Assembly: GCA_002269645.1 (NCBI GenBank)
Contig: NIVC01000001.1
Span: 1,302,001 to 1,366,000 of the forward strand
Direction: 5' to 3'
Source: Macrostomum lignano
Taxonomy: Eukaryota
Length of the DNA stretch: 64,000 nt
The notes beneath the pieces were generated by a model, which ran no database searches, was not told where the DNA came from, and was given only the letters and a program-made list of their open reading frames with translations. Shown here piece after piece: positions 1-64,000 of this stretch (the stretch's first letter is position 1; every line of letters starts with the position of its first letter). The translations under genes were made by a program, and so were the position numbers.

Positions 1-184
1 AGAGGAGATATGAGAGACGTAAGAGTCTTTGAGCTATGGTCTTTGAAAGGTTTGTAAAGAATTTGGAGACGATTTGGAAGATGGGGTTCAAGACATGGAA
101 TTTCAGTTGATGGATAATTCAGGGAATGGAATTCCGGTGATGGGAGTTCTTCCCCTTTCTCCTCCGAAGGAGGAGTTCCTCTCG
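1..184 (+). mobile_element. Helitron-like unit 0, 3' end only (family A terminus)
   Basis: Same terminal block as 3148-3312 and 5503-5667, including the CTCCTCC-GAA-GGAGGAG hairpin and the CTCG end. Confidence 0.65.
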
Positions 185-3100
185 TCTCTATATATACTAA
201 AGTTGACGCGTTGTTTGTCTGTCTGTCTGTCTGTCATTTCGACAACTCCTCCTTGAATAGTGCCAACTCAGCGTTGAAACTTATATGGGAAGATTGGAAA
301 TTATCCGAGGTCGGCTATAGGCTATTTTAATTCTGAAATTTTAATTTCTAAGATCCTCAAAAAAGCAGAAAACGGCGGTCTTGACCTTTGATAATCTTAA
401 TTGTCCCCTCTTTCTGCTTGGAGCTGAAAATTTGCATGAATTTCAAGTGATTGCGCCACAACTTTTCCCTATCTCTGCAGTGTATTTTCTCTCCAGTGGG
501 GGGATGGGGCGTTCTAAATGGCTGCATGTGTACAATCGGACCCTGGCTCACTGGCTGACTGTATAGACAATTGCGCAAAGATTTGTGTTCTAATTTTCAA
601 TAGGCAGCCCTGTGATTTTGTTGAACCTTGAAATTCAATGCATAAACTTGCGGGCCTCTTTAGCAGGCAGTGAACGTACAATCGATATTTCAATGCTTTA
701 AATCAGAAAGTTTCAAACGCAAACTGTTGCTCGAGTTTTTAACTTTGAGAGAAAAAATTTATATTGCTGGAAAGAACTTGCAAAGCTGATTTCAGGGATA
801 TAAATTGTTTGCTTTAAATATGAAAACTAAAAGCTCTGCATTGCAAAAACTATTTCCATACTTTAAACTTTCTGCAAAGATTGTACTCATTTTAGGATTT
901 CAATGGCGTTCGACCGACCCCCCAACAGTTAGGAGGTCGGTCGGTGTGTATTTGAGGGTTGATTTAGATTGCGCAATCTGTTTGTTAACTTTAACTGAGA
1001 CTGATACTGACTAACACAGAAATATATTGCACAATCAATTGATTCAATTGGTTCATTTTTTATTATCGGCCCTGTGTATTAGTTTGGCAGTGAAATTCAA
1101 TGAATAAACTTGCGAGCTTCTCTAGCAAGTAGTCGGGAAATTGGTAAATTCAAACGCTAACTGTTCCTCGAGTTTTAAACTTTGAGAGGAGAAACTTATA
1201 TTGCTGGAAAGATCTTGCAACGCTGAGTTCGAGGATATAAGTTGTTTGCTTTAAATATAAAAAGAAAAAGCACAGCATTGAAAAAACTATTTCCATGCTT
1301 TTAACTTTCTGCAAAAATTGTGCTCAGTTTTGCGAGACGTAATAGATAAAGTTGGGGGGAGGGTTCAACTTCTCACTGCTGCTGTGTATTGGAGGGTTGA
1401 TTTAGATTGCGCAATGTTTTTGTTAACTTTAACTGAGACTGATACTGACTGACTGTGAAATCGGTTGCACCATCAATTTGTTTTATTATCTGTGCCTTTC
1501 AATACGCTGCCCTGTGTAATAGCCGGCCTGTGTAGTGAATGAATCAACTTGCGAGCCTCTTTGGCAGGCAGTGAACGTACACTCGATATTTTAATGCTTT
1601 AAAACGGAAACTTTCAAACGCTAACTGCTCTTCGAGTTCTAAACTTTAAGAGAAGAGACTTATACTGCTGAAAAGATCTTGCAACGCTGAGTTCGAGGAT
1701 ATAAATTGTTAGCTTTCAATATAAAGACTAAAAGAGCAGCATCAAAAAAACTATTTCCATACTTTTAGCTTTCTGCAAAGATTGTACTCATTTTTTGGTT
1801 CAATGCCCCCAACAGATGGGGGTTCAATTTCTAACTGCCACAGCGTATTGAAAAGGGGTCGGTCTCTGTGTACTGGAGGGTTGATTTAAATTGCGCAATC
1901 TTTTGGTTAAATTTAACTGAGACTGATACTGACTGTGAAATCGGTTGCGCAATGAATTGATTCAATTAGTTCAATATTTTTATCTGTGCCTTTTAACACG
2001 AAGCTGTGCGTAGTTCTAACCCTAACCCTAACCCTAACCCTAACCCTAATGAATCTGGCGAGTTAAGTTGTTTGACGGAAAAAATTCGATTAAGTCAAGT
2101 TTAACGGAGACGATTTCAATGTTTAAATTCTGACGGAGAAGATTTCTGTTTCGTGGAGAGGATTTCGATGATGTTCAGTTTCACGAAAGGATTTCCATGG
2201 TGTTCAGTTTCACGGAGAGGATTTCGATCATGTTCAGCTTCACGGAGAGGCTTTCTGTTTCGCGGAGATAATTTATGATTGATTTCTGTTTTATGGAAAC
2301 AATTTTGATGGATTTAAGTTTCAAGGAGAGGATTTCGAAGGAGTCCAGTTTCACTGAGAGGATTTCGATGGTTTTTAGTTGCACAGACAGGATTTTTGCT
2401 TCGCGGAGAGGATCTTGATGGATTTGGCATCTTCAATCAGTCAGAGAAGAGAGTAAAGAGAAGACTGAAAAGAGAAGAGAGAAGAGATGATAGAAAACAG
2501 AGTATAATTGAGTGGAGAGATTAGACATGACAGATTGGAGATGATAGGAGAGAGAATAGATGAGGGATAAGAGCGTACAGAGGCAATATAAGAGAGGGGA
2601 GAGTAGAGGAGAAAGAAAGAGTGAGATGAGGAGATGAGGGATGAGAGAGCAGGGGAGAGAGGAGACAGGAGAGAGTACAGACGAAAGACTAAGGAGAAGA
2701 TATAAATAAGGTAGTAAAGATGAGAGGAGAGAGAGGAGAGAGAAGCGAAAGGAGAAGAGAGTGAGGAGAGAGGAGAGAGATGAAAGGAGCAAGGAAAGGA
2801 GAAAAGAGAGAATGGAGAGAATAGAAAAGAGAGAAGAGAAGAGACAGGGGATAGTGAAAAGGAGGAAGAAAGATGGGAGACAAGAAAGTAGTGTCAGAGC
2901 GTATATGAAATATGAGAAATGAGAGCAGAGAGAAGAGAAAAGAGAAGAGAGAGAGAGGGTTAAGAGAGACGATAGATAAGTGAGTAGAGATGACATATGA
3001 GAGAGGAGAGAAGAGGGAGAGATAAGAGTGAAGAGAGGAGACAGAAGACAGGAGAAGGTACAGACGAAAGACGAGGGAGAAGAGATAAATAAGGGAGCAG

Positions 3101-3312
3101 GGGTAGAGATGAGATGAGAGAGAGGAGAGAGGAGATATGAGAGACTTGAGAGTCTTTGAGCTATGGTCTTTGAAAGATTTTGTAAAGAATTTGGAGACGA
3201 TTTGGAAGATAGGGTTAAAGACATGGAATTTCAGTTGATGGATATTTCAGGGAATAGAATTCCGGTGATGGGAGTTCTTCCCCTTTCTCCTCCGAAGGAG
3301 GAGTTCCACTCG
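185..3312 (+). mobile_element. Helitron-like unit 1 (family A, about 3.1 kb)
   Basis: 5' end TCTCTATATATACTAAAGTTGACG plus (TCTG)n; three diverged ~440-460 bp subrepeats; (CTAACC)n; ~30-bp degenerate repeat; AG-rich tract; 3' hairpin plus CTCG. Confidence 0.7.
2016..2048 (-). repeat. Interstitial telomere-like (TTAGGG)n, about 5.5 units
   Basis: CTAACCCTAACC... on the + strand, embedded in Helitron unit 1. Confidence 0.85.
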
Positions 3313-3333
3313 TATATACTAAAGTTGACGTGT

Positions 3334-3365
<32 letters not shown>

Positions 3366-5667
3366 ATTTCGACAACTCCTCCTTGAATAGTGGCAACTCA
3401 GCGTTGAAACTTATATGGGAAGATTGGAAATTATCCGAGGTCGGCTATAGGCTATTTTAATTCTGAAATTTTAATTTCTAAGATCCTCAAAAAAGCAGAA
3501 AACGGCGGTCTTGACCTTTAATAATCTTAATTGTCCCCTCTTTCTGCTTGGAGCTGAAAAATGCATGAATTTTTAGTGATTGCGCCACAACTTTTCCCTA
3601 TCTCTGTAGTGTATTTTCTTTCCAGTGGGGGGTGGGAGCGTTCTCAGTGGCTGCGTGTGTACACTTGGACCCTGGCTCACTGGCTGACTTTATAGATAAT
3701 TGCGCAATGATATGGCTACTGATAAGTTTTCCTGCCTTTCAATGGGCAGTCCTGTGTATTTGTTGGACATTGAAATTCAATGCATCAACTTGCAAGCAGG
3801 CAGTGAACGTACACTCGATACTTCAATGCTATAAATCAGACAGTTTCAAACGCTAACTGTTCCTCGAGTTTTAAACTTTGAGAGGAGAAACTTATATTGC
3901 TGGCAAGATCTTGCAACGCTGAGTTCGGGGATATAAGTTGTTTGCTTTAAATATGAAAAGAAAAAGCACAGCATTTGAAAAACTATTTCCATACTTTTAA
4001 CTTTCTGCAAAGATTGTACTTTAATCTGCAAAGATTGTTGGGGGGAGGGTTCAACTTCTCACTGCTGCTGTGTATTGGAGGGTTGATTTAGATTGCGCAA
4101 TGTTTTTGTTAACTTTACCTGAGGCTGATACTGACTGACTGTGAAATCGGTTGCGCAATGAATTGATTCAATTAGTTCAATATTTTTATCTGTGCCTTTT
4201 AACACGAAGCTGTGCGTAGTTCTAACCCTAACCCTAACCCTAACCAATGAATCCGGAGAGTTGAGTTGTTTGACGGAAAAAATTCGATTGAGTACAGTTT
4301 AGCGGAGACGATTTCAATGTTTTAATTTTGACGGAGAGGATTTCTGTTTCGCGGAGAGGATCTTGATGGATTTGGCATCTTCAATCAGTCAGAGAAGAGA
4401 GTAAAGAGAAGAATGAAAAGAGAAGAGAGATGAGATGATAGAAAACAGAGTAGAAATGAGTGGAGAGATTAGACATGACAGATGGGAGAGAAGAGGAAAG
4501 TAAGGCGGGAACGAAGGAGAGAGAAGAGAAGAGGAGAGAGGAGATGAAGGGAGAGGATATGAGAGAGGAGATATGAGATTGCAGAGAGGAGACAGGATGG
4601 AGAAGAAAGGAGGGACAAGAGCGTACAGAGGCAATAGAAGAGAGGAAAGAGAGGAGAGAGGTGAGAGGTGAGAGGAGAGAGATGAAAGATCAGAGATCAG
4701 AGATTTAAGAGAAGAAAGTAGTGAGGAGAAAGAAGAGGGTAAAGATGAGAGTGCAGAGAGGAGAGAAACGAGAGGAGACAGGTGGTAGAAAGGAGTGTAA
4801 AAACAGCAGATAAGAAAGGGGAGGGTGAGAGTGAGAGCATATAGGAAAGTGTAAAAGGGGAGCAGAGGAGAGAGAATATATAAGTGAGTAGAGAAGAGAT
4901 ATGAGAGAGGAAAGACGAGGGGAGAGAGGAGACAGGAGAGAGTAAATTTGAAAGACCTGGGAGAAGAGATAAAAAAGATAGTACAGATGAGAGGAGAGAG
5001 AGAGAGGAGAGATGAGAGATGCAATGAGAAAAGAGATGAGTGAGAAAATAAGAGAGAGAAGAGATTAGAGATTAGAGAAGAGATGAGGGGAGATGAGAGT
5101 AGAGAAGAGAGAATGGAGAGGAGAGAAAAGAGAAGAGAGGAGACAGGTGATGCAGTAGAAAGGAGGGAAGAAAGATGGGAGATAAGAAAGGAGAGGGTGA
5201 GAGCGTATAAGAGATACGAGAAATGAGAGCAGAGAGAAGAGAGAAAAAAGAAGAGAGAAAGTAGAGCGGAGACGATAGATAAGTGATTAGAAATTAGATA
5301 TGAGAGAGGAGAGAAAAGGGGAGAGATAAGATAGAAGATAGGAGAGTAGACAAGATAGGGTACAGACGAAAGACGAGGGAGAAGAGATAAATAAGGGAGT
5401 AGAGATAAATAAGAGAGTAGGGGTAGAGATGAGATGAGAGAGAGGAGAGAGAAGCGAGTCACGATAATAGCGAAGAGAGGAGAGAGTAGATATGAGAGAC
5501 GTAAGAGTCTTTGAGCTATGGTCTTTGAAAGATTTTGTAAAGAATTTGGAGACGATTTGGAAGATAGGGTTAAAGACATGGAATTTCAGTTGATGGATAT
5601 TTCAGGGAATAGAATTCCGGTGATGGGAGTTCTTCCCCTTTCTCCTCCGAAGGAGGAGTTCCACTCG
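3313..5667 (+). mobile_element. Helitron-like unit 2 (family A, about 2.35 kb)
   Basis: Same head and tail as unit 1, with one subrepeat copy, (CTAACC)4 and a long AG-rich tract. Confidence 0.7.
4222..4245 (-). repeat. Interstitial telomere-like (TTAGGG)4
   Basis: Homologous position in Helitron unit 2. Confidence 0.8.
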
Positions 5668-8302
5668 TCTTATATCTAAAGCTGAGTGGATCGATCGACC
5701 GGCCGGGTTTAACGCGTATCTCCTCCTAAACGGCTGGCAACTCAAATGCGGGACTTATATATATCAATGCAGAATTTTCCTACGCAACAAATAGGCTATT
5801 TTAATGTTGAAATTTTCAAAATTAAGTCTGTTAAAAAAGCAGAAAACTGTTTTCTTAACCTTCTTTGGCCACATTGCCTCTCCAGTGGAGGGGTAGTGGC
5901 ATAATTGTAAAAACAACTACCCCAACCTCCTCCCGCGGGTCGCTGTGTTTTGGAGGGGTGGGTGACGCGTGTTCTGGGTTCAATGCTAATAAAACCCCCG
6001 CGTGTTGGGGGTGCCGTAAAATTTAATGATTCCCCGGAATAGGGGGGGGGTTGGTTTGGGCTGAGTGTACATAGCAATGTACTGTGTAAACAGATAGAAA
6101 AGGACTGTGTCGAGATTCAATTGGTTTTATTATCGGCGTCTTTCAAAAGGCTGTGTATTAGCTGGGCAGCTAAATTCAATGAATAAACTTGCGAGCGGGA
6201 AGTTCAAACGCAAACTGTTCCTTGAGTTTTAAGCTTTGAGAGGAGAGAATTTGTATTGCTGGAAAGATCTTGCAACGCTGAGTTTGGGGATATAAGTTAT
6301 TTGTTTTAAATATGAAAACAAAAAGCACAGCATTGAAAAAACGATTTCCATACTTTTAAACTTTCTGCCAAGATTGTAGTTGGGGGGGAAGGTTGCGTAC
6401 ACAAATTCAAGCCAGCTATCATTTGAGTAATTTTAGTAATGGAGGAGGCGGGTGATAAATTTCAATTGTTTTGATTATCGGCGCTTTCAGTCCGTCAGAT
6501 AAGAGAGTAGAGAGAAGAGAGTAGAGAGAAGAGAGTTTTCAAGGAGAAGAGAGGATAGAAAGATGATAGAAAAGACAGTAGATATGAGAGCTGAGAGATT
6601 AAAGACGAGTCGACGACAGAGGGGAGAGAAGAGTGGAGTAAGGCAAGAATGATGAAGAGGGAAAGTGAAGAGAAGAGAATGTGGAGGGAAGATAGGGGGG
6701 GGGAAGGAAAAATGAGAGATCAAAGGAGGGAGGAAAGATGGGGAGGAGAGAGGAGGGATAAGAGAGTACAGAGGAGATAGAAGAGAGAGGAGAGATGAGA
6801 CAGGAGACGGTAGAGAGGAGAGGGGAAAGATGAGAGATGAAAAAGGAGAGGGTAAGAGAGAAAATAGGAGTATGAGAAATGAGAGCAGAGAGAAGAGACG
6901 AGAGAGAAAAGAGAAGAGAGAGAGGGCAGGGTAGAGGAGAGACGATAGATAAGCAAGTAGAGATGAGAGATGGAAGAGAAGAGGAGAGATAAGAGAGAAT
7001 TGAGAGAAGACAGGAGAGAAGACGGGAGAGAGAGAAGCGAGAAGAGAAGAGAGAGAGGACTCAGGAGAGAGATGAGAAAAGAAATGAGAGAGCAAAGGGG
7101 AAAGATGAGAGAATAGAGATAAGAAAAAAGAGATAAGAGCGCAGAGAGGAGAGATGAGAGATGGGAGGTGATTGATAAGAAAGTAAGAGTAGAGATGAGA
7201 GAGGAGATGAGAGCAGAGAGAAGAGATTAGATAAAGGAGCAAAGAGGAGAGAGGAGACAGGAGAGAGTCTCAGTCTGGACCTTGCAGTCAATTTTTGCAA
7301 ACAGGGAAAACATGCTATGATATTTCAGAGGTTTTATGGAGGATTTTTTAATTTTTTTGACGTATACCCAGACAAGTAAAAAGCATATTTTATAGACTTC
7401 AGTTTCATAGTCTTGAGTGACTGAAATTTGATAGAGATAATATTTTTTTAATTGATGGATTGTAGCTTGAAGGAGATGATACACGCTGGATTGCAGTTTA
7501 ACGGAGATGATTTTGATGATATCTGTTTCATAGAGAGGATGAAATGGCTAAATGAAAGGGAAAAAAAAAAAGAGAAAAGGAAAGAGTGGATAAAATATTA
7601 GATGAAAGAGAACATGAAAAGAGAGAATCAAAAGGGACAGATTAGAGAAAAGAAAAAGAGAATAAAGGCGAGAGAAGAAATGAGGGAATTGAGAGGAGAG
7701 AGGAGAGGGGGTAAGAGAGGAGAAAGAGGAGACAGGAGGGAGTAGAGCCAAAAGACGAGAGAGAAGAGATAAAAGAGTAAAGATGAGGGGAGAGAGAGGA
7801 GAGAGAAGCGAGAGGATAAGGGAGAGAGGAGAGGGGAGAAAGTAGAAAGATGAGAGAGCAGAGAGGAGATAAAGGAGAGGAGAGTGAAGAGATAAAAGAG
7901 AAGAGAGGAAAAAGTAGAGGAGAAAGTAGTGAGGAGAAAGAAGAGAGTAGATATGAGAGTGCAGAAAGGAGAGATAAGAGAGTAGAGATGAGAGATAAGA
8001 GATGAGATGAGAAATGATTGATAAACGAGCAGATAAGAGCAGAGAGGAGATAGGAGAGATTAGAGATGAGAGAGCAAAGAGGAGAGAGGGACAGACGAGA
8101 GTCTCAATCTGGACAATGGCAGGCAGTCAATTTTTGCAAACAGGTATAAAACAACATGATTTTTGGGGGTTTAATAGAGGATTTGGAGAGGATTTGGACG
8201 ATGGGATTCGTGTCATTGGATTCAGCTGATGGATTTCAGGGAATGAAATTCTGGCGATGGGAGTTCTATCCCCTTACTCCGCCAACGGAGGAGTTGGCCT
8301 CG
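5668..8302 (+). mobile_element. Helitron-like unit 3 (family B, about 2.6 kb)
   Basis: Head TCTTATATCTAAAGCTGAGTGGATCGATCGACCGGCCGGG; tail CTCCG-CCAA-CGGAG hairpin followed by GGCCTCG. Confidence 0.7.
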
Positions 8303-10987
8303 TTATATCTAAAGCTGAGTGGATCGATCGACCGGCCGGGTTTAACGCGTATCTCCTCCTAGACGGCTGGCAACTCAAATGCGGGACTTATATATATCAA
8401 TGCAGAATTTTCCTACGCAACAAATAGGCTATTTTAATGTTGAAATTTTCAAAATTAAGTCTGTTAAAAAAGCAGAAAACTGTTTTCTTAACCTTCTTTG
8501 GCCACATTGCCTCTCCAGTGGAGGGGTAGTGGCATAATTGTAAAAACAACCAACCCAACCTCCTCCCGCGGGTCGCTGTGTTTTGGAGGGGTGGGTGACG
8601 CCGCGTGTTCTGGGTTCAATGCTAATAAAACCCCCGCGTGTTGGGGGTGCAGTAAAATTTAATGATTCCCCCGGAATAGGGGGGTTGGTTTGGGCTGAGT
8701 GTACATAGCAATGTACTGTGTAAACAGATAGATAAGGACTGTGTCGAGATTCAATTGGTTTTATTATCGGCGTCTTTCAAAAGGCAGTCCTGTGTATTAG
8801 CTGAGCAGTGAAATTCAATGAATAAACTTGCGAGCCTCTTACTGTAGCAGGCAGTGAATGTACACTCGATACTTCAATGCTTTAAATCAGGAAGTTCAAA
8901 CGCTAACTGTTTCTTGAGTTTTAAGCTTTGAGAGGAGAGAATTATATTGCTGGAAAGATCTTGCAACGCTGAGTTTGGGGATATAAGGTATTTGCTTTAA
9001 ATATGAAAACAAAAAGCACAGCATTGAAAAAACGATTTCCATACTTTTAAACTTTCTGCCAAGATTGTAGTTGGGGGGAGGTTGCGTACACAAATTCAAG
9101 CCAGCTATCATTTGTGTAATTTCCGTAATTAAGGAGGCGGGTGACAAATTTCAATTGGTTTGATTATCGGCGCTTTCAGTCCGTCAGATAAGACAAGAGA
9201 GTAGAGAGAAGAGAGATTTCAAGAAAAGAGGATAGAAAGATGATGGAAAAGACAGTAGATATGAGAGCTGAGAGATTAAAGACGAGTCGACGACAGAGGG
9301 GAGAGAAGAGGGGAGTGAGGCGGGAATGATGAAGAGGGAGAGCGAAGAGAAGAGAATGTAGAGGGAAGAAAGGAGGGGAGAGAGGGAAAATGAGAGAGCA
9401 AAGGAGGGAGGAAAGATGGGAGGAGAGAGGGATAAGAGAGTACAGAGGAGAGAGAAGAGAGATGAGACATGAGACGGTAGAGAGGAGAGGGGAAAGATGA
9501 GAGATGAAAAAGGAGAGGGTAAGAGAGAAAATAGGAGTATGAGAAATGAGAGCAGAGAGGAGAGACGAGAGATAAGAGAAGAGAGAGAGAGGGCAGGGTA
9601 GAGGAGAGGCGATAGATAAGCGAGTAGAGATGGGAGATGGGAGAGAAGAGGAGAGATAAGAGAGAATTGAGAGAAGACAGGAGAGAAGAGATAAGAGAGA
9701 AGACGGGAGAGAGAGAGAGAGAAGCGAGAAGAGAAGGGAGAGAGGACTCAGGAGAGAGATGAGAAAAGAAATGAGAGAGCAAAGGCGAAAGATGAGAGAA
9801 TAGAGATGAGAAAAGATGAGATAAGAGCGCAGAGAGGAGAGATGGGAGGTGATTGATAAGAAAATAAGAGTAGAGATGAGAGAGGAGATGAGAGCAGAGA
9901 GAAGAGATTAGATAAAGGAGCAAAGAGGAGAGAGAAGACAGGAGAGAGTCTCAGTCTGGACGATGGCAGTCAGTTTTTGCAAATAGGGAAAACATGCTAT
10001 GATATTTCAGAGGTTTTATGGAGCATTTTTTAATTTTTTGACGTATACCCAGACAAGTAAAAAGCATATTTTTATAGACTTCAGTTTCATAGTCTTGATT
10101 GACTGAAATTTGATAGAGATAATATTTTTTAAATTGATGGATTGTAGCTTGAAGGAGATGATACACGCTTGATTGCAGTTTAATGGAGAGGATTTTGATG
10201 ATATCTGTTTCATAGAGAGGATGAAATGGCTAAATGAAAGGGATTAGAGAAAAGAGAAAAGGAAACAGTAGATAAAAGATTAGATGAAAGAGAACATGAA
10301 AAGAGAGAATCAAAAGGGACAGATTAGAGAAAAGAAAAAAAGAGAATAAAGGCGAGAGAAGAGATGAGGGAATTGAGAGGAGAGAGGAGAGGGGTACGAG
10401 AGGAGAAAGAGGAGACAGGAGGGAGTAGAGCCGAAAGACGAGAGAGAAGAGATAAATGAGTAGAGATGAGGGGAGGGAGAGGAGAGAGAAGCGAGAGGAT
10501 AAGGGAGAGAGGAGAGGGGAGAAAGTAGAGAGATGAGAGAGCAGAGATGAGATAAAGGAGAGGAGAGAGAAGAGATAAAATAGGAGAGAGGAAAAAGTAG
10601 TGAGAAGAAAGAAGAGAGTAGATATGAGAGCGCAGAAAGGAGAGATAAGAGAGTAGAGATGAGAGATGGGAGAGATGAGATGAGAGAGATGAGATGAGAA
10701 ATAATAGATAAACGAGCAGATGAGAGCAGAGAGGAGATAGGAGAGATTAGAGATGAGAGAGCAAAGAAGAGAGAGGGACAGACGACAGTCTCAGTCTGGA
10801 CAATGGCAGGCAGTCAATTTTTGCAAACAGGTAAAACAACATGGTTTTTGGGAGGTTAATAGAGGATTTGGAGAGGATTTGGACGATGGGATTCATGTCA
10901 TTGGATTCAGCTGATGGATTTCAAGGAATGAAATTCTGGCGATGGGAGTTCTATCCCCTTACTCCGCCAACGGAGGAGTTGGCCTCG
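8303..10987 (+). mobile_element. Helitron-like unit 4 (family B, about 2.7 kb)
   Basis: Close copy of unit 3; its end lies about 60 bp upstream of the GIT splice acceptor at 11047-11048. Confidence 0.7.
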
Positions 10988-11048
10988 TGAATTATAAGTT
11001 TCAGAAAATATGGATAACTGATTCGCTATCTCATTAATCGTTTTACAG

Positions 11049-11289
11049 TCCAGTAAAGGCGGACTTTATCAAGCAAAAGTATCAACTCCTGGCCTTCTGC
11101 AAGCGATACAAAAACAATGAATTGTGCTCGCTAGAAGACATGAATATGCAGCTGCACGCCAGCGTGCGGACGCCCAATTTAGAGACATCATTTCGCCTGC
11201 TGTCTCTGGGCGCCAACCCCAATTTTTATCATCCGCATAAGCGCAACACACCGCTGCACGTGGCCACCCAGGAGAGGCAGGGCTTTCAG
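11049..11289 (+). CDS. Git: GIT exon: end of ArfGAP domain plus ankyrin repeats 1-2
   Basis: Acceptor ttttacag at 11048, donor GTGAGA at 11290; encodes PVKADFIKQKYQLLAFCK...TPLHVATQERQGFQ. Confidence 0.93.
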
Positions 11290-12328
11290 GTGAGAGCAGG
11301 TTTCTTTCTTAAATAATAAGGGTAGAGAATGGAGCAGATTGGGTGGAGGATGGAGCAGATTCGATGGAGAATGGAGCAGATTGGGTGGAGAATGGAGCAG
11401 ATTGGGTGAAGAATGGAGCAGATTGGGTGGAGAATGGAGCAGATTCGATGGAGAATGGAGCAGATTGGGTGGAGAATGGAGCAGATTGGATGGAGGATGG
11501 AGCAGATTCGATGGAGAATGGAGCAGATTGGGTGGAGAATGGAGCAGATTGGATGGAGAATGGAGCAGATTGGGTGGAGAATGGAGCAGATTGGATGGAG
11601 AATGGAGCAGATTGGGTGAAGAATGGAGCAGATTCGATGGAGAATGGAGCAGATTGGGTGGAGAATGGAGCAGATTGGATGGAGAATGGAGCAGATTGGG
11701 TGAAGAATGGAGCAGATTCGATGGAGAATGGAGCAGATTGGGTGGAGAATGGAGCAGATTCGATGGAGAATGGAGCAGATTGGGTGGAGAATGGAGCAGA
11801 TTGGATGGAGAATGGAGCAGATTGGGTGGAGAATGGAGCAGATTGGGTGGAGAATGGAGCAGATTGGGTGGAGAATGGAGCAGATTGGGTGGAGAATGGA
11901 GCAGATTGGATGGAGAATGGAGCAGATTGGGTGGAGAATGGAGCAGATTGGGTGGAGAATGTAGCAGATTGGGTGAAGAATGGAGCAGATTGGATGGAGA
12001 ATGGAGCAGATTGGGTGGAGAATGGAGCAGATTTGGAGGAGAATGGAGCAGATTGGGAGGAGAATGGAGCAGATTGGGTGGAGAATGGAGCAGATTTGGA
12101 GGAGAATGGAACAGATTAGGTGGATAATGGAGCTGATTGAGAACTGAGCATGTGAAAAAGGTATAAATATTATGTTAGAATTAGTTGGTAGAATTAGTAT
12201 AGCAATCAGAATTTAGTCTGAGCTCGTATATATCTCATCATCCAGGTGGAGCTGCTGCTGGTGTACGGCGCCAGCCCGACTCTGCCAGACGGTCGAGGTG
12301 CCACTCCGATCAGCATAGCAGAGCGGAT

Positions 12329-12408
<80 letters not shown>

Positions 12409-15400
12409 TCCAGAACAGCTTAGCGGCAATTCGCCAATCGCTAGTTGAGGCTCAGTACGAACTGACCGACCGATTCAGCCTCTACCTGTGCGGCCGGCAG
12501 CCAACTCATCAGCTAGGCGTTGTTGCCGGCGCAGCGTTGCACTTCCTGCTGCCAGACAGGGGCGATGACCGGTCGCCGGAGAAGGCCGCCAGCGCCACCA
12601 AGGAGGGCCGGGTCCGGCTGGCCACCCTGCCTGATCGAGTGTTTCAGGTTGTGGATTCGCAGCTTCTATTGAGAGTTGGCCTTAAGTTAAGGTCATTGGC
12701 AATTAGTGCCATTGATGTAGAAGATAGACTGTTGGTCATCAACAGTATAGCTTATAGGCAATTTAGGTCATTGACAATTTTAGTCATAGATATTGTAGCT
12801 TTTGAGAGTCTTGGTGATTAGCAATTCTGGTCATTGACAGCTTAAGTTATAACGATAGTTAAAGTCATTGACAGTGTACATGTACGTGTAGGTCATTGAC
12901 AGTGTACATGCAGGTCATTGACAGTGTACATGTACATGTGGGTCATTGACAGTGTACATGTACATGTGGGTCATTGACAGTGTACGTCTACATGTAGGTC
13001 ATTAACAGTGTACGTCTACATGTAGGTCATTGACAGCGACGTCTACATGTAGGTCATTGACAGTGTAAATATAGGTAATTGATGACACTTGCCAGTGTTA
13101 GTGGTTTGCAGCGTGGACCACAGTCTAGTTTATGATCATAGATATAGCTTAGGTAGGTCATTTGCAGTCTAGTTTATGATCATGGATATAGCTTAGGTCA
13201 TTTGCAGTCTAGTTTATGATCATGGATATAGCTTAGGTCATTGGCAGTCTAGTTTATGATCATAGATATAGCTTAGGTCATTGGCAGTCTAGTTTATGAT
13301 CATAGATATAGCTTAGGTCATTTGCAGTCTAGTTTATGATCATGGATATAGCTTAGGTCATTGGCAGTCTAGTTTATGATCATAGATATAACTTAGGTCA
13401 TAGGCAGTCTAGTTTATGATCATAGATATAGCTTAGGTCATTGGCAGTCTAGTTTATGATCATAGATATAGCTTAGGTCATAGGCAGTCTAGTTTATGAT
13501 CATGGATATAGCTTAGGTCATTGGCAGTCTAGTTTATGATCATAGATATAGCTTAGGTCATAGGCAGTCTAGTTTATGATCATAGATATAGCTTAGGTCA
13601 TAGGCAGTCTAGTTTATGATCATAGATATAGCTTAGGTCATAGGCAGTCTAGTTTATGATCATAGATATAGCTTAGGTCATAGGCAGTGTAACCGCTCGT
13701 GCAGTCTCAGCCATAAACAGATCAAGCGCATGGAATCAAACTCTGGGACTCTAGCTGCAAGAGTCGGGTGCAGGACTCAAAAGATTTAATCGCCAATGCG
13801 TGACCGCTCGCAGGAGCTGTGCAGGGATCTGTACGACGAGCTGGACAGGCGGGACAACAATCGGATAGTGCAGCAGCGCTGTCGCCAGGCCACCAGCGCT
13901 TTCGGTGTTCTCGAATTATTCTTCTTGCCGTTGAGTCCGCATTATTCGTCTACAAGGAATCAGGGCCGACAGAAGCTGGGCCGGCTTAGCGGTCGCGAGT
14001 TCGGCGCCATCCTGTCCGACTCGCTGGAGGAGGCTGCGCGACGTTGCGGCCTGCAGCCGTCTGAAATGGTGAGCAGGGGGTGATGGCTGTCTGCTGTGCG
14101 CTGTCTGCGTCTTCTTCGAGTGATTTCTGTCTAAAGAGTGTCTCTCAGGAATGTCTCTAAGGGGTGTTTGTGAGGGCTGTGTCTGTGAGGGGTGTGTCTG
14201 TGAGGGGTGTCTCTGTGAGGGGTGTCTGTGAGAAGTGTTTATGAGGGATTTCTCTGTGAGGAGGTGTCTGTTGGGGGAGTCTCTGTGAGGGGTGTCTGTT
14301 GGGGGAGTGTCTGTGAGGGGTGTCTCTGTGAGGGGTGTGTCTGTGAGGGGTGTCTCTGTGAGGGGTGTGTCTGTGAGGGGTGTGTCTTTGAGGGGTGTCT
14401 GTGAGGGGTGTCTGTGAGGGGTGTCTCTGTGAGGGGTGTGTCTGTGAGGGGTGTCTGTGAGGGGTGTCTGTGAGGATTGTCTCTGTGAGGTCTTTTTCTG
14501 TAAAGGCTGACTGTGAGGGGTGTATCTCTGAGGGGTGTCTTTTAGGGGTGTCAGTGAGGGGTGTCAGTGAGGGGTGTCAGTGAGGGGTGTCAGTGAGGGG
14601 TGTCAGTGAGGGGTGTCAGTGAGGGGTGTCTGTGAGGGGTGTCTGTGAGGGGTGTCTGTGAGGAGTGTCTATGAGGAGTGTCTCTGAGAAGTATCTTTTA
14701 GGGGTGTCTGTGAGAGGTGTCTGTGAGAGGTGTCTGTGAGAGGTGTCTGTGAGAGGTGTCTGTGAGAGGTGTCTGTGAGAGGTGTCTGTGAGAGGTGTCT
14801 GTGAGGGGTGTCTGTGAGGGCGTGTGTCTGTGAGGTCTGTCTGTGAGGTCTGTCTCTGTGAAGGGGTGTCAGTGAGGAGTGTCTCTGTGAGGTCTGTCTC
14901 TGTGAAGGGGTGTCTGTAAGGGGTGTCTCTGTGAGGGGTGTCTGTAAGGGGTGTCTCTGTGAGGGGTGTCTGTAAGGGGTGTCTCTGTGAGGGGTGTCTG
15001 TAAGGGGTGTCTCTGTGAGGGGTGTCTGTGAGCAAATGGCTGAGAAGTCTGTAGAAGGCTTTCTCATTGAAATTTATTTCTAATGGATCCTCCCGCCATT
15101 GCCGCACCTTCACACGTGCATAAAGCTTCTGTTATTCTCTCCATTGGCACCGGCCAACTCCGCCAGGTGCGCGCCAGATTCAGCCGCCAGCAGCAGCTCA
15201 GCAGCTCTCTAGACAGCATTGTGGACACCGCCCAGCTGCAGAAGGAGCAGCACCAGCCGCAGCGCCAGCTACCACAGCAGCGCCACCAGCAGCACCAGCA
15301 GCAGCAGCGGTGTAAATCAGAGTTCCACGCCTCCAGCCGCGGCCCGCCGCCGCCGCCGCCGCCTCGTTCCGACGCGCGTCGAGACGATCCGGTGTACGAC

Positions 15401-18400
15401 ACGGTGCCAGCCGACTCGGAATACGCCAGCATTAATCCTCCTCAGCTTAGGCAGAAGAAGGCCGCCACTGCCAATCCGGCTAATCCGGTCAGTTGAGCTG
15501 GCTTCACTCAGTCGGGGATAAACGGGTTTATCTATATAGGATTCTATTTATAGCGCTAATGCAGTGTAGCCTGAGAAATATGAAGGCTTAGGCTGCCAGC
15601 TACTAACCTCATTTTCATTCTTGTTTTCTGGGCGCTCTCCCAGTCTCTCTTGGTGTTTCCTATTGGTTTCAATTCTTGCTGTATCCTGCAAGCGGGAATA
15701 TATTGCTAGTAGGCAATGGTAGTAAGTAGAAGTTTTGCTTTAAAAATTCAACAGCGATTTTTAAACTAGGAATTTCTTCAACTTTGCCGACGATTCCGCT
15801 AATTAGTGGGGCCCAGTATGTCCCTGTCCGCGGTGGCTTCACCTAACACTGCTGGAGACTTGAAAACGGAATGCCTCTGGGAGGGATGTCCTTTTGAGTG
15901 ATGTCTCTGCGGGGTGTCTATGAGTGATGTCTCTGCGAGGTGTCTCTGAGTGATGTCTATGCGGGGTGTCTCTGAGTGATGTCCCTGCGGGCTGTCTATG
16001 AGTGATGTCTCTGCGGGGTGTCTATGAGTGATGTCTCTGCGGGGTGTCCCTGAGTGATGTCTTTGCGGGGTGTCTCTGAGTGATGTCTCTGCGGGGTGTC
16101 TCTGAGTGATGTCTCTGCGGGGTGTCTCTGAGTGATGTCTCTGCGGGGTGTCTATGAGCAATGTCTCTGCGGGGTGTCTATGAGCAATGTCTCTGCGGGG
16201 TGTCTATGAGCAATGTCTCTGCGGGGTGTCTCTGAGTGATGTCTTTGCGGGGTGTCTCTGAGTGATGTCCCTGCGGGCTGTCTATGAGTGATGTCTCTGC
16301 GGGGTGTCTATGAGTGATGTCTCTGCGGGGTGTCTATGAGTGATGTCTCTGCGGGGTGTCCCTGAGTGATGTCTTTGCGGGGTGTCTCTGAGTGATGTCT
16401 CTGCAGGTGTCTCTGAGTGATGTCTCTGCGGGGTGTCTATGAGTGATGTCTCTGCGGGGTGTCTCTGAGCAATGTCTCTGCGGGGTGTCTATGAGTGATG
16501 TCTCTGCGGGGTGTCTATGAGTGATGTCTCTGCGGGGTGTCTCTGAGCAATGTCTCTGCGGGGTGTCTATGAGCAATGTCTCTGCGGGGTGTCTATGAGC
16601 AATGTCTCTGCGGGGTGTCTATGAGTGATGTCTCTGCGGGTGTCTATGAGCAATGTCTCTGCGGGGTGTCTATGAGCAATGTCTCTGCGGGGTGTCTATG
16701 AGCAATGTCTCTGCGGGGTGTCTCTGAGCAATGTCTCTGCGGGGTGTCTATGAGCAATGTCTCTGCGGGGTGTCTATGAGCAATGTCTCTGCGGGGTGTC
16801 TATGAGTGATGTCTCTGCGGGGTGTCTATGAGCAATGTCTCTGCGGGGTGTCTATGAGCAATGTCTCTGCGGGGTGTCTATGAGCAATGTCTCTGCGGGG
16901 TGTCTATGAGCAATGTCTCTGCGGGGTGTCTATGAGCAATGTCTCTGCGGGGTGTCTATGAGCAATGTCTCTGCGGGGTGTCTATGAGCAATGTCTCTGC
17001 GGGGTGTCTATGAGCAATGTCTCTGCGGGGTGTCTATGAGTGATGTCTCTGCGGGGTGTCTATGAGCAATGTCTCTGCGGGGTGTCTATGAGTGATGTCT
17101 TTTATCAAGCAAGATTAAATCGAAAATTACAAAACAGCCATCCAGTGTACAAGCCTGACGATTAGAAAGTCGAAGGGCCGCTGTACACCATCTATGAGCG
17201 TGAGTATGGGTGCATGTCTGCGTACAGTATTGGGGCGCTTGCATTGTGCTCAGGATTCTGCGGAATGAGCAGAATTGCCGTCAGCGCAGGAATTTCGGGA
17301 TGATGTCGCTGAAGGCGTTGCGTCTATATGCATGTAGTGTTTCAACTTCCCATCCGTCCAATGAATTTCAAGCCGAATTTGCATAACCAGTTGACTGTAT
17401 CTTTTGCAATAGTCTGCTAGAGTTATAAAAAGTAGTTTATAATTTCGGGCACTCTGCTAGGCGACAAGGCGAGAGACGTAAGGGGGGAGGGCGAGCGGCG
17501 AGAGTCTCACTCATTCTAAGCTGATCTCCAGTCTCTTCGCCACCCCCTTCCCCCCAAAAAGTTACTCGAGAATATTTTTAGCAGAATTCTGGCAGTGTTT
17601 TTCCACACGACTGATGTAGGAAGGGGGGTAGAGGGGGGTTAGGGAAGGACTTTCCTTTTTCGGACTGAACTTTGCACTGTACAAGCCGGGCTGGTGTGAC
17701 CAGACCGACATCTCCCCCCCCGCCCCTCTGGGCCTTATCAGTGAAATTCTCCGCTCAGCCAGCCAGCAATCTGCGGTGTTTCTCCACCGCGGCCTGCGGG
17801 ATTCCCCCGGAATGCTCCGCGGCCTGCGGGATCTTCTTAACTGCGCTTGCTGCCTATCTGTGCCTGGAATTTTATTTTATGCTTGTTTAACAGCCAGTCC
17901 GCTGCTGTGTGCAGGAATGACAACCAGTTTAGTTTGGGCTTTGGTGCGACTCCTTGCTGGTGCTGCGGTTGTAGGGACTGGCTGTTTGCAGATTGACTTG
18001 ACCTTGTCCAGATCCTCATTTTCTCGGCCATCGCTACCCTCCCAGATCCTCAGTTTCTCGGCCATCGCTACCCTCCCAGATCCTCAGTTTCTCGGCCATC
18101 GCTACCCTCCCAGATCCTCAGTTTCTCGGCCATCGCTACCCTCCCAGATCCTCAGTTTCTCGGCCATCGCTACCCTCCCAGATCCTCTGTTGCTAGGCCA
18201 GCCTCCCAGATTCTCTGTTGCTAGGCCAGCCTCCCAGATTCTCTGTTGCTAGGCCAGCCTCCCAGATCCCCAGTTGCTGAGCCAGCTTCCCAGATCCTCA
18301 GCTCCTGGGCCAGCCTCCCAGACCCCCAGTTGCTGGGCCAGCCTTCCAGACCCCCAGTTGCTGGGCCAGCTTCCCAGATCCTCAGTTGCTGGGCCAGCCT

Positions 18401-21400
18401 CCCAGATCCCCAGTTGCTGGGCCAGCCTCCCAGATCCCCAGTTGCTGGGCCAGCCTCCCAGACCCCCAGTTGCTGGGCCAGCCTCCCAGACCCCCAGTTG
18501 CTGGGCCAGCTTCCCAGACCCCCAGTTGCTGGGCCAGCCTCCCAGACCCCCAGTTGCTGGGCCAGCCTCCCAGATCCTCAGTTGCTGGGCCAGCCTCCCA
18601 GACCCCCAGTTGCTGAGCCAGCCTCCCAGACCCCAGTTGCTGGGCCAGCCTCCCAGATCCCCAGTTGCTGGGCCAGCTCCCACGCCCCAGATGCCGAGTC
18701 TCATTCGCCACAACCCGGCCCGCAGCAGGAGGCGTCAAAGCCAGTTCCGGCCAGCGCAGCAGAGGCTCCAGCTAGGAATGCCAAGTCGGAGCTCTGCGCA
18801 GGCACCAGCGGCGCTGGGGACCTCGCCAGTGCCGCTGCAGGGGGACGAGAAGAACGAAAAGAGGTGAGTTGTTTTGCAGTTTTAAAGAGTTGCCTACGCT
18901 ACATATTGGTGGGGGCTTCACTGCGTGGCTGAATCTCATTAGTCAGAGTGGTCTGGAGGGAAGTTGCAGTGGTTGGCTGTCGCAGGCTGCTTTGTTGTGC
19001 GGTTTAGAAGGGGGTTCGGGCTTGTTATACGGTAGCTCGAATATCGAATGACTCGAAGTGGGCGGGGGGCAGCTAAGGCAGCCAGCAGCTCAGCTTGAAG
19101 TGCACAGAGTGCAGAGAAGCTTCTGCTTCTGGCTTCGCTCTGCCAAAGAATATGGGAGAGAGGCGAGTACTCCCCCCCTCCCAATCGGTCTGCCTGGCCG
19201 CTTCCCTTCTTCCTTCGTTCCCACCGAAAAATGTTTTCCAATTCTTTTCCTTCATCATCTTCTTCGTCTTCTTCTACCGGGTGTAGGGGAGTCCGATCGA
19301 TAGAGACAGAAACAGTTTTGTGTCAGCCAAGGCGGGGTAAGGATTTTGCTTAATACAAGCGGGGATCTTCATCAAGCTTTGTGTCATGTTAAGTTTATAA
19401 TTTCGTTTTTTTCACCGTTTTCCTACTTGATTGGCGTGAGTAGTATATTATTCGATCATGTGCAACATCCTTGAAACCAATTGATTTCAGATTCTCCAAC
19501 CAGTTGCATCATCGGTTGGGGCGACTTCGGCGGTGACAGCAGCCTTGGAGCAGACTGGCGAGCTGACCGCATTGCGCACTATGAATGCCCGCCTCGCTGA
19601 AGAGAATCGGCAGTTGAGACAGCGGGTTGACCAGCTTATGGCCCAGGTCTGGGATGCGGCTCTCTGTTTGTGGAGGTGCAGATTTTAGATTATAGATAAT
19701 GCTGCCTCGTTAGGGTGATGATGCTGGTCTCGGAGGGTGATGATGCTGGTCTCGGAGGGTGATGATGCTGGTCTCGGAGGGTGATGATGCTGGTCTCGGA
19801 GGGTGATGATGCTGGTCTCGGAGGGTGATGATGCTGGTCTCGGAGGGTGATGATGCTGGTCTCGGAGGGTGATGATGCTGGTCTCGGAGGGTGATGATGC
19901 TGGTCTCGGAGGGTGATGATGCTGGTCTCGGAGGGTGATGATGCTGGTCTCAGTGGATAATGATGCTGGTCTCAGTGGGTGATGATTCTGGTGATGATGC
20001 TGGTCTCGGAGGGTGATGATGCTGGTTTCGGAGGGTGATGATGCTGGTCTCGGAGGGTGATGATGCTGGTCTCGGAGGGTGATGATGCTGGTCTCGGAGG
20101 GTGATGATGCTGGTCTCGGAGGGTGATGATGCTGGTCTCGGAGGGTGATGATGCTGGTCTCGGAGGGTGATGATGCTGGTCTCGGAGGGTGATGATGCTG
20201 GTCTCGGAGGGTTCAGGATGATGCTGGTCTCGGAGGGTGATGATGCTGGTCTCGGAGGGTGATGATGCTGGTCTTGGAGGGTGATGATGCTGGTCTCGGA
20301 GGGTTCAGGATGATGCTGGTCTCGGAGGCTGGAGATGATGCTGGTCGATTTCAATCGAACGAAGGCGACAAGATTGGTATATCGCAGTTCTCTGGCCTCA
20401 ATGTACTGCCATCTTATCCGAGGTTCTCGCCCCCGCACCGCCCCGCTGCCGCTCGCAGAACTCGGACCTGTCCGCCCGGCTGCAGCAGATGCTCGCTGCC
20501 CGTTCAGTCCAGGCTTCTCAGCCGCCGGCCGGCTCGCCGACTCCGCCGACGCCGCCGCCGCCTCTATCGCCGGCGTCGTGTCGATCGCGCAACAATTCAT
20601 CGGCGTCCAACTATTCGGCCGGCTGCGGCGCCCTTAACACCGGCGTCCTGCTGCGCGCCGGCATCCGGCAAGCTGCCGCCGCAGCCGCCGCCGCCGCTGC
20701 CGCTTCGTCGCCGAGCCGGCCGCACACCACCATCGGCCAGCATCAGCATCATCAGCATCACCGACGTCTACAACAACAACAACAGCATCAACAGCAGCAG
20801 CATCAGCATCAGCGGTATCAGAATCTGGAAGAAGTCGAGCCGCTGCCGCCCCCGCAGTTGCAGTCGGCCGACAATTCGACGAGTTTTGTTGCCAACTCGA
20901 CGCCTCAACCGCCGCAGCCGCCGCCGCCGCTGCTGCTGTCTTCGCCGATGTCGGCAGCCTGCATGGCCCGCCCGACGCCCGTCGTGCCGCCCACCGTGCC
21001 GGAGTCGTCCGCAGTTGACGAAGCCGCAGCTGCCGAAGCTCGAAGCGACGGCGACGGCGAAGGCGAAGGCGACGCCGATGTTTTAACCCCAGTCGGCCAG
21101 CAGCTGGACATTAATGTCGATGAGGTCAACTGCGTCGATATTGACTTCGACAACTTGGAGGCTGCTGAAGGAGGAGGTGCCGCCGCCTGTTCAGCAGCAG
21201 CGGCAGCGACGGCCGTTGACGATGGAGACGCTGACTACGACCAGCCGCCGGCTGAGACCGACGAGGAAGACAACGAGATGTGCAACGAACGCAGGCCGCC
21301 AACTCAGGTTGGTTCAGCTTTCAGCCTCTAATGCGATCTTGAATCCCCTAATCCCAATGCTCACATGCTTTAATCCCAATCTCTAATCCCATGATCCCAA

Positions 21401-24400
21401 TGCTCACATGCTTTATTCCCAATCTCTAATCCCATGATCCCAATGCTTACATACTATAATCCCAATCTCTAATCTTATGATCTCAATGCTCACATACTAT
21501 AATCCCAATCTCTAATCCCATGATCCCAATGCTCACATACTATAATCCCAATCTCTAATCCCATGATCCCAATGCTTACATACTATAATCCCAATCTCTA
21601 ATCCCATGATCCCAATGCTCACATACTATAATCCCAATCTCTAATCTTATGATCCCAATGCTCACATACTCTAATCCCATTATCCCAATGCTCACATACT
21701 ATAATCCCAATCTCTAATCCCATGATCTCAATGCTCACATACTATAATCCCAATCTCTAATCCCATGATCCCAATGCTCACATGCTATAATCTCAATCTC
21801 TAATCCCATGATCCCAATGCTCACATACTATAATCCCAATCTCTAATCCCATGATCCCAATGCTCACATACTAGAATACCAATCTCTAATCCCATGATCC
21901 CAATGCTCACATACTATAATCCCAATCTCTAATCCCATGATCCCAATGCTCACATGCTATAATCTCAATCTCTAATCCCATGATCCCAATGCTCACATAC
22001 TATAATCCCAATCTCTAATCCCATGATCCCAATGCTCACATACTATAATCTCAATCTCTAATCCCATGATCCCAATGCTCACATACTATAATCTCAATCT
22101 CTAATCCCATGATCCCAATGCTTACATACTATAATCCCAATCTCTAATCTTATGATCTCAATGCTCACATACTATAATCCCAATCTCTAATCCCATGATC
22201 CCAATGCTCACATACTATAATCTCAATCTCTAATCCCATGATCCCAATGCTTACATACTATAATCCCAATCTCTAATCCCATGATCCCAATGCTCACATA
22301 CTATAATCCCAATCTCTAATCTTATGATCCCAATGCTCACATACTCTAATCCCATTATCCCAATGCTCACATACTATAATCCCAATCTCTAATCCCATGA
22401 TCTCAATGCTCACATACTATAATCCCAATCTCTAATCCCATGATCCCAATGCTCACATGCTATAATCTCAATCTCTAATCCCATGATCCCAATGCTCACA
22501 TACTATAATCCCAATCTCTAATCCCATGATCCCAATGCTCACATACTAGAATACCAATCTCTAATCCCATGATCCCAATGCTCACATACTATAATCCCAA
22601 TCTCTAATCCCATGATCCCAATGCTCACATGCTATAATCTCAATCTCTAATCCCATGATCCCAATGCTCACATACTATAATCCCAATCTCTAATCCCATG
22701 ATCCCAATGCTCACATACTATAATCTCAATCTCTAATCCCATGATCCCAATGCTCACATACTATAATCCCAATCTCTAATCCCATGATCCTAATGCTCAC
22801 ATACTGGAATACCAATCTCTAATCCCATTATCCCAATGCTCACATACTATAATCCCAATCTCTAATCCCATGATCCCAATGCTCACATGCTATAATCTCA
22901 ATCTCTAATCCCATGATCCCAATGCTCACATACTATAATCCCAATCTCTAATCCCATGATCCCAATGCTCACATACTATAATCCCAATCTTTAATCCCAT
23001 GATCCCAATGCTCACATACTATAATCCCAATCTCTAATCCCATTATCCCAATGCTCACATACTATAATCCCAATCTCTAATCCCATTATCCCAATGCTCA
23101 CATACTATAATCCCAATCTCTAATCCCATGATCCCAATGCTCACATACTATAATCCCAATCTCTAATCCCATGATCCCAATGCTCACATGCTATAATCTC
23201 AATCTCTAATCCCATGATCCCAATGCTCACATACTATAATCTCAATCTCTAATCCCATGATCCCAATGCTCACATACTATAATCCCAATCTCTAATCCCA
23301 TGATCCCAATGCTCACATACTATAATCCCAATCTCTAATCCCATGATCCCAATGCTCACATACTATAATACCAATCTCTAATCCCATGATCCCAATGCTC
23401 ACATACTATAATCCCAATCTCTAATCCCATGATCCCAATGCTCACATACTATAATACCAATCTCTAATACCATTATCCCAATGCTCACACACTATAATCC
23501 CAATCTCTAATCCCATGATCCCAATGCTCACATACTATAATACCAATCTCTAATACCATTATCCCAATGCTCACACACTATAATCCCAATCTCTAATCCC
23601 ATGATCCCAATGCTCACATACTATAATACCAATCTCTAATACCATTATCCCAATGCTCACACACTATAATCCCAATGTCCCTCACCCTCATCTGGGTCAA
23701 TTCTCTAGGCACAAAAGTGTGTTACTGCCTGGAAACACACCTGGGGAAGTCAGTGTATTACTTAGTGTGTAACTGACGTGAGTGTACTCAGAGTTCCTAT
23801 TCATAATGGCAGGAAATCTTACTTATGTCCATCCCCCATCCTACTGCAATGTCCCCAATTCAGGAGGAGGTGGTCGCCCGCACCGAGGCCATCACGTCGG
23901 AGATCTACAAAATGCTGGAGGCGGCTCGCAGCGGATCGCACGATAATTTTTCTGAACAATCCAGACGCGTCAGGCAGGCCGTGCTGCGCATGACCGCCAT
24001 TGCGCCCAGGGTGCGTGCTGAGGGACATTTGCCTGTTAGCAGTGTACTCAACCCCTGTCATCAATGTACACACAGACCCATCAGCAATGTACATACAGAC
24101 CCATCAGCAATGTACACACAGAGCCCTATCAGCAATGTACACACAGACCCATCAGCAATGTACACACAGACCCATCAGCAATGTACACACAGTGCCCTAT
24201 CAGCAATGTACACACAGACCCATCAGCAATGTACACACAGACCCATCAGCAATGTACACACTGACCCATCAGCAATGTACACACAGACCCATCAGCAATG
24301 TACACACAGAGACCCATCAGCAATGTACACACAGACCCATCAGCAATGTACACACAGACCCATCAGCAATGTACACACAGAGACCCATCAGCAATGTACA

Positions 24401-25210
24401 CACAGACCCATCAGCAATGTACACACAGACCCATCAGCAATGTACACACTGACCCATCAGCAATGTACACAGAGACCCATCAGCAATGTACACACAGACC
24501 CATCAGCAATGTACACACAGACCCATCAGCAATGTACACACAGACCCATCAGCAATGTACACACAGAGACCCATCAGCAATGTACACACAGACCCATCAG
24601 CAATGTACACAGAGACCCATCAGCAATGTACACACAGAGACCCATCAGCAATGTACACACAGAGACCCATCGGCAATGTACACACAGACCCATCAGCAAT
24701 GTACACACAGAGACCCATCGGCAATGTACACACAGACCCATCAGCAATGTACACACAGACCCATCAGCAATGTACACACAGTGCCCCATCAGCAATGTGC
24801 ACACAGACCCATCGGCAATGTACACACAGACCCATCAGCAATGTACACACAGAGACCCATCAGCAATGTACACACAGAGACCCATCGGCAATGTACACAG
24901 AGACCCATCGGCAATGTACACACAGACCCATCAGCAATGTACACACAAACCCATCAGCAATGTACACACAGACCCATCAGCAATGTACACACAGAGACCC
25001 ATCAGCAATGTACACCCATCCCCACCTCTGCAGACGCAAGCCCACCAGCGCCAGGCCGTGGACGCGCTGCTGACGGCCGCGGACACACTGAGCGCGGAGT
25101 GCCGCAGCCCGCCCAGCCCCTCGGAGCTGAGCCGCCGCACCCAGCAGGTCATTCAGTGCTGCTTCGACATCGCCAAGGCTGCCAAAGCTCTGGTGACGCT
25201 GTTTCAGTAA
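11049..25210 (+). CDS. Git: GIT1/GIT2-family ARF GTPase-activating protein, multi-exon; the N-terminal ArfGAP zinc-finger exons lie left of the window
   Basis: Spliced translation matches GIT motifs in order: HPVKADFIKQKYQLLAF (end of ArfGAP), QLHASVRTPNLETSFRLLSLGANPNF (ankyrin), QYELTDRFSLYLCGR, ELCRDLYDELDRRD and STRNQGRQKLGRLSGREF (Spa2 homology), coiled coil, and TQQVIQCCFDIAKAAKALV (paxillin-binding). Introns are GT-AG. Confidence 0.95.
11325..12125. repeat. 21-bp minisatellite (GAGAATGGAGCAGATTGGGTG)n in a GIT intron
   Basis: About 38 tandem copies. Confidence 0.95.
12246..12647 (+). CDS. Git: GIT exon: ankyrin repeat with polyQ insertion, linker, start of Spa2-homology domain
   Basis: Phase 0 to 0; VELLLVYGASPTLPDGRGATPI...QYELTDRFSLYLCGR...LPDRVFQ. 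Confidence 0.92.
12330..12407 (+). repeat. Pure (CAG)26 coding repeat (polyQ)
   Basis: 78 nt of uninterrupted CAG, in frame within a GIT exon. Confidence 0.95.
12860..13075. repeat. ~28-bp minisatellite (GGTCATTGACAGTGTACATGTACATGTG)n
   Basis: Degenerate tandem copies in a GIT intron. Confidence 0.85.
13120..13690. repeat. 40-bp minisatellite (GCAGTCTAGTTTATGATCATAGATATAGCTTAGGTCATTG)n
   Basis: About 14 tandem copies. Confidence 0.95.
13814..14068 (+). CDS. Git: GIT exon: Spa2-homology (SHD) domain
   Basis: ELCRDLYDELDRRD...PHYSSTRNQGRQKLGRLSGREFGAILSD; donor GTGAGC. Confidence 0.93.
14160..15030. repeat. 13-15-bp minisatellite (TGTGAGGGGTGTC[TC])n
   Basis: GT-rich tandem array in a GIT intron. 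Confidence 0.9.
15167..15487 (+). CDS. Git: GIT exon: low-complexity region with DDPVYDTVPADSEY motif
   Basis: Phase-0 acceptor ccgccag, donor GTCAGT; the YDTV motif resembles DYDSV of vertebrate GIT. Confidence 0.75.
15885..17100. repeat. 26-bp minisatellite (GTCTCTGCGGGGTGTCTATGAGCAAT)n
   Basis: About 46 tandem copies. Confidence 0.95.
17146..17199 (+). CDS. Git: Possible small GIT exon (CTSLTIRKSKGRCTPSMS)
   Basis: AG at 17144-17145, GTGAGT donor at 17200, frame-preserving and stop-free; no homology support. Confidence 0.25.
17898..17943 (+). CDS. Git: Possible small GIT exon (SAAVCRNDNQFSLGF)
   Basis: Phase 0 to 1 would reconcile the 15487 donor with the 18691 acceptor; the acceptor choice in aacag-ccag is ambiguous. 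Confidence 0.3.
18008..18680 (+). repeat. Compound array: 34-bp unit x5, then 28-bp (CCCAGATCCTCAGTTGCTGGGCCAGCCT)n
   Basis: Tandem periodicity; the array ends just before the 18691 acceptor. Confidence 0.9.
18691..18863 (+). CDS. Git: GIT exon: disordered linker (DAESHSPQPGP...REERKE)
   Basis: Acceptor gccccag, strong GTGAGT donor at 18864, ends phase 0 as the next exon requires. Confidence 0.6.
19491..19646 (+). CDS. Git: GIT exon: coiled coil
   Basis: ILQPVASS...LRTMNARLAEENRQLRQRVDQLMAQ; acceptor gatttcag, donor GTCTGG; 156 nt. Confidence 0.8.
19712..20330. repeat. 22-bp minisatellite (GGGTGATGATGCTGGTCTCGGA)n
   Basis: About 28 tandem copies. Confidence 0.95.
20459..21307 (+). CDS. Git: GIT exon: end of coiled coil plus long Ala/Gln/Pro/acidic low-complexity region
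   Basis: 849-nt open frame NSDLSARLQQMLAAR...DYDQPP...RRPPTQ, flanked by cgcag and GTTGGT. Confidence 0.8.
21340..23675. repeat. 43-bp minisatellite (TAATCCCATGATCCCAATGCTCACATACTATAATCCCAATCTC)n
   Basis: About 54 copies filling a 2.5-kb GIT intron. Confidence 0.95.
23864..24010 (+). CDS. Git: GIT exon: paxillin-binding (FAT-like) domain, first half
   Basis: EEVVARTEAITSEIYKMLEAAR...VRQAVLRMTAIAPR, comparable to vertebrate EDVILKTEQVTKNIQELLRAAQ. Confidence 0.9.
24060..25020. repeat. 23/25-bp minisatellite (CCCATCAGCAATGTACACACAGA[GA])n
   Basis: Fills the last GIT intron. Confidence 0.95.
25034..25210 (+). CDS. Git: GIT terminal exon: paxillin-binding domain, second half
   Basis: TQAHQRQAVDALL...TQQVIQCCFDIAKAAKALVTLFQ then TAA. 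Confidence 0.93.
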   Translation, partial: TQAHQRQAVDALLTAADTLSAECRSPPSPSELSRRTQQVIQCCFDIAKAAKALVTLFQ

Positions 25211-25220
25211 ATTCTCATCT

Positions 25221-25226
25221 AATAAA
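25221..25226 (+). terminator. Putative polyadenylation signal AATAAA of GIT
   Basis: AATAAA starts 11 nt after the stop codon. Confidence 0.45.
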
Positions 25227-25614
25227 AATCCGCTTATATTATAATAAGCTCTTGCATTCCTACTGATAGTAGCAACTCAGCTCTTCAGTAGTATCGGTGG
25301 CTTATTCATGTTAAAGTGCATCAATATGCACTATTTTAATGGATAGTTCAACTTCAAAATTTGTCTGCAATATGACTTCATCAGCATTAATTTTATTGTG
25401 TGATCAGAAATTACACAGCTTTGATCTTATTTTTTGCTTTCCTTTTTTCAACATAGTCAAGCATTATTTTTTGTATGATCTAATTTAGGGCATCTTTTTA
25501 CACTACTACTATTACTATATAGTGTATATTACGAGCTATTTTGTGCAATATAGAGTTTCTAGAATGTGGCTTTTTATTGTAATTTTATCTCTATCAAATA
25601 TTTGTACTGGAGGT

Positions 25615-26215
25615 GGGGGTCATTAGCTCACTGAGGGGAATCGGGGCTGTGGGTCATTAGCTCACTGAGGGGAATCGGGGCTGTGGGTCATTAGCTCACT
25701 GAGAGGAATTGGGGCTGTGAGTCATTAGCTCACTGAGAGGAATTGGGGCTGTGGGTCATTAGCTCACTGAGGGGGGGGGGTTGTGGGTCATTAGCTCACT
25801 GAGGGGAATTGGGGCTGTGGGTCATTAGCTCACTGAGGGGAATCGGGGCTGTGGGTCATTAGCTCACTGAGGGGAATTGGGGCTGTGGGTCATTAGCTCA
25901 CTGAGGGGGGGTTGTGGGTCATTAGCTCACTGAGGGGAATTGGGGCTGTGGGTCATTAGCTCACTGAGGGGAATTGGGGCTGTGGGTCATTAGCTCACTG
26001 AGGGGAATTGGGGCTGTGGGTCATTAGCTCACTGAGGGGAATCGGGGCTGTGGGTCATTAGCTCACTGAGGGGAATCGGGGCTGTGGGTCATTAGCTCAC
26101 TGAGGGGAATTGGGGCTGTGGGTCATTAGCTCACTGAGGGGAATTGGGGCTGTGGATCATTAGCTCACTGAGTGGAATTGGGGCTGTGGGTCATTAGCTC
26201 ACTGAGAGGAATTGT
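25615..26215. repeat. 34-bp minisatellite (GGGTCATTAGCTCACTGAGGGGAATTGGGGCTGT)n
   Basis: About 17 copies downstream of the GIT stop. Confidence 0.95.
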
Positions 26216-26889
26216 TAGAATGAATTCGTTGCACCAGTTTTAATTGCTTTCACAATTTTTCTTGAGAGTAATTTTGCTAAACCCTGAAGTATTACTGTTG
26301 TACATTCAGTCAAGTCGGTGACTTGCTGCCAATAGAGGAAAATTTAATTCTCAGAAAAAATGATGAGAATCTCTCTGATTGGATTGCATGATTTTTCTAC
26401 AAATGTTATCACAATTCTGAGTGACTTTCCCTTATAACTAATTTTCTTACAAATTAGTTCAAATAAATGAATTTTTTTCACTGCTGCAATAATGAAACCG
26501 AATTATGATATTCTGTGATATTATCGTTATTATTCATAATTAATGTTTATTGTTAATTGCTTAGATATATTATCTAATCGTTTTGATACGAGTGTATTGG
26601 CATTATAAATATGATTTATTATTTGCTTTTGCAGATCAGTTTATTATCGAGCTATTGTGTTATGAGTTCAACTTTAGCAGCTTGTGCAGCAAATATACTG
26701 AATATTGCTGATGTTCCTTATACACAATATTTAGAATGTCCTTTACTGCTTCATTTTTATGCTTCTACTTTAACTTCAATAGGAACTTAACATTGTATTA
26801 GGCCTAATGTTAGATCACTGCAGAGCATGTCTATAATTTTTTTTGGATTTTTTTTCTTGCCAGTTATCTCTGTCTTAGTGTCCTCCTGC

Positions 26890-27097
26890 TGTCTGTCTGT
26901 CTGTCTGTGTGTCTGTCTGTCTGTCTGTGTCTATCTGTCTGTCTGTGTGTCTGTCTGTCTGTCTGTGTCTGTCTGTCTGTCTGCCTGTCTGTCTGCCTGT
27001 CTGTCTGTCTGTCTGTCTGTGTGTCTGTCTGTGTCTGTGTCTGTCTGTCTGTCTGTCTGTCTGTGTCTGTCTGTGTCTGTCTGTCTGTCTGTCTGCC

Positions 27098-27136
<39 letters not shown>

Positions 27137-27199
27137 GTCTGTCTGTCTGTCTGTCTGTCTGTATGTTTGTCTGTCTGTCTGTCTGTCTGTATGTCTGTA

Positions 27200-27238
<39 letters not shown>

Positions 27239-27247
27239 ATGTTTGTA

Positions 27248-27284
<37 letters not shown>

Positions 27285-27310
27285 GTCTGTCTGTCTGTCT
27301 ATCCATCTGT
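26890..27310. repeat. (TCTG)n microsatellite
   Basis: About 420-bp imperfect tetranucleotide tract upstream of the ETNK ATG. Confidence 0.95.
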
Positions 27311-27348
27311 CAGTCAGCCTCACTGCTCCAACCCTCAGCTAACCAGTT

Positions 27349-27723
27349 ATGTCGCACCCCAGCGCGCCCAGCAACCAGCCAAATGTGCTGCACCTGCCGC
27401 AGCTGTCCATCACGGAGGAGAACTGGTCGGCCGGCTTGCAGTCGCTGCTGGATCATGTCCGACCCACTTGGCAGCTTGCCAACTGTGGCCAGCGCCTGTT
27501 CACCGAGGGCATCACCAACAAGCTGGTCGCGCTGCACTATGGCGAGCGATTCCAATTCGGTGATGACGTCATCCTTATTCGAATCTACGGCGAGAAGACC
27601 GAACTGATAATTGACCGCCAGGCGGAGGTGCGCAACATGCGGCTGCTGCACTTGCACGGCTTCTGCAAGCCCGTCTACGCCACCTTCGCCAACGGCCTCT
27701 GCTACGGATACGTTCACGGAGAT
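27349..27723 (+). CDS. ETNK1: Ethanolamine kinase exon 1
   Basis: ATG at 27349, donor GTGAGT at 27724. Confidence 0.92.
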
Positions 27724-30700
27724 GTGAGTGACGCTGCAACCTCGAATGTAGAATAATGCGATTCTGGCTGCACCTCTGGCATAATGGGGTATAGTGAGGT
27801 TAGGCCACTGTGAAGCTCATGAAGCTGTCCTACAGGCCTGTCACAGGGATATCATAAAAGCTGTCATAAACTTGTCAAAAAGCAGTCAAAACAGTCATAA
27901 AGCCATCATAAAATTGTCAGAAAGCTGTCATAAAACTGTCAGGAAGCTGTCATAAAACTGTCAGGAAGCTGTCATAAAACTGTCAGGAAGCTGTCATAAA
28001 ACTGTCAGAAAGGCGGAGGTGTCATAAAACTGTCAGGAAGCCGTCATAAAACTGTCAGGAAGCTGTCATAAAACTGTCAGGAAGCCGTCATAAAACTGTC
28101 AGGAAGCTGTCATAAAACTGTCAGGAAGCTGTCATAAAACTGTCAGAAAGCTGTCATAAAACTGTCAGAAAGCTGTCATAAAACTGTCAGGAGCTGTCAT
28201 AAAACTGTCAGGAAGCTGTTATAAAACTGTCAGGAAGCTGTCATAAAACTGTCAGGAAGCTGTCATAAAACTGTCAGAAAGCTGTCATAAAACTGTTGGA
28301 AGCTGTCATAAAACTGTTAGGAAGCTGTCATAAAATATTCAGAAAGCTGTCATAAAACTGTCAGAAAGCTGTCATAAAACTGTCAGGAAGCTGTCATAAA
28401 ACTGTCAGAAAGCTGTTATAAAACTGTCAGGAAGCTGTCATAAAACTGTCAGAAAGCTGTCTGAAAGCTGTCATAAAACTGTTGGAAGCTGTCATAAAAC
28501 TGTTAGGAAGCTGTCATAAAATATTCAGAAAGCTGTCATAAAACTGTCAGGAAGCTGTCATAAAACTGTCATAAAACTGTCAGAAAGCTGTCATAAAACT
28601 GTCATAAAACTGTCAGAAAGCTATCATAAAACTGTCAGAAAGCTATCATAAAACTGTCAGAAAGCCGTCATAAAATTATTGAGAATCTCACCCCAACCCG
28701 CATGCAGGTGGCAGACGAAGAGCTGGTCCGGGAGCCCACCTTTGGCCGACTGGTTGCCCGAGAGCTGGCCAGCCTGCACTGCCTGCAGGTGCCATCAGCC
28801 GACGGCGAATCCGCCGCCCCTCAGCCGATGGTCTTCGCCACCATGCGCCGCTTCCTGGAGCTCGGCCCGGACGAATTCCCCGAGCCGGACAGGCAGGCCC
28901 GGTTCCGCGCTTCCCTGCCGGACAAGGCGGCTCTCCGCGCCGAGGTGGCCGACCTCGAGGCTCACCTGGTGCCGCTGGCCTGTCCTGTGGTGTTCAGCCA
29001 CAACGACACATTGATTAAGAATTTTGTCTACGACCGTCGGGAACAGAGGGTGTTTCTAATCGACTTCGAGTACTGCGCCCACAACTACCTGCCGTTCGAC
29101 CTGGCCAATCATTTCAACGAATTTGCCGGGGTGGCGACCGTGGATCATTCCAGGTGTGCAGGTGGGGGGGCAGGTTAGCTCAGCGGTGACTCGTCTACTT
29201 GTTGAGTAGTGTCTACCTGTCAGAGTAGTGTCTACCCGTCAGAGTAGTGTCTACCTGTCAGAGTAGTGTCTACCCGTCAGAGTAGTGTCTACCTGTCAGA
29301 GTAGTGTCTACCCGTCAGAGTAGTGTCTACCTGTCAGAGTAGTGTCTACCTGTCAGAGTAGCGTCTACCTGTCAGAGTAGTGTCTACCTGTCAGAGTAGT
29401 GTCTACCTGTCAGAGTAGCGTCTACCTGTCAGAGTAGCGTCTACCTGTCAGAGTAGTGTCTACCTGTCAGAGTAGTGTCTACCTGTCAGAGTAGTGTCTA
29501 CCTGTCAGAGTAGTGTCTACCTGTCAGAGTAGTGTCTACCTGTCAGAGTAGTGTCTACCTGTCAGAGTAGCGTCTACCTGTCAGAGTAGTGTCTACCTGT
29601 CAGAGTAGTGTCTACCTGTCAGAGTAGTGTCTACCTGTCAGAGTAGTGTCTACCTGTCAGAGTAGTGTCTACCTGTCAGAGTAGCGTCTACCTGTCAGAG
29701 TAGTGTCTACCTGTCAGAGTAGTGTCTACCTGTCAGAGTAGTGTCTACCTGTCAGAGTAGCGTCTACCTGTCAGAGTAGCGTCTACCTGTCAGAGTAGTG
29801 TCTACCTGTCAGAGTAGTGTCTACCTGTCAGAGTAGTGTCTACCTGTCAGAGTAGTGTCTACCTGTCAGAGTAGTGTCTACCTGTCAGAGTAGTGTCTAC
29901 CTGTCAGAGTAGTGTCTACTTTTAGACTAGTGTCTAGATCGGCAGAATGGCTTCAATGCTAGCTTTCGAGGGCCACCCTCTGAGGCTCAGAGAGTGTACA
30001 GGCTCAGAGAGTGTACAGGCTCAGAGAGTGTACAGGCTCAGAGAGTGTACAGGCTCAGAGAGTGTACAGGCTCAGAGTGTACAGGCTCAGAGAGTGTACA
30101 GGCTCAGAGTGTACAGGCTCAGAGTGTACAGGCTCAGAGTGTACAGGCTCAGAGAGTGTACAGGCTCAGAGAGTGTACAGGCTCAGAGAGTGTACAGGCT
30201 CAGAGAGTGGTGTACAGGCTCAGAGAGTGTACAGGCTCAGAGTGTACAGGCTCAGAGTGTACAGGCTCAGAGTGTACAGGCTCAGAGAGTGTACAGGCTC
30301 AGAGAGTGTACAGGCTCAGAGAGTGTACAGGCTCAGAGAGTGTACAGGCTCAGAGAGTGTACAGGCTCAGAGAGTGTACATGTCTGACGGTTGACTGTTG
30401 GCTTGATTAGCCGTTAAAGTGCAGAATAACAAACTTAGCTAACTAATAACAAATCTCAGGTACCCGAGTCGGGAGTTTCAGCTGCCCTGGCTGCGCAACT
30501 ACCTGCAGTACAGGGACGGCTTCCTTGGCGGTGGCGGAGCGGAGTCGCTGGACTCTCGAGTTGAGCAGCTCTACAGGGAGGTGACCAAGTTTTCTCTGGC
30601 CTCGCATCTGCTCTGGGCCCTGTGGGCCCTGGTGCAGGCCAGGCACTCCACCATCGATTTCGACTTTCTGGACTACGCCATCAGCCGCTACGGCGAGTAT

Positions 30701-30733
30701 AAGGCTAAGAAGGCTGAGCGGCTGGCGTGCTGA
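27349..30733 (+). CDS. ETNK1: Ethanolamine kinase (ETNK/easily-shocked family), 3 exons, about 364 aa
   Basis: Exons 27349-27723, 28708-29153 and 30460-30733 join in frame. Motifs: [34 protein letters not shown] (Brenner motif), [43 protein letters not shown]. Confidence 0.96.
27880..28680. repeat. 22-bp minisatellite (AGCTGTCATAAAACTGTCAGGA)n
   Basis: Lies in ETNK intron 1. Confidence 0.95.
28708..29153 (+). CDS. ETNK1: Ethanolamine kinase exon 2
   Basis: Acceptor catgcag; HND and IDFEY motifs; phase-2 donor. Confidence 0.94.
29205..29920. repeat. 19-bp minisatellite (AGAGTAGTGTCTACCTGTC)n
   Basis: About 37 copies in ETNK intron 2. Confidence 0.95.
29982..30380. repeat. 15/17-bp minisatellite (GGCTCAGA[GA]GTGTACA)n
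   Basis: Second array in ETNK intron 2. Confidence 0.95.
30460..30733 (+). CDS. ETNK1: Ethanolamine kinase exon 3
   Basis: (R)[15 protein letters not shown]...KAERLAC then TGA. Confidence 0.94.
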
Positions 30734-30824
30734 GGCCTTCAGACTGGCCTCCGGTTCTGACTGCATACCGCTGTGTCGCTTTGCTCTTCATCAGTTTCTG
30801 CATACCGCCTTGACTCCTCTGCAT

Positions 30825-31215
30825 CTTTCTCTCCTCTCTCTCCAGCCTCCTCTCCTCCCTCTGCATCTTCCTCTCCTCCCTCTGCATCTTCCTCTCCTTC
30901 CTCTGCAGCTTCCTCTCCTCCCTCTGCATCTTCCTCTCCTCCCTCTGCAGCTTCCTCTCCTCCCTCTGCAGCTTCCTCTCCTCCCTCTGCAGCTTCCTCT
31001 CCTCCCTCTGCAGCTTCCTCTCCTCCCTCTGCAGCTTCCTCTCCTCCCTCTGCAGCTTCCTCTCCTCCCTCTGCATCTTCCTCTCCTCCCTCTGCAGCTT
31101 CCTCTCCTCCCTCTGCAGCTTCCTCTCCTCCCTCTGCAGCTTCCTCTCCTCCCTCTGCATCTTCCTCTCCTCCCTCTGCATCTTCCTCTCCTCCCTCTGC
31201 ATCTTCCTCTCTTCC
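30825..31215. repeat. 21-bp pyrimidine-rich minisatellite (CCTCTGCAGCTTCCTCTCCTC)n
   Basis: Immediately 3' of the ETNK stop; probably 3' UTR. Confidence 0.93.
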
Positions 31216-31739
31216 TTCAAATCTGTCAGTTAAGGCTTGGTTTGTGAGTTTTTGCCAATTCAAACTGCCAGCTTTATTTCCTGTTAGGCTTAGATATTAT
31301 TGACAATTGACAATTATGATTGATATATATGATTGATGCGGCCTTGATTTTTATGCATGGTAATTACTAGTACCTAGACTTTAAAATGAGTTTAATTAAA
31401 TGAATTTATTATTGTTAATATGAATCCACACAGTCGCATCATTTCCTTGCAAACTTACTCGATCTGTGCCTTGCTAAACTCTTGTCTTCTATACTACTTA
31501 CTAGCTGCCCTTTGTTAGTAGTGTGAGACCAAAATATTATGTGTGGAATGTTTATAATTATTTAATTAAGCTAATAGAATTTTTCTCAAATTTGAACTGT
31601 CCGAAGAGCTGGAAAAAGTCCTCTTTTTATTGCCTAAATTTATTTCATTGCCATCGGTTGATAAAAGCATCGAACCTGCTGTTTCTTGAGTTCTTTTTTT
31701 ACCTGCATGCAGATGCTCTGATACAGTATTGGCAGTGCC

Positions 31740-33790
31740 AAGTAGATACCACTAATCTATAGGTAGACACCACTAATCTCTAATGGTAGACACCACTAAT
31801 CTATAGGTAGACACCACTAATCTATAGGTAGACACCACTAATCTATAGGTAGACACCACTAATCTCTAATGGTAGACACCACTAATCTATAGGTAGACAC
31901 CACTAATCTATAGGTAGACACCCACTAATCTCTAAAGGTAGACAACACTAATCTATAAGTAGACACCACTAATCTATAGGTAGACACCCACTAATCTCTA
32001 AAGGTAGACACCACTAATCTATAGGTAAACACCCACTAATCTTAATCTCTAAAGGTAGACACCACTAATCTCTAAAGGTAGACACCACTAATCTCTAGGT
32101 AGACACCACTAATCTATAGGTAGACACCACTAATCTCTAATGGTAGACACCACTAATATATAGGTAGACACCACTAATCTATAGGTAGACACCACTAATC
32201 TATAGGTAGACACCCACTCATCTCTAAAGGTAGACGCTCACTAATCTCTAAAGGTAGACACCACTAATCTACAGGTAGACACCACTAATCTCTAAAGGTA
32301 GACACCACTAATCTATAAGTAGACACCACTAATCTATAGGTAGACACCACTAATCTATAGGTAGACACCACTAATCTCTAATGATGGACACCACTAATTT
32401 ATAGGTAGACACCACTAATCTATAGGTAGACACCACTAATCTATAGGTAGACACCACTAATCTCTAATGGTAGACACCACTAATATATAGGTAGACACCA
32501 CTAATCTATAGGTAGACACCACTAATCTATAGGTAGACACCCACTCATCTCTAAAGGTAGACACTCACTCATCTCTAAAGGTAGACGCTCACTAATCTCT
32601 AAAGGTAGACACCACTAATCTACAGGTAGACACCACTAATCTCTAAAGGTAGACACCACTAATCTATAAGTAGACACCACTAATCTATAGGTAGACACCA
32701 CTAATCTCTAAAGGTAGACACCACTAATCTCTAAAGGTAGACACCACTAATCTATAGGTAGACACCCACTCATCTCTAAAGGTAGACACTCACTCATCTC
32801 TAAAGGTAGACACTCACTAATCTCTAAAGGTAGACACCACTAATCTATAGGTAGACACCCACTCATCTCTAAAGGTAGACACTCACTCATCTCTAAAGGT
32901 AGACACTCACTAATCTCTAAAGGTAGACACCACTAATCTATAGGTAGACACCACTAATCTCTAAAGGTAGACACCACTAATCTATAAGTAGACACCACTA
33001 ATCTCTAAAGGTAGACACCACTAATCTCTAAAGGTAGACACCACTAATCTATCGGTAGACACCCACTCATCTCTAAAGGTAGACACTCACTCATCTCTAA
33101 AGGTAGACACTCACTAATCTCTAAAGGTAGACACCACTAATCTATAGGTAGACACCACTAATCTCTAAAGGTAGACACCACTAATCTATAAGTAGACACC
33201 ACTAATCTATAGGTAGACACCACTAATCTCTAAAGGTAGACACCACTACTCCACAGGTAGACACTAATCTACAGGTAGACACTAATCTACAGGTAGACAC
33301 TCACTAAATCTACAGGTAGACACTAATCTACAGGTAGACACTCACTAAATCTACAGGTAGACACTAATCTACAGGTAGACACTCACTAAATCTACAGGTA
33401 GACACTAATCTACAGGTAGACACTCACTAAATCTACAGGTAGACACTAATCTACAGGTAGACACTACTCCACAGGTAGACACTAATCTACAGGTAGACAC
33501 TAATCTACAGGTAGACACTCACTAAATCTACAGGTAGACACTAATCTACAGGTAGACACTCACTAAATCTACAGGTAGACACTAATCTACAGGTAGACAC
33601 TACTCCACAGGTAGACACTTATCTACAGGTAGACACTAATCTACAGGTAGACACTCACTAAATCTACAGGTAGACACTAATCTACAGGTAGACACTCACT
33701 AAATCTACAGGTAGACACTAATCTACAGGTAGACACTCACTAAATCTACAGGTAGGCACCACTACTCTATAGATGAAGTAGGTAGACTCT
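31740..33790. repeat. Compound 18-24-bp minisatellite (GGTAGACACCACTAATCTATA / ACAGGTAGACACTAATCT)n
   Basis: About 2 kb, with the unit changing from 5' to 3'. Confidence 0.95.
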
Positions 33791-34010
33791 ATAGACTCTA
33801 TAGGTAGAAAACACTATTCTTCGGGTAAGCACTACTCTACAGGCGGATATTTGTCCACTACTAGGCACTACATCAGTGCAGTGCAAATAGACACCAATAC
33901 ATTGTCAGGCAGTTCATCCAGCACAGAACGTCACTCTGCCCTGAAGACTATTATCGCTGTTAACACCAGCTGCCAGCCACTTAGCAGTCGGGGCCCCTTC
34001 AATTCTTCAG

Positions 34011-34610
34011 GCGTCGTCAGGCAGCCGCGGTTCAACCCGGTCATCGGCCGCATCTGCTCAAATTCGACTGACCAGCCGCAGCCGTCAGCAACCGCCGGCA
34101 GAGCAGCTGCAGCAGCCGCGCACCCGCAGCCAAAGAGCCTCCACGGGGACCCCCGCCACTCAGCAGCGACAACAGCAGCAGCAACAGCTGCCGCGGCGAT
34201 CGCGGCAGCAATCGTTGAAGCCGCCGCCGCCTCCGAGCTCCAATAGCGGCGCCAACTGCCGCGCCGAGGCCGCTACATCAGGTCGCGGACGCCGCCGTTG
34301 TCATGACAACAACGCCTCGACTGGCGGCAGAGTCGGCGCCAATGAAGACAACGGTGAAGCCTCTGGCGGCAAGCGGAGCCGGCAGTCGGCCTCGATCTGC
34401 TGCCCGATCTGCCTGGACAGCCTGGACACCTTCGAGGACTCCGGCAAGCGCCTGGTGTCGGCCTACTGCGGCCACCTGTTCTGCTCGCTCTGCCTGGCTG
34501 CCGTGGAGGCGCGGCCGGCAGCTGACGGGGCCGCCTACTTCGGCTGCCCGGTGTGCCAGGTGCCGCTGAGGACGGGCGCCAGCCACCACCCGGTGTACTG
34601 GACCAGCTGA
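34011..34610 (+). CDS. RNF4: RNF4/Degringolade-like C3HC4 RING E3 ligase; 199-codon frame with no Met, 5' end unresolved
   Basis: CPIC-x18-CGH-LF-CSLC-x17-CPVC followed by HPVY, resembling the RNF4 RING (CPICMD...VSTECGHVFCSQC...CPTC...HPIY). The frame is open from the acceptor ttcttcag at 34010; in-frame TGA at 33942. Confidence 0.75.
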   Translation, partial: ASSGSRGSTRSSAASAQIRLTSRSRQQPPAEQLQQPRTRSQRASTGTPATQQRQQQQQQLPRRSRQQSLKPPPPPSSNSGANCRAEAATSGRGRRRCHDNNASTGGRVGANEDNGEASGGKRSRQSASICCPICLDSLDTFEDSGKRLVSAYCGHLFCSLCLAAVEARPAADGAAYFGCPVCQVPLRTGASHHPVYWTS

Positions 34611-35248
34611 GCTCGACCAGCAGTCGCATTTACACAGTCTCAAGCCTTTGTTTCCGGAGAGGCTGTTCGGAACTCAGCTGCCAACAATTGTCAAACAATT
34701 TTATTTAATATTTAAACTCCCATTTTTATTCACCAGCTAAAAGGAAAAATATTTTCATTTTTTCGTTTAATTAAACGCACGCCTAATCATAACTGCTTCA
34801 TTGCTTGTGCATTTGTCACATTTGCTACTTTAAGTAGCCTAATAAGAGTGCGTGCAACGATATTCGAAGGCCCGCTGTGACTTTATTTATTTCGCGAGAA
34901 TGATTTTTTTCAAAATACGCAAGTTTTTTTTGCTTTCTTTATTTTTTAGACAACAGTTGCATAAAACCGCAAATTCTAGAAAAACTAAGCATACCACTTG
35001 CAATTAAAGTTATGAAAAAAGTTGCTATAGCCTCTACTCTTTCAGTAGTTTGTCTGCGCAGTGTTACTACAATTTATTTTGGCAGTTAAAATTTTCTTTC
35101 TTTATACTAGCGTATAACCAGGGTTTGTGGCCTCAGGATTAAATGGGGTAGGAATAAACAGCAAACATTTAACTCGATGTACACAAGCGAACGCAAGACG
35201 GACGAAACCCAGTCTAGGGCAGGCCTCAGCCAATATGGCAGCCACAGA

Positions 35249-35401
35249 CAGCCAATGAGAGAGCAGTAAGGAGAGAGGTCAAAGTCAAATGAATGAAAAT
35301 CAACCTAGGGACAGGCCCAATGTGGCTCAGCCAATGAGAGAGCAGTAAGGAGAGAGGTCAAAGTCAAATGAATGAAAATCAACCTAGGGACAGGCCCAAT
35401 G
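35249..35401. repeat. 79-bp tandem duplication hosting the foldback insertion
   Basis: CAGCCAATGAGAGAGCAG... at 35249 and 35328, resuming after the element at about 36013. Confidence 0.8.
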
Positions 35402-35998
35402 GGCTACCGGACATTTGCCCTCCGGCATTTGCCCTCCGGACATTTGCCCTCCGGCATTTCCCCTCCGGACATTTGCCCTCGAGGACATTTGCCCTCGGGG
35501 ACATTTGCCCTCGGGGACATTTGCCCTCCGGACATTTGCCCTCGGGGACATTTGCCCTCGGGGACATTTCCCCTCTGGAAAAGTACAGGTAAGGCTGGGG
35601 ATAGGGTAGGGCGCGGGTATATATTGCTTACTAGAAAAGGATGAGTTGTTGGCTGGAGAAGAACCTGATGGATGCAAGAGGCGGGAGGATGAGGTTGGTG
35701 CTGGAGGAACGACGGGTGGGTACAGGAGGAGGTGAGGTGAGTAATGTGCGAGGGGGTAAATTTGCAGAGGGCAAATGTGCGGAGGGGAAATGTCCGGAGG
35801 GCAAATGTCCGGAGGGCAAATGTCCGGAGGGCAAATGTCCCCGAGGGCAAATGTCCCCGAGGGGAAATGTCCGGAGGGCAAATGTCCGGAGGGGAAATGT
35901 CCCGGAGGGCAAATGTCCGGAGGGCAAACGCCGCCGAGGGGAAGTGCCGGAGGGCAAGTGCCGGAGGGGAAGTGCCGGAGGGCAAATGTCCGGAAGCG
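35402..35998. mobile_element. Non-autonomous foldback/Mutator-like MITE (597 bp) with a 9-bp TSD
   Basis: TSD GGCCCAATG at 35393-35401 and 35999-36007. Termini GGCTACCGGACATTTGCCC and (reverse complement) CGCTTCCGGACATTTGCCC. Arms are built of inverted 15-16-bp GGACATTTGCCCTCC repeats. Confidence 0.85.
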
Positions 35999-38550
35999 GG
36001 CCCAATGTGGCTCAGCCAATGAGAGAGCAGCAAGGAGAAAGAAAAAAGTCTGACATCTTTATTGGCCTGGCTGTGCAACCCCTTTTCTCTTGCTGGCTAT
36101 GCACACGCACCGTATTTGATTTTTTCTGCTATCTTCAATATTAGTATATTTGTGTATAAAACTGAAGCAGTGAGTATTTTGTTTCATATCATACCTCAGC
36201 ATTTCAGCATCATCTTATACAAGGGAAAGCATTTACAATCTACAGGGGAAGATTTTAAGCTACCTTACACTTCACGTAGCGCTCTCAATGCTCGGAATGT
36301 CGACACAGAAATATTCATGTCAGAAACTACTTAAGACTTGCTTGTAGCCTCGTGTTTGGCATTGTGACACAATCAATTCCAAAGAATCCAGACGGCTTTG
36401 AGCAGGATGTGGTAACAGTTGTACTTGGCAATGAGAAGCCCAATCGTGCCTTTTAGGGGACTGGACTCAACAAGCATCCTTACAGAAAGCGTCTCTTCTG
36501 AAGTTTCCTAATAGAAGTCTGTAAATTTTTCTTATTTGCTGCGTTAAATTTAGCCTTTTCGATCACCAGAGCCAAGATAACAAGGAATACTGATATGCAA
36601 ACACTTGTCTCAGTCAACACTCTGGTCGTTAATTTTTTATCTTTGGTCATTGGCCAAATATTTAATCGTTGACTCATTTACATGTGTAAGTTTTTCCGGT
36701 CAAATAGCAAAATAGCTCAAAGTTCAAATACTCGTAACTCAGTTCAAGTGAGACACGTTCAATTCAAGTGACAACAAGCCAAATCAAACTGCAAATTGTC
36801 AATTCGTAGTTAACAAAATATCCAGTCAAGTGCGCCAAGTGCAAGTAGCTATTCTTCTCTTCGCTCAAATACGTCTATCAATCGCTGCTTATGGTCGGTC
36901 CCAGCGGATATTCTGGCTCGTGCGACAGCAATGTACTGTTGAGTTGGCTTTGTCGTATTTCGTTTGGCCAAGTTTCGTAACAGCTGGGTAATATTGGGAA
37001 GAGCTCAGAATTAGTGTTTTCGGAAAGAAAACGCAAACCAAAGCTGGCAGTATGCCAAGTCGACTCTACGAGTACAACGACGAGAAGTCACACTAAAAGT
37101 CGCCTAAGAGTCAATATTAGGCGTTTTACTGTCTGCGACTCTGAAACCACTCTGGAGCACTACTATAATGACTCTTTGGTTGAGTACGAGCTAGAGTCGT
37201 GCTTGAGTCGCTGTAGAATCACAGAGTTGCGTCTACCGGTAAAGCGCATCTGCGTCGCATTTCGCATTTATAACAACTCTATTTAGTCTACTTGAGTTAG
37301 TAGAGATTTAAGCGCTAACACAACGACTCTTGAATGAAGTTTTGAGACTCTTACGATTCTGAAACTCGCGTGATGCCTCTCAGTTAAATTACAGTTGTTT
37401 GAATCGTTAGTGTTAAAAAATTCGTCCCAGAGTCGCTAGAGTGAGTTGTTTGCAATGACTCTGATGCTTGTCGCGGCTTGTGTAGCAGTTTTCAAAAATT
37501 CAAAAGCCGCTAATTTCTCGTGCTTCATCTAGTTCTGTAAAGGAAGGTTCTTTATCAGCGACCTCTAGTTTGTCGAGCATCCAGATGGCCCAGACAATCG
37601 AGCAACCATCAATACAGGTCGTGCAAATAATAAGGATAGACGACAAATATCATTTCTATTTATTTCCACAGAATCTCTTTTTGGCCTCCCGACTACTCGC
37701 GCCGAGGTTAAAAACAAATTAGACGCAGCACCCAAGCTGCCCAAATCGATTTGACGTTGGTCAAACGGCGCCAATCCGCGCAGTTTTAGTCTATTTAGTT
37801 CGGGGAACTTGTAACAGAAGCGAAAATGTTACTGTAAGTAATAAGAATAGATTAGAAGAGTATTTTGAGAGTGTTATTCGAGTCAAAATAGATTACACAG
37901 AAAGCTCGATAACACAGCCAGCTACGACTTAAGTAGGCCGTGTGCGCGCACTGAGCCCCGCGCTAAAACTGTGTGTTGTTTTGTGAAATTCGAAACCAAA
38001 CTAGCCAAGTAAAGATTAAGGAAATAATAGTTGTGCTGAAATTATCTATAGAAAGCAGCAAAGATCAGGATAGCCTTGGTTAGCAATCGGATAGAATCAC
38101 AATATATATGCATAGCAGGGTACTCTTACCGAACAGTGCAGTATGGCACAGGTAGCAGACAGTAAGTTACAAATCTACCTATTTTATTTGCTGCATGGGA
38201 AATATGAAAAATTAGGGAAAGCAAAAACAGAGATTAATGTTAAAACAGGACAATATCATGTGGCGCAAACTGCAGAGCTGTTAATAGCAAATCCACAGAG
38301 TACGGAGAAGCGTATTAAAACAATACAATTGCGAAAGAAAAAATCGAGGCAATGCAATAATTAAAAAATATTTAAATTTGTGTGCCGACAATAGACAGCG
38401 CAGGTATTGCAACAACTTGAGCTTGCTTCAATAATTAACTGTCTTTAAGTCATAGGTAATCTATAAGTAGATAAATTAAACTGATAAGGAAATTGCAGTA
38501 GTGTGTGGATCATACATACCTGCACGCTGCACTGACTAGCACTACCATTT

Positions 38551-38864
38551 ACTACTACTACTACTACTACAAAAATAAATGATAATTATTGATTACCTGC
38601 CCTAATTGGGCCAGATGTGCAACCGACAGCATCTGGAGGCTGCGTACGGCTGTTCAGTCCAAGAACTGGGGGGTCGCCACGCACCCCCTCAATTACCCCA
38701 GCTAATGCTGGCACCCATTTTACAGCTGGGTGAACTGAAGCAGTGCAGAGTTGAGTGTCTTACTCAAAACCACAAATTATTCCGAGTGGGTCGAGAATCG
38801 AACCCCCAACCTTTCAGCCGTGACTCCCATGAGTCCGACGCTCTAACCACTAGGCTACAACCTC
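38551..38864 (-). mobile_element. tRNA-derived SINE with a CORE-like central domain and (TAG)n tail
   Basis: On the - strand: A box TAGCCTAGTGG (38847-38857), B box GGTTCGATTCT (38794-38804), a segment ending TCAGTTCACCCAGCTGTAAAATGGG that resembles the MIR CORE, and a simple-repeat tail. Confidence 0.8.
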
Positions 38865-39175
38865 ATACACTACTGCTACACTACTACAAGAATAGATCGT
38901 AATTTTAGGGTACATTGTGCCGTAATCAAGAGAATGATCAACACTATTTAGCTAACTTTTAGCTCGTACTACTAAGTAAGAGTAGTAAGGACAAGCACAT
39001 TTTTAAATGACTAATTATCTGACTAGTTACCTAAACTACAGGTGGCAAGTACTTAGTTAAATAAAAAAGACAAGCAAAATAAGAGAAAACTTGCGCCTCG
39101 CAAACCTGCTACTCATTAATATTTTTATTACCGTAATTTTTATTATTATTACAGTCAAGTTCATCAGCTTCCCTC

Positions 39176-39523
39176 TCATTCAGTCTTTTTACCGTTGCTA
39201 CCATTAGCAACGTTATTGTTGGCATGACCGTTGCCATTAGCAACGTTATTGTTGACATGACCGTTGCCATTAGCAACCGTATTTTTCTTAGCCAGCGAAT
39301 AATCCGGCGTGAGCATTGGCGAATAGCGCAGCCTCACAGCTTCATCAATGTCAATGTCGCCATTGACAGCGGCGGCAGCGGCGGCAGGCAGCTCGGAGGC
39401 GGCAGGCCGCTTGACCCGGGAGTAGGGCCCGATCTCGGGGTCGGTGATAAAGTCGTAAAGCACGCGGGTCCACGAGCGATGGCAGGGCAGATTATCGTAC
39501 CATTCGGGAGCGATGGCCCTCAC
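39176..39523 (-). CDS. DEGS1: DEGS1 exon 3 with C-terminal extension
   Basis: [26 protein letters not shown]...GKKTE then TGA. Confidence 0.93.
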
Positions 39524-42500
39524 CTGTGCGATATCGATTAGTGCAAAAATATGCATAATATTGCTTAACAAACAAATTTCCACATGCTCAGAATAAGGAC
39601 TACTGAAGTTAAAAACAGGAAGCCTCATTCTTATAGTTTTGAAGGCCGGTCTTTTGACAAAAAAGGCACTACACAGACCATAAAGGTGTTCAATTTTGTT
39701 TCAATTTGAATTCGTCCTTGATTTCAAATGCGAGCTAAAAACTCTCTCTGATTGAAATTTGCATAAAAGGTGGAGTCAGATTGCTTCTATACAGCTGTGT
39801 TTAAAATGCAACAATTTGTAACTGGCGACTGCGTGTGGCTCAGCACCTCACGGGGAATTCATTTGACTTTTATCTCTGCCGCTTAACCCTTGAACTGCGG
39901 GCCTGGGACACAGAGGCACTTGGCAACCCGCTGTAAACTGGCTATTTATTAAACTGAAAATATTCTGCGCAGCCCTGCGTTTACAAGTAACTTTTTACAT
40001 TTTAGACGGATAAAAACTGTAGACTAGTAAAAAAGAGACAGTTACAGTTCAGCAACGAAGGTGGTAGACCAGCAACTGGGGATCTGGGAGGTTGGCCCAG
40101 CAACTGAGGATCTGGGAGGCTGGCCCAGCAACTGACACTCTGGGAGGCTGGCCCAGCAACTGACACTCTGGGAAGCTGGCCCAGCAACTGACACTCTGGG
40201 AGGCTGGCTCAGCAACTGAGGATCTGGGAGGCTGGCCCAGCAACTGAGGATCTGGGAGGCTGACCCAGCAACTGGGGGTCTGGGAGGCTGGCCCAGCAAC
40301 TGAGGATCTGGGAGGCTGGCCCAGCAACTGAGGATCTGGGAGGCTGGCCCAGCAACTGACACTCTGGGAGGCTGGCCCAGCCACTGACACTCTGGGAGGC
40401 TGGCCCAGCAACTGACACTCTGGGAAGCTGGCCCAGCAACTGACACTCTGGGAGGCTGGCACAGCAACTGAGGATCTGGGAGGCTGGCCCAGCAACTGAG
40501 GATCTGGGAGGCTGGCCCAGCAACTGGGGGTCTGGGAGGCTGGCCCAGCAACTGAGGATCTGGGAGGCTGGCCCAGCAACTGACACTCTGGGAGGCTGGC
40601 CCAGCAACTGACACTCTGGGAGGCTGGCCCAGCAACTGACACTCTGGGAGGCTGGCTCAGCAACTGAGGATCTGGGAGGCTGGCCCAGCAACTGACACTC
40701 TGGGAGGCTGGCTCAGCAACTGAGGATCTGGGAGGCTGGCCCAGCAACTGAGGATCTGGGAGGCTGGCTCAGCAACTGGGGATCTGGGAGGCTGCCCTAG
40801 CAACTGAGTTCTGGCAGAGCTAGATCAAGTGATGCTTTAGGAGTTCACTGTGATATTAACGTGGTGCTGTGTAATTTTTAAACAAAAAATGATTCGCAAA
40901 GATTAAGGCAAATCTACTGCGCTGCCAGTGTTTGCCTCATCAATAAATATTAAATATGAAAGAAAGTAAACAAAAAGCCAACGAAATTAAACTACAATTC
41001 AGTGCTAAAAATAAATTGCCTAAATAGTCAATATTTACAAGAATGGATAATGCTTCAGATAAATAAAACTTTCAGCTGCAATTGTTAATTAGTCCAGATC
41101 GAGGTTGCGTATTTGATTGCTAATTACTGTTTTAGAATCTATATAACTAAATCTGAGAAAAGCTTCTGATATAAAAGAAACTAGCAGCTTACAGAGCGGA
41201 CAGAGCATACACAGAAGGTCGTCTCCACGGAACTAAGGGGGCGGAGAAGGCGGGCTGAAGTGAAGACAGATAGCGGATAAGCTCGCTGACTGACTCACTG
41301 GCAGCAGAGCTGGTAATTATCGGCAAACATACAGGCAAGCAAACATGGCTGATGCTAATGAATCATTATCGATTTCTATGCTAGATGATTTCTGATTGGC
41401 TGATGCTAATGAATCATTATCGATTTCTATGCTAGATGATTTCTGATTGGCTGATGCTAATGAATAATTATCGATTTCTATGCTAGATGATTTTTGATTG
41501 GCTGATGCTAATGAATCATTATCGATTTCTATGCTAGATGATTTCTGATTGGCTGATGCTAATGAACCATTATCGATTTCTATGCTAGATGATTTCTGAT
41601 TGGCTGAACATAATCATCAATCAGTTGCTAGAATACTTGTTAAAATTATGTGATTAAAATATATTACGAATAAACTATTAAATACAGCTTCTCTGCTCAC
41701 CTTCGGCAGACGCGAGCCGGCCACGGACGGGAAATCGTGATGCTCATTGTGGTAGCCAACATTGAAGGTGATGCAGTTGAGCAAGCCGTAATAACTGTAG
41801 GTTTCATAGCCCTTCTTAAACATGTAGTGCTCGGAGATGAAGTGCCCAGCAACCGGGTGAATGCCCAGAGACAGCAGGGTGCCAACTACCATGTAGACCA
41901 GGGGCTTGAATCCTAGAAAGTACACCACCAGAACATCAAAACCGAGCTGTACAGCGATGTTGATAGCCTCCAGCTTGGTCATGGGCATCGGATAGAGCAC
42001 CAGCGGCCGAATGCTATAGAATAGCGGCTGCAGGAACAGCCAGATCAGCTTAGTGAAGCTGTTGCAGAACAGCATGCCCTCCATTCTGCTCGGCAAGTCC
42101 ATGTCCCGCTTATCGTCACCTTGGTAGCGATGATGCTCCAGATGATATTTCTTGAAGCTGACGCTGTAGGGAACTCCAATAGGCAGGTTGGCAAAGATGC
42201 CCAGAGCTCGATTGGCCATTGGCCGGGCGTGGCCGAATGCCAGATTATGCGAGATCTCGTGAATGGCCAGCGTCATTGAATGGTTAATTGTGCCACCGAG
42301 TACGTAAGAGAGAAGCAGCAACTGCCACCAAGGCGGATTCAGCTGGGCGATGGCAACAATGGAGGCCAGCTGGAAGGCCACCATGCCCAGTACGATCCAT
42401 TTGAGCCGCGGGTCCGGGCCCATCAGCTCTTTGATCTCCGGGTGTTCGGCTAGACAAAATTTAAGATTTTCGTAAATTTAACTGGCAAGATGTTACACCT

Positions 42501-44779
42501 GCCTACTTATTAACATTTAGTAGTATGATGGGGTTTCTTCTGTTGCGGAACTCCGGCCCACGAAGCTTTTCTATCCGGCCCTCGTGTCCTTTAAAACTTC
42601 ACAATATAGCAATCCGGCCCGCCCAACGTTGACATCACTTCTCAAGCTCTCTTATCTTCTCTCCTCTCCTCTTATCTTCTCTCCTCTTATCTTATTTTCT
42701 CTCCTCTTATCTTCTCTCCTCTCCTCTTATTTTCTCTCTTCGTATCTTCTCTCCTCCCCTCTTATCTTCTCTCCTCTCCTCTCCTCTCATTTCTAATCCT
42801 CCGTCCTCTCTCCTCTCCTTCTTATTTCTAATCCTCCATCCTCTCTCCTCTCCTCTCATTTCTAATCCTCCATCCTCTCTCCTCTCCTCTCATTTCTAAT
42901 CCTCCATCCTCTCTCCTCTCCTCTCATTTCTAATCCTCCATCCTCTCTCCTCTCCTCTCATTTCTAATCCTCCATCCTCTCTCCTCTCCTCTCATTTCTA
43001 ATCCTCCATCCTCTCTCCTCTCCTCTCATTTCTAATCCTCCATCCTCTCTCCTCTCCTCTCATTTCTAATCCTCCATCCTCTCTCCTCTCTTCTCATTTC
43101 TAATCCTCCATCCTCTCTCCTCTCCTCTCATTTCTAATCCTCCATCCTCTCTCCTCTCTTCTCATTTCTAATCCTCCATCCTCTCTCCTCTCCTCTCATT
43201 TCTAATCCTCCATCCTCTCTCCTCTCCTCTCATTTCTAATCCTCCATCCTCTCTCCTCTCTTCTCATTTCTAATCCTCCATCCTCTCTCCTCTCCTCTCA
43301 TTTCTAATCCTCCATCCTCTCTCCTCTCTTCTCATTTCTAATCCTCCATCCTCTCTCCTCTCCTCTCATTTCTAATCCTCCATCCTCTCTCCTCTCCTCT
43401 CATTTCTAATCCTCCATCCTCTCTCCTCTCCTCTCATTTCTAATCCTCCATCCTCTCTCCTCTCATTTCTAATCCTCCATCCTCTCTCCTCTCCTCTCAT
43501 TTCTAATCCTCCATCCTCTCTCCTCTCATTTCTAATCCTCCATCCTCTCTCCTCTCCTCTCATTTCTAATCCTCCATCCTCTCTCCTCTCCTCTCATTTC
43601 TAATCCTCCATCCTCTCTCCTCTCCTCTCATTTCTAATCCTCCATCCTCTCTCCTCTCATTTCTAATCCTCCATCCTCTCTCCTCTCCTCTCATTTCTAA
43701 TCCTCCATCCTCTCTCCTCTCATTTCTAATCCTCCATCCTCTCTCCTCTCATTTCTAATCCTCCATCCTCTCTCCTCTCCTCTCATTTCTAATCCTCCAT
43801 CCTCTCTCCTCTCATTTCTAATCCTCCATCCTCTCTCCTCTCCTCTCATTTCTAATCCTCCATCCTCTCTCCTCTCATTTCTAATCCTCCATCCTCTCTC
43901 CTCTCATTTCTAATCCTCCATCCTCTCTCCTCTCCTCTCATTTCTAATCCTCCATCCTCTCTCCTCTCATTTCTAATCCTCCATCCTCTCTCCTCTCCTC
44001 TCATTTCTAATCCTCCATCCTCTCTCCTCTCATTTCTAATCCTCCATCCTCTCTCCTCTCCTCTCATTTCTAATCCTCCATCCTCTCTCCTCTCCTCTCA
44101 TTTCTAATCCTCCATCCTCTCTCCTCTCCTCTCATTTCTAATCCTCCATCCTCTCTCCTCTCATTTCTAATCCTCCATCCTCTCTCCTCTCCTCTCATTT
44201 CTAATCCTCCATCCTCTCTCCTCTCATTTCTAATCCTCCATCCTCTCTCCTCTCTTCTCATTTCTAATCCTCCATCCTCTCTCCTCTCCTCTTATTTCTA
44301 ATCCTCCATCCTCTCTCCTCTCCTCTCATTTCTAATCCTCCATCCTCTCTCCTCTCATTTCTAATCCTCCATCCTCTCTCCTCTCATTTCTAATCCTCCA
44401 TCCTCTCTCCTCTCCTCTCATTTCTAATCCTCCATCCTCTCTCCTCTCATTTCTAATCCTCCATCCTCTCTCCTCTCCTCTCATTTCTAATCCTCCATCC
44501 TCTCTCCTCTCATTTCTAATCCTCCATCCTCTCTCCTCTCATTTCTAATCCTCCATCCTCTCTCCTCTCCTCCCCGCTCTCATCTGGCCCGCAGCCGTGA
44601 CACATTCTTAGACTTCTATCAATTATTGATAGCAAATTTTGAGTAATCTTCTGCAACTTCGATCCAGGATGCCCAATGGCACTGCGATGCAACTCACCTA
44701 GAATCAGCTTTCGCCTAGTAGCGTGCGGTTCCTCGGTATAAACCCATTCGAAATCGGTTCGCGACACCGACTGGCCCAT
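39176..44779 (-). CDS. DEGS1: Sphingolipid delta(4)-desaturase DES1, 3 exons, about 392 aa
   Basis: Exons 44779-44698, 42449-41701 and 39523-39176. [25 protein letters not shown]-terminus, His boxes HEISH, HLEHH and HNEHH, and GPYSRVKR. In-frame GT-AG junctions. Confidence 0.97.
40068..40810 (-). repeat. 28-bp minisatellite, same family as 18180-18680
   Basis: (CAGCAACTGAGGATCTGGGAGGCTGGCC)n on +, the reverse complement of the GIT-intron unit. Confidence 0.95.
41346..41606. repeat. 51-bp tandem repeat x5
   Basis: TGGCTGATGCTAATGAATCATTATCGATTTCTATGCTAGATGATTTCTGAT at a 51-bp period. Confidence 0.93.
41701..42449 (-). CDS. DEGS1: DEGS1 exon 2 (three His boxes)
   Basis: [13 protein letters not shown]...GSRLPK; GTGAGC donor. 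Confidence 0.96.
42640..44575. repeat. 29/34-bp TC-rich minisatellite (TTTCTAATCCTCCATCCTCTCTCCTCTC[CTCTC]A)n
   Basis: Fills DEGS1 intron 1. Confidence 0.95.
44698..44779 (-). CDS. DEGS1: DEGS1 exon 1
   Basis: Lipid desaturase N-terminal motif; GTGAGT donor, phase 1. Confidence 0.95.
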
Positions 44780-45254
44780 CTGTAGTTTCGCTGACTGGCG
44801 CGCAGAATACACGAATAAAATGAAACTTTTGCCTGAATGCTTTAAAGCCGGCCGTTTTTTATTCGTCTTTCTATTTCGTTCCTGGCCTCTTATTTGCGCA
44901 GTGCTGAGCAAGGCTATTTATATCAGCTGCGCAAGACCAGATAATGTGAAACATCGGACCATAATTATGAATTGCCGCACTGCAGTGCACGAGAGAAATG
45001 CTGTACATGGACTGGCTTAAGGCTATAATAGAATGGACACTTTTATACTCTTTTATCTATAGATAGCTAATAGGCGTGCTATAGAAAGTATATATTTGTG
45101 CAATGCGAGTGCACAGAACGCAAGCAGTCGGACCGACTCGGCAGGCGCGACGCAAACTCGTCTAGGCTGATTTAGTGGCTAAAGGCAGAAGTAGAGACTC
45201 TAGAGTATTAGAAAAAGGTGGATGGACAGGATCCTGGAGATAAATAGCTCGTAG

Positions 45255-46005
45255 ACAGAATGCTAGAGACCTAGAGACAGGCGGACAGAATCCTAGAGAC
45301 AGGCGGAGTGGCGGACAGAATCCTAGAGGCAAGCGGACAGAATCCTAGAGACAGGCGGACAGAATCCTAGAGACAGGCGGACAGAATCCTAGAGACAGGC
45401 GGACAGAATCCTAGACAGACCTAGAGACAGGCGGACAGAATCCTAGACAGACCTAGAGACAGGCGGACAGAATCCTAGAGACAGGCGGAGTGGCGGACAG
45501 AATCCTAGAGGCAAGCGGACAGAATCCTAGAGACAGGCGGACAGAATCCTAGAGACAGGCGGACAGAATCCTAGAGACAGGCGGACAGAATCCTAGACAG
45601 ACCTAGAGACAGGCGGACAGAATCCTAGAGACAGGCGGACAGAATCCTAGACAGACCTAGAGACAGGCGGACAGAATCCTAGAGACAGGCGGACAGAATC
45701 CTAGACAGACCTAGAGACAGGCGGACAGAATCCTAGACAGACCTAGAGACAGGCGGACAGAATCCTAGACAGACCTAGAGACAGGCGGACAGAATCCTAG
45801 ACAGACCTAGAGACAGGCGGACAGAATCCTAGAGACAGGCGGAGTGGCGGACAGAATCCTAGAGGCAAGCGGACAGAATCCTAGAGACAGGCGGACAGAA
45901 TCCTAGAGACAGGCGGACAGAATCCTAGAGACAGGCGGACAGAATCCTAGACAGACCTAGAGACAGGCGGACAGAATCCTAGACAGACCTAGAGACAGGC
46001 GGACA
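45255..46005. repeat. 22/31-bp minisatellite (GGACAGAATCCTAGAGACAGGC)n with a higher-order duplication
   Basis: Tandem periodicity; the variant GGAGTGGCGG recurs three times. Confidence 0.93.
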
Positions 46006-46689
46006 GAAACGGATCATTATCAAGTTTCAAACGCTACATTTTCTAGGCTAAAAACTTAATAAATTAACAAAAGAAAATGTCAAAAAAGCTTAAAGGGCTT
46101 CCAATAAGGGAAAAAGTATAATTGCTTAATAAAACGAATACCTATTGCAATGCATACAGATAACCAAGGTAAAGGCTAACGCATGTACATTATAGATTGC
46201 CATTTTACATTAATTTTACATGCTCGGTGCCGAGAGGGCCCAGCCCAACGCAGCGATTGTGCTCACGCGAATGGGGATGGTGAGGATACCCTTTCCCCAA
46301 AAAGCTCCCCCAATTGCCAACAAGCCGCTATCCCCTTAGAAATCAAAACGTACAAAGCAGCGCAAAGAAGGAAAAAAACTGGAGACAAAAAGGCAAAAAA
46401 GCTTAACAGAAAAGAAAAACACCTGGGAGCTGGGAAGCAAAATAAAAAGCAAACAATTGTAGGTGCGAAGGGACAGCAGGCTAAGGCTGCACTCAATACG
46501 TTAAACTAGCAGCGCTTAACGGGTAAAAATGCAAACTGAGGAATCGGGGTAATGGACGACTGAGATAAGGCGGCGGGCAAATTTTGAATCAATAACTGGG
46601 GAGCTTGCCGTCTCAAGCCGTCGCGCGACCAAATTTACTTGTCGCTAGCTAATTCAGGGACTTCTGGCTGGTTGAACTGGACTGGAGAG

Positions 46690-47400
46690 ACACCCTCAGC
46701 TAGAAATAGATACCTGGACTGGAAAGACACCCTCAGCTAGAAATAAATACCTGGACTGGAACTGGAAAGACACCATCAGCTAGAAATAAATACCTGGACT
46801 GGACACCCTCAGCTAGAAATATATACCTGAACTGGACACCATCAGCTAGAAATAAATACCTGGACTGGACACCCTCAGCTAGAAATATATACCTGAACTG
46901 GACACCCTCAGCTAGAAATAGATACCTGAACTGGACACCCTCAGCTAGAAATAGATACCTGAACTGGACACCCTCAGCTAGAAATAGATACCTGGACTGG
47001 AAGTGGAAAGACACCATCAGCTAGAAATAGATACCTGGACTGGAACTGGAAAGACACCATCAGCTAGAAATAAATACCTGGACTGGACACCCTCAGCTAG
47101 AAATAGATACCTGAACTGGACACCCTCAGCTAGAAATAGATACCTGGACTGGAAGTGGAAAGACACCATCAGCTAGAAATAGATACCTGGACTGGAACTG
47201 GAAAGACACCATCAGCTAGAAATAGATACCTGGACTGGAACTGGAAAGACACCATCAGCTAGAAATAGATACCTGGACTGGAACTGGAAAGACACCATCA
47301 GCTAGAAATAGATACCTGGACTGGAACTGGAAAGACACCATCAGCTAGAAATAGATACTTGGACTGAAAAATGACATCCCACCCAAACTAGAAATAGATG
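46690..47400. repeat. 33/43-bp minisatellite (...CACC[CA]TCAGCTAGAAATAGATACCTG...)n
   Basis: Tandem periodicity. Confidence 0.9.
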
Positions 47401-47831
47401 CCGGAACTGAATTCCAGACAGTCCAGTTCCAGAAGTCCCTGGCCTGCTACAAAACAAATATTTACAATACACGCAACCGATCACTGTTGCAAAAGAAAAA
47501 AATGAAACATAAAAGAGAAATACCAGGGAAAATAGATGAAGAATGAAACTGCAATTTGGTCCCATTCGATGCAAAGTTGTAAGTGCTCGATGTTTAGCAT
47601 GCGAACAAGGCTAGCATATTCCCAACTTTGAGCAGATAATATTGCGAAACTTAATAAAACAATTCAACCTCGAAAGCCACCGACAGAGAGTAAATAAAAA
47701 AGTATTTTTTTTTTACAATCTTATAAGGCCGGACAGAATTTAAGAAAGAAATGACGAACTAGCTCTAATAATAGACCATTCTGGCATTGCTACCTGCGTT
47801 TTGTCTGTAGATAGTGATAAACCTATTGAGG

Positions 47832-48075
47832 GTGAATGTACACTGGGGTGGGTGAGGGGTTGAATGTACACTGGGGTGGGTGAGGGGTTGAATGTACACT
47901 GGGGTGGGTGAGGGGTTGAATGTACACTAGTTGGGTGAGGGGTTGAATGTACACTAGGTGGGTTAGGGGTTGAATGTACACTAGGTGGGTTAGGGGTTGA
48001 ATGTACACTAGGTGGGTTAGGGGTTGAATGTACACTAGGTGGGTAAGGGGTTGAATGTACACTGGGGTGGGTGAG
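47832..48075. repeat. 27/28-bp minisatellite (GAATGTACACTGGGGTGGGTGAGGGGTT)n
   Basis: About 9 copies, G-rich on +. Confidence 0.9.
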
Positions 48076-48666
48076 GCAGTCTTTACGAGAATGAGATCGC
48101 ACATCATGGCCTGGACGATACCATTTAACAAGTGTCTGGCAATAATTATCACAAATTAAAACGGTTTAGAACGCAGACAGCACGCAAACTAAGCGCATAA
48201 ATTAGTTGCTGCAACTTAAATTCTTAATGGGCATAAATACAGTCGCTAAGAGGTCAAAACTATTTAAAAAATGATTGCATAAAGTTAAAAAGTTTTATAA
48301 AAATAAAATTTGGAAAATTACATTGATTATTCTATAACTGATTGCACAGAGCCTGCAACTGCGCAGGTGGGCTTACATAACTCAGATGAGCCTAAAACAG
48401 CGAGGTTCTTACTGACTGATTAAACCAACGAAATAGTAGCTGAAAAAACAGCATTGCTAATTAATCTGGCGGGGTAGCGGCACTCGGGCAATGGAAGAGT
48501 TATCTACTATAAATATGATAAGAAAATCCTTCCGACAAACACCGGATCAAATGAAACGGGATGCGAAATAGAAAGAGGCTGCACTTTAAATAATAAAAGT
48601 AGAGCGATTCGGTTCCTGTGAGACCAGGTTAAACGGACTGAAACCGCTCTTGCTTAACGGCAGCGT

Positions 48667-49195
48667 GGCCCGCTGTACCCTCTATCGGTGTGGTCCTCCG
48701 GGTAGGGGCGGCCCGCTGTTCCCTCTATCGGTGTGGTCCTCCGGGTAGGGGCGGCCCGCTGTTCCCTCTATCGGTGTGGTCCTCCGGGTAGGGGCGGCCC
48801 GCTGTTCCCTCTATCGGTGTGGTCCTCCGGGTAGGGGCGGCCCGCTGTTCCCTCTATCGGTGTGGTCCTCCGGGTGGGGCGGCCCGCTGTTCCCTCTGTC
48901 GGTGTGGTCCTCCGGGTGGGGCGGCCCGCTGTTCCCTCTATCGGTGTGGACCTTTGGGTGGGGCGGCCCGCTGTTCCCTCTATCGGTGTGGTCCTCCGGG
49001 TGGGACGGCCCGAGGTACCCTCTATCGGTGTGGTCCTCCGGGTGGGGCGGCCCGAGGTACCCTCTATCGGTGTGGTCCTCCGGGTGGGGCGGCCCGAGGT
49101 ACCCTCTATCGGTGTGGTCCTCCGGGTGGGGCGGCCCGCTGTTCCCTCTATCGGTGTGGTCCTCCAGTGGGGCGGCCCGCTGTTCACTCTATCGC
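48667..49195. repeat. 42/43-bp GC-rich minisatellite (GGCCCGCTGTTCCCTCTATCGGTGTGGTCCTCCGGGTGGGGC)n
   Basis: About 12 copies just past the stop of the CaaX gene. Confidence 0.93.
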
Positions 49196-49277
49196 TATTT
49201 GCTTAACAGAATCCCCTAATAGAAAATGCTGTCTACGCAACAGGCTGTCCTAAGTTCCTGTCAGATAATTTGCAAAT

Positions 49278-50522
49278 TCACATAACCGTACAGCAGGCCT
49301 TCTTAGCACCGCTGGAGTCCTCTCTAGTACTGCTGCTTTTACTCTGCTTTTTAGCTGCCAGCTTCCTACTCTGGTGAGTCTTCTTGGCGTCGGCTACGCT
49401 GACCGCCTCGGCGATGTACGGCTCGGCCGCGTTCAGCGTGGCCGAGCAGACCTGAACTTCAACCATGTCAGCCGGAGCCGCAAACGGCGAGGCCAGACTG
49501 CTGCTGTCTAGCTGAGAACCTGGCCGCCGGCTACTGTCAGTAGGCAGCAGAGGGCTGTGACCGTTGGCTTTGCTAGCTGGCGAGGGCGCCGGTGCCGCCT
49601 CTTGGACTTCGCCAGCGTCCTCGTCCGCCTCGTCGTCGACAATGATGGCGGTGGTCACCTGGACAAGTGCATGCAGGCACGAGTGGAAGTTGATGAGAAA
49701 TTAAGCAGACTAAAAGTACATTAAAAAGTAACTGTTTGATAAAAACAACTAAAAATTTGCAGTGGCCAGCGCTGTGGACTGAAACACGTTTTCAGGTTTT
49801 TTAGTCAAATCGATCGGGGTCAAAGTTGGGGACAATGGATCGGGATGTAAAGAGGGGATTCACGGGATCGGAATCTAAGGGGGGAATTCAGGGGATCGGT
49901 ATCAAAGGAAGGGAGGGGATTCAGGGGATCAGGATCTTGGGAGGGGAATCTAGGGATCTGGATCTAAGGAGGAGAGTCAGGGGATTGGGATCTGAAGGAG
50001 GGGAATCAGGGGATCGGGATCTAAGGAGGGAGGGGATCGGGATCTAAGGAGAGGATCCTGTAAGCCTAATAAATATGCAGGTTTTAACTAAAAAAGCTTG
50101 GGACACAATTTGGGAAATTGCAGCCAAGTTTCCGCCAAAAGAAAGCTAGCTTGCCTGAAATTCTTTTCAGGAGTGATCAGAAATGTAATCATTACCTGGG
50201 TATCTGGCGAGACAATGCACACCGTGTCCTCATTGATTCGCACGTGACCCTTGGAGTTGCGCCTCGGCTGCTGCTCGACCTGATCCCCGGTTGGGGTGAG
50301 CGCACCCGACACACTATTATTGATGTCGGCGCCTCCGTCGACGCCCGAGTCGGCCAGAGTGGAGTCCGGCTTGTCGTTGGGCCCGCCAGCCAGTTGGATA
50401 GAATTGCGGGACACGTGCGAGCCGCGCAGAATGGAATCGGCCTCGCGGTCTAGCTGGCTTCCAGGCCGGAACGGATTGTCCCTATCGGATTCTTCCTCTT
50501 CCACTCTGGTTAGCTTGGTCAT
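49278..50522 (-). CDS. Uncharacterised ~235-aa disordered protein with a DNPFRPGSQLDREAD motif and C-terminal KKACCTVM (CaaX)
   Basis: Exons 50522-50196 and 49658-49278 join in phase 0 (GTAATG donor, gtccag acceptor). Basic patch plus CC plus CaaX before TGA. Additional 5' exons are possible. Confidence 0.75.
49830..50060. repeat. Degenerate GGGATC-rich tandem repeat in the CaaX-gene intron
   Basis: Recurring GGGGATC/GGATCTAAGG motifs. Confidence 0.75.
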
Positions 50523-50772
50523 TGCTGCTGGTTGCTATGGCAACTGCTGAAGTGTAGATAAGCTAAAAAACTTTATACTGATGCACTGCCCAGCATAGAT
50601 GGTCATTGCTACTGGTTGCTATGGCAACTGCTGAAGTGTAGATAAGCTAAACAACTTTATACTGATGCACTGCCCAGCATAGATGGTCATTGCTGCTAGT
50701 TGCTATGGCAACTGCTGAAGTGTAGATAAGCTAAACAACTTTATACTGATGCACTGCCCAGCATAGATGGCC
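50517..50772 (-). repeat. 84-bp triplication covering the putative acceptor and start codon of the CaaX gene
   Basis: GGTCATTG at 50517, 50601 and 50685; GGCCATT at 50769. Confidence 0.9.
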
Positions 50773-50824
50773 ATTAAAATAAATACGGTCAGCATCTTGC
50801 GCCCAGCATAAGAGTAGGGATTGA

Positions 50825-50945
50825 AGCTGGGCGTTAGAGAGGTTAGTGTCGGAATCACGACTTGAAGGTCGGCGGTTCGAGTCCTGATCCCAATGGAACA
50901 AATTGTAGCCTTGAGCATTGTAGCAAGACAGCTTCCTAAGTGCCC
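50825..50945 (+). mobile_element. Truncated or degenerate tRNA-derived SINE head
   Basis: B box GGTTCGAGTCC at 50874-50884 followed by CCTTGAGCA...GCAAGACA (start of a CORE-like segment); A box degenerate. Confidence 0.5.
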
Positions 50946-52910
50946 ACAAGTCTTGCTTACTGGCATCAACTTTGCTAAAGTTATTTTACAAAATCTTCGA
51001 AAAAATAGTAGATCTTTTTGTTATAAAAGTTACAAATCGAGTGTAGTTTCATGACTTAATTCTCACATCGTCAAAAAGTTTTTAGCCTCTGATGAGCCTT
51101 TTACAGTGGAAAATCTATCTCTAGTTTTTGTGTCTCGTGAAGCAAACTAGGCTATACTAGAACCACTTTGTGAATTTCACTCGTACTTCTATTACTTTAT
51201 GCCAAAGGCTAACAATGTTTCAGAGGCCATATAGAAGATTGGAATAAAAAACTCAAAAGCCTTCGGGACAGCGCGGCATGAGACCACAAAAATATGGGGT
51301 GATGGTGGCGCCACCGCTGAGAATAGCTGAATATGTTGAATAGTGAACGATGTGCGGCCAGTGGTCACTGGCCAGCTAAGCTGCACCGTAGCTGCCTCGC
51401 TGCACACATCAATTAACAAGACAAATGCATTCGGTGGGGTATTTTCTCTCATTCTTTATTGCATTTGTCCGTCTGTATGCGACTGAGCAGCTAAACTGCA
51501 GCCTCCATTGTTCGCTCTAAAACCTTAACTGTTAACTGACCTTTGCTAAGGCAGTCGTATATGGTTCAATAATACTTAGAGAAAATTGCTTAGTGGTGGC
51601 ACAAGCGAACAATAAAGGGTTCGGGATATAAGAGAAGAGCGACATAATTTGGTTTACTAGTAGGCACACACAGCAGATATAGATATGAATAAATATGCAA
51701 AAGAGGTGACACTATTGAGTTGCATTATGGTAGGGTGGGTAGTATTATCAATTATTTTTTCTTTAAAACCAACAGAATGAAAAGAAAATTCATACTTTCA
51801 GTTAAACTACTCTAAGTAATAAACGAAAATACCAATTAAAAAGAGTGATTATTTAATATTTATTCTTTTCTTGAGAATAAGCTTTTTGAATTAATTGTTT
51901 TTATCGAGTTTTGCTAACAGCAAAAATAATGAGTGCCTCAGCCATCAATACTACCATGTTAAAATGACGAAAATTAAAAGAAATAGACTTGCTAATAAAG
52001 TGACTATAATTAGTAAATAAAATCTATTACTATTTATAAATTATGATATAATAATAAACATATAATCCAACAGAAGCTTTGTTAATCAATTGTTTTCATT
52101 ACTTTTAAACTATCAATCATACTACATATGTAGTTGGAACAAATCTAATAAAACTGCAAGACAAATTGCTTATTTTTCATAGGCCAATATTTGCATTGAG
52201 TGACCCAAAGAGAAAATGATTATATGGTACATAACTACTATTAGGGCCCTTCAAAATATAGCCCTACTTTGACCAAAGGATGGTTTTCTAGCTAGTAATG
52301 CAATTCTGAAATTGTTTGGTATATTAGTGCATCAAAGCTTATATATATAACCAAAAGAAAAGGCTAGCTTTTCATACATTTTAATATGTTTTAAATTAGA
52401 TTTAGTCCAGTATATTTATAGCCAAAAACAAGAGGATACTATATTATATTCTAGAATAGGAATTTTGAAAACAATTTAAATGCTATATCTATGTCTTAAC
52501 CTTATCACTAACCCTATATAAAAAATCACCATTACCATAGCCCTATATTAACTGAAATAGCAAGATTGGCCAAATATAACTTTAATCAATAGACACTACT
52601 ATTATGCATCAAATATTCTAAGGACTCAGTGTATTTATCATAATCTTCCATAGAAAAAAGCCACCTTGAGTTTTAGGCCTAAAGCAGGATTTTGTTTTTT
52701 GTATATAGGATTAGGTCTATGGATTTATTGGAATATTTTATAGTTTTATAGCTTTAAATTTTGAAATTATATGCTAGGGTTTTATTTTTGTCTTTATAAT
52801 TATCTCACTGATGCTACCAAACTGTGTTGGGTCTCAATATATACATTTATTTCTAAGAATCAACTGTAAGATGCATTTTAATACATTTCTGATAGCATTA
52901 CCAATTATTC

Positions 52911-54229
52911 TGTAAGGAATACTCTAAAAGTTTTGCAATTCAACCACTTGCACAAGTTGCATAATCTTCAAAATCTACCCTCTGTATATTAAACATGTAC
53001 ATAGTAATTACATCTATTTTCAAGTAAATTCATATATATATACCTACAAAGCCCCTAGTCAAAGTCAGTGACTTCTTGACTATGCAGCTATAGCTATGGA
53101 ATTGAATCCTGAGCAGAATCAGATATACTGATTTGGTATTGCCACAAGCAAAAACTCACAATGCTTGAGACTTATGCCAAGTTACTAACAACATTGGAGG
53201 CTTAAGCACCATCATATGCTATAGTTACACACTGGTACTCCAAGTTCCAGACTGGCAAGACCAGCTTTTCTAACAATCCTTGGCCCAGGAGACCTCTGAC
53301 AGCAGTGAGGGAGGAAATCATTGCTTTAGAGCAGGAGCTGATCCATCAAGATTGATGAATCACCATAGACATGTTAGCTACAAATGTTGGCATTGGATCA
53401 GCAGTGGTCAATACAATTCTATACAATCACCTGAGAGTTAAGAAGCTTTGTGCCTGATAGATACCCCACTTCTTGACAGATGCTCAGAAATAGGCCCATA
53501 TGAAATTCTGCCAGTTTCTGATTGATCAATATGAAAATGGGAGTTATAAGTGCCATTCTGAAGTTATCACTGGCGATGAGACATTTCTGTATCATTTTGA
53601 CATTGAAAGATGCAGCAAAATGCAGCAATATAGAATGGATACTTGAAGGTGGGCAACAACCCTAAAGGCAAGGTAAGGTGGTCTTAGTCCCAAGGCAAGT
53701 GGATATTTGCCATCGTCTTTAACTCATAAGACATAGTAGCAATGGTGAAACTAGAGGGTCAAGCTACTGTCACTACTCAATGGTACACTAAAGAATGCTT
53801 GCCAGTTGTGATTGATAGCCTAACCTAGAGGGCACCAAGGATGGGAATGAAAGAGTGGAAGCTTCACCATGACAATTCCCTTGCTTACATGGCTGCTGCA
53901 ACTTGAGTATTCCTGGATCAAGAGGGCATTGCAATGCTACCACACTCATCTTATCTACCAGACCTTGCCCCTGTGACTTTTGGCTCTTTCTGAAATCAAA
54001 AATTTGCTTAGGGGTGCAAGTTTCAGTCTAAGGAGCTGGAATAGGCAGCAAAGGACATGATTGATAGCATCCTAATTGAATAGTTCCAGGGTCTCATGAA
54101 CAAGTGGATTGGATAAGTGCACAAATGTTTGCTGTTCTAAGGAGCTTATTTTGAAGGACTATAACAGAGAAATTTGACAGAAATAACTTTAACTAGTCAA
54201 ATTGCAAAACTTTTGGAGTATCTCTTATA
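52911..54229 (+). mobile_element. Heavily decayed mariner (DD34D) transposon, about 1.32 kb
   Basis: 29-bp TIR remnants TGTAAGGAATACTCTAAAAGTTTTGCAAT (52911-52939) and, reverse-complemented, TATAAGAGATACTCCAAAAGTTTTGCAAT (54201-54229), enclosing transposase remnants. Confidence 0.85.
53095..54163 (+). pseudogene. Mariner transposase pseudogene with many stop codons
   Basis: Remnants KKLCA**IPHFLT (normally CARWVPH), VITGDETFLYHFD, LHHDN, HSSYLPDLAPCDFWLF and GAYFEGL*. Confidence 0.85.
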
Positions 54230-55519
54230 GTAGCATTCTAATGTATTATAGCCTGAGTGGTCCCACTGTCATTTATTCAAAAAGATTGTACTAGCTTACA
54301 ATCTGGGCATTACACCATGGCTCTACTCTTTATTTTCCCACTTGCTTTCATTGCAAATCACTTCAAGCCTTTTTTAGACTTCTCTGCTTAAATAAGTAAC
54401 AATTGTTCTACTTTTTAAGTATATATAGATTGAATTATTTAAGCTTACAAAACAAGTCAGTTTATTTGTTATTAACTTGCTCCTATATATAATCATTTTC
54501 CTATGTTTTTTAAATTTCAAATTTCAAATTTCAAATTATTTGTATTGTAAAATAAATAGGGAACTTAGACCTAGTTTTGGTGTTTTGTAAAAATTCAACA
54601 ATCCAACAAAATTCAATTCAATAATATAAATAAAATATCAGTGCCATCTTAACTGTTTATGGGACATATATACTAATACTAATCCTATACTTTGATACTA
54701 ATAGTTTAATTGCACATTAAAGAAGGTATCCATACTTTTCAATATCTGCTTTTTGGTAACCTAGTATTTTGGTACCTTAGTTTGCTTGTTGTTGTTAGTG
54801 CTTAAATCTATATACTAATCTGAAACATTTCTTTTATAATCTAGAATTAGATATAAAAATCAAAAGAAAGCCCTGATCTTACAATAAATCCTTTGTAGTA
54901 TTTTTACCTTAAATAACTAAATAGTAGTCTTGTTGAGCTGATATGCTTTATAAATTTGAAAATTATTTTACTTTATTTAATTTTTAAATAAATTTTGGTA
55001 CAAAAATGTATTTTTATTACTTTTATATTTATATATTTATTTTTTGTTTCCATTTTTGTGATAACTTTAAATAAGAATTATATTTATATGAATTTAAATT
55101 TAGATTGTTGAATAGGCACTTTTGATAATTTTATAATCTCATCTTTTAGTAGTTTTTTATACTAAAATAGGCCATAAGAAATCAATACTAAATTATTTGT
55201 CACATTTATAATTTTGATTAGAATTACATTTAGCATCAGTGATTAATATATTTTATCTTGACCTAAGTCTTCCTAGCACATGCTTGATATAGCCTTGTAT
55301 ACAGCTTATGTAATTTAATTAAACAATATTTTGTTAAAATTAAAAAAGCATCTAGCAGTTTAACAAAATGAATATATTGCTTTTGTTTTAATCCAATCTA
55401 TTATTGTCCCTATCCTTTAGTATCCTTTAGGCCTAGTTATAATATAGTTATAGGCCTAAAATAACATACTTATATAGATAAAAAATAAAATTTAAGCACT
55501 TTATTTAAAGAAAAATATT

Positions 55520-56272
55520 GTGCTAGGGGTAACTTCTGTCCCTACAAATGATTCCCCAGCTGTCACTAAAGTTGTCAAAGGGCTAAACTCCTGTTTTTAT
55601 AAATGTTGGTAGCTGCTACCAAGATTATCCTATTAATAAATTATGAGTTTATCAATCTTAGAATAATCCAAGAAATGTTTCTTAAAATTGATCTAAATAT
55701 TAATATTTTAGCCTGAGTATTTAGTCTGAGTATTTAGTATGAGTATTTATCTGAGTATATTGTTCTTAGAATATTATTTAGCCCTTACAATTGTTGTCGT
55801 TCTCCTGTTATTCCGGTAGCATTTACTATTGTTCTGGTAGCGTTTATTATTATTCTGGCCTGAGTGGTCTATTGGCTATACTAGTATATGTATTTCATGT
55901 ACTTTGCAAGTCCTTGGGCATTACCAAGATCAGAGGGTCACAGCCTCTGGTTATTCTTACATGTATCACTTCAGATCTACTTCGTATTCTCTACTACTCA
56001 ATACTGCTGCTTCTTAATAGTATGTACTGTATACACTTCAGTCTATTTCACTCTTACTTTGTAAAAGGAATTAACACTTCTTCAATTCTTATTTTCTCGG
56101 AACTCTTACTATTCGCTATCAATCACTTATTGCGGAACTGCGATGCGCGAGGTTGGTTCTCCCTTCGCTGAATTTGCTTCTATTTATATTATAATTTTTA
56201 TACGTTTTTAACAAAAATTCGTTAGCGTGAAATATTATAGAAAATACAAGTATTAAAACAAAAATTGCGTCT
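55520..56272. repeat. Copy A of an unclassified interspersed repeat (diverged copy at about 59400-60040)
   Basis: Shared blocks in the same order and orientation: TAGGGGTAACTTCTGTCCCTACAAATGAT, GGCCTGAGTGGTCT, GATCAGAGGGTCACAGC, CTATTTATA(T/G)TATAATTTTT. Confidence 0.65.
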
Positions 56273-56274
56273 TA

Positions 56275-57597
56275 CGAGGGGTGATCAAAAAGTTCTGCAA
56301 GTGACCTCACAACTCAATGTTACAGCAACCACGGCGTCTAATCAGTTGTCACATTCCCTCAAAGTACTTTCCACCACTATCTATGCACCATCGCAATGCG
56401 TATGCACCATGTCTGAAAGCAGTCATGGTACTCCGAAGTTGGTATACCCTGTAGAGCTGAATTTACCGCTTGGGCAAGGTCTTGTATGTGTGAAAACGGC
56501 CTCCCAGAAATGATGGATTCGAACCTCGGGAACAGCCAAAAGTCGCATGATGCTAGGTCTGGAGAGTAGGGTGGATGGGGCAGCAGCTGGACCCCCTGCT
56601 GCTCCAGGTACGCCATGGTTGAGGCCGCTCTGTGCGGTGCCGCATTGTCATGGTGCAGCAGGAGTCGAGGTCCATGCCTGGTTCGCGCACGTTCCCGCCG
56701 CTCCTGCAGCACGCCTGGCAGAACAGTGTCTGTGTAGTACCTGGCAGTCACTGTGGCACCCGCTGGAAGGATGTTTACCGATACAACACCCTGAGAGTTG
56801 AAAAAAATGGTGAATATCCGCTTCCGACTGCGGAATCCGGTCTTCAGCACCTTGGGCCTCGGGCTCATCTTCTGCAGGCCAGACCATGTTGGACTGCTTA
56901 TCCTTCATGGTAAAAGAAGGAGATCCAACATTTGTCTCCTGTGATGACATCCGACAGTCGTCGTGGGCCGTGGGGCTCAAACATTTGCACCCACAAGAGA
57001 CAGATGCGCACCCTCTCTGCTTGCTGCTCCGGAGTGAAGAAGATGGGGTACCCACCAAGCGCAGGTCTTTGTGCGGCCCAGTTGCTCATGCATGATGTTA
57101 TGAGCACTTCCATAGCTGACACCAAGCTCATAGGCAAGGAATCTTAGCGTAATGCTCCGATCCTCACGAATTATTGCATCGGCATGGGCCACGACATCTT
57201 CGGTCACGGATGTCCGGGGTCGGCCAGACCTCGGTTCATAGTTGAAGCTGTCCCAGCCTTCCAAGAAATGGCGCAGCCAGCGGGAAACCGTGTCAAATGA
57301 TGAAGCAGAGTCAGCTAAAACATTCACCGGATCGGTATGAATCTCAGTCACTTTGCAACCAAGTTGCATGCACATAAAGATATAGAAGCGAACACTGTCT
57401 TTTGATGTTTCCATCAGCTACTGAAAACACATGGAAAATATATGGCTGTGAAATTTGACTGGAGCACATTAGGAAGCCAAAAATGCATATAAATATAGCA
57501 AACAGATATAGCCGCATAGGTGTAAGTTTTTGGCTTTTTCCGATCCTATAACTAAAAGCTATAACAAAAGGTTGCAGAACTTTTTAATCACCCCTCG
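56275..57597 (-). mobile_element. Full-length mariner element (1323 bp) with 26-bp TIRs and TA TSD
   Basis: TA|CGAGGGGTGATCAAAAAGTTCTGCAA ... TTGCAGAACTTTTTAATCACCCCTCG|TA; 1 mismatch between the TIRs. Confidence 0.95.
56349..57414 (-). pseudogene. Mariner DD34D transposase, frameshifted at least 4 times
   Basis: Motifs RSGRPRT, CAWWVPHLL, VITGD, LLHHDNAAPH, HPPYSPDLASCDFWLFP and GGKYFE are spread over different frames. Confidence 0.92.
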
Positions 57598-59078
57598 TAG
57601 TTTTGGCATGAATTCAAATTGACTAAATGGTGACTATTTTATAAAAAAATCAGGAGGGGCCCTGTACAATATTATTAATAAACATTAGTAAAAATGGGGG
57701 CAAGTACCATTGATGTTCTTCCTTACCTTAAAAGTAGGAGCCATGACCCCCTTGCCCCCTTCTCATTTTAATGCATATAGAGAAAGTGGCTATCCCCTCC
57801 TTTTTGTGGCTAGCAATGATGGCACCCTTTTCCTCTGCCCTAAAAAAGGTCCTCACTGCCCTTTGTAGTTTGCTCAATATAATGCCTTTGAGGATGCCGT
57901 CTAGTGTAATTTAGTACCCCTTGTATATTATGACAAATCCTCTAATATATATTATAGCATTTCTCTAATGTACAAACTATTTTAATGAGGCCCCTACTCA
58001 TTGTCAAAATCTATCCCTTTATTTTATAATTATAAATGCCTTTGGATTGCATATATATATTATATGATTAAGGGCCTAGGCCTATTATATATTAGGATAA
58101 TCATATAGAGGACCATTATATGAGGCATCAACTTAGGAGTCAAGACAAAAACTTTTAGCAACCTGCTATTAAAAATTGACTTTTGCTTTTGGAAAATTAT
58201 TTTGGCCTATTCTAAGATAGAATTCTTATATTTAGCATGTCCAATGGAATTATGTAATTTTTATCATGCACAAAATTTTTACTTGTTCCAATTTATGACT
58301 TTTGGAATAAGGGTTGGACAAAATTACATTTTTAGATTTTTGAGACTCAAGTTCTATACTTTTAAGATATTCAAGATTTGATAGAGATTCAAGATTAAGC
58401 TTTTATAGTATCTAGTAGAGCTACAAGTATTTGTACTATTTTATCTATCCTTGTCAATATTACTAATTGTTAAATGTCTATAATACTAATAATAGTATTA
58501 TTTATAATGTATATTTTTATTTATTTTATTTATTTATAATATAAAAAAATAATTATATATTATACAGTATTGAGCTTATTAGTAACTCAATATATATCAA
58601 ATATAAATATGATAATATCATAGTCTCCTCCTAGTCTCTAATAGGCAAAATTAACAATTAACTATTAACAATTTTTTGTTTGTGTATGACCTTAGATTTC
58701 AGAATACATGCAAAAGTAGTTTCGGGTATTGGAATTCCCAGGTTCAAAATCCGCGGGTTTCAACAGCTTGTATTGTCATAAAACAAGCCAAAATTTATAT
58801 TTATATTCTGTCGTAGGCCCTATATAGACATCCTTTCATACTATGGAAAATAAAGAAAATCGTACATGCAATACATATACCAGTAGACCCTAAACTATTC
58901 AGGCCAGAAAAATAGCAAGAATGCTATTAGAATAATAATAAGAATGCTAAAGCTTATCTATGAGAATTTAATACTTAGAATTTAATATTTAATAATTTAA
59001 TAATTTAATTTAATTTAATTTAGAATAATCTATAGACCAATAGCCTACTCAGACCTAGGGGCCTATGCTTAGTGTAGA

Positions 59079-60327
59079 CCAGGATGGAATTCTTGCACGA
59101 AAATTGCAATGCATTTTTGCGTTTCAGAAAAAAATTGCAAAAAATTGCGCAATGAAAAAAAATTGCGCACCTGTACAAGCTACAAAAAATGCAGCAAAAA
59201 GTGCCAATTATCTTGCGACTGTTTGCACAGTTTAAATTACTGATTTTACAGTATTAAATATAGAATTACTACAAAAACATAACATTTTATAGTTTGTTAT
59301 TTACGAACTGTTCAAATTTAAATTTTTTACTTAAAAAACAAAGATAATCAGTGTGTCATAGGGCTCCGTCTCTCTATACAATTTCAACCGCTGACACCAA
59401 AGTTGTCGTAGGGGTAACTTCTGTCCCTACAAATGATTTCACCGCTGTCACTAAAGTTGTTACAGGTGTGATTCTTTTTACTGTTCTTACTGTTTACTTA
59501 CTGGTAGCGCATGTACTTTTTACTGGTAGCGTCTGTACTTCTATTGTACTTTTGGGCCTGAGTGGTCTTTTTAAGCACTGTCTATCCTATTCCTTAAAGA
59601 TTCAGTCCTGGGCGTTCCCGGGATCAGAGGGTCACAGCGCACTTCGCTGGGTATTCTGCCCTGAGGCGGGTTTCTCAGACTCTAAGCCTGGATTTCTCCA
59701 CCCTGTGGTAGGATTTCTGCCTCCTAAAGGCGGGTTACTAGACTCCTAAGTCTAGGATTTCTCGTTCTTTGAGAACGGACTGGACCCCAATTTTCTAGGG
59801 CAACTCCTAACTACTATCTACTACTCGAAATAAGTAACACGAGCAAATATAAGCTCAAGGCTGATAGAATTTCTTCTCAACTGAGAATTGCTTATTGTTC
59901 AATGAGGAACAGACAAGAGCAAGTTGGTTTGCTAGGCTCTCAAATGGCCTCTATTTATAGTATAATTTTTCCCGTCATTTCAAACAAAAAATAATATAAA
60001 GAATATAGAAAATATACAAAGTATACAAAATATTCGTGTAGTAAAACAAAATAATAGCTTTTTTTGAATTTATACCTTTTCTAAGAAATGTAAACTACTA
60101 AAAGAAGAAGGCCTATTACAAGTGTTCTATTTATTGTAACAAGTTGTCTAAAAATGAGAATATGAGACTATTGCAAAACATTATTTTGACAATTGGTAAT
60201 GCCAAAAGTTGTGCCACTAAATTTTGTTTAAGATTGTAAAATTGTGTTTGGTTCAATATGGAATTGCGCGCCAAAAAAAAGTCGCAATTTTCCATTTTAT
60301 ATACCAGATGCAAGAATTCCATGCTGG
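59079..60327. mobile_element. Non-autonomous hAT-like element (1249 bp), 19-bp TIRs, 8-bp TSD
   Basis: TIRs CCAGGATGGAATTCTTGCA and (reverse complement) CCAGCATGGAATTCTTGCA; flanks AGTGTAGA (59071-59078) and AGTATAGA (60328-60335). Confidence 0.8.
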
Positions 60328-61899
60328 AGTATAGATAAATACTCAGACAAATACTTAGACCTATAGGTTTATTAGGGCCTAGGAACTTTTCTCAGACTTA
60401 TTCTAGGGAAATAAATTCATAATAGAATAGGCCTAGCCTTGATGGCAACAATAAAACATTTAATATAGGCCCTAGAGAAGTCAAGCCCTATAACAACTTG
60501 GTGACATCTGTGGATGTGGAATCCTTCATAAAGAACATTGCCCCTTTCACACCTACACACCTATACTGAGTACTGATTAGGCCCTATAGCATTAGACCTA
60601 GCTAGGGCCTAGGGGGCCTAGTGTAATGAGGTCTGAATGAAATAATTTCATAGGAACATCTAAAATTAAAAAAGAATATGTTTATGACTAAAAGGCTGGC
60701 TTTGACCTAGTGACAAAAATGGTGGCATTTATGGCAAGCCAAAAGTAGGGCCTAATGCCATGGCAAATCGCAAATCCAATATCAACTAGGCCTAAGGGCA
60801 AGGTTAGGCCTAGGCCTATTGTAAATCTAAAAGGCACATCTTTTTAATGTAGGCCTACTTAAGCGTAAGGCCTAGGGGGCAAGGGACCTCATATTAATAC
60901 TAATAATAGATTTTAGTTTTATTTAATAAGTAAATTAGGCAGTCATGGAAGTGAAATTGCGTGAAAATGTTGAGATTTTCACGCAATTCACCGATTGATT
61001 GATATTCACCGAATTGTCGAAGATCGTGCCAAGATAAGTACTATCTAGCAAACTAGCATATCTACTCTAGCAGGTCTTAGCAAGACATAGCATAGGCATC
61101 ATATGACCATATCCATACTATTTGGTGTTTTCATTCATAGATGATAGATATTGATAATAAATAATAATAATAATATAATATAATTGCCGGTCAGATATAT
61201 ATTTTAAAAAATAGGCCTTTCATTCAATTCAAAATTGACTGCTTTGCACTGTGTCAGTAAAACTATGCTTATAACACTAGTTTATACAAAACAGAAAAGT
61301 TAATAAAGTTTTAGTTCTTGCTTTCATTTAATTAACACTTCCCATTTCTGGTTTAGTTTTTAGCAGTTCTAGTAAGCAGACTCGTGTTGCCAAGACTTGG
61401 TTGTATCCACGTGTAAATCCGTGTGTTCCCCAACATTCAGCCGTTTCCCCCCAATAGACAACAGGTAGAAATTGAAATAGTTACAGAGAATTTCTTTTTA
61501 CAGTTTTAAAAAACTCTACCAAAGGACGACTTAACAAGTTAAGTTTAGCTCGAAATTCAAACGATTTGCATTTGAGTAAACAGCTATACTGTTAGAAAGT
61601 CAAGCCCATCGCATCGAATGCACATGCATTATTTTCGTTACACCTAAAAAACGGCTATTATTGGGCAAAAAGGCCATTTACAGAGACTTGAATCCCAACT
61701 CGACTGCAAATATAATACAAGTTAATTATACATGTAAGCAAAAGCAAAATCAGCTCTGAAACTCAAAGTTAATTTTGATCGAATTACATGTACTACGCAA
61801 TTTATGCGTGTGGCAGTTTATCTCCCTTAAGATTTTTCCCGCCTGTTAAGTCATCCCCCATTTTAAAAAAATTTTCTCCGCTGCACCCCACCCCAAAGT

Positions 61900-62770
61900 C
61901 TCGTCCAGTCACAGCGCGGCTGACAGCTGACCGACGGGTGACGGGTGACGCCACAGCGAAAAGCGCCTGAGCGACGTGCTTGGCTACGCCGACGACCTCG
62001 CCCTCCTGTCCTCGTCCGTTGAAGGTGCCCAGCGCCAGATCGATAGGCTGGTCGAGATGGCATCGAGCGTCGGTCTGGTTGTCAATACACTACGCTGAAG
62101 ATCGAGGTGCTGACTGTGCCGGCCGAAATCCCAGCGGACCTGATGTACCGCGGCGCAGACTGGCAGACGACCAAGCTCGCACGCTGCCAGCTGGTTCAAC
62201 AACCCGGCGGTCTAGTGCCCCACGTGAAGAGGACCTCCGGCGGCGTAGAGGACTTGCCTGGATGGCTCTCATTCGATCCGAGCTAGCCGTCTTCCAGTCT
62301 AAAGCGCTGCCCGATCAACAGAGGGCTCGGCTGTGCCAGGCGGTGGTCGAAACCGTTCTGCTCTATAACGCCAAGACGTGGACGCTGACGGCTACGCTGG
62401 AGCGGCAGTTAGACTCGACGCACTCAGGGCCGCTCGAGCTGACGAAAGCGTCGGGACCGAGGCCCTGTACGATCGGGCCAAGCTGCAGCGCCCGTCCATC
62501 ATCCTGCGCCGGTGGCGACTTTAACTGGCGGGCCACGTGATCCGGGCCGAGAGCTACTGCCCCCCCCCAACCTGTTCAGGATGTCCTGCTACTCACCTTG
62601 CAGGGTCCATTCAGGCGGGGTCAGGCCCGAACCCATCGATACGTGGACTGCCTGCTGTGCGACGCAGGGGCACCCGACAAGGTGGACTTCGTCCGCTCTC
62701 AGGCTCAGCGGCGCGCCATCTGACGCGCCCTGCTCTGTGACCCTTGCACGCGGGGATGGGTATTTTGTTG
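61900..62770 (+). mobile_element. 5'-truncated, frameshifted non-LTR retrotransposon (RTE-like) reverse transcriptase 3' fragment
   Basis: LGYADDLALLSSSVEGAQRQIDRL (YADD at 61985-61996), AVVETVLLYNAKTWTLT and LAGHVIR; TTGTTGTTG tail near 62765. Confidence 0.85.
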
Positions 62771-63481
62771 TTGGTAGCGGAGGTCAAGGACAAGTCACGG
62801 CCTTCAATATCACGTATCGCGCTCACGTGATCGCGTGACGCGTGACAACAGAGCTATAAATAAGAGCTCTTTTGAGCCCTGAGCGGCTACCGTTTTCCGC
62901 GTTCCCTTCCCCGCCCGTTTCCTTACGGACCCTTCAGAGCTGCAACAACCGTTCGGAGCCCCTCCTCCCTTTTTTCGGCGCTGAGCTGTAACTTCCCTTG
63001 GCTTTGACCTCCTGACGTGTCTCGTCTGGACTGATCGTGACTGCAACCGCCGCCGTGACTATCCGACGACCACCGTGCCAAGCAGCCCTGCACGTCGGTC
63101 GCGTCTGTAAGGTATTTCTTTCTCTGTTGCGCTGGCCTTGGGTATAGTCAGCCCCGTCTCTCGCCGGCCCTTGATCATCATCTCCTTGTTTTTCAATCTT
63201 AACTTATTGATTCCGTTTTAATATTTAACCGAGAGGTTAAGGCCAGTTTTACGAGCGTAGGCCCAGTATTTCAGGGCATTAGCTATAATTCAACTCGTTT
63301 GTTTCTGTCTGTTAATTTACTTATTTAATATGAGACGTGACATGAAATGTGAGTAGTGAGTGCGCAGTGTCGCAGGGCATGGAATAGGATGTGCACCGCG
63401 TCCCCTTAGGATGTGCACCACGAGAGAGCCCTGGGATCTGCACTTCCCGATCCCCTGTGCTGCATCGAACCTGTCACGTTA
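62770..63481 (+). mobile_element. Probable 5' LTR of an LTR retrotransposon whose internal region runs off the window
   Basis: TATAAA at 62855-62860 and a PBS-like sequence directly downstream. Exact LTR ends and TSD not established. Confidence 0.45.
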
Positions 63482-63482
63482 T

Positions 63483-63499
63483 TGGCGTAGTGGCTAGGA
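63483..63499 (+). promoter_or_regulatory. Putative tRNA-Ser primer-binding site TGGCGTAGTGGCTAGGA
   Basis: Starts with TGG and resembles the complement of a eukaryotic tRNA-Ser 3' end (TGGCGTAGTCGGCAGGA). Confidence 0.5.
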
Positions 63500-64000
63500 C
63501 CCTTAAAAGGGCCGTTTAATGGGAATCGTCGTAAGTCGTTGTAGTCCCAAAATGAATCGAAGTCAATTCTTGTAAAGCGGATTGTGTAGCGGAGCACTTG
63601 GCGTATAAGGGCAGGAAACTGCCGTAGCTAATTTATTGTCGAGATCAATATTAGACTGGTTAACGTCAATACAAAACTTATAGTGTTCTGGGCACTGGCG
63701 GCTTCAACAATGGTTTTGAAAGTGATTAGAATATGAAGTCGAGTGGCAGGCGAAGGATACAATGGCGACGCAACGTAGTGGGTGATGTCGATGAGCACAG
63801 TGGAGGCAGTGAGTAGTAAGTAAACAGGCAGATAAGTAGCGGTGAGAGTGGCGTTAGCCGTGGCAGTACACAGTGGAGTACAGTGTGTAAACAGGCTGGC
63901 CCAGACAGAGGAGCCGTGGCGAGAGATAAGGAGGCTCGAGGCAGCCAGCAGAGAGAGAAGGAAAACGAGAGCCAGACGCCCGAAGCCAGAAGCCAGAAGT

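What the first reader, a model, noticed from the sequence alone, without database searches (positions are those of the whole stretch)
34002..34610. Methionine-less RNF4-like RING ORF that may take its start codon from a trans-spliced leader
Seen: the RING frame is open for 199 codons from a polypyrimidine-AG acceptor (ATTCTTCAG|GCG TCG TCA) and contains no Met codon. An in-frame TGA lies at 33942, and I found no convincing ATG-bearing exon between the ETNK stop (30733) and here; the interval is mostly minisatellite. The acceptor is exactly phase 0. Established: flatworm spliced leaders end in AUG, which can serve as the initiator methionine. Inference: SL trans-splicing would give M-A-S-S-G-S-R... 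in an AUGG context, making translation of this E3 ligase dependent on trans-splicing.
Basis: partly seen in the sequence, partly recalled or inferred. Interest (0 to 1): 0.75.

Follow-up and report, generated by a model that had tools for sequence, protein, structure and literature searches.

The report
Start-codon-less RING gene in a flatworm
A small RNF4-type RING ubiquitin-ligase gene of the flatworm Macrostomum lignano has no ATG of its own and sits directly behind a textbook trans-splice acceptor, so it most likely borrows its start codon from the spliced leader; that mechanism is already known in flatworms, and it could not be shown for this gene without RNA reads.

Summary
Window 34011-34610 (+) is a 199-codon frame with no ATG. 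An in-frame TGA lies at 33942, and the frame starts right after CCCCTTCAATTCTTCAG.

The window is Macrostomum lignano Mlig_3_7. GenBank already annotates this gene, and its two homeologous copies, as 5'-partial CDSs.

- The acceptor matches the published M. lignano trans-splice motif.
- It has the best polypyrimidine tract nearby.
- It is the only AG nearby that puts the leader's terminal AUG in the RING frame.
- It is perfectly conserved between homeologs.
- It marks the switch from non-coding to coding composition and from 7.1% to 1.9% divergence.

The decisive step, spliced-leader addition at 34011, could not be tested because no reads or transcripts were reachable.

Complications:
- The homeologs carry an in-frame ATG 39 codons upstream. 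In the window it is ATA, followed by the TGA.
- A conserved ATG|GTAAT in the ETNK 3' region could act as a cis donor.
- The annotated 5' ends are ragged, not at the acceptor.

The protein has an RNF4-type RING but no SUMO-interaction motifs.

Leader-donated start codons were shown in flatworms in 2006. At best this is a new member of a known kind, of modest interest.

The parts
33994..34010 (+). Polypyrimidine tract plus AG acceptor (CCCCTTCAATTCTTCAG); proposed SL trans-splice site, with the exon starting at 34011
   Evidence: 13 of 15 pyrimidines, the best of all AGs in 33900-34060. CTTCAG matches the M. lignano trans-acceptor motif [T/C]TNCAG (PMC8629364). It is the only AG that gives an SL-AUG ORF in the RING frame. 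It is identical in homeologs L002 and L003.
34011..34610 (+). Met-less coding exon: 199 codons plus TGA. The N-terminal ~125 aa form a low-complexity S/R/Q/P-rich region.
   Evidence: GC3 is 0.79, against 0.41 just upstream. Divergence from the homeolog is 1.9%, against 7.1% upstream. pN/pS is 0.35 and the one indel is 24 nt, in frame.
34032..34610 (+). GenBank (GCA_002269645.1, NIVC01000001.1) 5'-partial CDS, 192 aa, starting STRSS...
   Evidence: The homeolog copies are named 'BOX15_Mlig012610g3, partial' and start 39 nt after the acceptor.
34401..34559 (+). C3HC4 RING domain (residues 131-183), with a 7-residue insertion between zinc ligands 6 and 7
   Evidence: Pfam hits. RNF4 RINGs are the best PDB matches. 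All eight zinc ligands are invariant in an alignment with RNF4-like proteins.
34584..34607 (+). RNF4-type C-terminal tail HHPVYWTS (compare RNF4 YHPIYI), ending the protein just after the RING
33942..33944 (+). In-frame TGA closing the frame upstream; it reads TGC in the homeologs
33897..33899 (+). ATA at the position where homeologs L002 and L003 have an in-frame ATG (L002 9845), 38-39 codons upstream of the acceptor
   Evidence: The chance of such an open upstream ATG is about 0.23, and GC3 of that leader is 0.44.
30731..30733 (+). Stop codon of the upstream same-strand ethanolamine kinase gene (ETNK, 364 aa)
31395..31400 (+). ATTAAA, the only canonical poly(A) signal between the ETNK stop and the RING exon; the likely end of the ETNK 3'UTR
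   Evidence: conserved in the homeologs
30816..31215 (.). 21-bp minisatellite in the ETNK 3' region
31742..33808 (.). 21/44-bp minisatellite arrays that fill most of the ETNK-RING interval
31357..31365 (+). ATG|GTAATT, the only non-repeat phase-0 'ATG then donor' candidate for a cis exon. It resembles the SL exon/intron junction TTGCATG|GTAAG.
   Evidence: conserved as TTGCATGGTAAT in the homeologs. No RNA evidence either way.
34770..34775 (+). ATTAAA, candidate poly(A) signal of the RING gene, about 160 nt after its stop

Best explanation
The exon at 34011-34610 is the single coding exon of a small RING E3 ligase gene of Macrostomum lignano. The gene lies downstream of ethanolamine kinase on the same strand. 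Its primary transcript starts either at its own promoter or as read-through from ETNK in an operon-like unit. The region upstream of 34010 is removed as an outron, and the 35-nt spliced leader (...CAATTTATTGCATG) is joined to G34011. The leader's terminal AUG then becomes the first and only in-frame AUG, giving M-A-S-S-G-S-R... (200 aa). The product has a disordered S/R/Q/P-rich N-terminus and an RNF4-type dimerising RING at the C-terminus.

Shown here: the ORF, the lack of any ATG, the acceptor, its phase, its conservation, the onset of coding signal, and the RING.

Inferred: that the leader is added at this site, that translation starts at its AUG, and that the protein is an active E3.
For: 1. 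The species is M. lignano. The DEGS neighbour is 100% identical to BOX15_Mlig017531g1, and the window maps to NIVC01000001.1.
2. The M. lignano SL ends in ATG, 30-39% of its genes are trans-spliced, and the trans acceptor motif is [T/C]TNCAG (PMC8629364; PMC5730564; PMC10468722).
3. CTTCAG|G at 34005-34011 matches that motif, has 13 of 15 pyrimidines upstream, and is the only AG in 33900-34060 that puts the SL AUG in the RING frame.
4. GC3 rises from 0.41 (33945-34010) to 0.79 in the ORF, like ETNK at 0.82.
5. Window-versus-homeolog divergence is 7.1% upstream and 1.9% in the ORF (Fisher p=4e-4). pN/pS is 0.35 and the indel is in frame. All six differences in the 'leader' 33897-34010 are non-synonymous or disruptive.
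6. The RNA-seq-based GenBank models of all three copies are single-exon and 5'-partial. They begin 21 or 39 nt downstream of the acceptor. This is what end-to-end read mapping would give for a weakly expressed trans-spliced mRNA.
7. The repeat-adjusted distance from ETNK is 810 nt from the stop and about 520 nt from ATTAAA. Both are under the 1 kb operon criterion of PMC8629364.
8. No near-cognate codon in the first 70 codons has a purine at -3.
9. There is precedent: in S. mansoni the SL AUG is in frame in 28% of trans-spliced mRNAs, and more than 40 cDNAs need it (Cheng et al. 2006, as summarised in PMC9851317).
Against: No read, EST or transcript with the leader on this exon could be reached.

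The published pipeline cuts genes exactly at leader-read peaks, yet the annotated starts are ragged and not at 34011. So no strong leader peak was recorded here.

The homeologs keep an in-frame ATG with an open frame 39 codons upstream, so a conventional start is possible there.

A conserved ATG|GTAAT at 31357 could act as a cis donor.

Phase 0 alone has a one-in-three chance.

pN/pS below 1 is not significant (p=0.09).
Confidence: 0.5

Rival explanations
1. Conventional gene in decay. The ancestral gene starts at a genomic ATG 39 codons upstream of 34011 on an unspliced mRNA. That ATG is kept in homeologs L002 and L003 at 9845. The window copy has lost it (ATG to ATA at 33897-33899) and gained a TGA at 33942. 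On this reading the window copy is a start-less, redundant duplicate of a recently polyploid genome that is no longer translated, or only poorly.
For: L002 and L003 have an in-frame ATG and an open frame through to the RING (230 aa), while the window has ATA plus TGA. M. lignano carries many duplicated genes (PMC10468722). GenBank marks all copies as partial. pN/pS below 1 is not significant.
Against: The annotated transcripts of L002 and L003 begin 156 nt downstream of that ATG. The 39-codon leader has non-coding composition (GC3 0.44, against 0.79). An open in-frame ATG upstream arises by chance in 23% of shuffles. All six window/homeolog differences in the leader change or destroy the reading. 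The ATG context is poor (C at -3, C at +4). The window ORF is still intact over 199 codons with every zinc ligand in place.
Confidence: 0.22
2. Cis-spliced start. The acceptor at 34010 (or the AAG at 33946) receives an upstream cis exon. One option is a donor in the ETNK 3' region that ends in ATG (31357-31359|GTAATT), which would give the same M-A-S-S-G protein from an ETNK-RING bicistronic or alternative transcript. The other is a donor inside the last ETNK exon, giving an ETNK-RING fusion as in UniProt models A0A1I8GLH0 (678 aa) and the 427-aa model P0126.
For: A scan of 30734-34010 finds one non-repeat phase-0 'ATG then GT' site, at 31357. It is conserved in the homeologs and resembles the SL junction. 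Older gene models join the ETNK donor GC|GTGCTG to acceptors at 33946 or 34010. Flatworm acceptors are often shared between cis- and trans-splicing (PMC12582326).
Against: The RNA-seq-guided Mlig_3_7 annotation keeps ETNK (364 aa, own stop) and the RING gene separate and single-exon in all three loci. The fusion models also swallow the tail of the GIT gene and skip the ETNK Met. One of them needs a frame change not present in Mlig_3_7, which is typical of ab initio merging. In Mlig_3_7 the ETNK GC|GT donor joined to 34011 is out of frame and stops after 18 codons, read directly from the sequence. The 22 linker codons have GC3 of 0.41. The site at 31357 lies upstream of the ETNK poly(A) signal, and GTAATT lacks the G at +5.
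Confidence: 0.12
3. The mRNA starts at its own TSS close to or inside 34011-34050. It either initiates at a non-AUG codon in the RING frame or is translated from the first AUG (34303, +1 frame, 88 aa), so the RING frame is little used or not used.
For: The annotated 5' ends (34032; +39 nt in the homeologs) are not at a splice site. The ATG at 34303 is conserved in the homeologs.
Against: No near-cognate codon in the first 70 codons has a favourable context. The +1 ORF is an arbitrary reading through GC-rich RING-coding sequence. The RING frame carries the domain, the GC3 signal and the constraint.
Confidence: 0.06

Closest known systems
Flatworm mRNAs that take their initiator methionine from the 3'-terminal AUG of the spliced leader (Cheng, Cohen, Ndegwa & Davis 2006, J Biol Chem 281:733; 'slORFs' of PMC9851317)
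   Same: The species has a leader ending in AUG. A strong acceptor lies directly at the first codon. The leader AUG is in frame with an ORF that has no AUG of its own before, or anywhere in, the conserved domain.
   Different: Leader addition and initiation are not shown for this gene. The species is the free-living M. lignano, not Schistosoma. The homeologous copies still have a possible genomic ATG upstream of the acceptor.
RNF4 / SUMO-targeted ubiquitin ligases (PDB 4AP4, 3NG2, 2XEU)
   Same: C-terminal C3HC4 RING with RNF4-type sequence (CPICxD...SG+xxxSxxCGHxFCxxC...CPxC), an H-P-aromatic tail, and a protein that ends just after the RING.
   Different: No SIM-like hydrophobic/acidic motifs anywhere in the 199 residues. 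There is a 7-residue insertion between ligands 6 and 7. Gln sits where RNF4 has the Arg after the last Cys (read from the alignment; that this Arg matters for activity is from my own knowledge). So it is RNF4-like in its RING only.
M. lignano operons resolved by SL trans-splicing (Ustyantsev & Berezikov 2021, PMC8629364)
   Same: Same-strand gene pair ETNK then RING, conserved in three loci. The intergenic distance is inflated by minisatellites and drops below 1 kb once repeats are subtracted.
   Different: Trans-splicing of the downstream gene, which is required by their definition, is not documented here.

Membership tests
SL-AUG-initiated flatworm mRNA (slORF) | The organism adds a spliced leader whose last three bases are AUG | tested here: met
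   The window is M. lignano. The SL is CGGTCTCTTACTGCGAAGACTCAATTTATTGCATG (PMC8629364; PMC5173321; PMC10468722).
SL-AUG-initiated flatworm mRNA (slORF) | The leader is actually joined to this pre-mRNA at the proposed acceptor | not testable with these tools
   No reads or transcripts were reachable. Exact-sequence look-ups of SL-prefixed products and a scan for the junction sequence were negative. The GenBank 5' ends are ragged.
SL-AUG-initiated flatworm mRNA (slORF) | The leader AUG is in frame with the main ORF, with no intervening stop | tested here: met
   ATG plus the exon from 34011 gives 200 aa ending at the RING stop. All other AGs nearby give ORFs of 100 aa or less, in other frames or stopped early.
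SL-AUG-initiated flatworm mRNA (slORF) | The mature mRNA has no genomic in-frame AUG that could serve instead | tested here: met
   There is no Met codon in 33945-34607. The only ATGs (34303, 34342) are in the +1 frame.
SL-AUG-initiated flatworm mRNA (slORF) | Translation starts at the leader AUG | not testable with these tools
   This needs ribosome profiling, N-terminal proteomics or reporter assays.
RNF4 / STUbL | C-terminal RNF4-type C3HC4 RING with an aromatic tail | tested here: met
   RNF4 chains are the top PDB hits (about 1e-9 for a single RING). All eight ligands and the HP-aromatic tail align.
RNF4 / STUbL | A cluster of SUMO-interaction motifs in the N-terminal half | tested here: not met
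   A regex scan for [VIL][VIL][DE][VIL]-type and related SIM cores finds none in the ORF. The related proteins P0131-P0133 show VVDLT motifs.
M. lignano operon (downstream gene) | Adjacent same-strand genes with a repeat-adjusted intergenic distance under 1 kb | tested here: met
   3277 nt in total and 810 nt after removing TRF arrays; about 520 nt from the ETNK ATTAAA. The criterion comes from PMC8629364.
M. lignano operon (downstream gene) | The downstream gene is SL trans-spliced | not testable with these tools
   As above: no read-level data.

The most novel reading that the evidence does not exclude
The three homeologous copies may catch a gene in the middle of handing its start codon over to the spliced leader. 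L002 and L003 still carry a usable genomic ATG upstream of the acceptor. The window copy has lost it (ATA plus TGA) and would be translatable only through the leader AUG. That would make this a natural within-genome pair for testing whether trans-splicing lets genes shed their own start codons. A second unusual possibility is that the SL-like TTGCATG|GTAAT in the ETNK 3'UTR acts as a cis 'private leader', giving the same protein from a bicistronic transcript.
Probability: 0.1. Interest if true: 0.5.

Novelty: new member of a known kind. Interest (0 to 1): 0.3.

Why it matters
If confirmed, this is a clean example in a transgenesis-capable flatworm model of a conserved-domain gene that cannot be translated without trans-splicing.

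It has practical value for annotation. GenBank lists the gene as '5' partial', and UniProt carries chimeric ETNK-RING models, because pipelines do not add the leader's ATG. A systematic pass for '5'-partial CDS directly behind YTNCAG in phase 0' would complete many M. lignano gene models.

Biologically it adds little to the principle established in 2006.

Tried and rejected
1. Protein searches for homologues or transcript-derived products of the RING ORF gave no hits. The 90% cluster that holds it is represented by ETNK because of a chimeric model.
2. Exact look-ups of 11 hypothetical products all returned 'not in the collection'. They were the SL-AUG form in both copies, SL read-through prefixes, the paralog ATG form, TTG-start forms and stop-to-stop forms.
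3. A scan of metagenome contigs for the SL-exon junction gave 0 hits. A scan for the exon's first 21 nt gave 4 unrelated GC-rich contigs, which are chance matches.
4. The window holds no SL RNA gene and no Rfam family at gathering score, and nothing meaningful lies around 31150-31750.
5. Supplements and full text were searched for the gene identifiers, with no hit. Wasik et al. 2015 is not held.
6. The UniProt fusion models P0125 and P0126 were considered as evidence for cis-splicing and rejected as ab initio merges on an older assembly.
7. The 'g3' in the locus tag was first read as 'third gene of a transcriptional unit'. That was rejected: the prefix is a 95% identity cluster name, so the suffix most likely numbers copies.
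8. Non-AUG initiation: no candidate codon has a good context.

Full report
WHAT IS THERE

Window 33945-34610 (+) is open, contains no Met codon and ends in TGA at 34608-34610. It is closed upstream by TGA at 33942-33944. Counted from the AG at 34009-34010, the frame is 199 codons (GCG TCG TCA GGC...).

Residues 131-183 are a C3HC4 RING (Pfam zf-RING_UBOX 7e-8, zf-C3HC4 1e-6). Its best solved relatives are RNF4 RING domains (about 1e-9 for single RINGs). In an alignment with RNF4-like proteins from the 1.8-billion-protein library, all eight zinc ligands and the C-terminal His-Pro-aromatic tail are conserved. A 7-residue insertion lies between ligands 6 and 7. The N-terminal 125 residues are low-complexity S/R/Q/P. 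They contain no SUMO-interaction motif, unlike the RNF4 relatives, which show VVDLT repeats. So the protein is RNF4-like in its RING only.

WHERE IT COMES FROM AND WHAT IS ALREADY ANNOTATED

- A neighbouring sphingolipid desaturase exon is 100% identical to Macrostomum lignano BOX15_Mlig017531g1.
- The window maps exactly onto GenBank assembly GCA_002269645.1 (Mlig_3_7), contig NIVC01000001.1.
- GenBank already has a gene here: a single-exon, 192-aa CDS that begins at window 34032 (STRSS...) without a start codon.
- Two further loci, L002 (NIVC01000982.1) and L003 (NIVC01001379.1), are almost identical to each other. They carry the same gene order: GIT, ETNK, RING, then DEGS on the opposite strand.
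- Their RING gene is named 'BOX15_Mlig012610g3, partial' and starts 39 nt after the equivalent acceptor.
- These starts are not at AG dinucleotides, so they are ragged ends of RNA-seq-based models.
- The published pipeline mapped reads end-to-end and cut genes at peaks of leader-containing reads (PMC5730564). The ragged starts therefore mean that no leader peak was used here. They are also what one expects for the first tens of bases of a weakly expressed trans-spliced mRNA, because reads that include leader sequence do not map.
- Two UniProt models from the older assembly (678 aa and 427 aa) fuse ETNK to the RING exon. They use an ETNK donor GC|GTGCTG five bases before the ETNK stop, joined to acceptors at 33946 or 34010.
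- These models also absorb the tail of the GIT gene and skip the ETNK Met. One needs a frame change absent from Mlig_3_7. I read them as ab initio merges forced by the missing start codon.

TESTS OF THE TRANS-SPLICING IDEA THAT SEQUENCE ALLOWS

The M. lignano leader is CGGTCTCTTACTGCGAAGACTCAATTTATTGCATG. Between 30% and 39% of genes receive it, and the enriched trans-acceptor motif is [T/C]TNCAG (PMC8629364; PMC5730564). The Macrostomum genome paper calls the final ATG a translation start codon (PMC10468722).

1. Acceptor quality. CTTCAG|G at 34005-34011 matches the motif. It has 13 pyrimidines in the 15 bases upstream, the best of the twelve AGs between 33900 and 34060. It is the only one at which ATG plus exon reads through the RING (200 aa). 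The motif occurs about 2.4 times per kb per strand in the window.
2. Coding onset. GC3 is 0.30-0.45 up to 34010, 0.50 in 34011-34070 and 0.6-1.0 beyond. The overall ORF value of 0.79 is like ETNK at 0.82-0.83 and DEGS at 0.72.
3. Conservation. Against the homeolog, divergence is 7.1% over 33740-34010 and 1.9% in the ORF (Fisher p=4e-4). In the ORF there are 5 synonymous and 5 non-synonymous changes (pN/pS 0.35, one-sided p=0.09) and one 24-nt in-frame indel. The acceptor and its immediate flanks are identical.
4. Search for a cis start. Between the ETNK stop and 34010 there are only five places where an ATG-initiated frame reaches a GT in phase 0. All five are bare ATG|GT. Four lie in the minisatellite. 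The fifth is ATG|GTAATT at 31357.
5. Non-AUG starts. No near-cognate codon in the first 70 codons has a purine at -3.
6. Position. ETNK lies upstream on the same strand in all three loci. Of the 3277 nt between them, 75% is minisatellite. The remainder is 810 nt, or about 520 nt from the only poly(A) signal (ATTAAA, 31395). Both are below the 1 kb repeat-adjusted operon threshold used for this species.

WHAT COMPLICATES IT

In L002 and L003 the RING frame stays open for 41 codons upstream of the acceptor and contains an ATG 39 codons upstream (L002 9845). In the window that codon is ATA (33897-33899), and the TGC further on is TGA. This could mean the gene once had, and the homeologs still have, a conventional start, with the window copy being a decaying duplicate.

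Four points count against that reading:
- The annotated homeolog transcripts start 156 nt downstream of that ATG.
- The 39 codons have non-coding composition (GC3 0.44).
- All six window/homeolog differences in that stretch change or destroy the reading.
- An open in-frame ATG upstream of the acceptor turns up in 23% of shuffles.

The ATG|GTAATT at 31357 is conserved in the homeologs as TTGCATGGTAAT. It looks oddly like the leader's own exon-intron junction (TTGCATG|GTAAG). It lies inside the presumed ETNK 3'UTR and could in principle donate the same ATG in cis. No annotated model supports this.

WHAT COULD NOT BE DONE

No RNA-level data were reachable:
- Protein searches do not see the RING cluster.
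- Eleven guessed transcript-derived products are not in the collection.
- Junction and exon patterns found nothing relevant in metagenome contigs.
- The gene identifiers are absent from the held papers and supplements.

VERDICT

I put this at about 0.5.

The rivals are:
- a conventional upstream ATG in the homeologs with a decaying window copy (0.22);
- a cis-spliced start (0.12);
- an internal TSS with non-AUG or other-frame translation (0.06).

The principle has been established for flatworms since Cheng et al. [quoted passage not shown] So this is at best a new member of a known kind. Its main value is as an annotation fix and as a convenient test case in a transgenic model.

Noticed in passing
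window 44779-44790 (- strand): The start codon of the sphingolipid desaturase gene sits directly after a motif-matching acceptor (AACTACAG|ATGGGCCAG). If the leader is added there, its AUG would be in frame and adjacent to the genomic AUG (M-M-G-Q...). That arrangement is one mutation away from the RING gene's ATG-less state.
   Followed up: partly
window 27335-27351 (+): The ETNK ATG (27349) lies 10 nt after CCCTCAG. A leader added there would place its AUG out of frame upstream of the ETNK start.
   Followed up: no
window 31340-31365; L002 about 8235-8260: TTTATGCATG|GTAATT (TTTTTGCATGGTAAT in the homeologs) resembles the 3' end of the SL exon plus its donor (ATTTATTGCATG|GTAAG). The rest of the SL is absent and there is no Rfam hit. 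It may be chance in AT-rich sequence, or a relic.
   Followed up: partly
UniProt A0A1I8GLH0 (P0125, 678 aa) and P0126 (427 aa): Public protein models chimerically fuse GIT-tail + ETNK + RING, or ETNK + RING. Because of them, the RING protein clusters under an ETNK representative and is invisible to representative-based searches.
   Followed up: yes
window 23825-25210 (+): The last part of the GIT (ArfGAP) gene holds a minisatellite that stays open in frame as a 461-aa ORF (HQQCTHRPISNVHTDPSAMYTQT repeats). The older protein model splices it out.
   Followed up: no
window 2400-12100, 14600-16200, 18200-18900, 26800-27340, 35250-36000, 40040-40750, 48770-49250: Very dense minisatellite arrays with strong strand composition skew. 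Many keep long spurious ORFs in several frames. The same unit family (…[23 protein letters not shown]…) occurs at 18.2-18.9 kb (+) and 40.0-40.7 kb (-).
   Followed up: no
window 56377-57414 (-): A degenerate mariner/Tc1-like transposase split over three ORFs, with weak Pfam hits to HTH_32, HTH_48, Transposase_1 and DDE_3.
   Followed up: partly
L003 2900-10000: In L003 no ETNK protein is annotated between GIT and the RING gene, although the ETNK 3' end motif is present at 8421. The ETNK copy there may be disrupted or simply unannotated.
   Followed up: no
window 34303-34569 (+): The first genomic ATG of the exon opens an 88-aa +1-frame ORF overlapping the RING, and it is conserved in the homeologs. 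It would be the first AUG on any mRNA that lacks the leader.
   Followed up: partly
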